This document shows positions 1 through 64,000 of a stretch of DNA of 64,000 nucleotides, piece after piece. Source of the DNA: Blastocatellia bacterium. GTDB taxonomy: Bacteria; Acidobacteriota; Blastocatellia; UBA7656. The notes below the pieces were generated by a model. It searched no databases and was not told where the DNA came from. It saw only the letters and a list, made by a program, of their open reading frames with translations. The DNA lies in NCBI GenBank assembly GCA_963728545.1, contig CAVSKO010000002.1, positions 358,874 to 422,873 of the forward strand, given 5' to 3'. How positions within the stretch are numbered: the stretch's first letter is position 1; every line of letters begins with the position of its first letter. Both the position numbers and the translations under genes were made by a program.

Positions 1-47
1 CGACAGCCTCGCTTTAGAAAACTTCTTGATAAAGAAATAGGAGAGAG

Positions 48-992
48 ATGGAAAAGCGACTTTACCTGGTGACGGGTGGAGCAGGTTTTATAGGCAGTCA
101 CATCTGCGAACGACTTCTTAACGACGGCCACAGCGTCCGCGTGCTGGATAATTTCTTTTCGGGAAAAGAGGAGAATCTTAAATCAATTGGCGGCGAAGTC
201 GAGCTTGTTCGCGGCGACATACGCGACCGGCAAGTGCTGGCCGAGGCAATGAAAGGCGTGTGGGTAGTCTTTCACGAAGCCGCGCTCGGCTCCGTGCCGC
301 GCTCGGTTGCAGACCCTCTGACCACGCACGACGTGAATCTGACGGGGACGCTGAACGTATTGCTCGCGGCGCGAGACGCGGGCGTGCGCCGGGTCGTCTA
401 CGCGTCAAGCTCGTCGGTTTACGGCGAAACGCCGGAACTGCCTAAGCGAGAGAGCATGCAGACTCAACCGCTATCGCCTTACGCGCTGTCAAAGCTCGCG
501 GGCGAGCATTACATAAGAATCTTCAATCGGGTTTACGGTTTTGAAGCCGTCTCGCTTCGCTACTTCAACATATTCGGGCCGCGCCAGGACCCCGAGTCTC
601 AATACGCCGCCGTGATACCGAGGTTCGCCACCGCGCTGCTCGGCGGCAATCAACCTGTCATCTACGGCGACGGGATGCAGTCGCGCGATTTTACTTATGT
701 CGAGAATGTAGTCGAGGCAAACCTGCTCGCGGCGGAAGCCGAAGGCGTCGCGGGCCGTGCTTTCAACATCGCGTGCGGCGGGCGGTTCACATTGCTCGAC
801 CTGCTTGAGAGGATGAAAAAAATTATCGGGAGCGACATAGCACCAATTCACGAAGACGCTCGCGCGGGCGACGTTCGAGATTCACAGGCCGGGATCGAAG
901 CCGCCGAGGAAGCTTTCGGCTATCGCGTTAAGGTCGGTTTCGATGAAGGGCTGCGACGAACGGTCGAGTGGTTTCAAAAAGCAGAGCGGTGA
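48..992 (+). CDS. NAD-dependent epimerase/dehydratase, UDP-sugar 4-epimerase-like (WbpP/TviC/Cap family)
   Basis: N-terminal Rossmann GGAGFIGS motif; short-chain dehydrogenase/reductase YxxxK signature (SPYALSK); 314 aa, typical length. Confidence 0.8.
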   Translation: MEKRLYLVTGGAGFIGSHICERLLNDGHSVRVLDNFFSGKEENLKSIGGEVELVRGDIRDRQVLAEAMKGVWVVFHEAALGSVPRSVADPLTTHDVNLTGTLNVLLAARDAGVRRVVYASSSSVYGETPELPKRESMQTQPLSPYALSKLAGEHYIRIFNRVYGFEAVSLRYFNIFGPRQDPESQYAAVIPRFATALLGGNQPVIYGDGMQSRDFTYVENVVEANLLAAEAEGVAGRAFNIACGGRFTLLDLLERMKKIIGSDIAPIHEDARAGDVRDSQAGIEAAEEAFGYRVKVGFDEGLRRTVEWFQKAER

Positions 993-1005
993 GAATTATT
1001 TGAGA

Positions 1006-1974
1006 TCACTCTGACAGCGCATTGACGTGAGTCCTGACCGTCTCGCCCAGCGTATTGAGGTTGTAGCCGCCTTCGAGAATCGAGACGACGCGCCCCTCAG
1101 AGTGCCGGTCAGCCATCTCCATAACCTCTTTCGTCATTTCTCGAAAATCGCTGTCTTCAAGCATCAGCCCGCCGAGCGGGTCGCCGCGTCGAGAATCGAA
1201 CCCCGCAGAAATTATGATCAGATCCGGCGGAGCAACTTTCTCGATCTCTTTCAGCGCATCGGTAAAGGCTTCGCGATGAGAGCGGGCCGGTGTGCCCAGG
1301 CTCAGAGGGATGTTCAAAGTCGTTCCTTCGCCTTTGCCCTGTCCCCTCTCGTTGCTCGCGCCGGTTCCCGGGTAATAAGGATACTGGTGAGTCGAGAAAT
1401 AAAATACCGTAGGGTCGTCCCAGAAAATGTCTTGAGTGCCGTTCCCGTGGTGCACGTCCCAATCAATTATCAAAACGCGCTCGGCCCCGTACTTTGCTTG
1501 AGCGTACCTCGCGCCGATGGCCGCGTTGTTGAACAGGCAGAATCCCATCGCGCGATTTGGAGTCGCGTGGTGGCCGGGCGGGCGAACGAGCGCGAATGAG
1601 TTATCGGCTTCGCCCGTGAAGACAGAATCGACCGCGGTAATTGCCGCTCCTGATGCGAGGCGCGCAACCTCGAAAGACTCTTTGCTTATCACGGTGTCAA
1701 GATCGACAAACGGAACGCCGCGCTCGCAGAGGTTTCGTAATTGATCGATAAGGCGGCGGCCATGACACCGCTCGATGTCAGTTTCGGAAGCCGGCAGCGG
1801 AGATACTTTCTGCACGCGAGACCACAGCCGCTCATCGCCCTCAAGCGCGCTAACTATGACCCGCAAGCGGTCGGCGTTCTCCGGGTGACGCCCGGTCTGG
1901 TGATCGAGGTAAGCGGGGTCGTAAATCAGAGTCGTTGTCATAGGATTATTATAGGGGATTTGTCGCGAGGTCAA
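1006..1974 (-). CDS. histone deacetylase-family protein (AcuC / acetylpolyamine amidohydrolase-like)
   Basis: Arginase/deacetylase-fold motifs incl. DWDVHHGNGTQ and zinc-ligand Asp/His pattern; 322 aa. Confidence 0.8.
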   Translation of the reverse strand: MTSRQIPYNNPMTTTLIYDPAYLDHQTGRHPENADRLRVIVSALEGDERLWSRVQKVSPLPASETDIERCHGRRLIDQLRNLCERGVPFVDLDTVISKESFEVARLASGAAITAVDSVFTGEADNSFALVRPPGHHATPNRAMGFCLFNNAAIGARYAQAKYGAERVLIIDWDVHHGNGTQDIFWDDPTVFYFSTHQYPYYPGTGASNERGQGKGEGTTLNIPLSLGTPARSHREAFTDALKEIEKVAPPDLIIISAGFDSRRGDPLGGLMLEDSDFREMTKEVMEMADRHSEGRVVSILEGGYNLNTLGETVRTHVNALSE

Positions 1975-2005
1975 AAAGCACGCAGGCAGTAGAACAAAAA
2001 AACAG

Positions 2006-2033
2006 AAGGTGCGCCTGGTTAAGGGCGCACCTT
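2006..2033 (-). terminator. stem-loop (aggtgcgcc / ggcgcacct) with adjacent A-run on plus strand = U-run on minus-strand RNA; terminator for prolyl-oligopeptidase gene
   Basis: 9-10 bp perfect stem read directly; position between convergent/tandem minus-strand genes. Confidence 0.45.
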
Positions 2034-2219
2034 AGAGCTTAAAGAGGAGGGTTTTCACCTTGCTCACAAGAGGAAGAGGTATGAATCATCGCTCGCCGGC
2101 GCGGCGCTGCAAATAAAAATTATACCGCGCCAACCGCAAGCAAGATCACATGCTAGCTTCCCGTTTTAGAAAACGATTCCTTCTCGCAAAAGTTCCTCCT
2201 CATTGCTTTAGGAAGTAAT

Positions 2220-4392
2220 TTATTTGTTCATCGCGCCCAGCTGTTTAAATAAAAAAGCGTAAGTGTCGGCTTCCCGCTCGTTGCGCTGTTTTTGCGTCTC
2301 GCCACTACCGTGTCCTGCGTCGTAATCGATCCGTAGCAAAACGGGTTTGCTACTCGCCGAAGCCGCTTGCAATCGCGCCGCCATTTTCGCCGACATCCAG
2401 GGGGCAACGCGCGGGTCGTTGATGCCGTGCGTCAAAAGGACTGCCGGATATTTTACGCCGTCTTTGATCTTCAAATAACCATCCATCGCCAGCAGTGCTC
2501 TGAAACCTTCTTCGGTTTCGACCGAGCCGAATTCGGGGATATTTATAGCGCCGCTTGCGGTTGTTTCGCCGCGCAAAACATTGATGTAACCGACATTGAT
2601 AATCGCCGCGCCGAACAATTCGGGCCGTTCAGCAATCGCGTTGCTGATTAAAATACCACCTGCGCTTACACCTTGAATCCCCAGGTGTTCGGGCGAGGTG
2701 TATTTTTCCGCAATCAAATACTCGGCGCAGGCTATAAAGTCTTTCCAGGTGTTCGGCTTTGTCTTCCCTTTTCCCGCCAGATACCATTCTTTACCGTATT
2801 CGCCGCCGCCGCGAACGCCCGTTAAAACATACACGCCGCCGCGCTCTAGCCAGGGCAAAGCATTAGCAAAGAAGTCCGGCGAAGTGTTTTCATAGCCATA
2901 TGCGCCATACCCGTCCATCAAAACAGGATTTGAGCCGTCGCGCTTCAAGCCTCTTTTGTAGATGATAACGAGCGGGACCATAATGCCATCGTAGGATTTT
3001 GCTTTGGCGTTGACGGTCTCGATATGCGACATATCAATCGGAATCGGCGGAACGAGTTTGGTATCCGTTGAATTTCCGGTTTTCGGGTCGTATTTGAAAT
3101 GAGCAGTTGATTTTGTGAACGATAGGGTGCGGAAATAGATGCCGTCTGTATTTGTTTCGGTTGGCGTAATTCGAGCCGAGCCGCCGTAAGGCAGCCTGAT
3201 CAACTCCGCTTTCATCGTTTTGTAATCAACGCGCCAAATTCTTCTCATGCCGCCGTCGAGCGTCTGCACATACATTGCATCGCGTTGCGCTCTGCCTGCT
3301 TCGACTATGGCTTCGCCGCCGGAAAAGAAGGTTTCATCCTTGGTTAAATACTGTTGTTTGAGATTCGCGCGAACGATCTTATAACGCGGCGTATTTTTAT
3401 AAGTCGTCAAATACAGATCGTCGCCGCGCATATTCAACCCCGTAACTTCATCCTCAAAACCGACGATTTTGCGCCAGGGCACGGGCTTCTGGTTTAAAGC
3501 TTGGAGCTGAGTAGCATAAATTTCGATGTTCGGCGGCACACCCGAGTTGACATAAGTAAAAACGTATTTCCAATTCGGATCGGTATCAGGGAACGTCAGC
3601 AGTTTTTGGTCTAAACTGATATTCGGATTTACGTCATAACCGAAAACGGGTTTATCCGTATCGGGGTTCGTTCCCAAAACATGGAGATAAACACGGAGTT
3701 TTTGATATTTTTCAGTTTCCGGCGCGCCTTCGGGAAGTTTTTGCAGGCGATTGTAGAGAAAAGATTTTCCGTCAGGCAGCCATTCGCCTTCGCTGAAATT
3801 CGCCCGGTTCGATCCGCTCGCCCATATCTTTTCCGGTAGCGGTTTCAACGACGCGAATCTCGCCGACTTCCGAACCACCCGCGTAAATGAGATAAGAAAC
3901 GTATTTGCCGTCCCAGGAAATATTCCAACCGCCGAGCGAGTAACGCTTGCCGCCGTCGATTACTTTCGTCGGGTCAATTAAAAGGCGCTCCGCGCTCGTC
4001 AGACCTTCGCGGACATAAAGTTTATTGTCCGGCTCGCCCGGATTGCGCTTCAAATAAAAATAAAGATTGCCAAGCGGACGAACGCCGCTGATATTTACGC
4101 TCGCGCCGCTCAATCCGTTGAGTCGCTCTAAGATTTCGCCGCGCATCGGCATTTTATCAAGATAAGCGCGACTGTAATCGGCTTGCGATTTTATCCATCT
4201 CTGCGTTTCGCCCGCCTTCAAATCTTCCAGCCAACGATACGGGTCTGTGATTTTCTGGCCGAAATACTCGTCGCTTACATTACGCACTTCGGCTTTCGCC
4301 GGCGCGTTTTGCGCGAGAGTAGATGCAATAGATATTGAGACTAGCAAACAAGCGGCAAGATTTGTGGCGAAGAGGTATCGAAACGGTTGCAT
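2220..4392 (-). pseudogene. prolyl oligopeptidase family serine peptidase (S9A), split by an apparent frameshift (ORF fragments 3772..4392 and 2220..3878 overlap in different frames)
   Basis: N-terminal fragment has signal peptide + beta-propeller start (DPYRWLED); C-terminal fragment has S9 catalytic GVSAGG serine motif and DxxGHG; combined ~720 aa = normal POP length. Confidence 0.6.
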
Positions 4393-4409
4393 AAATCGTT
4401 ATCTTCTAT

Positions 4410-6843
4410 TCACTCATACCTCAACGCCACCATTGGATCCACTCTTGTAGCTCGGCGCGCGGGAAAGATGGTTGCGACCATCGCCGCCGCTGCCAGGACA
4501 AGCGACACCAGCGCGAAGGTCGTAAGATCGGTCGTCCCCACGTCAAAAAGAAGGCCCGACATTATGCTTGATAACACCACGGACAAGGCCACTGCTCCTG
4601 CGAATCCTATGACCAGGCCGATTCCGGTCAGCAGCATGCTTTGGCCTACAACCATCTTCAGTATGTCCAATGATTGCGCGCCGAGCGCCATCCTTATGCC
4701 TATCTCGTGCGTTCGCTGCGTGACTGAATAGGCGATAACGCCGTAGATGCCGACGACGGCTAAGACGAGCGCGACGGAAGCGAAGATGACAAGCAGCAGC
4801 ATGTTGAAACGCTGCCGCGATATTGATTCGGAAAGCACATCCTCCATCGTGCTGATCTCGGCGATGGGCTGTTCAGGGTCTATAGCGCGCACTTCGGCTT
4901 GCGCTGCCGACGCCAACGATCCCGGATCGGTGTGTGTGTGCAGCACAAAATTCATGAAAGCGTAAGGCTCACGCGCATGCGGCCAATAAATGGTCGGTTT
5001 TACTTCAAGGTTCAATCCCATATCGCGAATGTCGCCGACTACGCCCACGATCTCATCCGGCTCGTCGCTGTCCCAGCTTATTACAACGCGCTTGCCGAGC
5101 GGGTCTTCATTAGGCCAGTAGAGCCGCGCCATCGTTTCGTTTATCAAAAGCACTCTCTGGCTCTTCGCCGTATCTCGCTCGTCGAGCATTCGGCCCTTAA
5201 TCAAAGGTATCGCCATCGCGTCAAAATAGCTCGGCGTCACCACTCTCACGTCTGTAACGGGCTGTTCGCCGGGCGGGGGCTCGGGGCGATCTGTGATAGT
5301 GAAACCGGTGGCGGATCGCTGGCCCGCCAGTTGCAAAAAGTTTATCGCGCCTACGGACTCGACCCCTGGCAAGACGCGGAGCCTGTCTTCCAACTGCTTG
5401 AAGAAGGCTATGCGTTGCGCTTCCTGACTATATTTTGATCCCGGGAGCTGGAGTTTCAGAGTCAAAATATTTTCAGTCCTGAAACCGGGCTGTACATTTT
5501 GAAGCCGCATGAAGCTTTTGATCATCAATCCCGCGCCGATCAAAAGCACGAGCGACAAGGCCACTTCGGCTATGACGAAAAGATTCCGAACCATGCGGCT
5601 GCTGCCCGCAACCCTGGTCCCGCGCCCGCCTTCCTTGAGCGTCGCGTTGAGATCGGGCTTCGATGCTTGAAGCGCCGGCACCAGGCCAAAGATTATCCCT
5701 GTTAAAAACGATATGATGAGCGTAAACACAAGCACGCTCCAATCGATTGCGATTTCGTTAAGCCGAGGTATGTTATCAGGGCTGACGGCTACGAGAAGTT
5801 TCAACCCCCAGTAAGCGAGCAACAGCCCGAGCGCGCCGCCGAAAGTTGAAAGAAGCACGCTTTCAACCATCAACTGGTAGATGATTCTTGACCGCGCTGC
5901 GCCGAGGGCTGTCCTGAGCGCCAACTCTTTTTGCCTTGTCGCAGCGCGAGCAAGCAAAAGGTTGGCGACGTTCGCGCAGGCTATCAACAAAACGAAACCT
6001 ACCGCACCGAGCAATAACAGTATGATCGGCCTTATGTCTCCCACGATCTGTTCGTGGAGCGGAACCAGGTTCACATTCCATCCGGCATTAAATTTCAGAT
6101 TGGTCTGCTCTAATTGAGCCGCTATGCCTTCCATCTCTGCCTGGGCCTGGTCGCGGGTCACACCCGGCTTTAGCCTGGCGACGCTCAGCAGGAATCGGCC
6201 CGATGTCGCTCGATAATCAACGGCGGGGTCTAAGGCCAACGGGAGCCATATTTCCGTCTCCCGGTTCATGAAAATAAAAATCGGCGGGCATGACGCCGAC
6301 GACCGTATAACTCCTGCCGTTCAGCGTCACCGATTGGCTGAGTATTTCGTCGCGGCCTCCGAACAACTGTTGCCAGAGGCGATGGCTCAGAATCACGACC
6401 AGTTCATTTCCGGGCCGTCCTTCTTCTTCAGTAAAGGTGCGCCCGCGCAAGGCCTGAACTCCAAGCACGTTGAAAAAGCTGACAGTCACAATCTGAGCGT
6501 CGAGCACTCTAGGCTCACCCTGGCCCGTCAGGTTTCGCTGGCTGTTGGTGGTGAGCGCAGCCATCGGATCGAGCGTCTGGGTTTGTCGCGTCCAGTCTAA
6601 ATAATTAGCGGGAGAGACGACATTGGTAGCGCGATTTCGCGGAATGTTTCTCTCCCAAACCATAACCAGCCTGTCAGGGTCCGTGTAGGGGAGAGGGCGA
6701 AGAAGGACGCCGTTGACGACACTGAAGATGGCTGTGGTTGCTCCGATGCCTAGCGCAAGCGCGATTATCGCAACCGCCGTAAATCCTGGTTGCTTCCTAA
6801 GCACGCGCAAACCGTAACGAATATCTTGCAGAACTTTATCCAT
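4410..6843 (-). pseudogene. MacB-like / FtsX-family ABC transporter permease (Acidobacterial duplicated orphan permease type), split by apparent frameshift near 6220-6300
   Basis: Fragment 6217..6843 is ~65% identical to N-terminus of intact paralog 10716..13142 (MDxxLQDxRY...GFTxxAxLALALGIxAxxAIFSVVN); fragment 4410..6269 matches the remainder incl. two FtsX 4-TM modules; 53-nt out-of-frame overlap. Confidence 0.6.
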
Positions 6844-6870
6844 AGCCTGGCCCTCTCTATTGTCGTCTGC

Positions 6871-8082
6871 TTAATTTTTAGACCGCTGCCGTCTCCGAGG
6901 CGCGTCATCCTGTGTGTTCGGATCGGCTTCGATCTTTATATTCATATCCGCCGCTCGGCGGTCGCGCATCAAAATCATTCCCAGCGCCCAGGTTGCCTGT
7001 TTTCGCACGTGATTATTCTCATCCTTAGTCGCCGCGCTCAAAGCTTCGACGGCGCGGTAATCGCCTTTAAGACCTAACGCCCATGCCGCCTGCGAGCGCA
7101 CATGGCCGTCGGAATCTTTCAAAGCCGCCGTCAAAGTTTCTACGGCCCGGCTATCGCCCTTGAGTCCGAGCGCCCACGCTGCTTGCGACCGCACGTGCGC
7201 GTCTTGATCTTTAAGAGCCTCCATCAAAGGCTCGACCGCCTCACGGTCCCCCTTAAGCCCCAGCGCCCATGCCGCTTGCGAGCGCACATGGCCGTCGGAG
7301 TCTTTCAAAGCAAAGGTCAGTGGTTCCACAGCACGGCTATCGCCTTTTAGCCCTAACGCCCATGCTGCTTGCGAACGAACGTGATTGTCAGAATCTTTCA
7401 AAGCTACTATCAGTGGCTCTACGGAATCTCTGTTGCCTACAAGCCCCGAGGCCCACGCCGCTTGTGAGCGCACTTGCGGTTCCGAATCTTTGAGCGCTGT
7501 AATGAGAGGCTCAACCGCTCGCGAGTCGTGCTTCAAGCCCAGGCCCCATGCGGCTTGCGCGCGAACTTGCCAGGCAGAATCGCTTATCGCAGCAATCAAC
7601 GGCTCAACCGAGCGGTCATCTTTTACCAGCCCCAGCCCGAATGCAGCGTTCTTTCGCGCATACATCTCCTGGGTCTTTAATGCCTGGATGAGCGGGTCAA
7701 CCGCAAGAGGCCCAATCCTTGAAAGGGCGATAGCAGCTTCCTTGCCCACCGTGTCATCATCGTCAAAATGCGTGCTGTTACCTCTCCCACCGCAATCAAG
7801 CACTCTTACCTTCGTCTCATCGCCAAGCAGCCGAACCAGATGCGATATTGCGGGCGCGGCCCGCTCTCGCATCTGTCCAAGCGAGCAGGCGGCAGTAGCA
7901 CGCTCGACGGCGTTGCTGGATTTCAACGCTTCGATCAGCCTGTTCAGGTCAGAAGATGAAATATTCGACTCCTGCTGAGAAAACGTCGTCGTAGTTGCGC
8001 CTGACCCTGCTACGCGAGTCTGCGCGGTTGCGCCAAAAAGGCAGCAAAAGAGCATTGCTATCATTGCCAATCTTTTCATCAT
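6871..8082 (-). CDS. secreted HEAT-repeat (PBS-lyase HEAT-like) protein
   Basis: Signal peptide MMKRLAMIAMLFCCLFGATAQ; ~8 tandem 31-aa repeats VRSQAAWALGLKGDSRAVEPLxxALKD; acidic then Arg-rich C-terminal tail. Confidence 0.75.
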   Translation of the reverse strand: MMKRLAMIAMLFCCLFGATAQTRVAGSGATTTTFSQQESNISSSDLNRLIEALKSSNAVERATAACSLGQMRERAAPAISHLVRLLGDETKVRVLDCGGRGNSTHFDDDDTVGKEAAIALSRIGPLAVDPLIQALKTQEMYARKNAAFGLGLVKDDRSVEPLIAAISDSAWQVRAQAAWGLGLKHDSRAVEPLITALKDSEPQVRSQAAWASGLVGNRDSVEPLIVALKDSDNHVRSQAAWALGLKGDSRAVEPLTFALKDSDGHVRSQAAWALGLKGDREAVEPLMEALKDQDAHVRSQAAWALGLKGDSRAVETLTAALKDSDGHVRSQAAWALGLKGDYRAVEALSAATKDENNHVRKQATWALGMILMRDRRAADMNIKIEADPNTQDDAPRRRQRSKN

Positions 8083-8123
8083 AATCTCCTTTGACTCAGT
8101 TATGATCAGAGAGACTCATCGCT

Positions 8124-10172
8124 CTACAAGTCGCGGCTTGCGCGAGCGCGTCTGCGCGGCCTGGCGGGCCTTGGGTTCGGATTCTTGTCTTCATCCGGGT
8201 TGACCTCGACATCGATGTTGTCGGGTTCTATTTCTATATCTTGAGGCTCCTCATTCCCGTCGGTCTTCGTTTTGGTATCGAGATTTACGTTGATCCTCAT
8301 GGGCCGAGAGTTTACCAAGAGCATTCCGAGCGCCCACGCTGCGTTCTGTCGTACGTGAGGATGTTCGTCTTTCATCGCAGCGTTCAAAGGTTCTACAGCC
8401 CTCTGGCTGCCTCTCATTCCGAGCGACCATGCGGCCTGCGCCCTCACGTTCGCGTTCTCGTCTTTGAGGGCAGCTATCAAAGCGTCAACGGCGCGGCTAT
8501 CGCCTTTCATTCCGAGCGCCCACGCGGCCTGTGATCGAACTCTATGGTGTTCATCCTTCAGAGCGGCCATCAGCGGTTCTACGGCGCGGTGATCTCCCTG
8601 CATGCCGAGCGCCCATGCGGCCTCGGCCCTCACGCCTGCATCCTTATCATTGAGCGCGGCCGCTAACAAATCTGTAACGCTCTGGCCGCCTTTCATTCCG
8701 AGCGCCCATGCCGCCTGTTTTCGCACCTGCTCGTCGCCGTCTTTCAGCGCATCGATCAAAGCCTGGACAGCTCCGCTCGTTGTCTGCTCAGAAGATTTTT
8801 CCTCTTGTTGCTGCGGCTCTGCCGGTTCTACTGGATCTGCTTGATCTTCCTTTGAAGTCTCTTCGTCTTGCGGTTCGGGTTCAGATTGCTGTAGCTGTTC
8901 TTCCGTTTCCGATTCGGCTGTGTGAAACGATGGCGTCATCGTTTGAGTTTCAAATCGAGGATCGTTCTGCTTGAGCTGTGTCCCGATCAATTCAAGACTC
9001 TTTGATTCAGGCGGCGGCGAAGCCTTTGTCTGCGCCGTCGGGCGGAGGCTTGCGAGCGGAAGAATGATCAAGGCAAGGGAAAGAACCACGAGTGACGAAC
9101 CGATTCGGTTCAATCCTCTTCGGTTCAAGCTAGGGTCGAGGATAGCCAGCAGTCGCCCTTCGAGTTGCGACCGGCGCGCCATTGCTACCGCCGTTAAAGA
9201 TGAGCAGCTCCCCGATCTGAGCGAGCGCGCGGTTTCAAGCAGCAGGTCTGCGTAATCCGACGCCCTGGTGCCCGTTCCTAAGACTTGATCGTCGCAGGCC
9301 AACTCGCGCTCCATTCGCAAGCGGCGCGCGGCCATCCACACAAGCGGGTTGAACCAGTAAAGCGCGCAAGCCGTTTGAGCCATTGTCTGCGTCAAACAAT
9401 CTTTGCGTTTGACGTGAGCCAGCTCGTGCATCAATACGACGAAACGGCGTTCGCGCGGCCAGTTGTCAGCATCCGCGGGCAAAAGGATCGCGGGCCGTAG
9501 CGTGCCCCAGGTCTGCGGCATCGCTATCCTTGGGCTTTTAAGCAATGAAACTCGCCTGAGCAAACCTAGCTGGCGGCTTATGTCGAATGAGAGATCGGTC
9601 CAGGCCGGGTCAGTAATTTCATGCGCTTTGCGAGAGAGTAACCATACGGCTGCGATGCCGAATAAAAACCGCCCGAGCGAAATAAAGACCCCCGCGAGCC
9701 AGATTATTAAAATCCATTGACCCCAATTAACGGCTTCGTTTGATGCCACAGCAGATGATTCGTAATCTTTGGAAGCTTGCCCGTGTGAAGCAGGGACAGC
9801 CTGTGCTTCAAAAGCAAGTTTCGCATCCATTGCCGGGCGGGCGGGCTGCGCCTCACGCTTGGCCTTGTCCGTTCGAACAATCGCGGCGCTCCTTGTCGAC
9901 TCATCTGATTTAAGCATTGAAAATGATTCGGGCAAAATAGAGACGCGCCACGACGGGAGCCCATAAGTTAAAACCGGCAGCGCGAGCAGTCCCAAAAGCG
10001 ACAGGCTCCACAAAAGATGACGAGTCGCAGCCGACGCGCGCCGCAATATAGTGTTTAACGCGAGGGTGGCTAGAAGTATCGCCGTAGCTTTCAGCGCGAT
10101 GTCTAAAATAAAGAGCGTCGTCTGGTCTTCAATGGGCGAAAGCTGCAAGATTTCAAATGCCGTGTAGATCAT
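8124..10172 (-). CDS. BlaR1/MecR1-like M56 metalloprotease signal transducer fused to C-terminal HEAT-repeat domain
   Basis: N-terminal TM helices; M56 zinc motif HELAHVKRKD and downstream FNPLVWM; TM helix then acidic/Gln-rich linker, ~6 HEAT repeats (same repeat type as 6871..8082) and Pro/Arg-rich tail; start overlaps stop of BlaI-family gene. Confidence 0.75.
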   Translation of the reverse strand: MIYTAFEILQLSPIEDQTTLFILDIALKATAILLATLALNTILRRASAATRHLLWSLSLLGLLALPVLTYGLPSWRVSILPESFSMLKSDESTRSAAIVRTDKAKREAQPARPAMDAKLAFEAQAVPASHGQASKDYESSAVASNEAVNWGQWILIIWLAGVFISLGRFLFGIAAVWLLSRKAHEITDPAWTDLSFDISRQLGLLRRVSLLKSPRIAMPQTWGTLRPAILLPADADNWPRERRFVVLMHELAHVKRKDCLTQTMAQTACALYWFNPLVWMAARRLRMERELACDDQVLGTGTRASDYADLLLETARSLRSGSCSSLTAVAMARRSQLEGRLLAILDPSLNRRGLNRIGSSLVVLSLALIILPLASLRPTAQTKASPPPESKSLELIGTQLKQNDPRFETQTMTPSFHTAESETEEQLQQSEPEPQDEETSKEDQADPVEPAEPQQQEEKSSEQTTSGAVQALIDALKDGDEQVRKQAAWALGMKGGQSVTDLLAAALNDKDAGVRAEAAWALGMQGDHRAVEPLMAALKDEHHRVRSQAAWALGMKGDSRAVDALIAALKDENANVRAQAAWSLGMRGSQRAVEPLNAAMKDEHPHVRQNAAWALGMLLVNSRPMRINVNLDTKTKTDGNEEPQDIEIEPDNIDVEVNPDEDKNPNPRPARPRRRARASRDL

Positions 10173-10561
10173 TAGCGCCCCTCCTTTCTCGCCTCTTCTA
10201 TCAGCTTGGAAAGCCTGTCCAGGTCCGAAGCCGATAACTTGGACCGCGACATGTCAAGGAGCGTCGCCACCGCGTCTTCTGTCGAGTCGTCAAAAAACGT
10301 CTGTAGCATCTGCTTTAGCGCAGACTGCCTGGCTTTCTCGCGCGACACCGTAGGCAAGTAGACATATCGCAACCCGTCCATCTGGTGCTTCAACAATCCC
10401 TTTTCTTCAAGCAACCGCAGCATCGCCCGCACAGCCGAATAACTGGGCGGGTTTGGCAGGTCCTCCATCACATCGACCGCCGTAGCCTGCGCGCGCTTGT
10501 AAACGATGTCCATAATCTGACGCTCACGGCGGCTCAAATTCGTGTGCATCTGCTTTGTCAT
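10172..10561 (-). CDS. BlaI/MecI/CopY-family transcriptional repressor
   Basis: 129 aa; winged-helix Penicillinase_R pattern (LSRRERQIMDIVYKRAQATAVDV...SYSAVRAMLRLLEEKGLL); translationally coupled to downstream M56 transducer. Confidence 0.8.
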   Translation of the reverse strand: MTKQMHTNLSRRERQIMDIVYKRAQATAVDVMEDLPNPPSYSAVRAMLRLLEEKGLLKHQMDGLRYVYLPTVSREKARQSALKQMLQTFFDDSTEDAVATLLDMSRSKLSASDLDRLSKLIEEARKEGR

Positions 10562-10604
10562 CTGCGGCTCTCCTCTGAGAATCGAAATCGGCTTGAACTC
10601 GACG

Positions 10605-10620
10605 TGCTAATTTTTTAGCA
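10605..10620 (-). promoter_or_regulatory. candidate BlaI operator 1 (perfect palindrome tgctaa-TTTT-ttagca) overlapping putative -10 of blaI-operon promoter
   Basis: Read directly; on minus strand a TTGACT -35 and TAAAAA -10 (17-nt spacer) lie between the two palindromes. Confidence 0.4.
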
Positions 10621-10647
10621 TGTTGGATTTTTTAAGTCAACAAGAAA

Positions 10648-10665
10648 ATGCTAATTTTTTAGCAT
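10648..10665 (-). promoter_or_regulatory. candidate BlaI operator 2 (18-bp perfect palindrome atgctaattttttagcat) upstream of putative -35
   Basis: Second copy of same dyad 44 bp from first; two-dyad arrangement as in classical bla/mec operators. Confidence 0.4.
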
Positions 10666-10673
10666 CAGCTTGC

Positions 10674-10708
10674 AAAAAAATCGCTCTCGAATTCGAGAGC
10701 GATTTTTT
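10674..10708 (-). terminator. Rho-independent terminator (A-run, 11-bp perfect stem tcgctctcgaa/ttcgagagcga, T-run); bidirectional
   Basis: Perfect palindrome around GAATTC flanked by A7 and T6; immediately 3' of MacB-like permease (minus strand). Confidence 0.7.
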
Positions 10709-10715
10709 AGACCTG

Positions 10716-13142
10716 TTATTCGTACCGCAGCGCAATCATCGGGTCGACGCGGGTAGCTTTGCGCGCGGGGATATAGCTGGCGATCAAGGCCACAATCGCG
10801 AGGATCACGGCGACTCCTACAAAAGTGGCCGGGTCTATGGCCTTCACGCCATAAAGCAGGCTGGACATGAACTGCGTTACAATGAGCGCTCCGGCAAGCC
10901 CGATTGCCACGCCTATGCCGACCAGCACAAAGCCCTGCTGTATCACCATAGAAAGTATATGGCTTTGCTGTGCGCCTAACGCCATGCGTATGCCGATCTC
11001 GTGCGTCTGTTGAGCGACCGAATAGTTCATCACTCCGTAAACGCCTACAGCGGCAAGTATCAAAGCGACCGCCGCAAAAATGCCGAGCATAAGCATATTG
11101 AAGCGCGGCTGCGCGACCGAGCCGTAAACTATCTGCTCCATGTTGCGTATGTCGGCTACGGGTTGATCCGGATCGATTGAGGCGATCTCGTTCCTGACAG
11201 CGCCGACGAGGTTCGACGGGTCGCCTTCGGTTCTGACGGCCAGGAACATCTGCCTGGCAGGCGTTTGCTGATAAGGGAAGTATATAAACTCTCGACCTTG
11301 CGCGCTCAGGCCATAGTGTTTGACGTGCGCCACTACGCCGACGACTACCAGCCACGGGGCCGTCGATTGATTGCCGCCAATCTTGACTCTCTTACCGATA
11401 GGGTCTTCATTGGGCCAAAATCTTCTGGCAAAGGTTTCGTCGATTATGCAGACCATCTGAGCGCCTTGCGCGTCGTGGTCGTTGAAGACTCTGCCGGCCT
11501 TCACCTCTATGCCCATCGCCTCGAAATAGTCCGGGCTGGTAACTCGACGGTCGCATTCGAAGCTTGCGTTATCAACGCTTGCAGAAGGCTGCTCGACGGT
11601 CACGGTGCCCGATTGATAAGCGCCGCTCAGGGGAAGGTGTGACACGGTTCCTGCGGTCTTCACGCCCGGCAGCGCCCGCACGCGCTGTATGAGATTCTGA
11701 TAAAAAGGGGTGAGCTGCGCGGCGTCGGAGTACTTCGTCTGCGGGAGCCGCAGTCTGAGCGTGAGCAGATGGTCAGGTTTAAACCCCGGCTCTACTTCTT
11801 GCAGGCGAATAAAACTGCGTATCATCAGCCCCGCGCCCGTCAGCAGCATGAGAGCAAAAGCCACCTCTGCTACGACGAGCACGCTGCGAACCATACGCCC
11901 CCGCGCGCCGCCCGTAGACCCCCGGCCGCCTTCCTTGAGCGTCTCGTTCAGATCGGGTTTTGATGATTGAAAGGCGGGGACCAGTCCGAAAACGATCCCT
12001 GTCAGCATCGCTATTCCGATCGTGAATATGAGCACGCTGGCATCGATCGATACCTCGTTCAGGCGAGGGACATTATCCGGCGCAACCGCGATTAATGCTT
12101 TCAGCCCGAGATAAGCGAGCAACAACCCTATCGCACCGCTGAAGACCGCAAGCACGATGCTTTCCGTCAAGAGCTGGCGGATCAGACGCCCTCGACCTGC
12201 GCCGAGAGCGGTGCGTATGGCTATCTCTTTTTCTCTGGCGACAGCCCGCGCCAACAACAGGTTCGCGACGTTGGTGCAAGCGATCAGCAATACGAACCCC
12301 ACCGCGCCTAACAACATCCACAGCATTGGCCGCACGGTTTTTACCACGTGAGCGTGCAAGGGGACGATGTTTATGCCGAACCCGAATTTATAAAACTCAT
12401 TATCGAGATCGGCGGAAATCTGCTTCATCTCTTCTTGAGCCTGCGCGAGACTGTATTCGGGCTTTATGCGAGCGATTACGCGCATGCCGTGGTTGCCGCG
12501 ATTTTGCTGGCGAAAATCCGCCGCCATCGGCACCCATAGCTCAATGTTCCTCGGAGATTGAGCGTCGGGCGGCAGTATCCCGAAGCCGTCGGGCATCACG
12601 CCTATGACCGTGGCGTTCTGGCCTTCGAGCGAGATAGTTTGATTTATGATGCCGGGGTCGGAAGCGAAGCGACGTTTCCAAAACCCGTGACTCAGTATCA
12701 CGACCCTCTCTCCGCCGGGCCGGTCTTCGGCTTCGGTGAAGGACCGGCCTTGAGACGGTTGGACTCCGAGAGTAGGGAAGAGATTTGCGGTTACGGCTGC
12801 GCCCTGTAGCTGTTCAGGCTCTCCGACGCCCGTCAGGCTGACGCTCGGAAAACTCATCGCCGCAAAATCTTCTATCATCGTGCTGCGCTCTCTCATATCG
12901 GCAAGCTCCGGGCCTGAGACCCAGTTCTGCGGCAGGTCGGGCCCGAAATAAGTCCAGACCAGCACCAGCTTGTCGGGGCTCGCGTAAGGCAGAGGGCGCA
13001 GCAAGACGGTATTGACGACGCTAAAGATCGCGCTGTTTGCTGCAATCCCCAGCGCCAGCGCCAGCACCGCGATGATGGTGAAGCCCGGACGTCTAGCCAA
13101 CATGCGGAAAGAGTAGCGCAGGTCTTGTAGTAACGTATCCAT
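10716..13142 (-). CDS. MacB-like / FtsX-family ABC transporter permease with N-terminal MacB periplasmic domain (ADOP type), intact
   Basis: 808 aa; characteristic N-terminus [22 protein letters not shown]; two FtsX permease modules; overlaps ATPase gene stop (ATGA). Confidence 0.85.
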
Positions 13143-13843
13143 CAGGCGACCTCTACACTTTCTTCAACCACGCGCCCGTCGAACAGGTGTATCTGCCGGT
13201 CGGCGTGGCGGGCGTAGCGCGGGTCGTGCGTCACCATGCAGATGGTCGCCCCCGCGCCGTGAAGCTCTTGAAGCAGATCGATGACGGCCTCGCCGTTTGT
13301 CGAATCGAGATTGCCCGTAGGCTCGTCGGCCAGCAGTATGAGCGGGTCTCCGGCTACGGCGCGGGCTACGGCCACACGCTGCTGCTGGCCGCCCGACAAC
13401 TGGCTCGGCAGGTGTTTTGACCTGTGCGACATCCCGACCCGCTCAAGCGCATCCATCACTCGCTGCTTTCGCTCCGACGATTTCATTCCGCGATAGGTGA
13501 GCGGAAGTTCTACGTTTTCAAAGACCGTCAGGTCGCCTATTAGATTAAAGCTTTGAAATATGAATCCGACCTCGCGGTTGCGCACGCGCGCGCGCGCTGC
13601 CAGGGGGAGATCGGAAACCGGCTTGCCGTCCAGATACTGGTTGCCTTCCGTGGGAGAGTCGAGCAGCCCGAGAATCGAGAGCAGCGTAGATTTGCCGCAG
13701 CCCGACGGCCCGGCGATAGAGACGTACTCTCCTCTCTTTATTTCGAGATGAATGCCCGACAGCGCATGCGTTTCTACTTCATCGGTGAGAAAAACCTTAG
13801 TCACCCCTTCCAGGCGAATAAGCGGATGGTCAGCAGAGTTCAT
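13142..13843 (-). CDS. ABC transporter ATP-binding protein (MacB/LolD-type)
   Basis: Walker [13 protein letters not shown] signature [14 protein letters not shown], Walker [13 protein letters not shown]. Confidence 0.9.
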
Positions 13844-14165
13844 ACTTTCTTGTCCTCCGAAGATTTTTTTTCATACTTATCCCGCTTCTTTCGGTGCGCG
13901 TATGCAGTCTTAGACGTTACTACGCAGGATTCTGTTATCAAGGTGCATAATAATGAAGCACCCGATTCCTTATCTCTTAAGTAAAACTGCGCCAGTTGAA
14001 GTCCGAAGCCAAAAGGACTGCAAAAAGCGAATTTCAAATGACCGACTCCCCAACAAGCAGGCCTCAGGCTTTGGGCACTTTCTGTGAGTGGCGCGAGATA
14101 AAAAAAAGTTTCGAATTTTTTTTGCGTTAAAACGAGGGTGATCTTTAGCATGAAGATTGAAACGA

Positions 14166-14200
14166 GATGGACGCGGCTGTCGTACGGTTATCGAACTTTC
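14166..14200 (+). promoter_or_regulatory. possible ECF-type promoter (TGAAAC-N17-CGTA) upstream of ECF sigma gene
   Basis: Motif resembles sigW/ECF autoregulated promoters (AAC in -35, CGT in -10); sequence-only. Confidence 0.3.
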
Positions 14201-14355
14201 GTAGCCGTACGAAAGTCCCTTTTTTTCGAGAGACGGCACAAAAGCTGCAACCTTTTCATTGCGTCCGCCACTTACTGGTCGAAACGAGGATGAAGTGGCA
14301 AATGCTGGAAGCAATTAGCCTGGTGGGCCAGCCGAGCGGACGCGCCGGGGCTCTG

Positions 14356-14922
14356 ATGAACAGTTCAGAAGAACTCATTTCGCGCGCCCGCCGTGGCGAT
14401 GATGAAGCCTTCCGCCTGATCTTCGAGCGGTACGGCAGACCCATCATCAGCTTCATCTACGACATGGTGGGTCAGCGAGACCTGGCCGAAGAGTTGACGC
14501 AGGAGACTTTTGTGCGCGCTTACAAAAACATCGGCGGTCTGAGAGATGAGACGAAGCTGTTAACCTGGCTGTTCGGCATAGCCAAGAACGTGGCGCGCGA
14601 GTTGATACGCGCCCGCTATAAAGATGACGGCAAAGTCGGCATAGATGATGACCGCGTGATGGAATTGAGCGATAATAATCTTCTGCCCGAAGACGTGCTT
14701 TTGAACAAAGAGCTGAACGGAGTGATTCAAACCGCGCTCGGGGCGCTCGATGAAGATAAGCGATTGGTCTTTTCGCTCAAAGTGTTTCAGCAGCGGAGCT
14801 ACGAAGAGATTGCGGAGATAACCGGCTTTTCTATTCCAAAGCTCAAGACCGATCTGCATCGCGCGAGGACGGAGATGCGCCGCCGCATCCGTCCATATTT
14901 GGGAGCTAGCAATGAAGTGTGA
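14356..14922 (+). CDS. RNA polymerase sigma-70 factor, ECF subfamily (ORF track start 14167 probably over-extended)
   Basis: Region 2 (FRLIFERYGRPIISFIYDMVGQRDLAEELTQETFVRAYKNI) and region 4 HTH (SYEEIAEITGFSIPKLKTDLHRAR); 3' end overlaps anti-sigma start. Confidence 0.8.
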   Translation: MNSSEELISRARRGDDEAFRLIFERYGRPIISFIYDMVGQRDLAEELTQETFVRAYKNIGGLRDETKLLTWLFGIAKNVARELIRARYKDDGKVGIDDDRVMELSDNNLLPEDVLLNKELNGVIQTALGALDEDKRLVFSLKVFQQRSYEEIAEITGFSIPKLKTDLHRARTEMRRRIRPYLGASNEV

Positions 14923-15772
14923 AGATTATCTTCCTATGATCGAAAGTTATGTTGACGGCGAGCTTGACGGCACAACCGCTCAACGCATCCGGACGCACCT
15001 TACCACGTGCGACTCTTGCCAGGATTTCGTGGCGGAGTTGAGGCAGGAGCAAGAGGTGTACGCGCTTTACAACCGCGAGGTAGACATAACGCCCGCGATG
15101 TGGGCCGCTGTCCAGGCGAGGATTGAAAAAGCGAAGCCCGCCCGCTCCTCAAGCGTTTTTGAGGGCGTGAGCAATTGGCTTCGAGGGTTGGTCGGAACGC
15201 CGCGCTTAAGCCCTGCTCTCGCGGCCGCGCTAATCATAATGACCGTCGGCACAACCGTAGTCGTAATGAAGTACCTGAATTCACCCGATAAACCCGAAGT
15301 TCAGCAGATGGCCGACGCGCGCGAGCCGAAAACAAGCGAAGAGAAGAAAGTTGTACAACCGCAAACCGGAGAGTCGCAGCCGCCAATCGTGGCAGAGACG
15401 AATCCGGTGGTGAAGCCTCCCACAGGCGGTAAGCCTGATGAAGAGATCAAAGTGCCCGGGCGTCAAAGAAACGCCGTAAAGCAACCCGCTGTCAAGCCTC
15501 AGCCTACGCCGGAGCAGCTTGTGCGCGAAGCCGAACAGAAATACTTGAGCGCGATTGCGATTCTTGAAAAAGACTTTGATCGCAACAAGTCTAAGCTTGA
15601 CCCTGCGATTGTCGTGCGATTCGAAAAGGCAATGGTAGACATCGACAACACGATTGCCGAAACTCGGCGGGCCGTGCGCGAGAATCCTGATGACCCGATA
15701 GCATTGCAATACATGCTCTCGGCTTATGCAAAGAAAGTTGACGTGCTCAGAGAGATGGCAAGAAGTAATTAA
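14912..15772 (+). CDS. anti-sigma factor, zinc-finger (zf-HC2) type with one TM helix
   Basis: N-terminal HxxxCxxC-like motif (RTHLTTCDSCQDF), central hydrophobic helix, overlap with sigma gene. Confidence 0.7.
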   Translation: MKCEDYLPMIESYVDGELDGTTAQRIRTHLTTCDSCQDFVAELRQEQEVYALYNREVDITPAMWAAVQARIEKAKPARSSSVFEGVSNWLRGLVGTPRLSPALAAALIIMTVGTTVVVMKYLNSPDKPEVQQMADAREPKTSEEKKVVQPQTGESQPPIVAETNPVVKPPTGGKPDEEIKVPGRQRNAVKQPAVKPQPTPEQLVREAEQKYLSAIAILEKDFDRNKSKLDPAIVVRFEKAMVDIDNTIAETRRAVRENPDDPIALQYMLSAYAKKVDVLREMARSN

Positions 15773-15847
15773 CGAGTCACTCCCTGTTCAGACAGAGATA
15801 ATTCTAAGGATGTGCGTCAGGCATAAATTGAGCCTGAGTTCATAGTA

Positions 15848-17026
15848 ATGTTTATGAAAAGAAGAACGCTAATAATTTTAATACTCCTCGTCTTCGCATC
15901 GAGCGTGGCAGGCATTGGCGAGAGGGCCGATGCCTCGATCATGCCCGGCGGAGGGCAGAAAGAAAAAGAGAAGCCTACGACAAAGGTTACTCCGAAAGTG
16001 GCGCCGAAGGTGACCATTAAGCCGGACGTGAATGTTGACCCGCAGGTTGCCTCGACCGCACCAGATCAACCGAGTCAGGTGTCGGTCAAGTTAGATCGCG
16101 GGGGCAAGGTCGTCGTCGTAAACCGAAGCGGCGAAACCCGCATTACCGGATGGGACAGCGATATGATCGAAGCCCGCGCCGTAGGCGAGGAAGGGCCGGA
16201 GGCTGTGCAGGTCCGAGTGTCCGGCGAAGGCGCTCGCTCTCGCGTTGTTTTATCTGTGCCAGCTTACAATTCGCGGCGTCATAGCAGCGAGATCAGCCTA
16301 GAGATCAAGCTGCCGCGTTACGCGGACCTCGAATCGATCGAGAGCCAGCGCGGCGATATTGACATCACGGGTCTTGACGGCACCGTTGCGGTCTCGACCG
16401 CGCACGGTTCGCTTACGATCAAGAATGTCGGCTCGCTCAAGGCCGCGACTCGCAACGGCGAGGTCACGGTCGCAGGCGTCAAAGGTGATGCATCTATCAG
16501 GAGCTTGAACGGCGATCTGACTATAGACAACGTCTCCGGCTCGGTCGATCTGGCGGCGACAAATGGGAACGTCATAGCTCGCGGCACAGGAGGCAACATC
16601 CAGGTCAACTCGGCTTCGGGCGACATCGATCTGCATTGCGTAAAAGGTAATGCGACGGTGAATACTGCAAGCGGGGCGATCATGCTGGTCGGCGTCGGCG
16701 GAAATATAGAAGCCAACACCGCGAGCGGCGATGTGATCTTCAAAGGCGCTATGCGCGCAAGCGGCAGTTACAGATTAAAGTCGATTTCAGGGGCTGTAGA
16801 GATGGCCGTTCAGCCCGACCCTCCGGGTTTCACCGCGACGCTGATTACCTATAGCGGCGAGATCGAAACAGATTTTCCGCTGACCGTCAACGCGCCGCTC
16901 ACGGGACCTATCAACCGGCGCATAGTCGGCGTGTACAAAGACGGCCAGACACAGATAACGCTCGATTCCTTTAGCGGGACCGTTAGCATAGTTAAAGCGA
17001 CAGGTCCCCCGACGGGGTGCAAATAG
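15848..17026 (+). CDS. DUF4097 (putative adhesin / LiaG-like beta-helix repeat) protein, secreted
   Basis: Signal peptide; repeated motifs GxVxVxxVxGDAxIxSLNGDLTIDNVSGSVDLAATNGNV. Confidence 0.7.
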   Translation: MFMKRRTLIILILLVFASSVAGIGERADASIMPGGGQKEKEKPTTKVTPKVAPKVTIKPDVNVDPQVASTAPDQPSQVSVKLDRGGKVVVVNRSGETRITGWDSDMIEARAVGEEGPEAVQVRVSGEGARSRVVLSVPAYNSRRHSSEISLEIKLPRYADLESIESQRGDIDITGLDGTVAVSTAHGSLTIKNVGSLKAATRNGEVTVAGVKGDASIRSLNGDLTIDNVSGSVDLAATNGNVIARGTGGNIQVNSASGDIDLHCVKGNATVNTASGAIMLVGVGGNIEANTASGDVIFKGAMRASGSYRLKSISGAVEMAVQPDPPGFTATLITYSGEIETDFPLTVNAPLTGPINRRIVGVYKDGQTQITLDSFSGTVSIVKATGPPTGCK

Positions 17027-17093
17027 TTTTTCAACTTAGAATGTTCAACGGCTCGAAGCGGCACATTCCGCAACAAATTTGGAGAGGTGAAAA

Positions 17094-17915
17094 ATGAGAA
17101 CAAAAATCAACAAGCTGATCGGTATCATGCTAACAGCAATCTTCGTGTTGGCAGTTGCTTATCAACCTTCTGTGGCATCTGCTCAAAGAGACGACGATGA
17201 TTCGCGAAGCGATTTGCCGGAGCGCGAAGAGATCCGCCAGAGCTATGAGCTTTCGTCCGGCGCAACCGTGATAGTCGAAGGCATCAACGGCACCGTAGAT
17301 ATTGAGACGACAAACGGACAGACCGCTGAGGTTCACATAGTTCGTTCTGCGGCGACGAAGGATGATTTGAATTATCACAAAATATTGATCGAGCACTCGG
17401 GCAGCCGTCTCGTGGTTCGGGGCGAAAACGACCGCGAGCGCGACCGCGCCTCGCGAGGCCGCAAAGTCCGTCACCGCGTAACGATGAAGATTCCGCGCAG
17501 AGTCGATCTGACGACGAGCGGCGTCAACGGTCGTGTCAATATCGGCGAAGTTGACGGCCCCGTCAAAGTCAGCGGCATCAATGGCCGCGTCAACGTCGGG
17601 CAGGCCATAGGCTACATGGAGATTTCAGGGATAAACGGCGCGGTGACGGTAACCATTGCGCAGCTCAGCCAGCGCGGCATTGAGGTGAGCGGCATCAACG
17701 GTCGCGTGGAGCTGCGCTTCACCGAAGACATCAACGCCGACCTGGAGGTGACGGGCATTAACGGAAGCGTCCAGGCCGATATGCCCAACGTGACCATCTT
17801 TGGCAAGATAAGTCGCGATAATTTCCGCGCGCGAATAGGGTCGGGCGGGACGCCGATACAGATGTCAGGCATTAACGGCGGCGTGCGCATAGCTCGCGCT
17901 TCGAGCGCAGGCTAA
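17094..17915 (+). CDS. DUF4097 repeat protein, secreted
   Basis: Signal peptide; repeats SGINGRVNVG / SGINGAVTVT. Confidence 0.7.
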   Translation: MRTKINKLIGIMLTAIFVLAVAYQPSVASAQRDDDDSRSDLPEREEIRQSYELSSGATVIVEGINGTVDIETTNGQTAEVHIVRSAATKDDLNYHKILIEHSGSRLVVRGENDRERDRASRGRKVRHRVTMKIPRRVDLTTSGVNGRVNIGEVDGPVKVSGINGRVNVGQAIGYMEISGINGAVTVTIAQLSQRGIEVSGINGRVELRFTEDINADLEVTGINGSVQADMPNVTIFGKISRDNFRARIGSGGTPIQMSGINGGVRIARASSAG

Positions 17916-17931
17916 ACGCATTCACTTTCAG

Positions 17932-19899
17932 GTGGCTGTAATGTTGAGACTCAAAACATCTCACCGCAGAGACACAGAGAGCACAGAGGGGGCGCAGAGA
18001 AAACCAACCTCTGCTCTGCGCCCCCTCTGTGCTCTCTGTGTCTCTGCGGTGAGTCTTCTTGTAATAACCTTTTCTACGATTATCGCTGGTGCGCAGACCG
18101 CCGAAGAGTTCCGGGCGGAATTTCATCAGACGTATCCTCTCGCCGCGACAGGGCGGATCAACGTGAAGAATGTTTCGGGCGCTGTCCGCATCATCGCGTG
18201 GGACCGCAACGAGGTAAAGCTGGATGCAGTAAAGACTGCGCAGTCGAAAGAGAGTCTCGACGAAGCGGAGATCAAAGTAGAAGCCACCGCAAACGCCATT
18301 CAAATCCGTACCAGCTATCCTAATGATTGTTGCTTTTACTCGGAGGAGTGCTGCGAGAAGCGGTTTTATAGAAGCCGCGAATCCCGGCTCGCCTCGGTCG
18401 AATATAGCCTGATGGTCCCGCGAAATGCTCGCTTGGAATCCGTCGAAGTCATAAAGGGCAACGTGAAGATTGACGGCCTTTCAGGCTCTATCAATGCTTC
18501 CACGGTCATCGGCGAGGTTGACGCAAAACTTAATCGGCTCGCAGATTCTAATTCGATCACTTTAAGCTCGCTTACGGGCGGCATTCTTTTAACCATTCCT
18601 TCTGACTCGCACGCCATTGTGATCGCGCGGTCGCTTTCCAGCGAAATAACTAATGATTTCGGGCTGACGATAAATCGCGGGGAGTTCATCGGTCGCAACA
18701 TCGCGGGCCGACTCGGACGAGGCGGCGCGCGAGTGACGCTCGATAATATCACGGGCACTATCGCCGTCCGCCGCCTTTCGGACGGGCGCACGCCGAGCGC
18801 CGCGACGAACGTCAATCCTCAAACGGTGAGAGGCGAGACAGAGGCTAACCAGACTCTCGCTCGCCGCATAGTCGCGAGGGCGCGGCAACAGGCTCAACAG
18901 GCCGTCAACAATTCGGTCGATATTTCTCAAGCAATGCGCGATGTGCGGCGCGAGGTCGCTCGCGCGATGCGCGAAAGCTTGCCGATAGCCATCAGCATAG
19001 CAGTGCCGCAGATAGTCATAACTCCTGCGCCGGAAGCTAGAGTGCAGCCGCCTCGCGCTACTCGTGCGCCTCGCCCACCTCGCCCACCACGCTCGACACC
19101 ACCGGAAGCTCCGTCAACGCCGTCCCCGACGCCGACTCCAACAGCGCCTCGTGCCGAGCCGATCTATTTTAGAGTTAACGAGACGGAATCGAAATCTTTT
19201 ACCTTGAGCGGTGTCAGTCGTATCAACCTCGACACCTTCGACGGCCCGATAACGGTTCGCGCCTGGGACAAACAAGAGGTGTTGATAACGGCTACGAAAA
19301 AAGCCCGCGATGAAGAGGCGATGCGCAGTGCGCGAGTTCGGTTCGAGCAGCGCGCGGGAGAGGTCGTGGCAATTGCCCGATTCGATGATCCGGCAGGCGA
19401 GCGCGATAGCGCGGATGCCCAGGTCCATCTCGACGCATTCGTTCCGCGAAAAGCAAATCTCCGCCTCGCGACGAGCGACGGCAGGCTCTTTGTCGAAGGC
19501 GTGTCGGGCGAAATGGAACTGCGCACCGATGATGGAGAGATACGAGTAGCAAACGGGGCGGGCCGTCTGCGCGCCAACACAAGCGACGGCCAGGTTCAGG
19601 TCACGAAATTCAACGGCGACGTCGACGCTCGGACAAATGACGGGCAGATACTGTTGGAGGGACGTTTCAATTCTCTGAGCGCGCGAACGGGCGACGGAAC
19701 CATAACACTATCTCTTCCGGCAAGCTCTAACGCGACGATAGAGACTGCCGCCGAATCGATCATCATAGACGGTCTCAGAGTGACTGAAGAGGGCGATTCT
19801 GCGAGCCGGTTGAGACGTTGGAAAGTAGGCGCGGGCGGGACGGTCTTTTCGCTTCGCACAGGAGACGGGCGAATCGTGTTGCGCCGGTCGGGCGCATGA
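17932..19899 (+). CDS. two-module DUF4097 repeat protein with Pro/Thr-rich linker (start uncertain; 5' end overlaps palindromic repeat copy A)
   Basis: Two DUF4097-like repeat regions separated by PPRATRAPRPPRPPRSTPPEAPSTPSPTPTPTAPR. Confidence 0.65.
   Translation: MAVMLRLKTSHRRDTESTEGAQRKPTSALRPLCALCVSAVSLLVITFSTIIAGAQTAEEFRAEFHQTYPLAATGRINVKNVSGAVRIIAWDRNEVKLDAVKTAQSKESLDEAEIKVEATANAIQIRTSYPNDCCFYSEECCEKRFYRSRESRLASVEYSLMVPRNARLESVEVIKGNVKIDGLSGSINASTVIGEVDAKLNRLADSNSITLSSLTGGILLTIPSDSHAIVIARSLSSEITNDFGLTINRGEFIGRNIAGRLGRGGARVTLDNITGTIAVRRLSDGRTPSAATNVNPQTVRGETEANQTLARRIVARARQQAQQAVNNSVDISQAMRDVRREVARAMRESLPIAISIAVPQIVITPAPEARVQPPRATRAPRPPRPPRSTPPEAPSTPSPTPTPTAPRAEPIYFRVNETESKSFTLSGVSRINLDTFDGPITVRAWDKQEVLITATKKARDEEAMRSARVRFEQRAGEVVAIARFDDPAGERDSADAQVHLDAFVPRKANLRLATSDGRLFVEGVSGEMELRTDDGEIRVANGAGRLRANTSDGQVQVTKFNGDVDARTNDGQILLEGRFNSLSARTGDGTITLSLPASSNATIETAAESIIIDGLRVTEEGDSASRLRRWKVGAGGTVFSLRTGDGRIVLRRSGA
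17951..18060. repeat. palindromic intergenic repeat, copy A (~40-bp arms ctcaccgcagagacacagagagcacagagggggcgcagag / reverse complement, loop aaaaccaacc)
   Basis: Near-perfect inverted repeat read directly; homologous copies at ~41899..41992 and ~53182..53286. Confidence 0.8.
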
Positions 19900-20224
19900 C
19901 AGAAAGATCGCTTTTCTTGTTAACGGATCGTCACGGGGTCGCGTCTTAAAAAGTGGAGTTGGGCGCAAAAACGAATAGTCGCAGGGTCGGGTAATCTGAA
20001 ACTGACATCAAGTTTTTATGACTCGCGGGCGCTTTTACTTTTAAAGGCCGCGCCCGAAAAGATGGGGCTTGCGCGTGAGCCTGAAAGAGATTCAAAAAAA
20101 TAATGTTTATTCAAACAAATGGAACATTTATCCGCGCTCGCTCGTCTAAAAAAAAGGCACTTTTGATGCTCTCATTCAATAATTAATTTGAGAAGGCGCG
20201 GATCGGATAAGCAGTTGGGGTTCA

Positions 20225-22708
20225 GTGGAGTTGGTTATGATTAAATGTATAGTGGTGACTTTTGCATTGGTGCTTTGCCTGCTGGCGGTTAACACACAGG
20301 CTGCACAGCAGGATGCAGCAGCTTCGAATGGTTCATCTAATGCAGCAAAACCCGCCGACCCAAAACACGTAACAGTTCCCCCCGAAAAAGCGAACCCCGT
20401 AACGATACCTAAATTTGATAAACCGCCCGTAATCAACGGCAAGCTCGATGATGAGGTGTGGAAGACGGCGGTTGTGCTAAAGAATTTTTATCAAGTACAG
20501 CCGGGCGATAACATAGCCCCATCGAAACCCGCCGAAGTCCTTCTCGGATACGACAGCAAGACCTGGTATATAGCTTTCCGCTGCCCGGACGAGCCGGGCA
20601 AGGTTCGCGCTACGGTTCCGAAGCGCGATAACATCTGGGAAGACGACAACGTCGGGATGTTTATTGACACCTTTAACGATAAGCGCAAAGCGTACGCTCT
20701 TTTTTTTAATCCCATTGGTATTCAAGCCGACGGCACGCTGACAGAGACAAACGAAGATTACAGCCTCGATATAGTTATGGAGTCGAAAGGCGTAGTGAAC
20801 GAAGACGGGTACACCGTCGAGATTGCTATTCCTTTCAAATCGCTCAGGTATGAAGCGGGCAAAGGCAAGCTCTGGGGCGCTCACTTTTTCCGCCGCATCA
20901 AGCGTTTCAACAACGAGCTGAATTCATGGATGCCGCTCGACCGCAGCAAGTCGAGCTGGATAGCGCAAGAGGGGCACCTCGCCGGGTTGGAAGGCATTAC
21001 AACCGAGCGGCAGCTTGAGCTCATACCGACGCTGACCGTTTCGCAATCGAGCCGTAGAGTGAGCACGCTTTCGGTGGGTGCGATCAATGCCAATCCGTTT
21101 ATCGTAGACCCCGGTCGCATGGTCAACAGCCCGTCGAACCTCGACCCAGGTCTTTCGGTTAAGCTCGGCATAACGCCGAACGTGACGCTAGATTTTGCGG
21201 CCAACCCCGACTTCGCTCAGGTCGAAGCCGATCAACCCGTCATAACGGCCAATCAACGCTTCCCGATATTCTTCGCCGAAAAGCGGCCCTTCTTTCTTGA
21301 AGGCATAGACATTTTTCAGACGACGATTGCTGCCGTTCACACGCGGGCGATAGTCGACCCGGACTATGCGGCAAAGCTGACGGGGAAAATCGGGAAAAAC
21401 ACTTTCGGGTTTCTGGCGGCTTCCGACAACGCGCCGGGCAATTTTAGCGAGGATGAGATAAATGACCCTGAAATCTTTCCTGACATAGAGAGATTCATCG
21501 ACAAGAACGCTTATATCGGCGTGTTGAGGCTGAAGCGAGACGTAGGAAAAGAATCGAGCGTGGGTTTTCTGGCGACGAGCTATAACTTTATTGAACGCCA
21601 TAACCAGCTTGCGGGCTTCGACGGGCGGTTCAAGCTCGACAAGCAGACCGTTTTCTCTTTCCAGGTGCTTGGCACTACGACCCGCAGCTACTTCTACGAG
21701 CCGGAGATTGACCAGAGCATTTATAGGACGGGGAACGGCCTGGTCTACTACGCGGGCCTCGATAAAACGGGTCGCAACTTCGGCTATTACGCTGAAGTGC
21801 TGGGGCGGACGCGAGACTATCGCGCAGACGTAGGCTTTACGCGGCGCACAAACACAAACAGCGGTTTTCTCTTCATGCGCTATAACAATGACGCGAAGCC
21901 GAAGGCGAAACTCATCTCGTGGCGCGTGTCGAATGCAGCCGGCGTGAATTACGATTTCCAGGGCCGTATGCAAAACTGGAACAATGAATCTCAATTGCAG
22001 ATCAGGGTTCCCGGCAATACTTATCTCGGATTCGGCGTTGAAGAAGGCTACGAGAAATTGATTGAAGAAGAGTTCGGCCCCCTGCGCACGGCGACACAAC
22101 TCGGGGCTTTCTTTGGGCCGGATTCGGAGCGTTCGGCGCACCGCAAATCGCTCTACTGGTATGTCGAGACAGCGCCGAGCAAGAAGTATTCGATATTTGT
22201 CTTCACGTCGAGAAACTGGGGGGCGCTTGACCTGGACTTCGGCGGCGGGCCTCGGTTCCCGCGCGTCAGCCCCGCTGCTTTAGTCGATCCCGATGCGCGG
22301 CTCGATCCCGGAGCAGGCAATACATGGTTTGTTGACGGGATCGTCACTTACAAGCCTATCAACGCTTTGAGCACATCGCTCGGCTTTACAAAGAGCAGGC
22401 TTGTGAGAAGTGACACTGCGCTGCTGGCGTTTGACGACAACATCTTTTCGTGGCGCACGACCTACCAGTTTACGCGGTTCACCTTCTTGAGGGCGCGGCT
22501 CGATTATGACACGCTCGCATCAAGCGTTCGCGGGCAGTATCTGTTCGGATGGACGCCGAATCCGGGAACGTCGTTTTACGTGGGCTATAACGATGACCTG
22601 AGCTATAACGGGTTTGACCAGTTCACGGGGAATTCTTTGCCGGGCTTCCGGCGAAACAACAGGACGTTTTTTATAAAGACCTCCTACCTGTTCCGCCGCA
22701 GCCTTTAA
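20225..22708 (+). CDS. CBM9-like / DUF5916 domain protein (predicted outer-membrane or secreted), paralog 1
   Basis: Signal peptide; N-terminal carbohydrate-binding family 9-like block (KFDKPPVINGKLDDEVWK...FYQVQPGDN); long beta-rich C-terminal region ending ...FFIKTSYLFRRSL. Confidence 0.65.
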   Translation: MELVMIKCIVVTFALVLCLLAVNTQAAQQDAAASNGSSNAAKPADPKHVTVPPEKANPVTIPKFDKPPVINGKLDDEVWKTAVVLKNFYQVQPGDNIAPSKPAEVLLGYDSKTWYIAFRCPDEPGKVRATVPKRDNIWEDDNVGMFIDTFNDKRKAYALFFNPIGIQADGTLTETNEDYSLDIVMESKGVVNEDGYTVEIAIPFKSLRYEAGKGKLWGAHFFRRIKRFNNELNSWMPLDRSKSSWIAQEGHLAGLEGITTERQLELIPTLTVSQSSRRVSTLSVGAINANPFIVDPGRMVNSPSNLDPGLSVKLGITPNVTLDFAANPDFAQVEADQPVITANQRFPIFFAEKRPFFLEGIDIFQTTIAAVHTRAIVDPDYAAKLTGKIGKNTFGFLAASDNAPGNFSEDEINDPEIFPDIERFIDKNAYIGVLRLKRDVGKESSVGFLATSYNFIERHNQLAGFDGRFKLDKQTVFSFQVLGTTTRSYFYEPEIDQSIYRTGNGLVYYAGLDKTGRNFGYYAEVLGRTRDYRADVGFTRRTNTNSGFLFMRYNNDAKPKAKLISWRVSNAAGVNYDFQGRMQNWNNESQLQIRVPGNTYLGFGVEEGYEKLIEEEFGPLRTATQLGAFFGPDSERSAHRKSLYWYVETAPSKKYSIFVFTSRNWGALDLDFGGGPRFPRVSPAALVDPDARLDPGAGNTWFVDGIVTYKPINALSTSLGFTKSRLVRSDTALLAFDDNIFSWRTTYQFTRFTFLRARLDYDTLASSVRGQYLFGWTPNPGTSFYVGYNDDLSYNGFDQFTGNSLPGFRRNNRTFFIKTSYLFRRSL

Positions 22709-22717
22709 TTAGTGGTC

Positions 22718-22770
22718 GGGGCTTAGAGGCTAGAGATCAAAGATCAGGGACTCGCCTCTAAGCTCTGACC
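22718..22770 (+). terminator. imperfect 17-bp stem-loop after DUF5916 paralog 1
   Basis: ggtcggggcttagaggc ... gcctctaagctctgacc read directly; no clear T-run. Confidence 0.35.
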
Positions 22771-22939
22771 CATATAACGCGCCGTAGTTCATTGTAGTTT
22801 ATCGGATGGCCAACGGCAGCAAACGGACCTTAAAGATTGTGATTGAATTATAAATCTGTGGCAGGGTTGATTAATCGCAATCGAGACAGGCTTAATAATT
22901 ATTTAGACGGACCGACGCCCCTTTAATTCGAGAGTAAGA

Positions 22940-25411
22940 ATGTTCGTTATGAAATTTATATCCGCTCTATTTGTGCTCGCCGTATGCGCGATTTCGCTTT
23001 GTGCGCAGACTCAACCGATAGAATCTTCTGTTGCGACCGGCACGACCTCTGCCGCGAAGCCCGCCGGGCCGAAATCCGTCACGGTGCCGCCCGAAAAGGC
23101 GCAACCCGTCAGCGTCGTCCGCTTTGAAAAACCGCCCGTGATTGACGGCAAGCTCGATGAAGAAGTCTGGAAGCAGGCGGCCATGCTAAAAGACTTCTAC
23201 CAGACACAGCCCGGCGACAACATCGCGCCGTCGCAACGCACAGAGGTTCTACTCGGCTATGACAGCAAATTTCTTTACGTCGCGTTTAAAGCCTACGATG
23301 AAGCGGGCAAGGTGCGCGCGACCGTGGCAAAGCGCGACGCCGTCTTTGACGACGACAACGTGCGAATCGTGCTCGACACGTTCGACGACAAGCGCAAGGC
23401 TTACGTATTTGTCTTCAACCCCTTTGGCGTCCAGGCCGACGGCATACTGACCGAAGGGCGCGGCGAAGATTACAGCGTCAATGTCGTGATGGAGTCGAAG
23501 GGCATAGTGACCGAAGACGGCTATTTCGTAGAGATCGCGATCCCTTTCAAATCCCTCCGCTACACTGCCGGTAAAGACAAACACTGGGGCGTCCACCTGT
23601 TCCGCCGAATCAAGCGGTTCGACAACGAGCTTGATTCGTGGATGCCGATCTCGCGCGATATATCGGGCCTGCTGAACCAGGAAGGCCGAATCACGGGCCT
23701 TGAAAACATCGCCTCGGAGCGCACGCTTGAAATTATTCCGACCTTCACCATTTCAGAGACCGGAAAGAGAATCGCTGCCCAGGCTTCGGTTAACGATCCG
23801 ATGCTTGCCGACCGGGGCCGCTTTTTAAACAGGCCCGCCGAATTTGACCCCGGTGTGAACGTCAAGCTGGGGATCACTCAAAGCGTGATACTGGATTTTG
23901 CCGCCAACCCCGACTTCGCTCAGGTCGAAGCCGATCAACCCGTCATAACGGCCAATCAACGCTTCCCGATATTCTTCGCCGAAAAGCGGCCCTTCTTCCT
24001 TGAAGGCATAGACATTTTTCAAACGCCGCTGACCGCAGTCCACACGCGGGCGATAGTCGACCCGGACTATGCGGCAAAGCTGACGGGCAAAGTTGGCCGC
24101 AACACGTTCGGCATGATTCTCGCGTCGGACAACGCGCCAGGCAACTACAGCGAAGAGGAGCGGACGAACCCGGATATCTTTCCGCGCATCGAAAGATTCC
24201 TCGACAAGAATGCTTATATCGGCGTGCTCCGCGTGAAGCACGATGTCGGGAAAGAGTCGAGCATAGGGCTGATAGGCACGAGTTATAACTTCATTGAAAA
24301 GCACAGCCACCTCGCAGGCATCAACGGTCGTTTCAAGGTAGATAAGCAGACGACTTTCAACTTCCAGGTGCTTGGCACGAATTCGCGCGCCTTCTTTTAT
24401 GAGCCTGCCGAGGATAAGAGTATTTACAGGACAGGAAACGGGTTTGCTTACAACGCGGCCTATTTTTACGGAGGCCGGAACTTCAGTTGGGAGCTGTACG
24501 GCGAGGGGCAGACGCAAGATTATCGCGCCGAAGTGGGGTTTAATTCGAGAACGAATACAAACTTCAACAGCGTTTTTCTGGGCTACAACTCGACGCCCAA
24601 GCCGAAAGCTACGCTGATCTCGTATCACGTGCACAACTTCACGCACATCGATTACGACTTTCAAGGCCGCATGCAAATCTGGGAAAGCGAGTTCGCCGCC
24701 GAGCTTGGCTTGAGCCGGCAGACCTATGTAGGGGGTGGATACGAGCGGGCTTATGAACGAGTTTTTGAGGAAGAGTTCGGAGCAATTCGAACGGCGACCA
24801 GGACGGGCGCATTCATAGGCGATGATTCGGAGCGTTCATCGAACAAGCATCACTTTTTCCTCTGGGGCGGGACAAAGCCAAGCAAAAAATTCGGCTCCGA
24901 TTTCAGGGTCGTTTACCGCGTGGGCCATTTCGATTATGACTTCGGCGCGGGTCGCCGGTTCCCGCGAGTAAGCCCGGCCGCGCTCGTTGACCCTGATGCG
25001 GCATTTGACCCGGGTCGCGGCGGCCTTTTCGAGTTCAGAGCGAACGTGTTCTATCAACCTTCTGACGCTTTGAACACGACATTCAGTTACACGAAAAACC
25101 GTTTGACTCGTTACGACACAGACCGCGTGGCTTTCGACGACAATATCTTTTCTTCGCGCACGACTTACCAGTTCACCAGATTTTTGTTCGCGCGCGCGCG
25201 GTTGGATTACCTGACGCTCAGCTCAAGGGTGCGCGGGCAATACCTGATCGGGTGGACGCCGAATCCGGGAACGTCGTTTTACGTAGGCTATAACGACGAT
25301 ATGAATTACAACGGCTTCAGCCCGTTCACAGGGACTAGAGAGGACGGAATGCGACTCAACAGTCGCACGTTCTTTATAAAGACCTCTTACCTGTTCCGCC
25401 GTAGCTTGTAG
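22940..25411 (+). CDS. CBM9-like / DUF5916 domain protein, paralog 2
   Basis: ~65-70% aa identity to 20225..22708 over full length; identical C-terminus YLFRRSL. Confidence 0.65.
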   Translation: MFVMKFISALFVLAVCAISLCAQTQPIESSVATGTTSAAKPAGPKSVTVPPEKAQPVSVVRFEKPPVIDGKLDEEVWKQAAMLKDFYQTQPGDNIAPSQRTEVLLGYDSKFLYVAFKAYDEAGKVRATVAKRDAVFDDDNVRIVLDTFDDKRKAYVFVFNPFGVQADGILTEGRGEDYSVNVVMESKGIVTEDGYFVEIAIPFKSLRYTAGKDKHWGVHLFRRIKRFDNELDSWMPISRDISGLLNQEGRITGLENIASERTLEIIPTFTISETGKRIAAQASVNDPMLADRGRFLNRPAEFDPGVNVKLGITQSVILDFAANPDFAQVEADQPVITANQRFPIFFAEKRPFFLEGIDIFQTPLTAVHTRAIVDPDYAAKLTGKVGRNTFGMILASDNAPGNYSEEERTNPDIFPRIERFLDKNAYIGVLRVKHDVGKESSIGLIGTSYNFIEKHSHLAGINGRFKVDKQTTFNFQVLGTNSRAFFYEPAEDKSIYRTGNGFAYNAAYFYGGRNFSWELYGEGQTQDYRAEVGFNSRTNTNFNSVFLGYNSTPKPKATLISYHVHNFTHIDYDFQGRMQIWESEFAAELGLSRQTYVGGGYERAYERVFEEEFGAIRTATRTGAFIGDDSERSSNKHHFFLWGGTKPSKKFGSDFRVVYRVGHFDYDFGAGRRFPRVSPAALVDPDAAFDPGRGGLFEFRANVFYQPSDALNTTFSYTKNRLTRYDTDRVAFDDNIFSSRTTYQFTRFLFARARLDYLTLSSRVRGQYLIGWTPNPGTSFYVGYNDDMNYNGFSPFTGTREDGMRLNSRTFFIKTSYLFRRSL

Positions 25412-25610
25412 AGGCGCAGGGCCGTTTTATGTCAACTTTTTTGCATTTCGTGAAACTTTCCTTCGGCTTATGGCACTGACTGTGTGTCAGGCAAGATCGT
25501 CTTGCGCCTACCATCTCCCCGCTCGCGAGGCGCGAGGCGAATTATTTGGAACTTGAGCGCAGCAGTGGGCGAATAATTACCTGACGATCACTCAAAAAAC
25601 GAAGGAGGAC

Positions 25611-26610
25611 TTGAACGTCATGAAGCGAGTTTTATTACTCTCATTAGCCTTTTCGCTGTCTTGCGCCTCAGTTGGTTTGGCAGCTACAGACCGGTCGCAA
25701 GAAGCGACAACTACGGAAGCTCCTGTAGCAGTCGTCGCGGCGCAGGAACGGGGCAGCTATCTGGGCGTAGGTCTCGACGAGGTGATGCCGGAGACTGTCG
25801 CTCGGCTGAAGCTAAAGGCAGAGCGGGGGGCGGTTGTAATAGATGTCGTGGCCGACAGCCCCGCGGCAAAAGCAGGTCTTCAAAGAGATGACGTAATCGT
25901 CAGGTGGGACGGCGAGCAGATTGAGAGCGCCATACAGCTTTCGCGATTGAGGCGCGAAACTCCTGTTGGCCGAACCGTGCGGCTCGGCATCGTCCGCGAC
26001 GGGCGCGAGATGGAAGTGAGCGTGCAACTCGGAGAAAGACCTGAGCGGGTTCTCAAGAATCAGACCCAGAGTAGTCACGCCGCGCCCGGCTCGGACTCGT
26101 TTCATCAGGCCGGAAAGGGCGCCGAGAGCAAGGACGATCATTCGCGGTCCTATAGGGATGCAGATGCTCAGTCTCACGCCGCAGATGGCCGAATACTTCG
26201 GCCTTGGGCAGCGGTCGGGCGCGCTGGTTACCTGGGTGGATCAGGATTCTACGGCAGCGAAGGCGGGGCTTAAAGCGGGAGACGTGATTCTCTCGATCAG
26301 CGGCGAGACGGTCGACGGCCCCAGTAATGCCTGGCGCACGCTCCGTCAAAAGGCGGGCGAGACGGTCGAGATAAAAGTGATGCGCGACCGAAAAGAACAG
26401 AGCCTCACCGTGACGCTTGAAAAGAGCACGGCGACCTCGTGGATAATCGAGCCGGGCGACATCAATATATCTATTCCGGTCGCGCCGATTGCTGTTCCGA
26501 TGCCGCACATCGAATTGCCGGCTCTGCCCGCGATGCCTGTAATGCCAAAGATCCACATAGCTCCGATAGCGGTGCCGTTCGTGCGCATGACTTATAGGAT
26601 TTTGATCTAA
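25611..26610 (+). pseudogene. secreted tandem-PDZ protein, apparently frameshifted between ~26041 and 26157 (ORFs 25611..26273 and 26158..26610)
   Basis: Signal peptide + PDZ 1 (GVGLDEV...VVADSPAAKAGLQRDDVIV) in frame 3; PDZ 2 (LTPQMAEYFGL...DQDSTAAKAGLKAGDVILSISGETV) in frame 1; second ORF would start inside a PDZ fold. Confidence 0.5.
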
Positions 26611-26654
26611 GTTCGCCGGTTTCACTCTCATGGGCATTTCCTGATAACCGAGCG

Positions 26655-26760
26655 GACTTAAAAGGAGACGGGGAGAAAGACACGGAGAGAGGGGACGCGG
26701 CGACGCGGCTGAGGATTACCCAATCTCTGTGTCCCCGTCTCTCTGTGTTGCCGTACTGCT
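26655..26760. repeat. degenerate relative of the palindromic repeat family (copy B)
   Basis: Shares cacagagag / ctctgtg and gagacgggga / tccccgtctc motifs but arms only partly complementary. Confidence 0.3.
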
Positions 26761-27199
26761 CTCGCGGATGAGATTTTACCTGTTTCCCACTGCCTCTCTT
26801 CCTTGATCGCTCGACGGAAAGCAATTACTGAATCCTCAGGCACTTTATTGTTGACACGGTCCAAGGTAGATGTTACAAGGTACTCGGCTGAAAGGTTGAT
26901 TGAAGCTATGCCGTCTTGTACGGCTTCCGGCGCGGGATCCCTCATCGAGCATGCCTCGATTCCTGTTGTGCGCCTCAAAGTGCCCCCTGACCAGTAAAAT
27001 GTAGTATCTGTCGGTTTGTTGCTCCCCTCGTTTGCCTTCTCTCAGCATTAGCAAGCACGCACCTCATCGGTCAATATGCATGGACCGCATAGGCGACCGT
27101 TTGAACCTGGCAATGGCGCGCGCTATTGCCGGATTTAGGAGCATCGAGCGAGCGTTAGTGGACGCTCAGTATGAACAAGGCAGAGCTAACTGGTAAATT

Positions 27200-28942
27200 A
27201 TGTCGGCTAAACTGGGCGAGACCCTTCTAAAAGATAATCTAATCACACCTCAGCAGCTCAAAGAAGCGCTCGACTTTCAGAGAGTCAACGGTGGAAGGCT
27301 CGCCTCTACCCTCGTAAGACTCGGAATGCTTTCCGATGAAGAGGTCACGGCAGTCTTGAGCCGCCAGTACGGCGTCCCTTCCGTAAACCTCGACCTTTTT
27401 GAAGTCGATCAGGCCGCAGTCGCCCTTGTGCCGCAAGAGACGGCCGAGCGTTACTCGGTGCTGCCGCTGTCTCGCGTAGGCGCGACGCTCACGCTAGCGA
27501 TGGTCGATCCCACAAACGTCTTTGCCATAGACGACATAAAATTTATGACGGGCCTTTCGGTCGAGCCTGTCGTAGTCTCTGAGACGACACTCAATGCCGC
27601 GATAAAGAAATACTACGGCACGACGCGCGAGATGGAGCTTGCGCGCGTGATGGAAGACCTGGTCGCGGAGACGACGAACAAAAACCCTTACGGCGAAGAC
27701 ATCGACCAGCTTGACATCGAAGAGCACGAAGAGGAGATCGACCTCGAAAACCTCGAAAGGATGGCCGAGGATGCGCCCGTAGTAAAACTCGTAAACGTCA
27801 TCCTCGTAGACGCGCTCCGCCGGGGGGCATCCGACATTCATATCGAGCCTTACGAAAAAGAGTTTCGCGTTCGCTTCCGCATGGACGGCGTGCTTTACAA
27901 CATAATGGCTCCGCCTCTGAAGATGCGTGACGCGCTCACGTCGCGAATGAAGATCATGGCCCGGCTCGACATAGCCGAAAAGCGGCTTCCACAAGATGGC
28001 CGCATAAAGATCAGAGTTCGGCTCGACGGGCGCTCGCGCGAGCTGGATTTCCGCGTATCAACATTGCCCACTATCTTTGGCGAAAAGATGGTGCTTCGCC
28101 TGCTTGATAAAGAGAATCTGCGGCTCGACATGACTCAGTTAGGCTTTGAGGCCGCGAGCCTGGATAAGTTCAAGCGGAACATCTCGAAGCCTTACGGGAT
28201 GGTGCTGGTCACGGGGCCGACGGGTTCCGGAAAAACGTCTACGCTTTACTCGGCGCTGCAAAGCCTGAACACGCCGGAAACGAACATAATGACTGCGGAA
28301 GACCCGGTCGAGTTCAACCTGCCCGGCATAAACCAGGTGCAGATGAAAGAATCGATAGGGCTGAATTTCGCGGCCGCGCTCCGCTCATTCTTGCGCCAGG
28401 ACCCGAACATCATTCTCGTCGGCGAAATCCGAGACTTCGAGACGGCAGAGATCGCGGTCAAAGCCGCTCTGACCGGCCACCTCGTGCTTTCCACCCTGCA
28501 CACAAACGACGCGCCTTCGACTATCAGCCGGTTGATGAACATGGGTATCGAGCCCTTTCTTGTCGCAACTTCTGTGAACTTGATCCAGGCGCAGCGACTT
28601 GTGCGAAGAATTTGTAAAGAGTGCAAAGCCGAGCACCACGCCCCGGCAGAGGCCATGATCGACGTGGGATTCCCGGCCGCCGAGGTCAAAGAGATAAAGA
28701 CGTTCAAAGGCATAGGATGTGGAAATTGTAATGGTACTGGCTACAAGGGCCGAGTCGGTCTTTATGAAGTTATGGAGATAACCGACGAGATACGCGAGTT
28801 GATTCTGGTCGGCGCGTCGGGCTTGGAGCTACGCCGCAAGGCCATTGACGAAGGTATGTTGACGCTCCGCCAGAGCGGGCTTGAGAAGATCAGGCAAGGA
28901 TTGACTACGGTAGAGGAAGTCGTGAGAGAAACAGTTAAGTGA
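27200..28942 (+). CDS. pilB: type IV pilus assembly ATPase PilB (GspE family)
   Basis: N-terminal GSPII_E_N domain, Walker A VTGPTGSGKTST, Asp/His boxes, C-terminal tetracysteine CKECK...CGNCNGTG. Confidence 0.9.
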   Translation: MSAKLGETLLKDNLITPQQLKEALDFQRVNGGRLASTLVRLGMLSDEEVTAVLSRQYGVPSVNLDLFEVDQAAVALVPQETAERYSVLPLSRVGATLTLAMVDPTNVFAIDDIKFMTGLSVEPVVVSETTLNAAIKKYYGTTREMELARVMEDLVAETTNKNPYGEDIDQLDIEEHEEEIDLENLERMAEDAPVVKLVNVILVDALRRGASDIHIEPYEKEFRVRFRMDGVLYNIMAPPLKMRDALTSRMKIMARLDIAEKRLPQDGRIKIRVRLDGRSRELDFRVSTLPTIFGEKMVLRLLDKENLRLDMTQLGFEAASLDKFKRNISKPYGMVLVTGPTGSGKTSTLYSALQSLNTPETNIMTAEDPVEFNLPGINQVQMKESIGLNFAAALRSFLRQDPNIILVGEIRDFETAEIAVKAALTGHLVLSTLHTNDAPSTISRLMNMGIEPFLVATSVNLIQAQRLVRRICKECKAEHHAPAEAMIDVGFPAAEVKEIKTFKGIGCGNCNGTGYKGRVGLYEVMEITDEIRELILVGASGLELRRKAIDEGMLTLRQSGLEKIRQGLTTVEEVVRETVK

Positions 28943-29036
28943 TTTTAGATTTTTGATTTTGGATTAAGGATTGCGCGCCGACCCATCAGAGCTTCGGTCC
29001 CACAATACAAAATCTAGAATCCAAAATCTAAAATCG
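28941..29036 (+). terminator. AT-rich imperfect hairpin between pilB and pilT (gattttagatttt... / ...aaaatctaaaatc), GC-rich loop
   Basis: 13-bp perfect + extended imperfect stem read directly. Confidence 0.4.
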
Positions 29037-29047
29037 CCGGAGGTTAT

Positions 29048-30217
29048 ATGCGAGAGATTGCACTGAGCGATTTGTTGAGGAAGATGATAGAGCTTGGCGG
29101 GTCCGACCTGCACATAACGACGAACTCCGCGCCTATGGTGCGCGTTCACGGTGTGCTGAGGCCGCTTGAGTATCAGGAGATGACGCCGGCAGAGACGAAA
29201 CAGCTTGCCTATTCAGTCTTGACCGACGCGCAGAAGCACAGGTTTGAAGAGACTCTGGAGCTGGATTTCTCATTCGGTATCAAGGGGCTGTCACGCTTCC
29301 GCGCGAACATCTACAACCAGCGCGGCGCGGTCGGCGCGGTCTTCCGTTCAATCCCTTACGAGATACGCTCTTTTGAGGAGCTTGGGCTGCCGGGCGTAAT
29401 CAATAAGCTTTGCGATAAGCCGCGCGGGCTTATACTCGTCACGGGGCCTACCGGGTCGGGCAAATCAACTACGCTTGCCGCGATGCTAGACAAAGTTAAT
29501 CGTGATCGCCACGAGCACATAATCACGGTCGAAGACCCGATAGAATATCTGCACGCGCACAAGGGCTGTATAGTCAACCAGCGAGAGGTCCACTCTGACA
29601 CGCACTCATTCGCCAACGCGCTCAGGGCCGCTCTTCGCCAGGACCCGGACGTGGTGCTCATAGGCGAAATGCGCGACCTTGAGACGACAGAGACCGCGCT
29701 CAGAATAGCCGAGACGGGCCACTTGACTTTTGCCACTCTGCACACGAATTCGGCGGCGTCATCGATCAACCGTATCATAGACATTTTCCCGGCTCACCAG
29801 CAGTCGCAGATTCGCACGCAGCTTTCGATGGTGCTGGAAGGAATCGTCACGCAGGCGCTGCTTCCGAAGGCTAACGGGCAGGGGCGCGCTATGGCTATGG
29901 AGATACTTGTGCCGAACGCGGCTATTCGCAACCTAGTCCGCGAAGACAAGATTCACCAGATTTACTCTATGATGCAGACGGGTCAGGAAAAATACGGGAT
30001 GCAGACCTTCAACCAATCGCTTGTGAGTCTCTACTTCAAGAAGCAGATCACGCTTGAGATGGCTATGGCTCGCTCATCAAACGCGGACGAGTTACAGGAT
30101 TTGATAAATCGCGGGACGGCGGCGATGCAGGGTGCAACTCCTCCTGGCGTCAGACAGCCGGGCTATCCCGCGCAACCCAACCGGCCCATGAATCCGTTAG
30201 GCCGCGTGGGACGGTAA
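29048..30217 (+). CDS. pilT: twitching motility ATPase PilT
   Basis: Walker A VTGPTGSGKSTT; PilT signature AxxHLTFATLHTNSAAxSINRIIDIFP; 389 aa with short C-terminal extension. Confidence 0.9.
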   Translation: MREIALSDLLRKMIELGGSDLHITTNSAPMVRVHGVLRPLEYQEMTPAETKQLAYSVLTDAQKHRFEETLELDFSFGIKGLSRFRANIYNQRGAVGAVFRSIPYEIRSFEELGLPGVINKLCDKPRGLILVTGPTGSGKSTTLAAMLDKVNRDRHEHIITVEDPIEYLHAHKGCIVNQREVHSDTHSFANALRAALRQDPDVVLIGEMRDLETTETALRIAETGHLTFATLHTNSAASSINRIIDIFPAHQQSQIRTQLSMVLEGIVTQALLPKANGQGRAMAMEILVPNAAIRNLVREDKIHQIYSMMQTGQEKYGMQTFNQSLVSLYFKKQITLEMAMARSSNADELQDLINRGTAAMQGATPPGVRQPGYPAQPNRPMNPLGRVGR

Positions 30218-30221
30218 AAGC

Positions 30222-30362
30222 AAAGGATGAAGTATGAGGGATGAAGGATGAAAAAGAAACAAGCCTCGGTTCTGAAATCTGAGATTTGCGATTTTAAATC
30301 CGCGCCGCGCGCAAGCGCATCATGCGCCATATTCATCCTTCATCCCTCATACTTCATCCTTT
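30222..30362. repeat. 31-bp perfect inverted repeat (aaaggatgaagtatgagggatgaaggatgaa) flanking a 79-nt spacer, directly 3' of pilT
   Basis: Arms 30222..30252 and 30332..30362 are exact reverse complements. Confidence 0.8.
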
Positions 30363-30416
30363 AAAGATTGCCCCTTTGGTAGTAAACAGATTTAGAGTAA
30401 AAGTGGGGAAGCCAAA

Positions 30417-31643
30417 ATGCCTACTTATGTTTTCAAAGGCCGCAACCGAATGAACGAGATGGTTGTAGGCGAGCGCGTGGCTGCCGACCGCGCGGCGCTC
30501 GAAGCCATGCTCCGGCGCGAGCAAGTCATCTTGACCAGCGCGCGCGAGAAGGGACGCGAGATCAGTCTGCCCAAGGTTGGGCGCGAGAAGGTCAAGAGCA
30601 AAGACCTGGCGCTGTTCACACGCCAGTTTTCGGTCATGCTCGACGCAGGACTGCCGCTCGTGCAATGTCTTGAGATACTGGGTCAGCAACAGGATAACAA
30701 GTTCTTTCAAAAGGTTATCTTTCAAACACGCGCAGACGTTGAAGCCGGTATGACGCTTGCGGATGCGATGGCTAAACACCCGCGCGTGTTCGAACCGCTC
30801 TACACCAACATGGTTGCGGCGGGCGAAACCGGCGGTATTTTAGACATCATCTTGCAGCGACTGTCAACCTATCTTGAGAAGATGGTCAAGCTCAAGAGCG
30901 ACGTGAAGAGCGCGCTGATCTACCCGATAGCGGTTATCGTGATTTCGATCATAGTCATCTCGATCATCATGATAGTCGTCATCCCCGCCTTCAAGAACAT
31001 CTTTGAAGGACTGCTGGGGCCGGGCGAGAAGCTGCCGTGGTTGACCGAGCTTGTAGTCTCGATATCGCAATTCCTGGCCGGGTTCTGGTGGCTGATAGCA
31101 ATCTTTGTCGGCGTTATGGTCTTTGCGGCGAAAGCCTGGTACAAGACCGACAGCGGGCATCACATGATCGACAGCCTTCAGTTGAAACTGCCGATCTTTG
31201 GGCCTATCCTAAAAAAGATAGCGATAGCGCGGTTCAGCCGAACACTCTCGACCTTGCTCAGCTCAGGCGTGCCCATTCTGGAATCGCTTGAGATAACTGC
31301 AAAGACGGCGGGCAATATCGTAGTCGGCGAAGCGATCCTTAAAGTCCGCACCGGTATCGAGCAGGGCCAGACGTTTGTCGAGCCGTTGAAAGCCAGCCAG
31401 ATCTTTCCAGTGATGGTAAGCCAGATGATAGGGGTCGGCGAGCAGACGGGCGCTTTAGACGCCATGCTTTCAAAGATTGCCGACTTCTACGAGCAGGAAG
31501 TTGATGCCGCGATTGCAAACTTGCTGAGCCTGATGGAACCAGCTATGATTCTGTTCCTCGGCGTCACAATCGGTACTATAGTTATCGCGATGTATCTGCC
31601 ACTGTTCACGCTCATCGGCAAACTGGCAGGCGGCGGAAAATAG
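30417..31643 (+). CDS. pilC: type IV pilus platform protein PilC (GspF family)
   Basis: Two GspF repeats, three TM segments, 408 aa. Confidence 0.9.
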   Translation: MPTYVFKGRNRMNEMVVGERVAADRAALEAMLRREQVILTSAREKGREISLPKVGREKVKSKDLALFTRQFSVMLDAGLPLVQCLEILGQQQDNKFFQKVIFQTRADVEAGMTLADAMAKHPRVFEPLYTNMVAAGETGGILDIILQRLSTYLEKMVKLKSDVKSALIYPIAVIVISIIVISIIMIVVIPAFKNIFEGLLGPGEKLPWLTELVVSISQFLAGFWWLIAIFVGVMVFAAKAWYKTDSGHHMIDSLQLKLPIFGPILKKIAIARFSRTLSTLLSSGVPILESLEITAKTAGNIVVGEAILKVRTGIEQGQTFVEPLKASQIFPVMVSQMIGVGEQTGALDAMLSKIADFYEQEVDAAIANLLSLMEPAMILFLGVTIGTIVIAMYLPLFTLIGKLAGGGK

Positions 31644-31650
31644 TTTGTTA

Positions 31651-31740
31651 GTCAGTTGTCCGTAGTCAGTTGTTTATCGGTTATTTTATAACTTTAGACG
31701 ACGGACAACGGTCTACGGACAACTGACTACGGACAACTGA
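31651..31740 (+). terminator. 23-bp perfect-stem hairpin (gtcagttgtccgtagtcagttgt / acaactgactacggacaactgac) between pilC and pilS, ending 1 nt before pilS ATG
   Basis: Read directly; arms contain tandem acggacaac motifs. Confidence 0.5.
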
Positions 31741-31741
31741 C

Positions 31742-33472
31742 ATGCGTAGAAAGCTTCAATGGTTGTTGGTCTCGCGCCTGGCCTTGGCGGTTGGACTGCT
31801 TGCGGCTGTGGCACTCTTTGAGCGAGATGACGCCAAGCGTTCGTTTATACCCGTCCTCTCGATGCTCGCGGGCGCGGTAGTGGTGTTGTCGGCTTTCTAT
31901 TTCATCGCGCAGCGCACTTCGTCCCGGCTCAAGTTACAGGGGTACATCCAGCTTTCAATCGACCTCGCGCTCGTCACCTGGCTCGTCTATTTGACGGGCG
32001 ATGTCGAGTCGGCCTTCCTTGCGCTATATCTGGTAATTATCTTTGCCGCAAGCACACTATTTGGTAGGCCAGGCGTCCCTCTGCTCGGAGCTTCTGCGGC
32101 TGTGATGTACGCAGTGACGGGCGTACTGGCGATGAGCGGGCTGGCCCCGCGCGCCGACGGGTGGGCGCCTTACGATCTAAAGAGCCTGCCCTGGGCAGAG
32201 TTCATGTTCTCGCTGAACCTTACAGCCATCTTTGCTATCGCGGCGCTGTCGAGCCATCTGGCAGAGCGGATTCACCGCAGCGAATCCGAACTGGCTACGG
32301 CCACATCAGAGCTTGCAACCGCTACGAAAGAGTTGGCCGATAATCGCCTTGTTAACGACCGTATCATAGAGAGCATGCGAAGCGGCCTTGTGACGACCGA
32401 CCTGCGCGGCAATATTCTAACGTTCAACCGCGCCGCCGAAGAGATAACAGGTTACAAAGCGCAGGACGTTAAGGGCGACAATATCTCTTCGATTTTCGGG
32501 GACATTGACAAACAGATTGAAGTCGGGTTGGAATCGATCCGCACGCGGTCACGCTTGCCGCGATTTGATATCGGGTGCAAGACAGCAGACGGGCGCGACC
32601 TGCACCTGGGCTTTTCTGTCGCGCCGCTGGTTGACGAAGCGCCGGAACTGCAAACAAATGCAAACGGCTTCCCGTTTCGCGGTTACGTCTTGACCTTTCA
32701 AGACCTGACCGAAGTGATGGAGTTGGAGCGCGAAGTTCGCCGCCAGGAGCGGCTCGCTGCGCTCGGCAAGATGGCTGCGGGGCTTGCGCACGAGATTCGA
32801 AACCCGCTCGCATCCATGCGCGGGTCTGTCCAGGTGCTCGCAAGCGAGCTGAGCCTTTCGCGCGACCAATCTCAGTTGATGGAGATAGTCCTGCGCGAAT
32901 CTGACAGGCTGAATCGAATCGTTTCGGACTTTCTCACTTATGCCAGGCCGCCTCGGATCGAGCGAACGGTCATCGAACTGTCCAGCATCTTGTCAGAGAC
33001 CGTGGCCTTGCTCCGCAACAGCCCCGAGCTGACACCCGATCATCAGGTGGCGGAGGATTTTCCCGCCGAGCCTGTTCACTATAACGGCGACCCGAACCAG
33101 ATTCGACAGATCTTCTGGAACCTCGCTCGCAACGCCATACAAGCGATGCCGAGCGGCGGAGAGCTGCGCGTGACGCTTGAAGCCGCCCGCGGGCGCGAAG
33201 TGACTATAACCTTTAGCGACACGGGTCAGGGCATGAGCCGGGAGCAGAAGGAGAGAATGTTCGAGCCGTTCAACTCTTCGAGCGGCGGGACGGGCCTTGG
33301 GATGGCGATAGTTTATCAACTTGTTCGGGACCACAACGGAAAGATAGACGTTGAAAGCGAAGCCGGAAACGGCACTCGTATCTCGATAAAGCTTCCGGGC
33401 AGCGGGCGGGTCAAACGCGAGTTTGACTCCCCGGTTCCAGAGACATCGGAAGCAATAGTAACCCGCGTTTGA
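31742..33472 (+). CDS. pilS: sensor histidine kinase PilS-like (multi-TM, PAS, HisKA, HATPase_c)
   Basis: N-terminal 6 TM; PAS; H-box AAGLAHEIRNPL; N/G1/G2 boxes; paired with NtrC-type regulator upstream of sigma-54-driven pilins. Confidence 0.75.
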   Translation: MRRKLQWLLVSRLALAVGLLAAVALFERDDAKRSFIPVLSMLAGAVVVLSAFYFIAQRTSSRLKLQGYIQLSIDLALVTWLVYLTGDVESAFLALYLVIIFAASTLFGRPGVPLLGASAAVMYAVTGVLAMSGLAPRADGWAPYDLKSLPWAEFMFSLNLTAIFAIAALSSHLAERIHRSESELATATSELATATKELADNRLVNDRIIESMRSGLVTTDLRGNILTFNRAAEEITGYKAQDVKGDNISSIFGDIDKQIEVGLESIRTRSRLPRFDIGCKTADGRDLHLGFSVAPLVDEAPELQTNANGFPFRGYVLTFQDLTEVMELEREVRRQERLAALGKMAAGLAHEIRNPLASMRGSVQVLASELSLSRDQSQLMEIVLRESDRLNRIVSDFLTYARPPRIERTVIELSSILSETVALLRNSPELTPDHQVAEDFPAEPVHYNGDPNQIRQIFWNLARNAIQAMPSGGELRVTLEAARGREVTITFSDTGQGMSREQKERMFEPFNSSSGGTGLGMAIVYQLVRDHNGKIDVESEAGNGTRISIKLPGSGRVKREFDSPVPETSEAIVTRV

Positions 33473-33487
33473 TTTAGAGAAGGGAAT

Positions 33488-34978
33488 GTGATGGAGAAGA
33501 TACTGGTTGTAGATGACGAGCGCAGCATGCGCGAATTGCTTGAACTCGTTTTAAAGCGCGAGGGTTACGCCGTTCACACGGCAGAGAATGGGACCCGCGC
33601 ACTTGAGTTCGTGCGCCAGAATGTTTATGACCTTCTCATTTCGGATGTAAAGATGCCCGACATCAACGGCATCGAGCTTCTTGAGCGCGTCCGCGAAATC
33701 TCGCCCGAAACAATGGTCATAATGATAACCGCATTCGCCACCGTGGACACGGCTCGCCGCGCGTTCAAGCTTGGCGCTGAAGATTTCGTAATTAAAGATT
33801 CGGGCTTCGATGTCGAAGAGTTGAAAGTGACGGTTGGCAAGGTGCTTGAGAAGAAACACCTGCGCCAGGAAAACGTGCTTTTGAAACGTGAGCTTCGCCA
33901 GCGCAACTCGCTCGACAACATCATAGGCCGATCACCACAGATGCAGGCCGTCTACCAGATGATCGAGACCGTCGCCGCTACGACTTCGACCGTGCTTATA
34001 ACCGGCGAGTCGGGGACCGGCAAAGAGCTTGTCGCGCGCGCTATTCACAGTATGTCAAACCGCGCGGGCGCTCCGTTTGTGTCTATCAACTGCGGCGCAT
34101 TCACGGAAACGCTTTTGGAGTCCGAGCTGTTCGGCTATATGAAGGGATCGTTTACGGGCGCGGTATCTAACCGCAAGGGGCTGTTTGAGGCAGCCGAAGG
34201 GGGAACGATCTTTCTCGACGAGATAGGTGAGACGACGCCTGCCATGCAGGTCAAGATGCTCCGCGTGCTTCAGGAGCGAAGCATTCGCCGCGTCGGCGGC
34301 ATTGAAGAGATTCCCGTAGACGTTCGGGTCATCGCCGCTACCAACCGTGATCTTGCGCAGATGGTTGAAGACGGCACATTCCGCAACGACCTGTTTTATC
34401 GTATCAGCGTGATTCCTATCGAAATGCCACCGTTGCGGTCTCGTCGCGCAGACATACCTGACCTTGTGCGCCACTTTCTTGAAAAGTACAGCGCGGCTGC
34501 CGGTCGGCCCACGCTTGAGATTTCCGAAGAGGCAATGCGTTATCTTGAGTCGTATGACTGGCCGGGCAATGTTCGAGAGCTTGAGAACACTATCGAACGG
34601 GCCGTCGCGCTTGAGCCTGGTCGCATCGCGGGAGTAGACCGCCAAAGAGTCGAATCAGGCCCGCTCGCAGGATTGCCGGACCGCCGTCTCAAGCCTGAGT
34701 GGTTGCCTGAGCGAATATTGAAATACAAGCCCAGGAACATTACAGACATCGATTTACCGGAAGACGGGTTGGATTTGGAAGCCTATCTGTCTCAGCTCGA
34801 AAAGGACTACATTATCCGCGCGCTGCAACGCACGGGCGGCAACCAGACTCGCGCCGCAGAGATACTGAATATGTCGGTCCGCAGTCTTCGTCATCTTCTG
34901 GACAAACATAAGATTCGCCAGACGGCGAGCCTTCTGCGCGAGTCTACGGCTGTCGGCGACAGCGCGGCGAATAAATGA
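33488..34978 (+). CDS. pilR: sigma-54-dependent response regulator PilR-like (NtrC family)
   Basis: Receiver domain (DDE...D...K), AAA+ sigma-54 interaction domain GESGTGKE / GAFTGA-like, C-terminal Fis-type HTH. Confidence 0.8.
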
Positions 34979-35228
34979 TCGCATAGACCGGCAATCTATT
35001 GTCGGCATAACGGCCAAGACTCTTTCAAGCAACGTTCTCTGGACGAGACTGCGCCTCTGCCTATAACACCGCCTTCTGTTTCACCCCCACTACAGGATGC
35101 ATTCGAAATATAATTTTGAATGCGATCCCTGAACAGGGGATCATTACATCCTTTTGCTCACACTATAAACCCGCAACATTCATACGGCGCTCGAAACGAG
35201 TTAGTAAAAGCTGACCGACCTGCTGAGA

Positions 35229-35244
35229 TGGCATAACCCTTGCT
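35229..35244 (+). promoter_or_regulatory. sigma-54 promoter (TGGCAT-N5-TTGCT; GG/GC at -24/-12 spacing) upstream of pilin 1
   Basis: Exact -24 GG / -12 GC geometry, 57 nt upstream of ATG. Confidence 0.6.
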
Positions 35245-35300
35245 GATCATTACAATGGTTTTCGAACAAGCAGGGCGATTTTATGTTCAAGGAGATGGTT

Positions 35301-35726
35301 ATGAAAAGTGAGCGTGGCTTTTCGTTGATAGAGCTTTTAGTAGTAGTCGGCATTCTTATGATAATTTCGGCGATAGCTATACCGGGGCTTCGCAAAGCAA
35401 GGAATAATGCTAACTCAGGATCGGCGATACAATCGCTCAGAACGCTTACGACAGCCGAACACTTATACGAGAGAAGGTTCCATCAATACGCCACGTTAGC
35501 CCAACTTGTGCCCGAAGGCACGATTGATACTCATCTCGGAACAGGATTGAAGAGCGGTTACAGTTTCACGCTGACTCTGAGCGCAGGAAACCAGAATTTT
35601 TCCTGCACAGCAACGCCACTTGATGATCCTCCTAACATGCCCCATTACTTTGTCGATCAGACCGGCGTCATCCGTTACAACGACGGTGCGCCTGCCAATG
35701 CATCAAGCTCTCCGATACCGAGGTAG
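35301..35726 (+). CDS. type IV pilin (prepilin, N-terminal GFSLIELLVV methylation motif)
   Basis: Leader MKSERG|FSLIELL, Glu+5; RBS aaggag 6 nt upstream; track start 35283 is 6 codons earlier. Confidence 0.8.
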   Translation: MKSERGFSLIELLVVVGILMIISAIAIPGLRKARNNANSGSAIQSLRTLTTAEHLYERRFHQYATLAQLVPEGTIDTHLGTGLKSGYSFTLTLSAGNQNFSCTATPLDDPPNMPHYFVDQTGVIRYNDGAPANASSSPIPR

Positions 35727-35871
35727 GACCATCCGTTTCTGACAAAAAGTGGTAATGATTTCTAACGCAATTTGTTAGGAAAAGTCTATGAAAAGAGCGC
35801 CTCGAATCCAGGATTCTAGAAAGCTTGTTTGCTCACAACAGTTTCCTGCGACCATTCCGATTTAGAACACA

Positions 35872-35887
35872 TGGCACAAGCGTTGCC
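35872..35887 (+). promoter_or_regulatory. sigma-54 promoter (TGGCAC-N5-TTGCC) upstream of pilin 2
   Basis: Consensus -24/-12 elements ~90 nt upstream of ATG 35978. Confidence 0.6.
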
Positions 35888-35977
35888 GTTATCAAGCTTG
35901 AGATTAAAGTTAGTTTGGCCGCTGAGGACAACATTGCCTACGGCGAGACAAAAGAAAAAAGGAGCAAAAGGAGCATT

Positions 35978-36463
35978 ATGAAGAAAGAGAACGGATTTTC
36001 ACTGATAGAGCTGCTGATAGTGGTAGCCATCATAGGCATCATCGCCGCTATCGCAATCCCGAATTTGCTTAAGTCCCGACAGGCGGCCAACGAGTCGTCA
36101 GCCATTGGATCGGTTCGCACGTTGGGTACGGCGCAAGCAACTTACCAATCTACTCGCGGTCGAGGTAAAGACTTCGCGGTCTCTCTGGCTGCAATGAACA
36201 CGGAAGGCTTGATCGACTCAGCGTTGTCGAGCGGTGCCAAGAGCGGCTTCGCGTTCACGTGCGTAGGCGTGGCAGCGACTGCAACAGCACCGTCGTACTT
36301 TGACAGCTCGGCTCAGCCGCAATCGTCCGGTACGTTCGGAACAGGCAACAGGTCATTCTATTCGAACGAGACGTTTGTGATATATGCATTGGATGGCGGT
36401 ACAGCGCCGACAGCGGCATTCCCGGTGAGGGTGCCTGCTGCACCTGCCTTACCGATTGAATAG
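35978..36463 (+). CDS. pilA: type IV pilin, tandem duplicate copy 1 (161 aa; track ORF 35825 over-extended)
   Basis: MKKENG|FSLIELLIVVAIIGIIAAIAIPNLL; RBS aaggag; differs from copy 2 at 5 of 161 residues. Confidence 0.8.
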   Translation: MKKENGFSLIELLIVVAIIGIIAAIAIPNLLKSRQAANESSAIGSVRTLGTAQATYQSTRGRGKDFAVSLAAMNTEGLIDSALSSGAKSGFAFTCVGVAATATAPSYFDSSAQPQSSGTFGTGNRSFYSNETFVIYALDGGTAPTAAFPVRVPAAPALPIE

Positions 36464-36490
36464 AACCTCTATCAATCTGGTTGAGTGTGA

Positions 36491-36531
36491 AACGGGCGAG
36501 CCGCCAAAAAGGCTTGCCCGTTCTTTTTTTT
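36491..36531 (+). terminator. Rho-independent terminator after pilin 2 (stem aacgggcgagcc/ggcttgcccgtt + T8)
   Basis: GC stem followed by ttcttttttttattt. Confidence 0.8.
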
Positions 36532-36685
36532 ATTTAAAGAAATTTATGTGTCTCAATTGAAATTGAACAAAAAATGGCATTCATCACTTAACGAAATTTG
36601 GGAATGATAACCTGCCGCCAACTGTTTTCAAAAAGCTTTTCTTTAAGAGACACCAGTTAAAACAAGAGCGACTTTCTATTTCGCG

Positions 36686-36701
36686 TGGCACAGCCTTTGC
36701 C
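36686..36701 (+). promoter_or_regulatory. sigma-54 promoter (TGGCAC-N5-TTGCC) upstream of pilin 3
   Basis: Consensus -24/-12 ~90 nt upstream of ATG 36792. Confidence 0.6.
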
Positions 36702-36791
36702 AATGCTAGTAACGCGATCTGTCGTAGTTCGGCCGCTAGGGACAAAACGACCTACGGCGAGACAAAAGAAAAAAGGAGCAAAAGGAGCATT

Positions 36792-37277
36792 ATGAAGAAA
36801 GAGAACGGATTTTCACTGATAGAGCTGCTGATAGTGGTAGCCATCATAGGCATCATCGCCGCTATCGCAATCCCGAATTTGCTTAAGTCCCGACAGGCGG
36901 CCAACGAGTCGTCAGCCATTGGATCGGTTCGCACGTTGGGTACGGCGCAAGCAACTTACCAATCTACTCGCGGTCGAGGTAAAGACTTCGCGGTCTCTCT
37001 GGCTGCAATGAACACGGAAGGCTTGATCAACTCAGCGTTGTCGAGCGGCAACAAGAGCGGTTTCACATTCACGTGCGTAGGCGTGGCGGCGACTGCAACA
37101 GCACCGTCATACTTTGATGCCTCAGCGCGTCCGCAATCGTCCGGAACATTTGGAACAGGCAACAGGTCATTCTATTCGAACGAGACGTTTGTGATATATG
37201 CATTGGATGGCGGTACAGCGCCGACAGCGGCATTCCCGGTGAGGGTGCCTGCTGCACCTGCCTTACCGATTGAATAA
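36792..37277 (+). CDS. pilA: type IV pilin, tandem duplicate copy 2 (161 aa)
   Basis: Identical to copy 1 except D/N, A/N, A/T, S/A, Q/R in the central region; identical 45 nt upstream incl. RBS. Confidence 0.8.
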   Translation: MKKENGFSLIELLIVVAIIGIIAAIAIPNLLKSRQAANESSAIGSVRTLGTAQATYQSTRGRGKDFAVSLAAMNTEGLINSALSSGNKSGFTFTCVGVAATATAPSYFDASARPQSSGTFGTGNRSFYSNETFVIYALDGGTAPTAAFPVRVPAAPALPIE

Positions 37278-37307
37278 GTCGGATTATCAATAGATCAACT
37301 GATCATA

Positions 37308-37350
37308 AAACGGGTGAGCCTTTCCGAGGCTCACCCGTTTGTGTTATAGT
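37308..37350 (+). terminator. stem-loop terminator after pilin 3 (aaacgggtgagcc / ggctcacccgttt)
   Basis: 13-bp perfect stem, followed by T-rich tract. Confidence 0.65.
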
Positions 37351-37469
37351 TTCTTCATCAGCTCATAAATTATGCGGAACCGTTCAGGGTCGCCCGCGTT
37401 CGACTTTGTAAGAGAGCACAAAGCTTTACCCTATTCGGGGAAGCTCAATCTGGAGCTGAGGAGAGTACT

Positions 37470-37952
37470 ATGAAGAAGAGACAAGAGCGAGGTTTTTCGC
37501 TTATCGAGTTGCTTATCGTGGTTGCCATTATCGGTATTATCGCCGCACTCGCAATTCCCAGCTTGTTGAAATCTCAACAGGCAGCTCGCGAGACGGCTGC
37601 AATCGGTGAAGTCTCGGCTATTGGCAAAGCGCAAGTGACTTACCAGATGACAAAGGGTCGCGGGAAATTCGGGACGCTTGCACAGCTTGGTGAAGACGGC
37701 GGGCTTAATGCCGCGTTAGCATCCGGCACAAAGAGCGGTTATCTTTACACTTCTGATCCTGTCGTTGTCGAGGGATTGCCCGGGATGTACGACACGACTG
37801 CGAAACCCAGTTCAACGGGGAAATTCGGAACGGGCAATATTTCCTATTACTCTAATGAGTCTAATACTATTTACGAAGCAGAAGGCGGGACGCCGCCTAC
37901 GTGCACTCCGCAAGACCGCATTCCAAAAGACGGTCAGATCATAACAAGGTAA
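37470..37952 (+). CDS. type IV pilin, divergent paralog (160 aa)
   Basis: MKKRQERG|FSLIELLIVVAIIGIIAALAIPSLL; RBS gaggag. Confidence 0.8.
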   Translation: MKKRQERGFSLIELLIVVAIIGIIAALAIPSLLKSQQAARETAAIGEVSAIGKAQVTYQMTKGRGKFGTLAQLGEDGGLNAALASGTKSGYLYTSDPVVVEGLPGMYDTTAKPSSTGKFGTGNISYYSNESNTIYEAEGGTPPTCTPQDRIPKDGQIITR

Positions 37953-37962
37953 GCAGAATTTA

Positions 37963-38001
37963 ATGGGCCGGGGAGCGCTCTCGGAGTTTGCCCCGGCCCA
38001 T
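37963..38001 (+). terminator. stem-loop after pilin 4 (tgggccgggg / ccccggccca)
   Basis: 10-bp GC stem; no clear T-run. Confidence 0.45.
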
Positions 38002-38116
38002 CAACTCTTGATCGAGTTGCTGAAGTATTGAAAGCGTGAGATCGAAAACTCGCGCTCAGTCCCTTGCCCCTGCGAGCAGTCCCGCCCCCGCCAGGAAAAG
38101 TTTCTTATAAATCATC

Positions 38117-40078
38117 TTGAAATCTACACGCACGAAAACCACAGGCAAACACGCGCGCGCGCGCGAAGCCTCAGCCAACGCGCACGATAAAGATTCATTC
38201 TCACTCGTAGAGCAACTGAGCGCGGGCCGCGTAATAATGCTCATTTGTCTCGTCGCGTTTCTGGCTTATGCGAACTCTCTCGGCGGGGATTTTGTCTTTG
38301 ACGACAACGAGCAGATAGTCGAAAACCAGAATCTGCGTTCCTGGGATAACATCACGCGCGGGTTTACCACTCACGTGTGGGCTTTTCGCGAGCAAGGCGA
38401 AACTACGAACGTCCCCGCGCCACTGCCGTACTACAGGCCGCTCTTTACTCTGATGCTGACGGTCGAGTATCAGCTATTCGGGTTGCAGCCGCAGTGGTGG
38501 CATCTTGTGAGCCTGATTCTTCATATCATCTGTGCGGTCGAAATCTTTTATATCATTCTGGTATTATCGCGCCGAAAACTGGTTGCCTTAATCGCCTCGT
38601 TACTGTTTGCTGTCCACCCTGTCCACGCAGAATCTGTAAGCTGGATCAGCGGGATGACCGATCCGTTGTTTGGCGTATTCTTCCTCGCGTCGTTTTACTT
38701 TTATCTCAAGCATCGTGACGGTCATCCACCCGCAGCCCCATCGGGGAAAGAGAAGGCGTCCGCGTCGTCGGAGAAAAGAAGGTATCTTGTGTGGTCGCTT
38801 CTGTTTTTCATCGTCGCGGCTTTCGCTAAAGAAACAGCCCTCAGCCTCGTTATTTTGATATTCGGCTACGAAGCGGTCATCTCAAATGGCAAGATGAGCG
38901 CTCGCTTGATAGAAGCTGCAAAGCGCGCGTTGCCTTTTGTCGCGGCGGCTTTGGTTTACCTGATCCCGCGATATCTGGTTCTCGGTGAAATGATGTGGAG
39001 CAATCCTCAAGCTCCGGATCGGCCTTTCTCTCACACGCTTTTTACGCTGCCTTTTGTGATTTGCAGTTACTTGCTGCACCTCGTATGGCCCGTCGGCCTG
39101 AGCGTCACTTATGACACGAGGTTTATAACTTCAGCGGCGTCTCCAACATTCTTCTTGCTCGCCATTATTCTCGCCGTCATCACAGGCTTACTGATCTATT
39201 TTCGCGCTCGTATCAGCAAACAAGTATGGCTGGCGTTGTTGATGATTATTGTCCCGCTATTACCTGTGCTTAAACTCGGACAGGTTTCGCAAGAGCAGTA
39301 CCTGGTCTTTGATCATTACCTGTATATCTCTGTTGCAGGGTTGGGTTATCTGGCGGGGCTTGGGTTGTTTAGGCTTTCGCAGTCGAGGACCGAAAAATTG
39401 AGCCTTGCGGCGGCGGCATTGTTAGTGGTCGCGCTTGCAGCCGGGACGCATTTTGAGAATAAGGCGTGGGCCAATTCTTATGCGGTCTGGTCGAATGCCG
39501 CGCGCGTGAGCCCGAATTATTGGGCGCCTCAATACAACACCGCGCTAGAGTTGATTAAGCTCAAGCAATACGACAGCGCGCGCGCGATGCTTGAGCGAGC
39601 GAGTGCGCTCAAGCCTGACGAGCCGACAATCTATGACGCGCTAGGCCGCGCTCATCTTGGCATGAGTGATCTCGAAGCTGCCGAAGCGAGTATCAAGCGC
39701 GCGCTTGAGATCAACCCTCAGATGGTAGAATCGCTCAATAATCTCGGCACTGTTTATTTTGAGGCGAAAGATTATGAGAAGGCCGAAAAGTATTTTACCG
39801 AAGCGTTGCGTGTAAACCCGAAAGCGACGGCAGTGCAGTACAATCTGGCTCGCTGCTACTCTCGCTTGGGCCGGGACAATGACGCCGTGAGGGAATTTGA
39901 ACAGTTCTTAAAATCGTCGCCCAATGATGCCGAAGCCCTTTATGAGCTTGGAGAGGTCTATAAAAAAAGAGGGCGGCGCGATGACGCTATTCGCTCTTTC
40001 GAGCGCGCGCTTGATTTGACAAAATCACAAGAACTGAAGGAAAAGATTTCAAACAGTTTAAGCGGCTTAAAACGATAG
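38117..40078 (+). CDS. TMTC/PMT-like GT-C-fold glycosyltransferase (DUF1736-type multi-TM domain) with C-terminal TPR repeats
   Basis: First-loop acidic motif VFDDNEQIV; YRPLFTLMLTVEY and WWHLVSLILHI motifs typical of TMTC/PMT_2 family; >=10 TM; 5-6 TPR repeats at C-terminus. Confidence 0.6.
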   Translation: MKSTRTKTTGKHARAREASANAHDKDSFSLVEQLSAGRVIMLICLVAFLAYANSLGGDFVFDDNEQIVENQNLRSWDNITRGFTTHVWAFREQGETTNVPAPLPYYRPLFTLMLTVEYQLFGLQPQWWHLVSLILHIICAVEIFYIILVLSRRKLVALIASLLFAVHPVHAESVSWISGMTDPLFGVFFLASFYFYLKHRDGHPPAAPSGKEKASASSEKRRYLVWSLLFFIVAAFAKETALSLVILIFGYEAVISNGKMSARLIEAAKRALPFVAAALVYLIPRYLVLGEMMWSNPQAPDRPFSHTLFTLPFVICSYLLHLVWPVGLSVTYDTRFITSAASPTFFLLAIILAVITGLLIYFRARISKQVWLALLMIIVPLLPVLKLGQVSQEQYLVFDHYLYISVAGLGYLAGLGLFRLSQSRTEKLSLAAAALLVVALAAGTHFENKAWANSYAVWSNAARVSPNYWAPQYNTALELIKLKQYDSARAMLERASALKPDEPTIYDALGRAHLGMSDLEAAEASIKRALEINPQMVESLNNLGTVYFEAKDYEKAEKYFTEALRVNPKATAVQYNLARCYSRLGRDNDAVREFEQFLKSSPNDAEALYELGEVYKKRGRRDDAIRSFERALDLTKSQELKEKISNSLSGLKR

Positions 40079-40963
40079 ATGCAACTGCTTGAAATTGATA
40101 GCATCTATATTGCGAGGACAATGGCTACCACTGAAATCACAAGGCAGCAGGTCGCCGGGCCGATGTTTAACTTGAGGCCGGGAATGCGCGCGAAGATCGC
40201 CGCAATAGCGATCAACACGTTCCGCGAATCGGTCCGCGACCGCGTGCTCTACAATTTGATACTGTTTGTTTTGATCCTGATTGGCGCGTCCGTCTTTGTC
40301 AGCGAGCTTTCAATTGACCAGGAGAGCAAGTTCATAATGGACCTGGGGTTGAGTTTGATGCTCGTATTCGGCGCGCTTATAGCAATCTTCATAGGCGTCG
40401 GCCTCGTCTTCAAAGAGATAGACAAGCGCACGATCTATAATCTGCTTTCAAAGCCTGTCCACCGGTATGAATTCATAATAGGAAAGTTCTTCGGGCTATG
40501 CATGACGCTGTTAGTCAATTGCGTCGTGATGGTCATCGGAATTGAGCTGGCCTTGATGTACGTAAACGGCGGGTTCGTCTCGTTGCAGTTGACGCTTTTG
40601 CCGGCGGCCTATTTGATCTTCCTTGAGCTTATGCTTGTGGTCGCGGTCGCGCTTATGTTTTCCAGCTTTTCAACGCCTATGCTTGCTGCGCTCTTTACAT
40701 TCGCGGTCTATGTCATAGGCCATTTCAGCCCCGATTTGCGACTTGCCGCCGAGTTGACCGATTCTGCGGTGACTCGCGTTGTGCTGATAGCGCTTTATTA
40801 TTTGCTGCCGAACCTGTCGAATTTTAGTTTTATCAGCGAAGCCTCGCGCGGCAAGATCGTTCCTCTCTCAATGGCTTTGTCGGCTACCGTCTATGCGATC
40901 ATATATGCGAGCATATTGCTATCCGCCGCCGCTTTGATTTTTCAGAAACGGAATTTTAAGTGA
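40079..40963 (+). CDS. ABC-2-type transporter permease-like integral membrane protein (no cognate ATPase adjacent)
   Basis: 6 predicted TM helices with ABC-2 family pattern; start may be 40121. Confidence 0.5.
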   Translation: MQLLEIDSIYIARTMATTEITRQQVAGPMFNLRPGMRAKIAAIAINTFRESVRDRVLYNLILFVLILIGASVFVSELSIDQESKFIMDLGLSLMLVFGALIAIFIGVGLVFKEIDKRTIYNLLSKPVHRYEFIIGKFFGLCMTLLVNCVVMVIGIELALMYVNGGFVSLQLTLLPAAYLIFLELMLVVAVALMFSSFSTPMLAALFTFAVYVIGHFSPDLRLAAELTDSAVTRVVLIALYYLLPNLSNFSFISEASRGKIVPLSMALSATVYAIIYASILLSAAALIFQKRNFK

Positions 40964-41889
40964 TTATGAAACGCGCGATACCAATAGTCATAATCATCGC
41001 GGGGTTTTGCCTGCTTTATCCATTGCAGCGCTGGATCGACTCATCCACTCCACGCGAATCGACAAACGAAGAGAACCTCTATTTCTCTTCCGGCGAATTG
41101 ATAAAGAAGATGAGCCTGGGCCTGGATGGGCTTGCCGCAGACATATACTGGATAAGAACAGTTCAATACTTTGGGCGCAAGCTGATCGATAGCCGCGCAC
41201 CCGGCGAGCCGCCGTCCTTTGGAAGCACCAAAGAGATTCGTATGGAATTGCTTGCCCCGCTGCTCGATATTATTGTCACGCTCGACCCTCAACATATTTC
41301 GGCTTACAGATTCGGAGCGATCTTTTTGCCGGAGCGCGATCTGGCGGCTGCCATAAAATTGCTTGAGCGCGGCATCGCCGCCAATCCGAACGAATGGAGG
41401 CTCTATCAAGACCTGGCCTACATTTACTGGCAGGCGGGAAACCAGGCGAAGGGGGAAGAGAAGGCGGGTTATTATGCGAAAGCCGCCGATTGGTACGAGC
41501 GTGGCAGCCGAGTCGAAGGCGCGCGCGATTGGATGGCCGACATGGCCGGAGTGATGAGGATACAAGGCGGCGAGCGCGCGACGGCTCGGAAAATCTATGA
41601 AGAGTATGCAAAGAGTGAAGAGACGAACATACGCAATCAGGCGGCGGCCAGATTAAAACAGCTCGACTCGCTAGATCAGATCGATAAGATCAACGAAGAG
41701 TTGCGCAAGAGAGTCGAGCAGACCGGACAATGCCCGGCGAGCTTGCGATTGCTTGCGAGAGAGCTTTATTCAAAAGAGCTGACGTTGAATATAGAAATGT
41801 CGCCCGTTAACCCGGAAGGCTTTCCGTATGCACTCAACGCGGCAACCTGTCGGGCAGAGCTTGATAAACAATTGACTATTCCGCGCTGA
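40960..41889 (+). CDS. hypothetical membrane-anchored protein with TPR-like helical repeats
   Basis: N-terminal TM anchor MIMKRAIPIVIIIAGFCLLY; alpha-helical repeat-rich; 4-nt overlap with upstream gene. Confidence 0.4.
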   Translation: MIMKRAIPIVIIIAGFCLLYPLQRWIDSSTPRESTNEENLYFSSGELIKKMSLGLDGLAADIYWIRTVQYFGRKLIDSRAPGEPPSFGSTKEIRMELLAPLLDIIVTLDPQHISAYRFGAIFLPERDLAAAIKLLERGIAANPNEWRLYQDLAYIYWQAGNQAKGEEKAGYYAKAADWYERGSRVEGARDWMADMAGVMRIQGGERATARKIYEEYAKSEETNIRNQAAARLKQLDSLDQIDKINEELRKRVEQTGQCPASLRLLARELYSKELTLNIEMSPVNPEGFPYALNAATCRAELDKQLTIPR

Positions 41890-41898
41890 ATTTTTTAT

Positions 41899-41992
41899 TC
41901 AAAACATCTCACCGCCGCAGAGGCGCAGAGCAGATGTTGGTTTTCTCTGCGCCCCCTCTGTGTTCTCTGTGTCTGCGGCGGTGAATCTTTTT
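41899..41992. repeat. palindromic intergenic repeat, copy C (deletion variant)
   Basis: catctcaccgccgcagaggcgcagag...ctctgcgccccctctgtgttctctgtgtctgcggcggtgaatctt; between convergent genes. Confidence 0.75.
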
Positions 41993-42004
41993 CCGAAAAT
42001 TGTT

Positions 42005-42832
42005 TTAAGAATGCTGCTGGCTCTTCAGGTCTATCGTTACGGTAGCGCCTGAAGTCTTTATCCTGGCTCGAACAGGCGTGCGCTTTTCGTCGTCGGTCAC
42101 CCAGATAAACATCTGGCCGCTGCGTTTCACATAACGCCCGTCAAAGACTTTTGCGTCCAGCAAAATCGTCTTGAACTTGATCGAGTTGACCTTAATCTCT
42201 TCGCGACGGCCTACGACGACTTCGATGTTATACACCTGGCCGCTGTCGCTTATGGGCACCTGGATCACATCGCCCTGGTTGAGCTTCTGAGTCCGAACGA
42301 AATATGTAGCCGATAAAATATCTTGAATCCACGAAGGCGAGCTTGCCTCTTTTACGTTTGCCGTTCCCGCGCTTTTCGACAGGTCTCTGTCTATGTAAGT
42401 CACGCGACCGGCCTCGCGGTCGATAACTGCTTTCTGCTCGCGCCGCGTCGCCCCTTCCTCGATCTGTTTGGTTGAGGTGTGAAGCCCTAGATCATTTGTG
42501 CTGACCATCGAATGAAATCGGTCCCTGACTTTGATGCCGAACAGCTTCGGGAAAAGACCTTTTGAGACGGCTTCTGCTTTAAGCTCTATCAAGTCAGATT
42601 GCTGCGGCTCGGTAGGCTTTGACACCCAGAGCTTCAGCTCGCCGATAGTGCCTGAGAAGATCAGTTTTGAGAAATTTATTTCATAAGTAAGCGTCTCGCC
42701 GACCTTGAATGGAAGCGGTTGAGTAATTTTCGGAGCGGTGACGGCAGCGACCTTGTCCGACGCGACCTGCCCGAAGCCCACGGATGCGCCCTGAATCAAA
42801 ACCATCAATACGATTAATAGCTTCTTAATCAT
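42005..42832 (-). CDS. secreted DUF3108-like protein
   Basis: Signal peptide; beta-rich 275-aa protein resembling DUF3108 family common in Acidobacteria/Bacteroidetes. Confidence 0.45.
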   Translation of the reverse strand: MIKKLLIVLMVLIQGASVGFGQVASDKVAAVTAPKITQPLPFKVGETLTYEINFSKLIFSGTIGELKLWVSKPTEPQQSDLIELKAEAVSKGLFPKLFGIKVRDRFHSMVSTNDLGLHTSTKQIEEGATRREQKAVIDREAGRVTYIDRDLSKSAGTANVKEASSPSWIQDILSATYFVRTQKLNQGDVIQVPISDSGQVYNIEVVVGRREEIKVNSIKFKTILLDAKVFDGRYVKRSGQMFIWVTDDEKRTPVRARIKTSGATVTIDLKSQQHS

Positions 42833-42877
42833 AATCTAATTATACCTGTCTCGAACCGACTTTGGAACAACGAGGTG

Positions 42878-43492
42878 TTAGATGCGAAAAAAGTACCTCG
42901 CGGCTAACAGGGCCATTACAAAAGCGATTCCGATTGCAGCCCGGTATTCGCGGTGGCGAAGGTATAAAGACGAATCAAAGCTTCTTATCGCATTGGGCGG
43001 GCTGACTTGAGAGTCTGGCTGGTTGTCGGCCTTGTTGGGTCTGTAAGGAGTCAAGCGCGGAAACATCAACGGCACCCGTCGGCTGTAGATTTCATACTCA
43101 TCCGGAAAAAGCTCTTGCATATACTCGGCTTCGGCAGCCATCACGGGCAAGTAGATCAAAAGATAGACTGCGATAAAAAGCGCCACAAACCAGAGCGAGT
43201 TGGTCGCGACTGCTATGCCTGTCGCCATAATAAATGTGCCGAAATAGAGCGGGTTGCGCGTGTAGGCATACGGCCCGGCTACGCAGAGTTCCTGGTTCTT
43301 TCTCAAATGCCCCGAAGCCCACGCCCTGATCGTCAGACCGATTAACGCGAGCGCCGCGCCCGCTATCAACGAGATGCCGGTGGGACGCGCAGCGATAACC
43401 AACAGCGGGGCAAGAATGAATCCCGCAGGTACTCTTATCCGTTGCGCTATCTTGCGAAATGTAAATCTTGTTTCTCTGCTAGCCTCAACCAT
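42878..43492 (-). CDS. isoprenylcysteine carboxyl methyltransferase (ICMT) / phospholipid methyltransferase family membrane protein
   Basis: 5 TM; conserved GPYAYTRNPLYFG and EE...L motif. Confidence 0.65.
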   Translation of the reverse strand: MVEASRETRFTFRKIAQRIRVPAGFILAPLLVIAARPTGISLIAGAALALIGLTIRAWASGHLRKNQELCVAGPYAYTRNPLYFGTFIMATGIAVATNSLWFVALFIAVYLLIYLPVMAAEAEYMQELFPDEYEIYSRRVPLMFPRLTPYRPNKADNQPDSQVSPPNAIRSFDSSLYLRHREYRAAIGIAFVMALLAARYFFRI

Positions 43493-43501
43493 ATTTATTC
43501 A

Positions 43502-43563
43502 GTGATGAGTAATGACTGATGAGTGAAAAACAGAGTGCCGATACTCATTACTCATTACTCATC
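43502..43563 (-). terminator. imperfect hairpin (agtgatgagtaatga... / ...tcattactcatcact) between minus-strand genes
   Basis: 15-bp perfect + imperfect extension, AT-rich, repeat-like arms. Confidence 0.35.
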
Positions 43564-44617
43564 ACTCCAATCTCCTTGATATTGCGTCTATCACTTCGCC
43601 TGCCGGGATGTCCATACACTCCCAGTGCCAGCAGCTACGACGATAACAATCTGTGCGGCACCACAAATCTCTGCCGACAGTGATATCTCTACTATCAAAC
43701 GGGCCGTTGCGCTCAGGCGAGGTCGGCCCGTAAAGCCCGACTATTGGCGTGCCTGCGGCTGCGGCGAGATGAAGCGGGCCGGTATCGCCTCCGACAAAGA
43801 GACGCGCTCGCCGCGCCAACGCAACAAACTGCTTCAGAGTTGACGGCGTAGGGTGAGCCGCATTTGATCGCGAGCTTGCGCGAACGGCCTCAGCCATCGC
43901 CTCTTCGCCCGGCCCGTAGGTGACTATGGAATTGATCGCGCGGTTAGTTGAAAGCCAATCTGCAACCTCGCCATATCGCTCGACAGGCCAGAGCTTTGTC
44001 GGCCAGCCTCCGCCGGGATTGATAATTGCGAACGGGCTTCCGACGCGAGTCATCACGCGGTCGGCATATTCGTCATCCTCCGGCGAAACATAAATCGGGA
44101 ATTCGTACCGAGACTTAAGCGGTTTTTCGTTATTGATGAGGCTTTCGGCGAGCGCGAGATTTTTTTCGATGACGTGTTTTACCTGTGCGGTCTCTACTTG
44201 CTCGGTGAGGAAAAACCGGCTCGCTTTTTCCCGCAGCTCGCGGGTTTCAAACCCGATACGGCGGACGGCCCCTGTCGCCAGCGCGACTACGCCGGATTTG
44301 ATCAGTCCTTGAAAATCTATAGCAACATCAACCGGGCTCACGCCCGCTCCGTTATTGCTCGCGCCCGTACGCGCCTGCTCGATCTTGCTGCGTATGTCTT
44401 GGAGAGTTGCTTTACTAATCACATTCTTTCGCCACTCGCGAGTATCTATCTCGATCAGCTTGTTTATGACGGGCGAGCCTTTGAGAATCTCGCCGGCACG
44501 CCGCTCGACTATCCACGAGATGTGAGCTTCGGGCAACGCTCGCCTGACGAGGGCCGCTGCCGGGAGCGTGTGGACCACGTCGCCTATAGAGCTGAGCTTG
44601 ACGATTAAAATTCGCAT
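43562..44617 (-). CDS. ADP-heptose:LPS heptosyltransferase (glycosyltransferase family 9)
   Basis: N-terminal MRILIVKLSSIGDVVHTLPA; GT9 C-terminal GxDTGxxHLAAA motif. Confidence 0.8.
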   Translation of the reverse strand: MRILIVKLSSIGDVVHTLPAAALVRRALPEAHISWIVERRAGEILKGSPVINKLIEIDTREWRKNVISKATLQDIRSKIEQARTGASNNGAGVSPVDVAIDFQGLIKSGVVALATGAVRRIGFETRELREKASRFFLTEQVETAQVKHVIEKNLALAESLINNEKPLKSRYEFPIYVSPEDDEYADRVMTRVGSPFAIINPGGGWPTKLWPVERYGEVADWLSTNRAINSIVTYGPGEEAMAEAVRASSRSNAAHPTPSTLKQFVALARRARLFVGGDTGPLHLAAAAGTPIVGLYGPTSPERNGPFDSRDITVGRDLWCRTDCYRRSCWHWECMDIPAGEVIDAISRRLE

Positions 44618-44749
44618 CCTAGCCGGTTTAGATAATTATCGAATAAATCGCGAAGCGGAATTATAGCATTAGCCCGCGTCGGGCCGTTAGCCGCCATTCT
44701 TTGAAATGGCGCGTGTAGCGTGTTAAAATCGCTTTCGCTCATTCGAGTT

Positions 44750-45919
44750 ATGAAAAACATTAGCATACTTGGATCGACCGGCTCGATCGGTAAAAACACC
44801 TTATCCGTAATCGACTCCCTCCGCGAAAGATTTTCAGTCAGCGCCCTGGCCGCAGGTCGTGACCTGGATGGGCTGGCTCGCCAGATTGCGCGATTCCAAC
44901 CTCGACTCGTATCGGTGGCAGCCGAGAGCGACATCCCTGAGCTGACAAAGAGGCTGCGTGACGCGGGCGTAAGCCGCATGCCGGAGATTGTCTTCGGCGA
45001 CAGAGGGCTGGTCGAAGTGGCCTGCGTCTCGGATGCCGAGATAGTCGTCTCCGCTACGGTCGGCGCTGTCGGGTTTCTGCCCACTTACAAAGCGCTGCAA
45101 CTTGGCCGCCGCGTCTGTCTCGCGAATAAAGAGACTCTCGTTATGGCCGGGGAGTTGATGACGCGAGCAGCACGTGAAGCGGGAGCCGAGTTGCTCCCAG
45201 TAGATAGCGAGCATAATGCCCTTCATCAATGCCTGCGCGGAGAACGTACCAGCGAAGTAAAGCGATTGATATTGACCGCGTCGGGCGGGCCTTTTCGCGA
45301 AACTTCACTGGCCGATATGAAGCGGGCGAGTGTCGAGCAGGCGCTCGCGCACCCGACCTGGCAGATGGGGGCAAAGATCACTATCAATTCTGCCACGCTC
45401 ATGAACAAAGGGCTTGAAGTTATGGAAGCGGGCTGGCTTTTCGGGTTTTCAGCCTCCGAGATAGCCGTGATGGTTCACCCGCAATCGATAGTTCATTCCA
45501 TGATCGAGATGATCGATGGCTCGATCATCGCTCAACTGGGCGTGACCGACATGCGATTGATGATTCAATACGCGCTCACCTATCCGGAGCGCCTGGTGAC
45601 CGAGTTGCCGCAACTCGGAATCGAGCGACTTTCACGTCTGGAGTTTTTTGAGCCTGATTTTGAAAGATTTCCATGCCTCAGACTCGCTTATGACGCTATG
45701 CGCGAAGGCGGCACGATGCCTGCCGCATTGAGCGCGGCAAACGAAGTGGCGGTGGCCCGGTTTCTTGATAAGAAGATCGCTTTTATGGATATTCCTCGCG
45801 TGATAGCCGATACGATGGACGCACACGACACACGTCCCTGCTCTAGCATCGAGGCTATTCTTGAAGCCGACGGCTGGGCGCGGGCACGAGCATCGAAAGT
45901 CCTGAGTGCCGAGTCCTGA
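44750..45919 (+). CDS. dxr: 1-deoxy-D-xylulose 5-phosphate reductoisomerase
   Basis: MKNISILGSTGSIG NADPH motif; conserved DSEH/ NKG segments; dxr-rseP synteny. Confidence 0.9.
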   Translation: MKNISILGSTGSIGKNTLSVIDSLRERFSVSALAAGRDLDGLARQIARFQPRLVSVAAESDIPELTKRLRDAGVSRMPEIVFGDRGLVEVACVSDAEIVVSATVGAVGFLPTYKALQLGRRVCLANKETLVMAGELMTRAAREAGAELLPVDSEHNALHQCLRGERTSEVKRLILTASGGPFRETSLADMKRASVEQALAHPTWQMGAKITINSATLMNKGLEVMEAGWLFGFSASEIAVMVHPQSIVHSMIEMIDGSIIAQLGVTDMRLMIQYALTYPERLVTELPQLGIERLSRLEFFEPDFERFPCLRLAYDAMREGGTMPAALSAANEVAVARFLDKKIAFMDIPRVIADTMDAHDTRPCSSIEAILEADGWARARASKVLSAES

Positions 45920-45962
45920 GTAAAAACATGAGCACAGTGTTTTGGTTTCCCACTCAGGACTT
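45911..45962 (+). terminator. 10-bp perfect stem-loop (gagtcctgagt / actcaggact) overlapping dxr stop, before rseP
   Basis: Read directly. Confidence 0.4.
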
Positions 45963-46088
45963 AGAAAGCTCATAGACACCCTCATCGCACTAAGATAAAC
46001 TTAAAGTTGTATATCGGTCTGACGAATTTGCGTGCATGCTAACAGGCCGTTGAGTTGTGGCTCTATTTGATCTGAAGGAGAATTTGCC

Positions 46089-47504
46089 GTGATAGGCGTA
46101 CTCGTTTTTATTCTTGTTCTAGGCGGGATGATCGTAATTCATGAATTTGGCCATTTCATAGTAGCTAAATTATTCGGAATCCGTGTTGAGGTCTTCAGCA
46201 TAGGCTTCGGCAAGCGGCTCTTCGGGGTTAAGAAAGGTGACACGGACTATCGCCTCAGCTTGATACCGCTGGGCGGATACGTGAAGATGGCGGGCGAGAA
46301 CCTGGACGAGCAGAGGACAGGCGCGCCCTACGAGTTTATGTCAAAGCCGAGGTGGCAGCGATTTCTTGTCGCCGTTGCCGGGCCGGCTATGAATATACTG
46401 ACGGCCATTGCCATTATTGCTATCCTCGCGATGATCCATTTCGAGACCGAGGCTTACAGGACGTGGCCCGCGCAGGTCAATGCAGTCGAGCCGGGCTCTC
46501 CCGCGGATAAGGCGGGCATACGGCGAGGCGACTTGATCCTTAAGATAGATGGTGAAGAGAACCCGCTCTGGCGCGATGTCGAAGACTCCATTCTCGTCAA
46601 TCCCGGTCAGACCATCCCTGTCACGGTTAAACGAGGCGATCAGATTATAGACCTCACTTTACCTGTAGCATCGCGCCCCTTCGAGCAAGAAGAGATAGGT
46701 TATGCCGGGTTCAAGCCCGATATCGGCTCCGACGCCAAGCTCATAGTAAAAAACATCGGCAAGGATAAACCGGGCGCGCAGGCGGGACTACTGCCGGCCG
46801 ATCAAATAGTCGCAGTCAACGGCAAGCCTGTCGAGCAAAGCCCTTATGGCAACCTTGATGTGATCACCGCCATACGCGCGAGCAACGGGCAGCCCGTGAC
46901 GTTGACCGTCAAGCGCGGCGACCAGACGCTCGATATAACGGCAGCGCCTCAGATGGATGACGGCGAGTATCGAATCGGGTTCGAGCCTGACCTGATCAAC
47001 GTTCAGAAAATAGTCACGAAATTGGGGCCAATCGAAGCGATTAAGTTTTCACTTCAAGAGAACAAGCGAATACTGAAGCTGACCTGGAAGGCCATCTCTC
47101 AGATGTTCGCCGGACAGCGCTCGCCTGGAAAAACTCTTACAGGCCCGATTGGCATACTCGGCATAACTCAGGAAGCGACCGAGCGCGGCGCGTGGTCCGT
47201 CCTTAATCTGATGGCTCTGTTGTCGCTCAATCTGGGCATATTCAACCTCCTGCCGATTCCGGTGCTCGACGGCGGGTTGATCTTCATGCTCATACTGGAA
47301 TCAGTCCTCGGCCTGTTCGGCATACCGCTTTCCTTGCGCGTCAAAGAGCGCATGATGCAGGTCGGGTTCGTAGTCTTGATACTGCTGATGGGATTTGTGA
47401 TATTCAACGACATAGCCAAAAAAATTCCGGGCAGCAACGTGGTCCAGCAACAGCAACAACAGCAGCAACAGAACGCGCCCCAAAAAGAGGGCGAGCAGCC
47501 TTAG
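46089..47504 (+). CDS. rseP: RIP metalloprotease RseP (site-2 protease, M50) with PDZ domains and poly-Gln C-terminal tail
   Basis: HEFGHFIVAKLFG zinc motif, two PDZ domains, LDGG motif; ends VQQQQQQQQQNAPQKEGEQP. Confidence 0.9.
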   Translation: MIGVLVFILVLGGMIVIHEFGHFIVAKLFGIRVEVFSIGFGKRLFGVKKGDTDYRLSLIPLGGYVKMAGENLDEQRTGAPYEFMSKPRWQRFLVAVAGPAMNILTAIAIIAILAMIHFETEAYRTWPAQVNAVEPGSPADKAGIRRGDLILKIDGEENPLWRDVEDSILVNPGQTIPVTVKRGDQIIDLTLPVASRPFEQEEIGYAGFKPDIGSDAKLIVKNIGKDKPGAQAGLLPADQIVAVNGKPVEQSPYGNLDVITAIRASNGQPVTLTVKRGDQTLDITAAPQMDDGEYRIGFEPDLINVQKIVTKLGPIEAIKFSLQENKRILKLTWKAISQMFAGQRSPGKTLTGPIGILGITQEATERGAWSVLNLMALLSLNLGIFNLLPIPVLDGGLIFMLILESVLGLFGIPLSLRVKERMMQVGFVVLILLMGFVIFNDIAKKIPGSNVVQQQQQQQQQNAPQKEGEQP

Positions 47505-47526
47505 CCTGCTCGATCTAGAGACTGGC

Positions 47527-47561
47527 CGTTAAGAGGCGGGCGTCGCGCCTGCCTCTTAACT
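47527..47561 (+). terminator. stem-loop after rseP (gttaagaggc / gcctcttaac)
   Basis: 10-bp stem read directly. Confidence 0.45.
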
Positions 47562-47589
47562 TAAATTGATCAAAAAACCTTAGCCCCAC

Positions 47590-49294
47590 GTGCGGTGTGA
47601 AGATATGAAAAGATTCGCGATAGCCTTGATCGCTCTGGTTTGTTTCTGTCTGGCTCTCTCGCCGCGTTCACCTGTCTACTCTCAAAAAACTGTCGGCGCA
47701 AAACCGCGCTTTGTTGAGGGCGAGATATTGGTCAAGCTGAAATCAGATTCGCTGGCAGGCGGCGGCCTGGACCGTGTTGCTGAACTTATATTGCCCGGAC
47801 GGGCGGCACAGGTTGAAGCGCTTCAACCTGCCGAAGGCGGCGGACTCTTTCTTTTACAATTTGATCGCAGCCTCAGCGTTGAGGATGCAGTTCGCACCGC
47901 ACTGGAGGACCCTCGCGTCGAATATGCTGAGCCAAATTATCTGATCCGCCCCGCAGAGACTGTGCCTAACGACGAATTCTTTAATCTGATATGGGGGCTG
48001 TCGAATAAAGGCGATAACTCGGGTACTGCGGGCGCAGACATAGGGGCGGCGAGGGCGTGGGACATAACGCAAGGTAGCCAGGACGTAGTCGTGGCCGTTA
48101 CAGACACGGGGGCAGATTTGTCTCACCCTGATCTGGCGCCCAACGCGTGGGTGAACGCAGGCGAGGTGGCAGGCAACGGGGTGGATGATGACAGGAACGG
48201 CTTTGTTGATGACATCAACGGCTGGAACTTCTTTTCCAACAACAACCGTTTCTTTGAAAACGCTTCTGACGATTTTCACGGAACTCACGTGTCGGGAACT
48301 ATCGGGGCCGCCGGTAACAACGGGATAGGAGTGGCGGGCGTAGCGTGGCGCGTGAAATTGGTGTCATTAAAATTTATCGGCAGAAGGAATGGCGACCTTG
48401 AAGGCACAGAAGACGGCGCGGTCAGAGCGATCAATTACGCGACGGCTTTGAGAAAGCAAGGCGTTAATCTCAGGGCCATCAACGCAAGCTGGGGCGGCGC
48501 CGAAAAAGCACAGGCCCTGCGAGATGCAATAGCGACGGCGGGACAGGAAGGCATTCTCTTTGTCAACTCGGCTGGGAACGGCGGCGATGATGGCTCTGGC
48601 GACGACATTGATCAAAAACCGGATTACCCTGCCGCCTGGAGCAAGGAGATTTCCTCTATGATCTCGGTGGCGGCGCTCGACCGCTCGGATTCAGTGCCGC
48701 TTTATTCCAATTACGGCCACTTGAGCGTGGACGTAGCAGCGCCCGGAGGCGTGTGCTCTTGCCCTGCTGGGGGCATCTTTAGCACCGTGCCGGGCGGCAG
48801 GTATGCTTATTTGAGCGGTACTTCAATGGCAGCCCCTCACGTGACTGGAATCGCCGCGTTGCTCTGGTCTGTAGACTCGACGCTCACGCCCGCCCAGGTT
48901 AAACAGAGAATCATACGCACGGCCCAGCCGGTCAGGGGCTCTTGCTTCAAGGATAGTCAGCTCAGGCCGTGCAAGCGCCATCAACGCTTTAACCGACACC
49001 GTCCCGCAAAATGTCCCTATTTCAATCGGATTTGTGCAGACCAATAAGAAGACCCTGACCATAGACGGTCTAAGCTTCTTGAAAGGCTCAACTGTAATCG
49101 AGGTCAATGGCGTTGCGCTTACAGGAACCAAATTCGATGAATCATACAAGCTGGCTAACGGGGCTTACACGCGCATAAAGGTGAAACTCGGAAAGCCCGG
49201 CATGAAGTCTACATTTCCGGCTGGCGTCGCCGTGACAGTCGCTGTCTTGAATACCGCGACAGGCGAGAGGTCTCTCAGCCATCTCTTATATTAG
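47590..49294 (+). pseudogene. subtilisin-like serine protease (S8), apparent frameshift near 48930-48940 (C-terminal domain continues in ORF 49034..49294)
   Basis: Asp/His/Ser triad motifs (VTDTGAD, HGTHVSGT, GTSMAAPHV); frame-2 translation from 48929 (RSGALASRIVSSGRASAINAL...NKKTLTIDGLSF) aligns to C-terminus of paralog 49668..51317. Confidence 0.6.
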
Positions 49295-49667
49295 AAACTG
49301 ATTCACAGGCAAGCTCACGACACTCCTGCCGGTCGCCTGTACAAAATCTCGCCGTTCTGATTTGTTATTCCCCGAATAGAGAAGCCCGCCAGAAGATAAC
49401 CGTAGCTGCTCTTTGGCACGGTTAGAAGGCCCTAAAAAGAGTATTGAACGAGCTTTAATAAGTTGTATTATTATTGTGGATATTGTGGTAAAGGACAACC
49501 GGATTTTATAATTGCTCGGTTGGCAGAAAGGCCCAAAGAGGTCTGACCGCAATAGGTTCCTTAGGTGTTGCCCCCACTCACAGATGGATTTTATAGTTCA
49601 GGGCAATAGCGCGCCTGCTCATGCCAACAGTGTGTATTAGCGCGAGCGCCCGGCAAAGGTTTTAAGC

Positions 49668-51317
49668 ATGAGAAGAAATACTGGAATTCTTTTATCCCTT
49701 GCTATGTTACTGTCATTTTTAATACCTGATGTGTGCGTTCGCTCCCAGGCAGATTCAAAGGTCAGGCTCCTCTACGTAGACAATCAAGTGATCGTGAAAT
49801 TCAAGGCGGACGGCAACAGTAGAATCGATACCGAGCGAGTAGCAGAAACGCTATTGCCATCGCGCGCGCAGAGGGCCGAGCCGATAATGTCGGCAGAGAC
49901 AGGAGGCGCTTTCCTGCTACAGCTTGATGGCCGAATCTCTGTTGAAGAGGCTATCGCGGAAATATCTTCCAACCCTTCGGTCGAGTACGCGGAGCCGAAT
50001 TACCTGATCTATCCTCAAGCAACGACGCCCAATGACACGTACTTTTATGAGCAATGGGGGCTGTTTAACAACGGGCGTCCCGGCGCAGACATAGGGGCGA
50101 CGCGGGTGTGGGACATAACGCAGGGGAGCCAGGATGTGGTAGTAGTTGTATTAGACACAGGGGCGGATTTGTCGCACCCTGATCTGGCGCCCAACGCGTG
50201 GGTGAATGCGGGCGAGGTGGCAGGCAACGGAGTGGATGATGATAGAAACGGCTTCGTTGATGACATCAACGGCTGGAATTTCAGGGCCAACAGCAACCGG
50301 CTCGTCGTTAACGCCGACGAAGATTTTCATGGGACTCACGTATCGGGAATCATAGGCGCGTCAGGCAACAACGGAACGGGTGTCTCCGGAGTTGCGTGGC
50401 ATGTAAAGCTGATGTCGCTCAAGTTCATAGGCGACGAAAACGGCAGCACTGCCGATGCGGTCAAAGCAATAAACTACGCGATGGACCAGAAGCGTAAAGG
50501 CGTCAACGTAAGAGTGATCAATGCCAGTTGGGGAGGTTCGGGCGGAAGCACGTCACTGCAAAGCGCCATCTCTGCGGCAGGCCAGGCGGGAATCCTATTT
50601 GTTAATGCAGCAGGGAACGGCGGCGACGATTCGGTGGGCGATAACATAGACGAGCAGGCTGATTACCCGGCATCCTGGAGTTCGAGCATGAATTCGCTGA
50701 TCGCTGTCGCCGCGCTCGATAGCGAAGACAGGCTGGCGTCATTTTCAAATTACGGTCTTAGGAATGTGCAAGTCGGCGCACCGGGCGTGAGGGTCTTGAG
50801 CACGTTGGTCGGCGGTGGTTATGGCTTCGCATCTGGCACATCAATGGCTGCGCCACACGTATCCGGCATAGCGGCGCTGATCTGGTCGCGCGAGCCTTCG
50901 CTGACTCCTGCTCAGGTCAAGCAGCGGATAATCTCGACCGGCGACCCTGTCTACTCGCTAGCATCGAAGGCTACGAATCCGGCGCGCGCGAATGCCTACA
51001 ATGCCATTTCAAACTTTACTCCGCCGGCACCAGGTCTGGGCGTCGGGGGAGTGAAAGCTAATAAAAAGCTCCTGACGGTTGACGGGCTTGGATTTGTGCG
51101 CAACTCGACGGTAGTCGAGGTCAACGGCGTTGCTCTTTCGGGGACGAAATACGACAGCGCATATGAGCTTTCAAACGGCACGCTCACACGGATGAATCTA
51201 AAGCTGGGCAAGGCAAAGATCAACGAGGTAGTGCCTCGCGGTGTTCCTGTTACGATAACCGTTATGGACCGTAATACCGGCGCGAGATCGCCCGGCTACT
51301 TGTACGTAAGAAATTAA
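49668..51317 (+). CDS. subtilisin-like serine protease (S8) with N-terminal propeptide and C-terminal beta domain, intact paralog
   Basis: VLDTGAD / HGTHVSGI / GTSMAAPHVSGIAAL; 549 aa; signal peptide. Confidence 0.85.
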   Translation: MRRNTGILLSLAMLLSFLIPDVCVRSQADSKVRLLYVDNQVIVKFKADGNSRIDTERVAETLLPSRAQRAEPIMSAETGGAFLLQLDGRISVEEAIAEISSNPSVEYAEPNYLIYPQATTPNDTYFYEQWGLFNNGRPGADIGATRVWDITQGSQDVVVVVLDTGADLSHPDLAPNAWVNAGEVAGNGVDDDRNGFVDDINGWNFRANSNRLVVNADEDFHGTHVSGIIGASGNNGTGVSGVAWHVKLMSLKFIGDENGSTADAVKAINYAMDQKRKGVNVRVINASWGGSGGSTSLQSAISAAGQAGILFVNAAGNGGDDSVGDNIDEQADYPASWSSSMNSLIAVAALDSEDRLASFSNYGLRNVQVGAPGVRVLSTLVGGGYGFASGTSMAAPHVSGIAALIWSREPSLTPAQVKQRIISTGDPVYSLASKATNPARANAYNAISNFTPPAPGLGVGGVKANKKLLTVDGLGFVRNSTVVEVNGVALSGTKYDSAYELSNGTLTRMNLKLGKAKINEVVPRGVPVTITVMDRNTGARSPGYLYVRN

Positions 51318-51335
51318 GTTTCTTATGCAAGCTCT

Positions 51336-51381
51336 TAAGCGGCGCAATTCAATAGCTCAGGCTATGGGATTGCGCCGCTTC
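51336..51381 (+). terminator. stem-loop after subtilase 2 (aagcggcgcaat / attgcgccgctt)
   Basis: 12-bp perfect stem. Confidence 0.5.
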
Positions 51382-51454
51382 GAGCTTTCTTCTAAATAAC
51401 ATAGACAGGGGTTTCGCCTTATTGTAAGATTGCCGTCATCCTGATCGCCCTTTT

Positions 51455-51796
51455 ATGGCTGAGGAATCATTAATGAATCAAGGCAGGACCGCAGGACAAG
51501 CAGACGCGCTGATCGACCTCTTAAAATCCTCGCTCACGGCTGAAGGCGCGCAGGCTTTCGGCCACCTCGTTCTTTACACCTCGTTCGGAGTTGTGCGCGG
51601 GCGCATCGGGCTTACTTTCGCTCAGTTATTAATCGGAGCCGAAAACGGTGTAAATACGGACTCCTCCATGCTGGAAGTCATTGAGCTAAACGACGCAACG
51701 GTCGAACACTACTCAAATCACCTTCCTACGGCCAGCTTCAACAGGATGTACGTGCGGCTCGCCAACGTGCACGGCTTCGCAATGGTAGATTCGTAA
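51455..51796 (+). CDS. hypothetical protein
   Basis: 113-aa ORF, no recognised motif. Confidence 0.3.
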   Translation: MAEESLMNQGRTAGQADALIDLLKSSLTAEGAQAFGHLVLYTSFGVVRGRIGLTFAQLLIGAENGVNTDSSMLEVIELNDATVEHYSNHLPTASFNRMYVRLANVHGFAMVDS

Positions 51797-51895
51797 ACCC
51801 TCCGCAACGTGCGCTCCTCTCTGAGGCAAATCTCTTAAGTTGTGCTACACTGGGCTGACGCTTGTATATCCGCTCGCCACCAGAAGGAGATGCCT

Positions 51896-52303
51896 ATGCT
51901 AAAGAAAATCACCACATTGACGGTAGCCCTTTTGCTAGCTTTTACGTTGATCGGTCAAAGACAGGTTGTCGCAAGCTCAAAGGCCGAGAGGGATGTTAAG
52001 TACATCGAAAAGGTAAAGGCGGGAATACTCAAGCTAGGCGTAGGACAGCAATCGCGCGTCACCATAAAGATGCGGGATAAGACAAAGCTGGTCGGTTATA
52101 TCAGCGAAATTCAAAACGAACATTTCGTCGTGTCCGATATAAACTCTTCTTCGACGATGACTATTGCTTACACAGACGTTTCCCAGGTGAAGGGCAATAA
52201 TCTCTCGACCGGCGCAAAAGTCGCGATAGGCGTGGGGATCGCCGTTGCGGTCATCATTATTCTCTATTCGGTTCGCGGGGCTTTTTGCGACGGCCAGTGC
52301 TGA
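51896..52303 (+). CDS. small secreted/membrane-anchored hypothetical protein (signal peptide + C-terminal TM)
   Basis: RBS aaggag 6 nt upstream of ATG; MLKKITTLTVALLLAFTLIG signal; C-terminal VAIGVGIAVAVIIILY. Confidence 0.4.
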   Translation: MLKKITTLTVALLLAFTLIGQRQVVASSKAERDVKYIEKVKAGILKLGVGQQSRVTIKMRDKTKLVGYISEIQNEHFVVSDINSSSTMTIAYTDVSQVKGNNLSTGAKVAIGVGIAVAVIIILYSVRGAFCDGQC

Positions 52304-52322
52304 AGTTCCGCGCTGAAAAAGC

Positions 52323-53162
52323 ATGACCGATTATCTCAGCTATCGAAACGACCTCGACGACCCGGCGCTCGCCTCAGTCTTTGATGAGCTGTCTTTCTGG
52401 TCATCCAGGTTCGGCGCGTTGCTGCTCAATAACATGGAGCTTCGCCGCAACCTGAAGATTTTGGACCTCGGCTGCGGCAATGGGTTTCCCTCTTTCGAGA
52501 TGGCAAATCTTTTAGGCGCTTCCTGTCACATAACCGGCATGGATATATGGCGCGAAGGTCTAAACAGAGCCAGGTACAAACAGCGATTCTATCAACTCCC
52601 CAACCTGACTATCCTTGAAGCGGACGGCGCAAGAATGCCGTTTCGGAATTCCACGTTTGATGTGATCGTCTCTAACCTCGGTGTGAATAACTTTGCCGAC
52701 CCCGCGCCTGTTCTGGCCGAGTGCCTTCGGGTCGCGCGCGCGGTCGGAACGCTCTACCTGACGACCAATGTCAAAGGCCATTTCGCGCAGTTTTATACAG
52801 TATTTCGCGATGTTCTGGGCGAACTGAATAAGACCATTTACCTTGATCGCCTGGATGCTAACGAGATGCACAGAGGCACGAAAGAGTCTTTAACCGGACT
52901 TCTACACGACGCGGGTTTCAATGTGAACAGGGTGATTGAAGATAGCTTTGACATGCGCTTCCTGGATGGCAGCGCATTGTTGAATCACTCTTTGACAAAG
53001 ATAGGGTTCCTTGACGGTTGGCGTGCCGTCGTCAGCCCGGATGATGAGAGAGTCGTTTTCCAGAGAATTGAAGAACGGCTGAACGAAGCGGCAGAGCGAA
53101 GTGGAGAGTTGCGGATGACTGTCCCGATGCTTTTTATCGAAGCGAAAAAGCCGGATTTATAA
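52323..53162 (+). CDS. class I SAM-dependent methyltransferase
   Basis: Motif I ILDLGCGNGFPS; motif II/III DVIVSNLGVNNF. Confidence 0.75.
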   Translation: MTDYLSYRNDLDDPALASVFDELSFWSSRFGALLLNNMELRRNLKILDLGCGNGFPSFEMANLLGASCHITGMDIWREGLNRARYKQRFYQLPNLTILEADGARMPFRNSTFDVIVSNLGVNNFADPAPVLAECLRVARAVGTLYLTTNVKGHFAQFYTVFRDVLGELNKTIYLDRLDANEMHRGTKESLTGLLHDAGFNVNRVIEDSFDMRFLDGSALLNHSLTKIGFLDGWRAVVSPDDERVVFQRIEERLNEAAERSGELRMTVPMLFIEAKKPDL

Positions 53163-53181
53163 AGTAAGCGCGGGGTATTCC

Positions 53182-53286
53182 GATACATCTCACCGCCGCA
53201 GAGACACAGAGGGGGCGCAGAGAAAACCATATTCTGCTCTGCGCCCGCTCTGTGTTCTCTGTGTCTCTGCGGTGAATCTTCTTGTT
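53182..53286. repeat. palindromic intergenic repeat, copy D
   Basis: catctcaccgccgcagagacacagagggggcgcagag aaaaccatat tctgctctgcgcccgctctgtgttctctgtgtctctgcggtgaatctt; between convergent genes. Confidence 0.8.
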
Positions 53287-53295
53287 TTAATATCG

Positions 53296-56034
53296 TTATT
53301 TCACTTTCATAACGACCAGCGTCAAATCATCGTGCTGCGGCATGTCACGGCAGAACTCGCGCACGGTTTCAACTATCTTCATCGTCAATTCGTTGGCCGA
53401 CAATTGCGCCCCCCCGGCGATGATGCGGCGCAAACGCGATTCTCCGAACTCTTCGCCCTCCGGGTTGAGCGCTTCCGTCACGCCGTCCGTGTAGGCGACC
53501 AGCAGGTCATTCTCGAACATCTCTATGGTCTCCTGCTCGTAGTCCGACGTGTCGAACGCCCCGATGATAGTCCCGCCGGTACTCAACAGAGAGATGCTCG
53601 GTTGTTCCGTCTCCATTTTGAACTCTGTCTTTAAGGCAGCTCGATCACCCGCAGCTACGGCTTGAGTGGCTTCCCGCGCTTGCGTGGCGGCCGCTGCTCT
53701 CATAAGTATCGGCGGGTTGTGCCCGGCATTGACGTAAGTCAGACGGCCCGCCTCTTCATCATATTGAGCGTAGAAGAAGGTCGCATACGCGCTCGCATCC
53801 GTAGAAACGTGAAGCAGCCGGTTCATAGAGCCGACAAGCCCCGTAAGGTTTCCGTTGACGGAAGGGGCCTGGCTGCGAAGCGAGGCCTGCACGGTCGACA
53901 TCAAGAGGGCAGCCGAAATGCCTTTGCCTGCAACGTCGGCGACTGCAATGCCTACCCTGCCGGGGCCGAGCAGTATGAAATCGTAGTAATCGCCTCCGAC
54001 GCCGCGCGCCGGGTGACAGACGCCCGCTAATTCTACGCGGCCAACATCAGGAGGACTTTGAGGAAAGAGCCGCTGCTGGACTGAAGTGGCTATCTCAAGC
54101 TCGTGGCGAAGCCGCTCCTCTTCGCTGATCATCTGTACAAGCTGCGCGTTCTGAATCGCGTAAGCCATCTGCCACGCCAGCGCCATAAGCAAGTTCTTGT
54201 CTTCGCGCGAGTAGGGAAGATCGCCCAGCCTGGGGCCGAGCGAGATGATTCCCAGCAATTGGTCCTTCGTAGCGACAGGCAATAGCAGGGCCGAACGAAC
54301 TCGGCGTAGGGTCTTTAGCTCCCTTGCCCGCGCGTCGCTCGCAACCGTGCTCGCAACCGCTTTGCCTGGGCCGGAAGAGTGACTCATCATCTGCTTACCG
54401 TAATCGAAATCAACGACCAGCGGTTGAGACGAGTAGCTCATTCGGTCTACCACAAAACCCGCGTCCGGCAGCGTTAGGCTTCGATCCAGGTCCGACGTAA
54501 ATGAATTATCACTCATAGCGCGCGATGTGATGGCGCAGTTGTAATCACCGGTCTGGTCGTCTTGCAGGAAGATCGCTACTGTTTCGATGTGAAGCGCGGC
54601 TTGAATCTTTGCTACGGCGCGCTCCAACAGTTTCTCAACCGTGGGGACGGCGCGAATCTCCTGACCCAGCTCTGACAGGATTAGCTGCGCATCATAAGCC
54701 TCGCGGAAAAATTTGCGATCGATGATCGGCAAAACGCGGTGGTTGACGATTGTGAGCAGCCCTATGGCGACCGCCGTAGCAAGCATAGTGACCGCGATGT
54801 CTGCGCGCGTGCCGAGGCTGTCGATGAAAGCCATGCGAGCGCCGGTAAGCAGGAAGCTCAAGAGCGCGAATACGACTATGGCCTGTATGATGATGAATCC
54901 CCGCGATACGAGCAGGTAGCGAACGCCTCGCCGCAAGATCCACCTTATAGGGATGACCTGGTGGCGAACGATGGCGTAAGCGAACGAGAGCGGAAAAAGC
55001 GGGAATGCGAGAAAGGCTATTACCGCCAGCCATTGCTCAAGCATCGGATTTGTATCTTTTAGATTGAATACAAAGGCCAGTCCGAGCGAGCTGAACATCG
55101 GCAAAAAACCGGCTATGCTGCCGGCCACGACGACGCGCATCTTGCGGCGCGAAGCGCGGCTCGCCTGCCGGTAGTTAATCATCAGCGAAAATAGCCCGCC
55201 GGCCACATAAAGAACCGAAAGGGCTATACCCACGGTTCCCAAGGCCGCTAATGAGAATTTAAAATAATTATAACTCTCTGCACGCCCAAAGGCCGCAAGC
55301 AGGTTCAGTATCGCAAAGTAAGGAAAAATGAAGATAAGGTGCGGAACATAAAGATAGTATGAGAGCCGTGGAAAACGTCTGAGCAGCGGCGACGGCTCAG
55401 GAAAAATCTGGAAGAAATGAAAGAAGACCGGCCAGAGGAATAACGAGACGATCTGCACGATCAGCATCACAACCATCAACCAGGGCGGCACACCCGCGAA
55501 TGACGGGGTCGTTGCCATCAGCGCGCCGATAAACATTCCGAACATCAGCGCGAGCAGAAGCGCCTGTTTGTCGTAGGGCTTGAGCAGGAAGACCACAAAA
55601 CCTGTGATTATGAATATCGCGGGAATTATCAAATATCCCGCGACCATCAAAGTCCAATCCGAAGTCAGCACCGGCCCGGTCTTGAGGGAGAACGACCTGG
55701 TCTGCCCGTCGCGGCGTATCTCGATTTGATAAAGCTCGCCGGGCAGCGTGTTTTGAAAGACGCTGAGAACGTCATAAGGATTTTTGATCGCCTGGCGATT
55801 TAACGAAATTATCTCATCTTCGACTTGAATCGGCAGGCCCGAAGCGACCTGCGCGATATACAGACGGGCGCCTTGTTGTTGTGCCACCCAGCCCGGATCG
55901 CTCCGAACGCTCAGTATCGCGAGGCTGCGATACATATTCACCCCGATGCAGATGAAAAGCAGGGCGAAAAAAAGACCGCCCAGGATCAGCCTCAATCGCT
56001 TATTTGTCTGCTCGCGCGGCACGTCGTATATCAT
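53296..56034 (-). CDS. sensor protein phosphatase: N-terminal TM + periplasmic PDZ-like domain, 7-TM receptor region, GAF domain, C-terminal PP2C/SpoIIE-type serine phosphatase
   Basis: PP2C motifs GGDYYDF, VADVAGKG, TDGVTEA; GAF between TM block and phosphatase; 912 aa. Confidence 0.75.
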   Translation of the reverse strand: MIYDVPREQTNKRLRLILGGLFFALLFICIGVNMYRSLAILSVRSDPGWVAQQQGARLYIAQVASGLPIQVEDEIISLNRQAIKNPYDVLSVFQNTLPGELYQIEIRRDGQTRSFSLKTGPVLTSDWTLMVAGYLIIPAIFIITGFVVFLLKPYDKQALLLALMFGMFIGALMATTPSFAGVPPWLMVVMLIVQIVSLFLWPVFFHFFQIFPEPSPLLRRFPRLSYYLYVPHLIFIFPYFAILNLLAAFGRAESYNYFKFSLAALGTVGIALSVLYVAGGLFSLMINYRQASRASRRKMRVVVAGSIAGFLPMFSSLGLAFVFNLKDTNPMLEQWLAVIAFLAFPLFPLSFAYAIVRHQVIPIRWILRRGVRYLLVSRGFIIIQAIVVFALLSFLLTGARMAFIDSLGTRADIAVTMLATAVAIGLLTIVNHRVLPIIDRKFFREAYDAQLILSELGQEIRAVPTVEKLLERAVAKIQAALHIETVAIFLQDDQTGDYNCAITSRAMSDNSFTSDLDRSLTLPDAGFVVDRMSYSSQPLVVDFDYGKQMMSHSSGPGKAVASTVASDARARELKTLRRVRSALLLPVATKDQLLGIISLGPRLGDLPYSREDKNLLMALAWQMAYAIQNAQLVQMISEEERLRHELEIATSVQQRLFPQSPPDVGRVELAGVCHPARGVGGDYYDFILLGPGRVGIAVADVAGKGISAALLMSTVQASLRSQAPSVNGNLTGLVGSMNRLLHVSTDASAYATFFYAQYDEEAGRLTYVNAGHNPPILMRAAAATQAREATQAVAAGDRAALKTEFKMETEQPSISLLSTGGTIIGAFDTSDYEQETIEMFENDLLVAYTDGVTEALNPEGEEFGESRLRRIIAGGAQLSANELTMKIVETVREFCRDMPQHDDLTLVVMKVK

Positions 56035-56182
56035 AGTAAAAAAACGACTCGATAACCTAGCCCTATTTTTAACCGAACCATTGCTTAATAGTCTATTACG
56101 CAGATTGGAAAAGTGTAGTTGCGAATCGGGCTTCTAATAATGTAAAAAACTGAAGTTCGATATTTATCAAGCGGAGGCGAGT

Positions 56183-57382
56183 GTGATCGATAAAATTCAA
56201 CAGGCTTTAAACGACGCAGACCTTGACGGGTGGCTATTTTATAACTTTCGCGGCAGCGACCCTATCGCGGAAAACATTCTGGGACTGGCGAGCGAGGGCC
56301 ACATGGCGACGCGACGATGGTTCTACCTCATCCCGCGCAGAGGCGAGCCCACAAAGATTGTCCACTCCATCGAGCGCGATGTTATTGACGCCCTGCCCGG
56401 CGAAAAGCTCATTTATCTGCCCTGGCAACAGCTCCACGAACACCTCAGAAGCTCGCTTGCGGCTTTGACCGACGCGCGCGCGCCTCGCGTCGCGATGCAG
56501 TATTCGCCCGATGCTGCCATCCCGTATCTTTCAAGGGTTGATGGCGGAACTATCGAGCTGCTTCGCTCATTCGGGATAGAGATCATATCTTCCGCCGATC
56601 TGGTGCAGAAGTTTGAATCGGCCTGGGGCGACGAACAGCTTGCTATGCACGACGAAGCGGCGCGCGGGCTTTACAAGATCGTTCACGAAGCTTTCGCTGA
56701 GATTGGCCGCCGTATCGGAGAGGGAATTCCGACGACCGAGTACGACATGCAGCAGTTCATAGTGGGTCGCTTCGCGGACCACGGGATGATTACACGCGAC
56801 CCTCCGATTTGCGCCGTCAATGCCAATAGCGCGATGCCTCACTACGAACCTACGCGCGACAAGCACTCGCCGATAAACAAAGATGATTTCGTGCTGATAG
56901 ATCTGTGGGCAAAGCTGGACCGCCCGAATTCGGTCTATGCCGATATTACCTGGACATCTTTTGTGGGCGAGAGCATTCCCGAAGAGGTCAATAAAGTGTT
57001 TACCGTCGTGCGAGACGCTCGCGACGCCGCAACCGACTTTGTAAAAGACGCATTCGCAGAGGGCCGGACTATTTACGGCTGGGAGGTTGACGACGTGTGT
57101 CGCGCAGTGATCGAGTCAGCCGGATACGGCAAGTACTTCATACACAGAACCGGCCATAACATTCACACCGAAGTTCACGGCAACGGAGCGAATATCAACA
57201 ACCTCGAAACAAAAGATCAAAGGGTATTGATCCCCCGGACCTGTTTTTCTATCGAGCCGGGAATCTACCTGGAAGGGCGCTTCGGCGTGCGCAGCGAGAT
57301 CGACGTGTACGTGGACGAAGGCGAAGCAAGAGTAACCGGCGGCGAGCCTCAACGCGAAGTTGTAGCGATAATGGCTCGGTAG
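56183..57382 (+). CDS. M24-family metallopeptidase (Xaa-Pro aminopeptidase/prolidase-like)
   Basis: Creatinase N-domain; pita-bread metal ligands (DxxxD...HxxGH...E...E: HRTGHNIHTEVH, FSIEPGIY); GTG start. Confidence 0.75.
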   Translation: MIDKIQQALNDADLDGWLFYNFRGSDPIAENILGLASEGHMATRRWFYLIPRRGEPTKIVHSIERDVIDALPGEKLIYLPWQQLHEHLRSSLAALTDARAPRVAMQYSPDAAIPYLSRVDGGTIELLRSFGIEIISSADLVQKFESAWGDEQLAMHDEAARGLYKIVHEAFAEIGRRIGEGIPTTEYDMQQFIVGRFADHGMITRDPPICAVNANSAMPHYEPTRDKHSPINKDDFVLIDLWAKLDRPNSVYADITWTSFVGESIPEEVNKVFTVVRDARDAATDFVKDAFAEGRTIYGWEVDDVCRAVIESAGYGKYFIHRTGHNIHTEVHGNGANINNLETKDQRVLIPRTCFSIEPGIYLEGRFGVRSEIDVYVDEGEARVTGGEPQREVVAIMAR

Positions 57383-57413
57383 GCGAAAGCGCAATCCAAT
57401 CCATGAATTCGTT

Positions 57414-57438
57414 GAGAGGCGGGATTAGCCCGCCTCTT
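57414..57438. terminator. bidirectional stem-loop (agaggcggg / cccgcctct) between convergent genes, overlapping YbjQ-family stop
   Basis: 9-bp perfect GC stem, 5-nt loop. Confidence 0.5.
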
Positions 57439-57859
57439 GGCTTTCTTCAACCGGCTCGACTATGACGGCGGTCCCGTAGGCCAGCACTTCGGTTATTCCG
57501 CTCAACAACTCCGTAGCGTCATATCGCATGCCTATGATGGCATTTGCGCCTATCTCGCTTGCGTGCTGGATCATGATCTCGAACGCTTCGGCGCGCGCCA
57601 TCTCGCACAGCCTTGTAAACGCGGTTATGTTGCCGCCTTTCAGCGAATGAATGACGCCGCCCATGTATCCGAAAAAAGAGCGCGAGCGCACGGTGATGCC
57701 GCGAACGACACCGAGCGTGCGAACGATTCGGTAATGGTCGAGCGTGAAGGCCGTCGTCACCATATGATGTGGCAGAGTGTATCGGTTTGAAACCTCATAA
57801 GGAGCGGTTGCCGTGATCCGTTGCTTGACCTGCTCCAGGTCGTCGAGTTTGTCCCTCAT
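57425..57859 (-). CDS. YbjQ/UPF0145 (DUF74) family protein
   Basis: Conserved GANAIIGMRYD and EVLAYGTAV segments. Confidence 0.7.
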   Translation of the reverse strand: MRDKLDDLEQVKQRITATAPYEVSNRYTLPHHMVTTAFTLDHYRIVRTLGVVRGITVRSRSFFGYMGGVIHSLKGGNITAFTRLCEMARAEAFEIMIQHASEIGANAIIGMRYDATELLSGITEVLAYGTAVIVEPVEESQEAG

Positions 57860-58000
57860 CTTTTTTAACCTTTCGTTGGCGGTGGGGAGTAAAAGATAAA
57901 TCCAACTCGCTTATTCCGCAATGAAAATTGAAAAGTTGCTACTGATTGAGCCAGCAGTTACAATCCTCATTTAAGATTCGCAGCTTAAAGGGGCATCTCA

Positions 58001-59248
58001 GTGGTGAAAATCGAGAGAAAGAAAACTGTGGCCGTAAACGTGGGCGGCGTCCTGGCCGGCGGCAACAACCCTATCGTCGTCCAATCGATGACGAACACCG
58101 ACACGGTAGACGTTGAGGCAACCGCGCTACAGGTCGAGCAACTCGCTCGCGCAGGTTCAGAGCTTGTCCGCATCACGGTCAACACTCGCCAGGCCGCAGC
58201 CGCTGTCCCGCACATCGTTGAAAAACTCGGCGAGCGCGGGATTGCAGTACCCATCGTCGGAGACTTTCACTATAACGGCCATATATTGTTAAAACAGTAC
58301 CCGGAAACGGCGCGCGCGCTGGCAAAGTACCGCATCAATCCGGGCAACGTCGGGCCGGGTCAGCACCACGACAAGAATTTTCAATCGATGATCAATGTCG
58401 CGATTGAAAACGATAAGCCCGTTCGCATAGGCGTCAACTGGGGGTCGCTCGACCAGGGGTTGTTGACGCGACTGATGGATGAGAACGCCGCGCGGCCCGA
58501 CCCGAAGGACGCGAAGGAAGTGATGCACGAAGCTATCGTGTTAAGCGCGATTGAATCGGCGGAATTGGCCGAAAGTTGCGGGCTCGATCACGACAAGATT
58601 ATACTGAGCGCGAAAGTTTCAGGCGTGCAGGATTTGATCTCGATCTATCGCGTTCTTTCAGCCCGTTCGGATTACCCGCTTCACCTCGGCCTGACCGAGG
58701 CCGGGATGGGGAGCAAAGGCATAGTCGCGTCTACGGCTGCGCTGGGCGTGCTCTTACAGGAAGGCATAGGCGACACGATTCGCGTCTCACTGACTCCTCG
58801 GCCCGGCGGAGACCGCACCGAAGAGGTCATAGTCGCGCAGCAAATTCTCCAGACCATGGGATTGCGCAGCTTCTCGCCGATGGTTACTGCCTGTCCCGGC
58901 TGCGGGCGGACGACCAGCACGCTGTTTCAAGAGATGGCCGAAGATATTCAAAACTACATACGCGAGCAAATGCCCGAATGGCGCGAGCGGTACAATGGGG
59001 TTGAGGAGTTGAAAGTCGCCGTGATGGGTTGCGTGGTCAACGGGCCGGGGGAATCGAAGCACCAGAACATCGGCATATCGCTTCCGGGAACGGGTGAAGA
59101 GCCGCGCGCTCCCGTTTTCGTGGACGGGAGAATGTTCAAAACGCTTCAAGGGGAATCAATCGTCGCCGATTTTATTCATATCCTCGACGAATATATTGAG
59201 TCGCATTACAAAAGAAAAGATGAACCTGTTGCCGAGCTACAGGTCTGA
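58001..59248 (+). CDS. ispG: 4-hydroxy-3-methylbut-2-enyl diphosphate synthase
   Basis: GcpE family: VQSMTNTDT, [4Fe-4S] cysteines CPGCGRTTS ... GCVVNGPGE; GTG start. Confidence 0.9.
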
Positions 59249-59258
59249 CCGATGGCAC

Positions 59259-61784
59259 TCACCTCTCAGTCTTTTTCTCTTCCGGGTTATGCGCCTTTCT
59301 GATCCGGGTGATCGTGAACATGATGACATTATTGGCGAAGCTAGGCAGGTCGCCCGTCTTGGCCAGCGCCTCAAGTGCAGGAATCGCGCGCTCATCTCCG
59401 AGCAGTCCCAGCGCCTGAATTGCCGCGAACCGGATTTGTAAGGTCGGGTTTTTCAAAGCAGCGACGATCAGCTCGTAAGCTTTTTCATTCCCTTTGCCGA
59501 CCTGTGACAACAACTCTATCAATGTGACGCGCACGGCGGGGGGATTCCCAGGCACGGCGTACTTCAGACCGATCTCTATTGCGCGCGGGTCTTTCAGCGC
59601 GGTAAGCCCCGCTATCGCGCCCGCGCGGACTGTGCCTTGCCACGACTCCTGTTTGACCGTGTCGGCAAGAACATCGAATGCGCTAGACGAGCCGGTCTGG
59701 CCAAGCGCTTTTGCCGATTCGGCGATTGTCAAATAGCTCGGATCGTTTTTTATTGTGCTTATAAAAAGGTCCGCGAGTTTCTCATCCCTGAAAGCGGCAA
59801 GCCCTTTGACCGCTTCCCGGCGAACTCGGGCGTCTTTGTCTTTGACCGCTTCGAGCAACCCCGCGCGAGACGGCCCGGTTCCGAAAGCCGATAACGCTTT
59901 CGTGGCTTCGACCCGCACCCCCCAGAAACCTTCGCGCTTCACGGATTCTGAGAGCGCGAGAGCGGCAGCTTCCGTGCGCTGCGCCTTCAGATCGATGGCC
60001 GCGCGCAGCCGCCCCATCACGTCGCTGTCGTGAAGCAACTGGTAGGCGATCTCTTCGTCGTTCCGCTCGAACCTCACGCGCTTTATGATCTGATTCCCGC
60101 GATCAAAATTGATTATCAGCGGTTTCGAATCAACCGCGAAAGAGAACTCTTTTTCCGCTTTGTCGATCCAGACACGATTTATCTTTTCGCCCGCAGCAGT
60201 CGTTATGGCAATATCTACGGGCATCGTGAAAAACTCGGGTGACTCGTACCAGGTGCGCCTATCATCCTTAGCTTGAGTCTGTTTGACGGTAAGCCTCAGC
60301 GTATGCGCCCCCTCGTCATAACTCGACGCGATCTCGAATTCAGGATGCCCCATCTTGTAAACCCACTCGTCGAAAAACCATTGCAGGTTCTGGCCGGTCG
60401 CTTCCTCAATCGCGATAACGAGGTCTTGAGTCTCAACCGTCCGGTACTGGTTTTTCTTCAAATAATGGTTTAGCGCTTTCCAAAACATCTCGTCGCCAAG
60501 AACGAAGCGCAGCATGTTCAATACCGCTCCCCCGCGCTGGTACGAATAAGCGTCAAAGACCGAATCCGGGTTGGGGTAACGCCTGGTCGAAATCGGGCGA
60601 CGTATCCCGTTCGTCCAGGCCTGGAAGTACGTCTCCTGGTCTGCGTAGATGTCGTAAAGATAATCGTCGCGCCCCCTATCGTGCTCGGTCCATACAGCTT
60701 CCATCACCGTCGCAAAAGATTCGTTCAGCCACAATTCGCCCCAGTCTCGGCAGGTGAGCGTGTTGCCGAACCAGGAATGAGCAAGCTCGTGCGCAACGAT
60801 ATCGTCGGAAGATACGTCGAGCAGCGCGCGCCTATCGTTGACGGCTGTATCGGTCATCGTCGTGGCCGTGATGTTTTCCATCGCGCCGCCGAAGTCGCGC
60901 ACCATCGTCTGGGCGTATTTCGGGTAAGGGTATTCGAACCCGGTCTTTTCGGAAAACAACGCGACCATCTTCGGCAGCTTGTTGAAAGAGACTCGCCCTT
61001 CTTCCACCTGATCGCGGTAGACGTAGGAGATGACGGGCACGTTTTTATACTGGTCTTTCAACTCGACGTATTCGCCTACGATGATCGAGACCAGATAGCT
61101 TGAGAAGGGCCGATCCATCTTCCAGTGCCAGGTCTTTGTCTTTTTCGCAGCGTCCGGTGTGACGTTCACGAGCGAGCCGTTTGAGATGACATTAAATTTG
61201 TCTTCGACCCTGGCAATCAATTCGCTGGTCGCCTTGTCGTTTGGATAGTCATAACACGGGAACCAGTAGTGATTATCTTGAGTCTCTCCCTGCGACCAAA
61301 TCTGGTAAGGCCGTGTCGGGTCGTTTTCGTTGGGCGTGATAAAGGTCAAGCCTTTCTTTGGCGTTGCCGAGTAGTTGATCTTAACGGCGATGTCGCTTCC
61401 CGCCGCGTAGGATTTATCAAGCGAGATAAAGAGTTTCTCATTCCCTTCGTAACGGAACTTCAGCGGCTGGCCCTCGCCGAGCTTAACCGTGTTTATTGTC
61501 ATCTCGCCCGCGTCAAGCTCGATCTCCTTAAAATCGCCTTTGAACGGGCGGAGATTGACCGTAGTTTCGCCGGCGACAGATCTCTTTGCCCAATCGAAAC
61601 TGACTTCGATGCGGTAGTGCCGAACGTCATAATCGTGGCTGCGCGGCCACTGATACGGCGGCGCAACGGGAGCAGGCGCAGGGGCAGGCGCTTGCGATGT
61701 GGCCGGCAGGGCCGAAATCGTAAGAACAAAAGCCAGCACGGCGGCTCGCACAGATTTATACCAATACGAGGAATAGAAACTCAT
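59259..61784 (-). CDS. M1-family zinc aminopeptidase (aminopeptidase N-like) with C-terminal HEAT-repeat region
   Basis: GAMEN-like exopeptidase motif GGAMEN, HELAHSWFGN...E zinc motif; signal peptide; C-terminal ARVRREAVKGLA-type HEAT repeats. Confidence 0.85.
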   Translation of the reverse strand: MSFYSSYWYKSVRAAVLAFVLTISALPATSQAPAPAPAPVAPPYQWPRSHDYDVRHYRIEVSFDWAKRSVAGETTVNLRPFKGDFKEIELDAGEMTINTVKLGEGQPLKFRYEGNEKLFISLDKSYAAGSDIAVKINYSATPKKGLTFITPNENDPTRPYQIWSQGETQDNHYWFPCYDYPNDKATSELIARVEDKFNVISNGSLVNVTPDAAKKTKTWHWKMDRPFSSYLVSIIVGEYVELKDQYKNVPVISYVYRDQVEEGRVSFNKLPKMVALFSEKTGFEYPYPKYAQTMVRDFGGAMENITATTMTDTAVNDRRALLDVSSDDIVAHELAHSWFGNTLTCRDWGELWLNESFATVMEAVWTEHDRGRDDYLYDIYADQETYFQAWTNGIRRPISTRRYPNPDSVFDAYSYQRGGAVLNMLRFVLGDEMFWKALNHYLKKNQYRTVETQDLVIAIEEATGQNLQWFFDEWVYKMGHPEFEIASSYDEGAHTLRLTVKQTQAKDDRRTWYESPEFFTMPVDIAITTAAGEKINRVWIDKAEKEFSFAVDSKPLIINFDRGNQIIKRVRFERNDEEIAYQLLHDSDVMGRLRAAIDLKAQRTEAAALALSESVKREGFWGVRVEATKALSAFGTGPSRAGLLEAVKDKDARVRREAVKGLAAFRDEKLADLFISTIKNDPSYLTIAESAKALGQTGSSSAFDVLADTVKQESWQGTVRAGAIAGLTALKDPRAIEIGLKYAVPGNPPAVRVTLIELLSQVGKGNEKAYELIVAALKNPTLQIRFAAIQALGLLGDERAIPALEALAKTGDLPSFANNVIMFTITRIRKAHNPEEKKTER

Positions 61785-61805
61785 TAAACCTCCAGGACAG
61801 TGCGC

Positions 61806-61868
61806 AGCGGGCAGTTGTTCGTAATTTCAAATTTCAAATCTGAGATTTTCAATGCAACTGCCCGCTGC
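61806..61868 (-). terminator. 14-bp perfect stem-loop (gcagcgggcagttg / caactgcccgctgc) with AT-rich 38-nt loop
   Basis: Read directly; loop contains aaatctgagattt also present in the pilT-downstream element. Confidence 0.4.
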
Positions 61869-61875
61869 CCGTTGT

Positions 61876-62772
61876 CTACTGCTTCTTCATTTCATCGTAC
61901 ACCGTGCCTACGTTTGAGGCGAATCGCTGCGCGTAACCGTTATAGCCGGAGTACTGCTCAAGCTTGACATCTTTTACCGCCTGCTCGCGCGTCATTCCAG
62001 CGTCTACGGCTTTTTTGACGGCGGCTCGCAGGTCTAAAAAGTATTGCTTGAAACTCTTCAGATCCGCAACCGTTCCGACTTCGCCGTGTCCGGGAATTAT
62101 CTGAGATGCAGGGTCTACGCGGGCAATCACCGCGTCGAGGGTTTCGATCCACTCGGCTGTCAGTCCTCCGTGCGCGCCGTCGATGAATGGAATGTTTTTG
62201 TTAACGAACATATCACCCATGTGGACCACTTTGTCTTGCGGAAAGTAGATGATCGAGTCGCCGTCCGTGTGGCCGCGCTTGACGTGGAAGGCCTGAATCT
62301 CTTTGCCGCCGAGGTAGATTCTGATCTCTCGGTCGAACGTCAGGTTAGGCGCGTGGACTTCGGATGCCTGTACCGACTTGGCATCCATAAGCATGTTCTT
62401 GCGGACGTTATCATGAGCGACAATCGTCGTCATCTTTAGGAAGAAAGCGTTGCCGCCCGTGTGGTCGAAGTGGTGATGGGTGTTTATCAAAAAGCGTATC
62501 GGCTGTGTGGTCACGGACTTTATCTGCTCGGCTATGCCGGGAGCCAGGTCGGCAAATTGATCGTCTATGACGACAACCCCTTCGCTTGTGACTACGAAGC
62601 CGATGTTGCCGCCCCGGCCAAACAGGGCGTAGACCTCGCCGGTCAATTTTTGCAACTTGAATGGCCCCTTATCCTGCGGCTTGCTGCCGTCGTGCGCCTG
62701 AATCGGATTGGAGATCAAAAGCAGGCTGAGGACTGCTAGAATGGCGACCAGTCTTTTCATCTTCTCCTCCAC
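61876..62772 (-). CDS. secreted MBL-fold metallo-hydrolase (beta-lactamase superfamily)
   Basis: Signal peptide; HxHxDH motif THHHFDHTGGN; additional His/Asp ligands. Confidence 0.7.
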   Translation of the reverse strand: MEEKMKRLVAILAVLSLLLISNPIQAHDGSKPQDKGPFKLQKLTGEVYALFGRGGNIGFVVTSEGVVVIDDQFADLAPGIAEQIKSVTTQPIRFLINTHHHFDHTGGNAFFLKMTTIVAHDNVRKNMLMDAKSVQASEVHAPNLTFDREIRIYLGGKEIQAFHVKRGHTDGDSIIYFPQDKVVHMGDMFVNKNIPFIDGAHGGLTAEWIETLDAVIARVDPASQIIPGHGEVGTVADLKSFKQYFLDLRAAVKKAVDAGMTREQAVKDVKLEQYSGYNGYAQRFASNVGTVYDEMKKQ

Positions 62773-62852
62773 TTATCTGTTTATTCTGTATTTTGTTTGA
62801 GCTTGAGCGAGCCGGATCAAAAGCAAAGTAAAGAGAGGTTGCATCTGACGCT

Positions 62853-62896
62853 ACGACGAGGCGAAGCCGCGCCGCTCGGGCCGGTTTCGCCTCGTC
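62853..62896 (-). terminator. stem-loop after DUF2911-like gene (cgacgaggcgaa / ttcgcctcgtcg)
   Basis: 12-bp perfect stem. Confidence 0.45.
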
Positions 62897-62930
62897 GTCG
62901 TCATTGATGTTACGTACGCAGACCGTCCGA

Positions 62931-63485
62931 TCAGGGCTTCTTCTCGGCGGGCTTTTCAGCAGCGTGGTCATGCGGGGCAAGGTAGGGGACCTTGACCTCT
63001 GCCCAGGCGCGCAGCTTCCCGTATCGCGCTTCGTAGGTGAAAGAGTCCGCCCCGTTTTCGGGCCTGATGTCCAGGCTCAAAAAGTTGACGCTCGGCCCGT
63101 CCATCGAAACCTGGAGCGGGGCAATAATATCTTTCCCCCCGCTTCCGAGCACCATCTTGTAGTTGTCATTAGCGTCGAAGTTGAAGCCAAGCGAGTAGGA
63201 GCCTTTCGGAACCGGCACCCCGCCGATGACAACGTCAAAGTCTGTTTCGAACTTGCCGATGTTTTTCCAGACGCGGTTGAACGTCGTCATCGCGCGCTCG
63301 GTCTTGCGGGCATTAAAGGATGCCTCGTTGTAGTGGAGCGATTTAAAGCTCAGCGTGAGCTTGCCCGCCCCCTCTATCAACATCGTGTGGGAAAAATCCT
63401 TTGCTGTCGTTCGCGGGTCGTGAGCGAAAACAGTGAGAGCCGCTGCCAGCACAAATGTCAGCGACAGAAAGAGTCGTTTCTTCAT
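62931..63485 (-). CDS. secreted DUF2911-like protein
   Basis: Signal peptide MKKRLFLSLTFVLAAALTVFA; beta-rich 184-aa protein of a family common in Acidobacteria/Bacteroidetes. Confidence 0.45.
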   Translation of the reverse strand: MKKRLFLSLTFVLAAALTVFAHDPRTTAKDFSHTMLIEGAGKLTLSFKSLHYNEASFNARKTERAMTTFNRVWKNIGKFETDFDVVIGGVPVPKGSYSLGFNFDANDNYKMVLGSGGKDIIAPLQVSMDGPSVNFLSLDIRPENGADSFTYEARYGKLRAWAEVKVPYLAPHDHAAEKPAEKKP

Positions 63486-63682
63486 TGTAATTATCCTCCG
63501 GCTAAATCTGAATGAAAGTTTGCGGCGAAGCGACGATTATATATACTAGTCGCGGGCGTGACAACGCGCGGGAGATGGTGTTGACTTGAATCGTTTTCGT
63601 AACCTACTATTGAACCTGGCAACGAGCGGTCTGCGTCGCGCTCTCCCTTATAATTGATTGGCCTGAATGTGAGGATAATGTT

Positions 63683-64000
63683 ATGGGAAATCTGGGGTGG
63701 ACGGAAATCCTGGTCATACTCGTGATAGCTCTAATAGTGTTTGGCCCGCGAAAACTGCCCGAACTGGGCAAGAGCCTGGGCCAGAGCCTTGCTCAATTCC
63801 GCAAGGCCAGCGACGATTTCAAGCGAACCTGGGAGCAGGAAGTCGAGATCGAAAAACAACGCTTTGAAGCGCCTCCCCAGATTCCTGCACAGGTGACGGG
63901 CGACAACTACCCGACCGTGTCGCAATCGGATTCGTACTGGCCCGTCGACACCGTGGAAGAGACTTCGCCCGCCACGGATGAAACGGTCGCGACCGTTCAA
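63683..64000 (+). CDS. tatA: twin-arginine translocase subunit TatA/E (3' end beyond window)
   Basis: MGNLGWTEILVILVIALIVFGPRKLPELGKSLGQSLAQFRKA: TM helix + FGxxKLPxxG hinge + amphipathic helix; not in ORF track because no stop within window. Confidence 0.8.
   Translation, partial: MGNLGWTEILVILVIALIVFGPRKLPELGKSLGQSLAQFRKASDDFKRTWEQEVEIEKQRFEAPPQIPAQVTGDNYPTVSQSDSYWPVDTVEETSPATDETVATVQ

Follow-up and report, generated by a model that had tools for sequence, protein, structure and literature searches.

A candidate TMTC-like pilin O-glycosyltransferase encoded next to a type IV pilin array in a Blastocatellia bacterium

Results

The window analysed here, a 64,000-nucleotide stretch of contig CAVSKO010000002.1 (positions 358,874 to 422,873) in the Blastocatellia bacterium assembly GCA_963728545.1, carries a set of type IV pilus genes on its forward strand that leads into the gene under study. 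The genes pilB, pilT and pilC and those for a pilS-like kinase and a pilR-like sigma-54 activator (27200..34978) lie upstream of four forward-strand prepilin genes, each with a Pfam N_methyl motif: pil1 (type A, 35283..35726), with orthologs in the related loci L001 and L002; pil2 and pil3 (both type B, 35978..36463 and 36792..37277), which are near-identical tandem duplicates; and pil4 (type C, 37470..37952). Where pilin types were aligned across loci, the type C pilin is the last before the enzyme gene. A preliminary description of this locus had placed four pilin genes with Ser/Thr-rich C-terminal halves directly upstream of the enzyme, and the gene order and composition bear this out: the Ser/Thr-rich peptide it quoted lies in pil2, and Ser plus Thr make up 22-25 % of the C-terminal halves and 18-20 % of the whole mature pilins, against 12 % in the other proteins of the window. 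The pilins also carry a conserved N-x-S/T sequon, 'YSNE[TS]', and N-glycosylation was set aside as the less likely linkage because this sequon has no acidic residue at -2 and because the closest enzymes are O-mannosyltransferase-like. The gap between pil4 and the enzyme gene holds a strong RNA hairpin on the forward strand (37963..38001), a possible attenuator or processing signal; the 71-nt fragment bearing it has a dG of -34.9 kcal/mol and a z of -4.5, without a T-run.

The enzyme gene occupies 38117..40078 on the forward strand and encodes 653 aa from a TTG start, and both the coordinates and the length first reported for it were exact. The same protein appears in the database (P0001) with 613 aa, its start having been called at M41 (38237), the alternative annotated start. 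Since L34 and R38, upstream of M41, are conserved among homologs and a start at M41 would shorten TM1, the sequence makes TTG the more likely real start. The 653-aa protein shares words with 524 homologs and, at E<=1e-3, matches 55,945 cluster representatives, so the open reading frame is not a chance one; no second copy of the GT-C/TPR family was found in the window.

The start codon of a forward-strand ABC-2 family permease gene (PF12679, 40079..40963) abuts the enzyme stop codon, and a conserved companion gene on the same strand (40960..41889) encodes p309, a membrane-anchored and weakly TPR-like protein of 309 aa. The neighbours on the opposite strand are related to LPS and include heptosyltransferase I (TIGR02193 at E 1e-53, a score just under the curated cut-off), a PEMT/LmtA-like methyltransferase and a DUF3108 protein. 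No donor-synthesis, flippase or sugar-nucleotide genes were found near the enzyme within the window, and a Pfam survey of the window's larger open reading frames showed no DprE1/DprE2/UbiA-like (D-Araf) genes.

An AF2 model read together with the positive-inside rule gives the protein a cytoplasmic N-terminus, 11 TM helices, where at least 10 had been proposed, and a periplasmic TPR domain; in this predicted topology all catalytic-type motifs, like the TPR domain, are on the periplasmic side. The membrane GT-C domain (aa 1-452, 38117..39472), delimited from the AF2 helix list, hydropathy, the K/R distribution and conserved columns, comprises a basic cytoplasmic N-tail, the 11 helices and periplasmic loops with the catalytic motifs, and has the multi-spanning GT-C fold common to PMT, STT3/AglB and ArnT. 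The periplasmic TPR domain (aa ~454-652, 39476..40075) contains about 6 repeats, in agreement with the 5-6 originally counted: the C-terminal ~200 aa match TPR_2 at E 1.6e-32, and the model shows 12 helices forming about 6 TPRs.

Conservation was followed in four alignments, namely A1, the close clade (n=59); A2 (n=53); A3 (n=16); and A4, the proteobacterial pilA-adjacent group (10 proteins of 538-684 aa). The three strings singled out in the preliminary description were located as VFDDNEQIV (aa 60-68), YRPLFTL (aa 106-112) and WWHLVSLILH (aa 127-136). The first lies in the loop-1 motif F59-V-F-D62-D63-N-E-Q-I-V68 (38291..38320), which matches TMTC M1 and the TfpW DDX and supplies the GT-C catalytic 'DD' in the first extracytoplasmic loop, periplasmic by topology; every sequence of A1 (59/59), A2 (53/53) and A3 (16/16) has D62 and D63, and they are likewise invariant in A4. 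Still in loop 1, P104-Y-Y-R107-P108 (38426..38440) is the counterpart of TMTC M2 'SHKSYRP', with R107 and P108 present in 52 of the 53 A2 sequences and invariant in A1 and A3. The TM3/EL2 motif A160-SLLFAVHPVHAESVSW-I177 (38594..38647), with conserved H167, P168, H170, E172 and W176, is identical at 11 of 13 residues to the published human TMTC3 string 'IASLLFAVHPIHT'. K238-E-T-A-L-S243 (38828..38845) corresponds to TMTC M4 'KETxxT', a predicted phosphate/metal site; no alignment shows variation at K238, and 52/53 of A2 have E239. The catalytic-type motifs do not vary across hundreds of homologs and line up with those published for TMTC.

The close clade departs from its relatives in periplasmic loops. 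In EL5, D399-H400-Y-L-Y403 (39311..39325) is the counterpart of TMTC M7 'ERxxY' with His in place of an Arg that is described as strictly conserved in TMTCs. H400 is present in 58 of the 59 A1 sequences, whereas 52/53 of A2 have Arg there, as does every metagenomic family member covering the region, the wider family reading DRYLY. This Arg-to-His exchange in [DE]RxxY suggests that donor binding in the His400 clade may be different from, or weaker than, that of the Arg-bearing relatives. Another difference is a clade-specific loop, N296-PQAPDR-P303-F-SHTLFTL-P312 (39002..39052), which contains a 'PF-X7-P' string and in which N296, P297, Q298, A299, R302 and P303 are invariant in A1 and gapped or variable in A2.

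The preliminary description had taken its motifs as characteristic of a TMTC/PMT_2 (DUF1736) family, and this assignment is borne out in part. The motif set matches TMTC M1 (present), M2 (in part, as YYRP), the TM3 motif, M4 (KETALS) and partly M7 (DHYLY), but it is not characteristic of PMT_2/DUF1736, for which there is no profile match. Unlike human TMTCs, which match Pfam DUF1736 at E<1e-30, the enzyme gives no DUF1736 match even at E<=10, and the family members that are free of TPRs yield none at E<=0.1 (0/16). Searched against Pfam, NCBIfam and PDB sequences, the membrane domain has no match even at E<=10; Pfam PMT (PF02366), MIR and PMT_4TMC do not match the enzyme, and neither does a Pfam Wzy_C/O-antigen-ligase-like domain, the fold being GT-C. 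Among relatives, PMT_2 matches 22 of 53 and PMT 3 of 16. A TPR-free family profile searched against PDB sequences returned chance matches only, and matches from the full-length profile and from Foldseek against the PDB were dominated by TPR proteins and gave no information on the membrane domain. The best structural matches of the enzyme are protein O-mannosyltransferases; mannose as the transferred sugar, suggested by the original TMTC comparison, is unsupported.

The genomic link to pilins, on which the proposal of pilin glycosylation had been built, recurs in several subfamilies and phyla and in different gene orders. In each of the four orthologous loci sampled (L001, L002, L083 and L084) the order is pilS-pilR-(3-5 pilins)-enzyme-ABC2, and these loci share the pilB/pilT/pilC/pilS/pilR set, the adjoining permease and the LPS-related neighbours; in L116, L118 and L124 (46-51 % identity) pilins again lie directly upstream of the enzyme. 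A paralogous subgroup (~37 % identity) sits in pilin-ABC2-p309-GT-C modules, with a pilin in 7 of the 9 loci that have sufficient upstream flank. By the criterion of a prepilin <400 bp upstream this subgroup had seemed unlinked to pilins, a view rejected once locus maps revealed permuted modules, in which the ABC-2 permease adjoins the GT-C paralogs; p309 homologs occur in the modules of L096, L113, L086 and L140. In a third subgroup, further removed, the order is pilS-pilR-GT-C-pilin-(GT-C), and 12/31 loci have a pilin within 4.5 kb. Some loci of the family, orthologous ones included, have two GT-C/TPR paralogs around the pilins. In proteobacteria the next same-strand gene is a family member of TfpW size in 9 of 74 pilA loci; this A4 group is about 21-24 % identical to the enzyme and aligns with the acidobacterial family at an hhalign probability of 99.8 % (E 2e-29, 352 columns). 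Among distant family members with sufficient flank, about 60 % lack a neighbouring pilin, which means that belonging to the family is not enough to imply a pilin substrate. Within-class synteny is likewise weak evidence by itself, since in Blastocatellia it extends to the flanking LPS genes and dxr.

Two of the ortholog loci carry further enzymes directly after the GT-C/TPR gene. In L118 this is a GT2 of the polyprenyl-phosphate-sugar synthase class (PDB 5mlz at E 4e-19, ArnC at 6e-16), DPM1/ArnC/GtrB-like and carrying a fused methyltransferase; a further PMT_2 GT-C comes next. Dol-P-Man-synthase/ArnC-like GT2 proteins are the usual donor-making partners; no flippase of the GtrA type was identified. 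In L124 the gene is followed directly by that for a Sulfatase-family membrane enzyme, a family that includes PEtN transferases.

Discussion

The conservation of GT-C/TPR genes inside type IV pilin gene clusters makes pilin glycosylation the most likely function of this protein, and we estimate a probability of roughly 60 % that 38117..40078 encodes a periplasmic, polyprenyl-phosphate-sugar-dependent pilin O-glycosyltransferase. The analysis shows the fold, topology, motif conservation and recurrent genomic coupling to pilin genes, and from these we infer the acceptor, the O-linkage, the lipid-linked donor and a recruiting role for the TPR domain. The enzyme would reside in the inner membrane with its N-terminus in the cytoplasm, 11 TM helices and an active site facing the periplasm. 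A GT2 of the DPM1/ArnC/GtrB type, encoded elsewhere in the genome, would make a polyprenyl-monophosphate sugar on the cytoplasmic face, and the lipid-linked sugar would be flipped across the membrane and bound by the periplasmic-loop residues D62-D63, R107, H167/H170/E172, K238-E239 and D399. Membrane-anchored pilin subunits would be recruited by the periplasmic C-terminal TPR domain, and the sugar would then be moved onto Ser/Thr hydroxyls of the Ser/Thr-rich globular part of the pilin before pilus polymerisation.

The preliminary description considered a TMTC-type enzyme in a pilin-modifying role to be new, a claim that falls with TfpW, an enzyme already in the literature that is alike in size and topology and shares the DDX motif, the TPR domain and the pilA-adjacent position. 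TfpW of Pseudomonas aeruginosa Pa5196/PA7 is a GT-C protein of 646 aa with 11 TM helices, a DDX motif and a C-terminal TPR domain, encoded just downstream of pilA. Experiments have established it as a pilin glycosyltransferase, the D-arabinofuranosyl transferase of group IV pilins (Pa5196 / P. paraeruginosa PA7), and have shown its role in evading pilus-specific phages in Pseudomonas. The protein described here resembles it in position right after a pilin gene (as do its relatives in L001, L002, L083, L084, L116, L118 and L124), in length (653 vs 646 aa), in its cytoplasmic N-terminus and 11 TM helices, in the loop-1 DD(X), essential or invariant, and in the periplasmic TPR domain. The case for orthology to TfpW is indirect, drawn from the published description and from the A4 proteins as proxies (hhalign 99.8 %), and none of the A4 relatives listed is named from the published TfpW species. 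Neither the enzyme nor the A4 proteins contain YX6PFX7P, the proline-rich motif of TfpW, in its exact form; its nearest counterpart in the enzyme is N296-X6-P303-F-X7-P312, with N for Y. The acidobacterial gene differs further in its phylum, its nearest named homologs placing it in Acidobacteriota, class Blastocatellia, in lying behind an array of 3-5 pilins that fall into three types, where TfpW has a single pilA, in the lack of tfpX, and in having the ABC-2 permease and p309 as conserved companions.

Resemblance to the TMTC1-4 proteins extends from the published definition, an 11-TM GT-C domain with an extracytoplasmic C-terminal TPR domain, to the placement of the published motifs loop by loop, with DD and YRP in EL1, 'ASLLFAVHP(I/V)H' in TM3, KET in EL3 and [DE]xxxY in EL5. 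In contrast to TMTCs, the enzyme has His for the EL5 Arg, its proposed acceptor is pilin rather than cadherin, and in a bacterial host a bacterial polyprenyl phosphate would serve as donor lipid in place of dolichol. The PMT proteins (yeast Pmt1/2/4 and actinobacterial Pmt) are more remote, at 12-14 % identity and with a MIR domain where the enzyme has TPRs. In the CAZy classification TMTC1-4 form GT105 and the PMT family GT39. TfpO/PilO and PglL are comparable in modifying pilins, in being often pilA-adjacent and in using lipid-linked donors on the periplasmic side. TfpO/PglL, members of the Wzy_C/O-antigen-ligase-like family, transfer Und-PP-linked oligosaccharides. In the literature TfpO and TfpW are described as unrelated and as differing in structure.

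It is unlikely, in our judgement, that the enzyme is instead a broad-specificity periplasmic protein O-glycosyltransferase for which pilins are one substrate of many, or none, its place in the pil cluster reflecting co-regulation. Actinobacterial Pmt and Neisseria PglL glycosylate envelope or secreted proteins with such breadth, and the sheer size of the family, the lack of a nearby pilin in most distant members, the capacity of TPR domains to bind diverse partners and a window without dedicated donor genes would all suit this idea. Pilin linkage in at least four subfamilies and gene orders and in two phyla is nevertheless hard to explain without a pilin-directed role, and the loci in which two GT-C/TPR paralogs surround the pilins suggest dedicated enzymes.

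We consider it quite improbable that the acceptor is not a protein but lipid A/LPS core or an exopolysaccharide, reached in an ArnT/GtrC-like manner and perhaps together with the ABC-2 permease. The conserved LPS-related neighbours favour such an acceptor, but they are divergently transcribed and are missing from the permuted modules of L113, L096, L140 and L142 and from the proteobacterial loci, where pilins are present. A C-terminal TPR domain is moreover typical of protein-directed GT-C enzymes (TMTC, TfpW) and absent from ArnT. ArnT-type GT-C enzymes do act on lipids, and ArnT, besides serving as a modelling template for TMTC, was the top-ranked Phyre2 template of TfpW; the best structural matches of this enzyme, the protein O-mannosyltransferases, nonetheless argue for a protein acceptor.

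The companion genes raise the question of pilus export. In Myxococcus xanthus the ABC-transporter-type genes pilG-pilH-pilI directly follow pilA in a pilB-pilT-pilC-pilS-pilR-pilA cluster; we know of no GT-C/TPR gene described in that module. An ABC-2 permease follows the pilins here. In related loci there is an ABC ATPase as well, whereas the module in the window has none, and the likeness of p309 and the permease to pilGHI, which are required for piliation in M. xanthus, is one of position and type. It is very doubtful that the enzyme is mainly a non-catalytic or altered TPR scaffold working PilG/H/I-like with the permease and p309 in pilin handling or export: the three do travel together, with an ATPase adjacent in other loci, and R400H removes a residue strictly conserved in TMTC, but the R400H clade keeps D62, D63, R107, H170, E172, K238 and E239 without exception, which speaks for selection on the active site, the clade-invariant R302 of an adjacent periplasmic loop could make up for the lost Arg, and an ortholog locus (L118) carries the GT2 donor-synthase gene.

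With pilin O-glycosylation as the preferred function, the underlying idea of a GT-C/TPR pilin glycosyltransferase is already known from TfpW and the acidobacterial gene is a predicted further member, so the value of the present finding is incremental. It ties the proteobacterial pilA-adjacent GT-C/TPR genes, which resemble TfpW in position and architecture, the acidobacterial subfamilies and the TMTC motif set into one sequence family, provides a tractable bacterial model for TPR-guided, TMTC-type O-glycosylation, and offers a genomic rule by which a GT-C/TPR gene inside a pilin module predicts glycosylated pili. More tentatively, and with the odds against it, TMTC-like GT-C/TPR enzymes may constitute a widespread unrecognised class of pilin O-glycosyltransferases that spans Acidobacteriota and numerous Proteobacteria and of which TfpW alone has been studied. 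This wider reading would include a four-part pilin-maturation module in Acidobacteriota, made up of a pilin array, one or two GT-C/TPR enzymes, a PilI-like ABC-2 permease (with or without its ATPase) and p309, and a His-for-Arg subclade, containing 38117..40078, that would use an altered donor-binding mode. If it is true, the eukaryotic TMTC cadherin O-mannosyltransferases have bacterial relatives that act on beta-rich pilin heads. Acidobacteriota are abundant in soil, and our literature search found no paper on acidobacterial pilin glycosylation; a pilin glycosyltransferase in this phylum, if real, would bear on adhesion and on the evasion of pilus-specific phages.

Results

The open reading frame at 38117..40078 (+), referred to here as the enzyme, encodes 653 aa from a TTG start as the preliminary description had it, and carries the three strings quoted there, VFDDNEQIV (aa 60-68), YRPLFTL (106-112) and WWHLVSLILH (127-136). 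An otherwise identical database protein is called from M41 and has 613 aa. Homologs keep L34 and R38, and TM helix 1 would be cut short if translation began at M41, which makes TTG the more plausible start. The C-terminal ~200 residues match TPR models strongly (TPR_2, E 1.6e-32). Residues 1-450 gave zero matches in direct searches against Pfam, NCBIfam and PDB sequences even at E<=10, so the earlier description of the motifs as typical of PMT_2/DUF1736 could not be confirmed with those models. The GT-C class itself stood: comparison with GT-C proteins gave values of 18.8 and 323 for yeast Pmt4, 17.1 and 316 for Pmt2, 17.1 and 350 for human STT3B and 17.0 and 349 for archaeal AglB, which establishes the fold, and the enzyme is almost certainly a GT-C glycosyltransferase. 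By a structure model and the positive-inside rule, the enzyme has 11 TM helices, its basic N-tail lying in the cytoplasm and its TPR domain in the periplasm. The membrane-domain family is very large, with 55,945 cluster representatives at E<=1e-3 in an exhaustive search and 17,072 at E<=1e-10. PMT_2 matches 22 of 53 diverse members; within a TPR-free set of 16, PMT_2 matches four, PMT three and DUF1736 none.

Residues invariant or nearly so in close and distant homologs are D62-D63, Y105/R107/P108, W128-H129, H167-P168-x-H170-x-E172...W176, K238-E239, R285 and D399...Y401/Y403, and they match, loop for loop, the motif set that Eisenhaber et al. described for TMTC proteins (PMC7801869). In extracytoplasmic loop (EL) 1, D62-D63 corresponds to M1 'DD' and PYYRP (104-108) to M2 'SHKSYRP'; in TM3, IASLLFAVHPVHA is identical at 11/13 positions to TMTC3 IASLLFAVHPIHT; KETALS (238-243) in EL3 corresponds to M4 'KETxxT', and DHYLY (399-403, window 39311-39325) in EL5 to M7 'ERxxY', whose Arg is strictly conserved in TMTC (PMC7801869). 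Position 400 is His in the enzyme and 58/59 close homologs and Arg ([DE]RxxY) in 52/53 diverse family representatives, in all metagenomic members spanning the region and in more distant, pilin-adjacent orthologs of the same subfamily. The His400 clade also has an invariant inserted loop, N296-PQAP-x-R302-P303 (aa 296-303, window 39002-39025), with a new invariant Arg302; these differences may be compensatory, or the donor site may be altered.

Directly upstream of the enzyme lie four prepilin genes (pil1-pil4) with the N-terminal methylation motif, in the order pilB-pilT-pilC-pilS-pilR-pilin x4-enzyme-ABC-2 permease-309-aa protein. Ser+Thr makes up 18-20 % of the mature pilins and 22-25 % of their C-terminal halves, against an average of 12 % in the window's other proteins. 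The genes pil2 and pil3 arose by recent tandem duplication (814-bp period, 98 % identity over 300 nt, window 35911-37024), a pilin type present in one to three copies among related genomes, with types A and C single-copy. Pilin types B and C (pil2-pil4) keep 'FGTGN..[FY]YSNE[TS]' across genomes in the pilin alignment, a motif that includes an N-x-S/T sequon whose -2 position is not acidic. With a single Cys each, the mature pilins have no C-terminal disulfide loop. A canonical intrinsic terminator follows pil2 (36491-36522), and a very stable hairpin lacking a T-run (37963-38001; -34.9 kcal/mol for a 71-nt fragment, z -4.5) lies between the last pilin's stop codon and the enzyme gene. These elements may determine how strongly pilin and accessory genes are expressed relative to each other; the literature describes a conserved mechanism controlling accessory-gene expression near pilin genes.

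All four orthologous loci sampled (enzyme identity 56-75 %) show pilS-pilR-(3-5 pilins)-enzyme-ABC-2 permease-...-~305-aa protein, two of them with a second GT-C/TPR paralog 3' of the permease, but LPS genes (DUF3108, PEMT-like, heptosyltransferase I) and dxr are likewise kept there, so that gene order within the class could by itself be inherited synteny. A metagenome scan seeded with the ~37 %-identity subgroup that comprises the second paralog yielded 80 loci. Members of the subgroup lie in permuted modules (for example pilin x3-ABC2-p309-like-GT-C in L113, pilin-ABC2-p309-like-GT-C in L096); among nine loci with >=2.5 kb upstream, a pilin accompanies 7/9, the permease 7/9 and p309, the membrane-anchored, weakly TPR-like 309-aa protein, 6/9. 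For distant members (28-33 % identity), a prepilin gene lies within 4.5 kb in 12/31 loci with adequate flank, typically as PilS-like kinase-sigma-54 activator-GT-C-pilin-(second GT-C)-...-ABC ATPase-ABC2-p309.

We also scanned all ORFs of 80 proteobacterial pilA loci, defined by a Pseudomonas-type pilin N-terminus, with the TPR-free family HMM. In 9/74 loci with >=2 kb downstream (L017, L042, L048, L050, L059, L060, L063, L069, L070) the next same-strand gene after pilA is a family member of 538-654 aa, with a second in tandem in L063 and L069, whereas an equal amount of upstream DNA gave just two matches, both on the opposite strand. These proteins align with the family at an hhalign probability of 99.8 % (E 2e-29, 352 columns) and retain DD, RP, H, HP, KE and R..Y in register. 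They have no membrane-domain Pfam match, most named relatives are annotated 'hypothetical protein', and the organisms include Alcanivorax, Pseudohongiella, Ottowia, Sideroxydans and Nitrotoga.

In locus L118, an ortholog of the same subfamily (50 % identity) is followed by two genes (7929-11670) and then the ABC-2 permease. One encodes a GT2, fused to a methyltransferase, that is most closely related to Dol-P-Man synthase (5mlz, E 4e-19), ArnC (E 6e-16), GtrB-like sll0501, AglJ and PpgS; by these relatives it is a putative polyprenyl-monophosphate-sugar synthase, the class that feeds periplasmic GT-C enzymes (reviewed in PMC11127046). The other encodes a further PMT_2 GT-C protein of 746 aa. 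The same position in L124 (3006-6183) holds a methyltransferase-domain protein and a membrane enzyme of the Sulfatase family, a family that includes PptA, the pilin phospho-form transferase of Neisseria, among other phosphoethanolamine transferases, and L086 (1122-2966) has a PTPS_related membrane protein. The extra genes lie directly 3' of the enzyme or pilins, giving these pilin loci the look of modification-enzyme hot-spots. No donor-synthesis gene or flippase was seen near the enzyme in the window, and the donor must therefore be made elsewhere in the genome.

Elsewhere in the window, a conserved block at 42005-44617 (-), convergent to the pil module and followed by dxr, comprises DUF3108, a PEMT/ICMT-like methyltransferase (with a weak match to LmtA, the lipid A methyltransferase of Leptospira) and heptosyltransferase I. 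Two tandem S8 subtilases with fervidolysin-like prodomains lie downstream of the pil region (47590-51317). A MacB-type permease at 4410-6843 (-) appears split into overlapping ORFs of 208 aa (MacB_PCD N-part) and 619 aa (MacB_PCD, FtsX), perhaps by a frameshift or because it is a pseudogene; a MacB-like permease that is intact lies with its ATPase at 10716-13843. At 14167-25411, an ECF-type sigma factor and zf-HC2 anti-sigma factor precede DUF4097 'toastrack' proteins, beyond which lie two tandem paralogous ~825-aa CBM9/DUF5916 proteins.

Discussion

The recurrence of pilin linkage in differing gene orders, in several subfamilies and in different phyla points to functional coupling and strengthens the earlier proposal of a pilin glycosyltransferase, in which the pilin as acceptor, the O-linkage and the lipid-linked donor are what we infer. 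We put the probability that pilins are the main substrate at roughly 0.6. In the proposed mechanism, the conserved loop residues would bind a polyprenyl-phosphate-linked sugar on the periplasmic side of the membrane, the periplasmic TPR domain would recruit membrane-anchored pilin subunits, and Ser/Thr of the pilin globular domain would receive the sugar prior to assembly.

In 19/31 distant-member loci with adequate flank there is no nearby pilin, and the GT-C/TPR family is therefore not exclusively pilin-linked. That the enzyme is a general protein O-glycosyltransferase is an unlikely alternative. Modification of LPS or EPS, for which the conserved LPS genes are the local context, is more doubtful still. 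A mainly structural role together with a PilGHI-like transporter has a comparably slim chance, the catalytic motifs of the enzyme being conserved. The ABC-2 permease (40079-40963) and p309 (40960-41889) accompany pilins and GT-C/TPR genes in varying arrangements (L086, L096, L113, L140, L150), and a DrrA/GldA-like ABC ATPase adjoins them in some loci, with none adjacent to the module in the window. In gene content the three resemble Myxococcus PilH/PilI/PilG, which are required for piliation.

Among characterised systems, TfpW of P. aeruginosa Pa5196/PA7 comes closest, with the same architecture and genomic position. TfpW (646 aa) is encoded directly downstream of pilA; its N-terminus is cytoplasmic, 11 TM helices are predicted, the DDX motif in periplasmic loop 1 is essential, and a large TPR domain forms the periplasmic C-terminus. 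It is both required and sufficient to attach alpha-1,5-D-Araf oligomers to Ser/Thr of the pilin (bioRxiv 10.1101/2020.04.19.049825). Its YX6PFX7P motif is approximated by N-X6-PF-X7-P in the enzyme, with N for Y. Support for membership of the TfpW lineage is indirect and comes from the pilA-adjacent homologs in Proteobacteria, TfpW being compared by description. TMTC proteins are alike at motif level, but the Pfam DUF1736 model does not match the enzyme, which is also without the M7 arginine. Having no MIR domain, the enzyme is not a PMT; nor is it of the TfpO/PglL type, which the literature describes as unrelated to TfpW.

With TfpW already known, a GT-C/TPR enzyme acting on pilins is not new, contrary to what had first been supposed. 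Our literature search found no report on pilin glycosylation in Acidobacteria, and three features appear to be undescribed: how widely GT-C/TPR genes are associated with pilins, the four-part module that includes the ABC-2 permease and p309, and the clade-specific Arg-to-His change. From the proteobacterial pilA loci, TfpW-type pilin glycosylation may be far commoner than the literature suggests.
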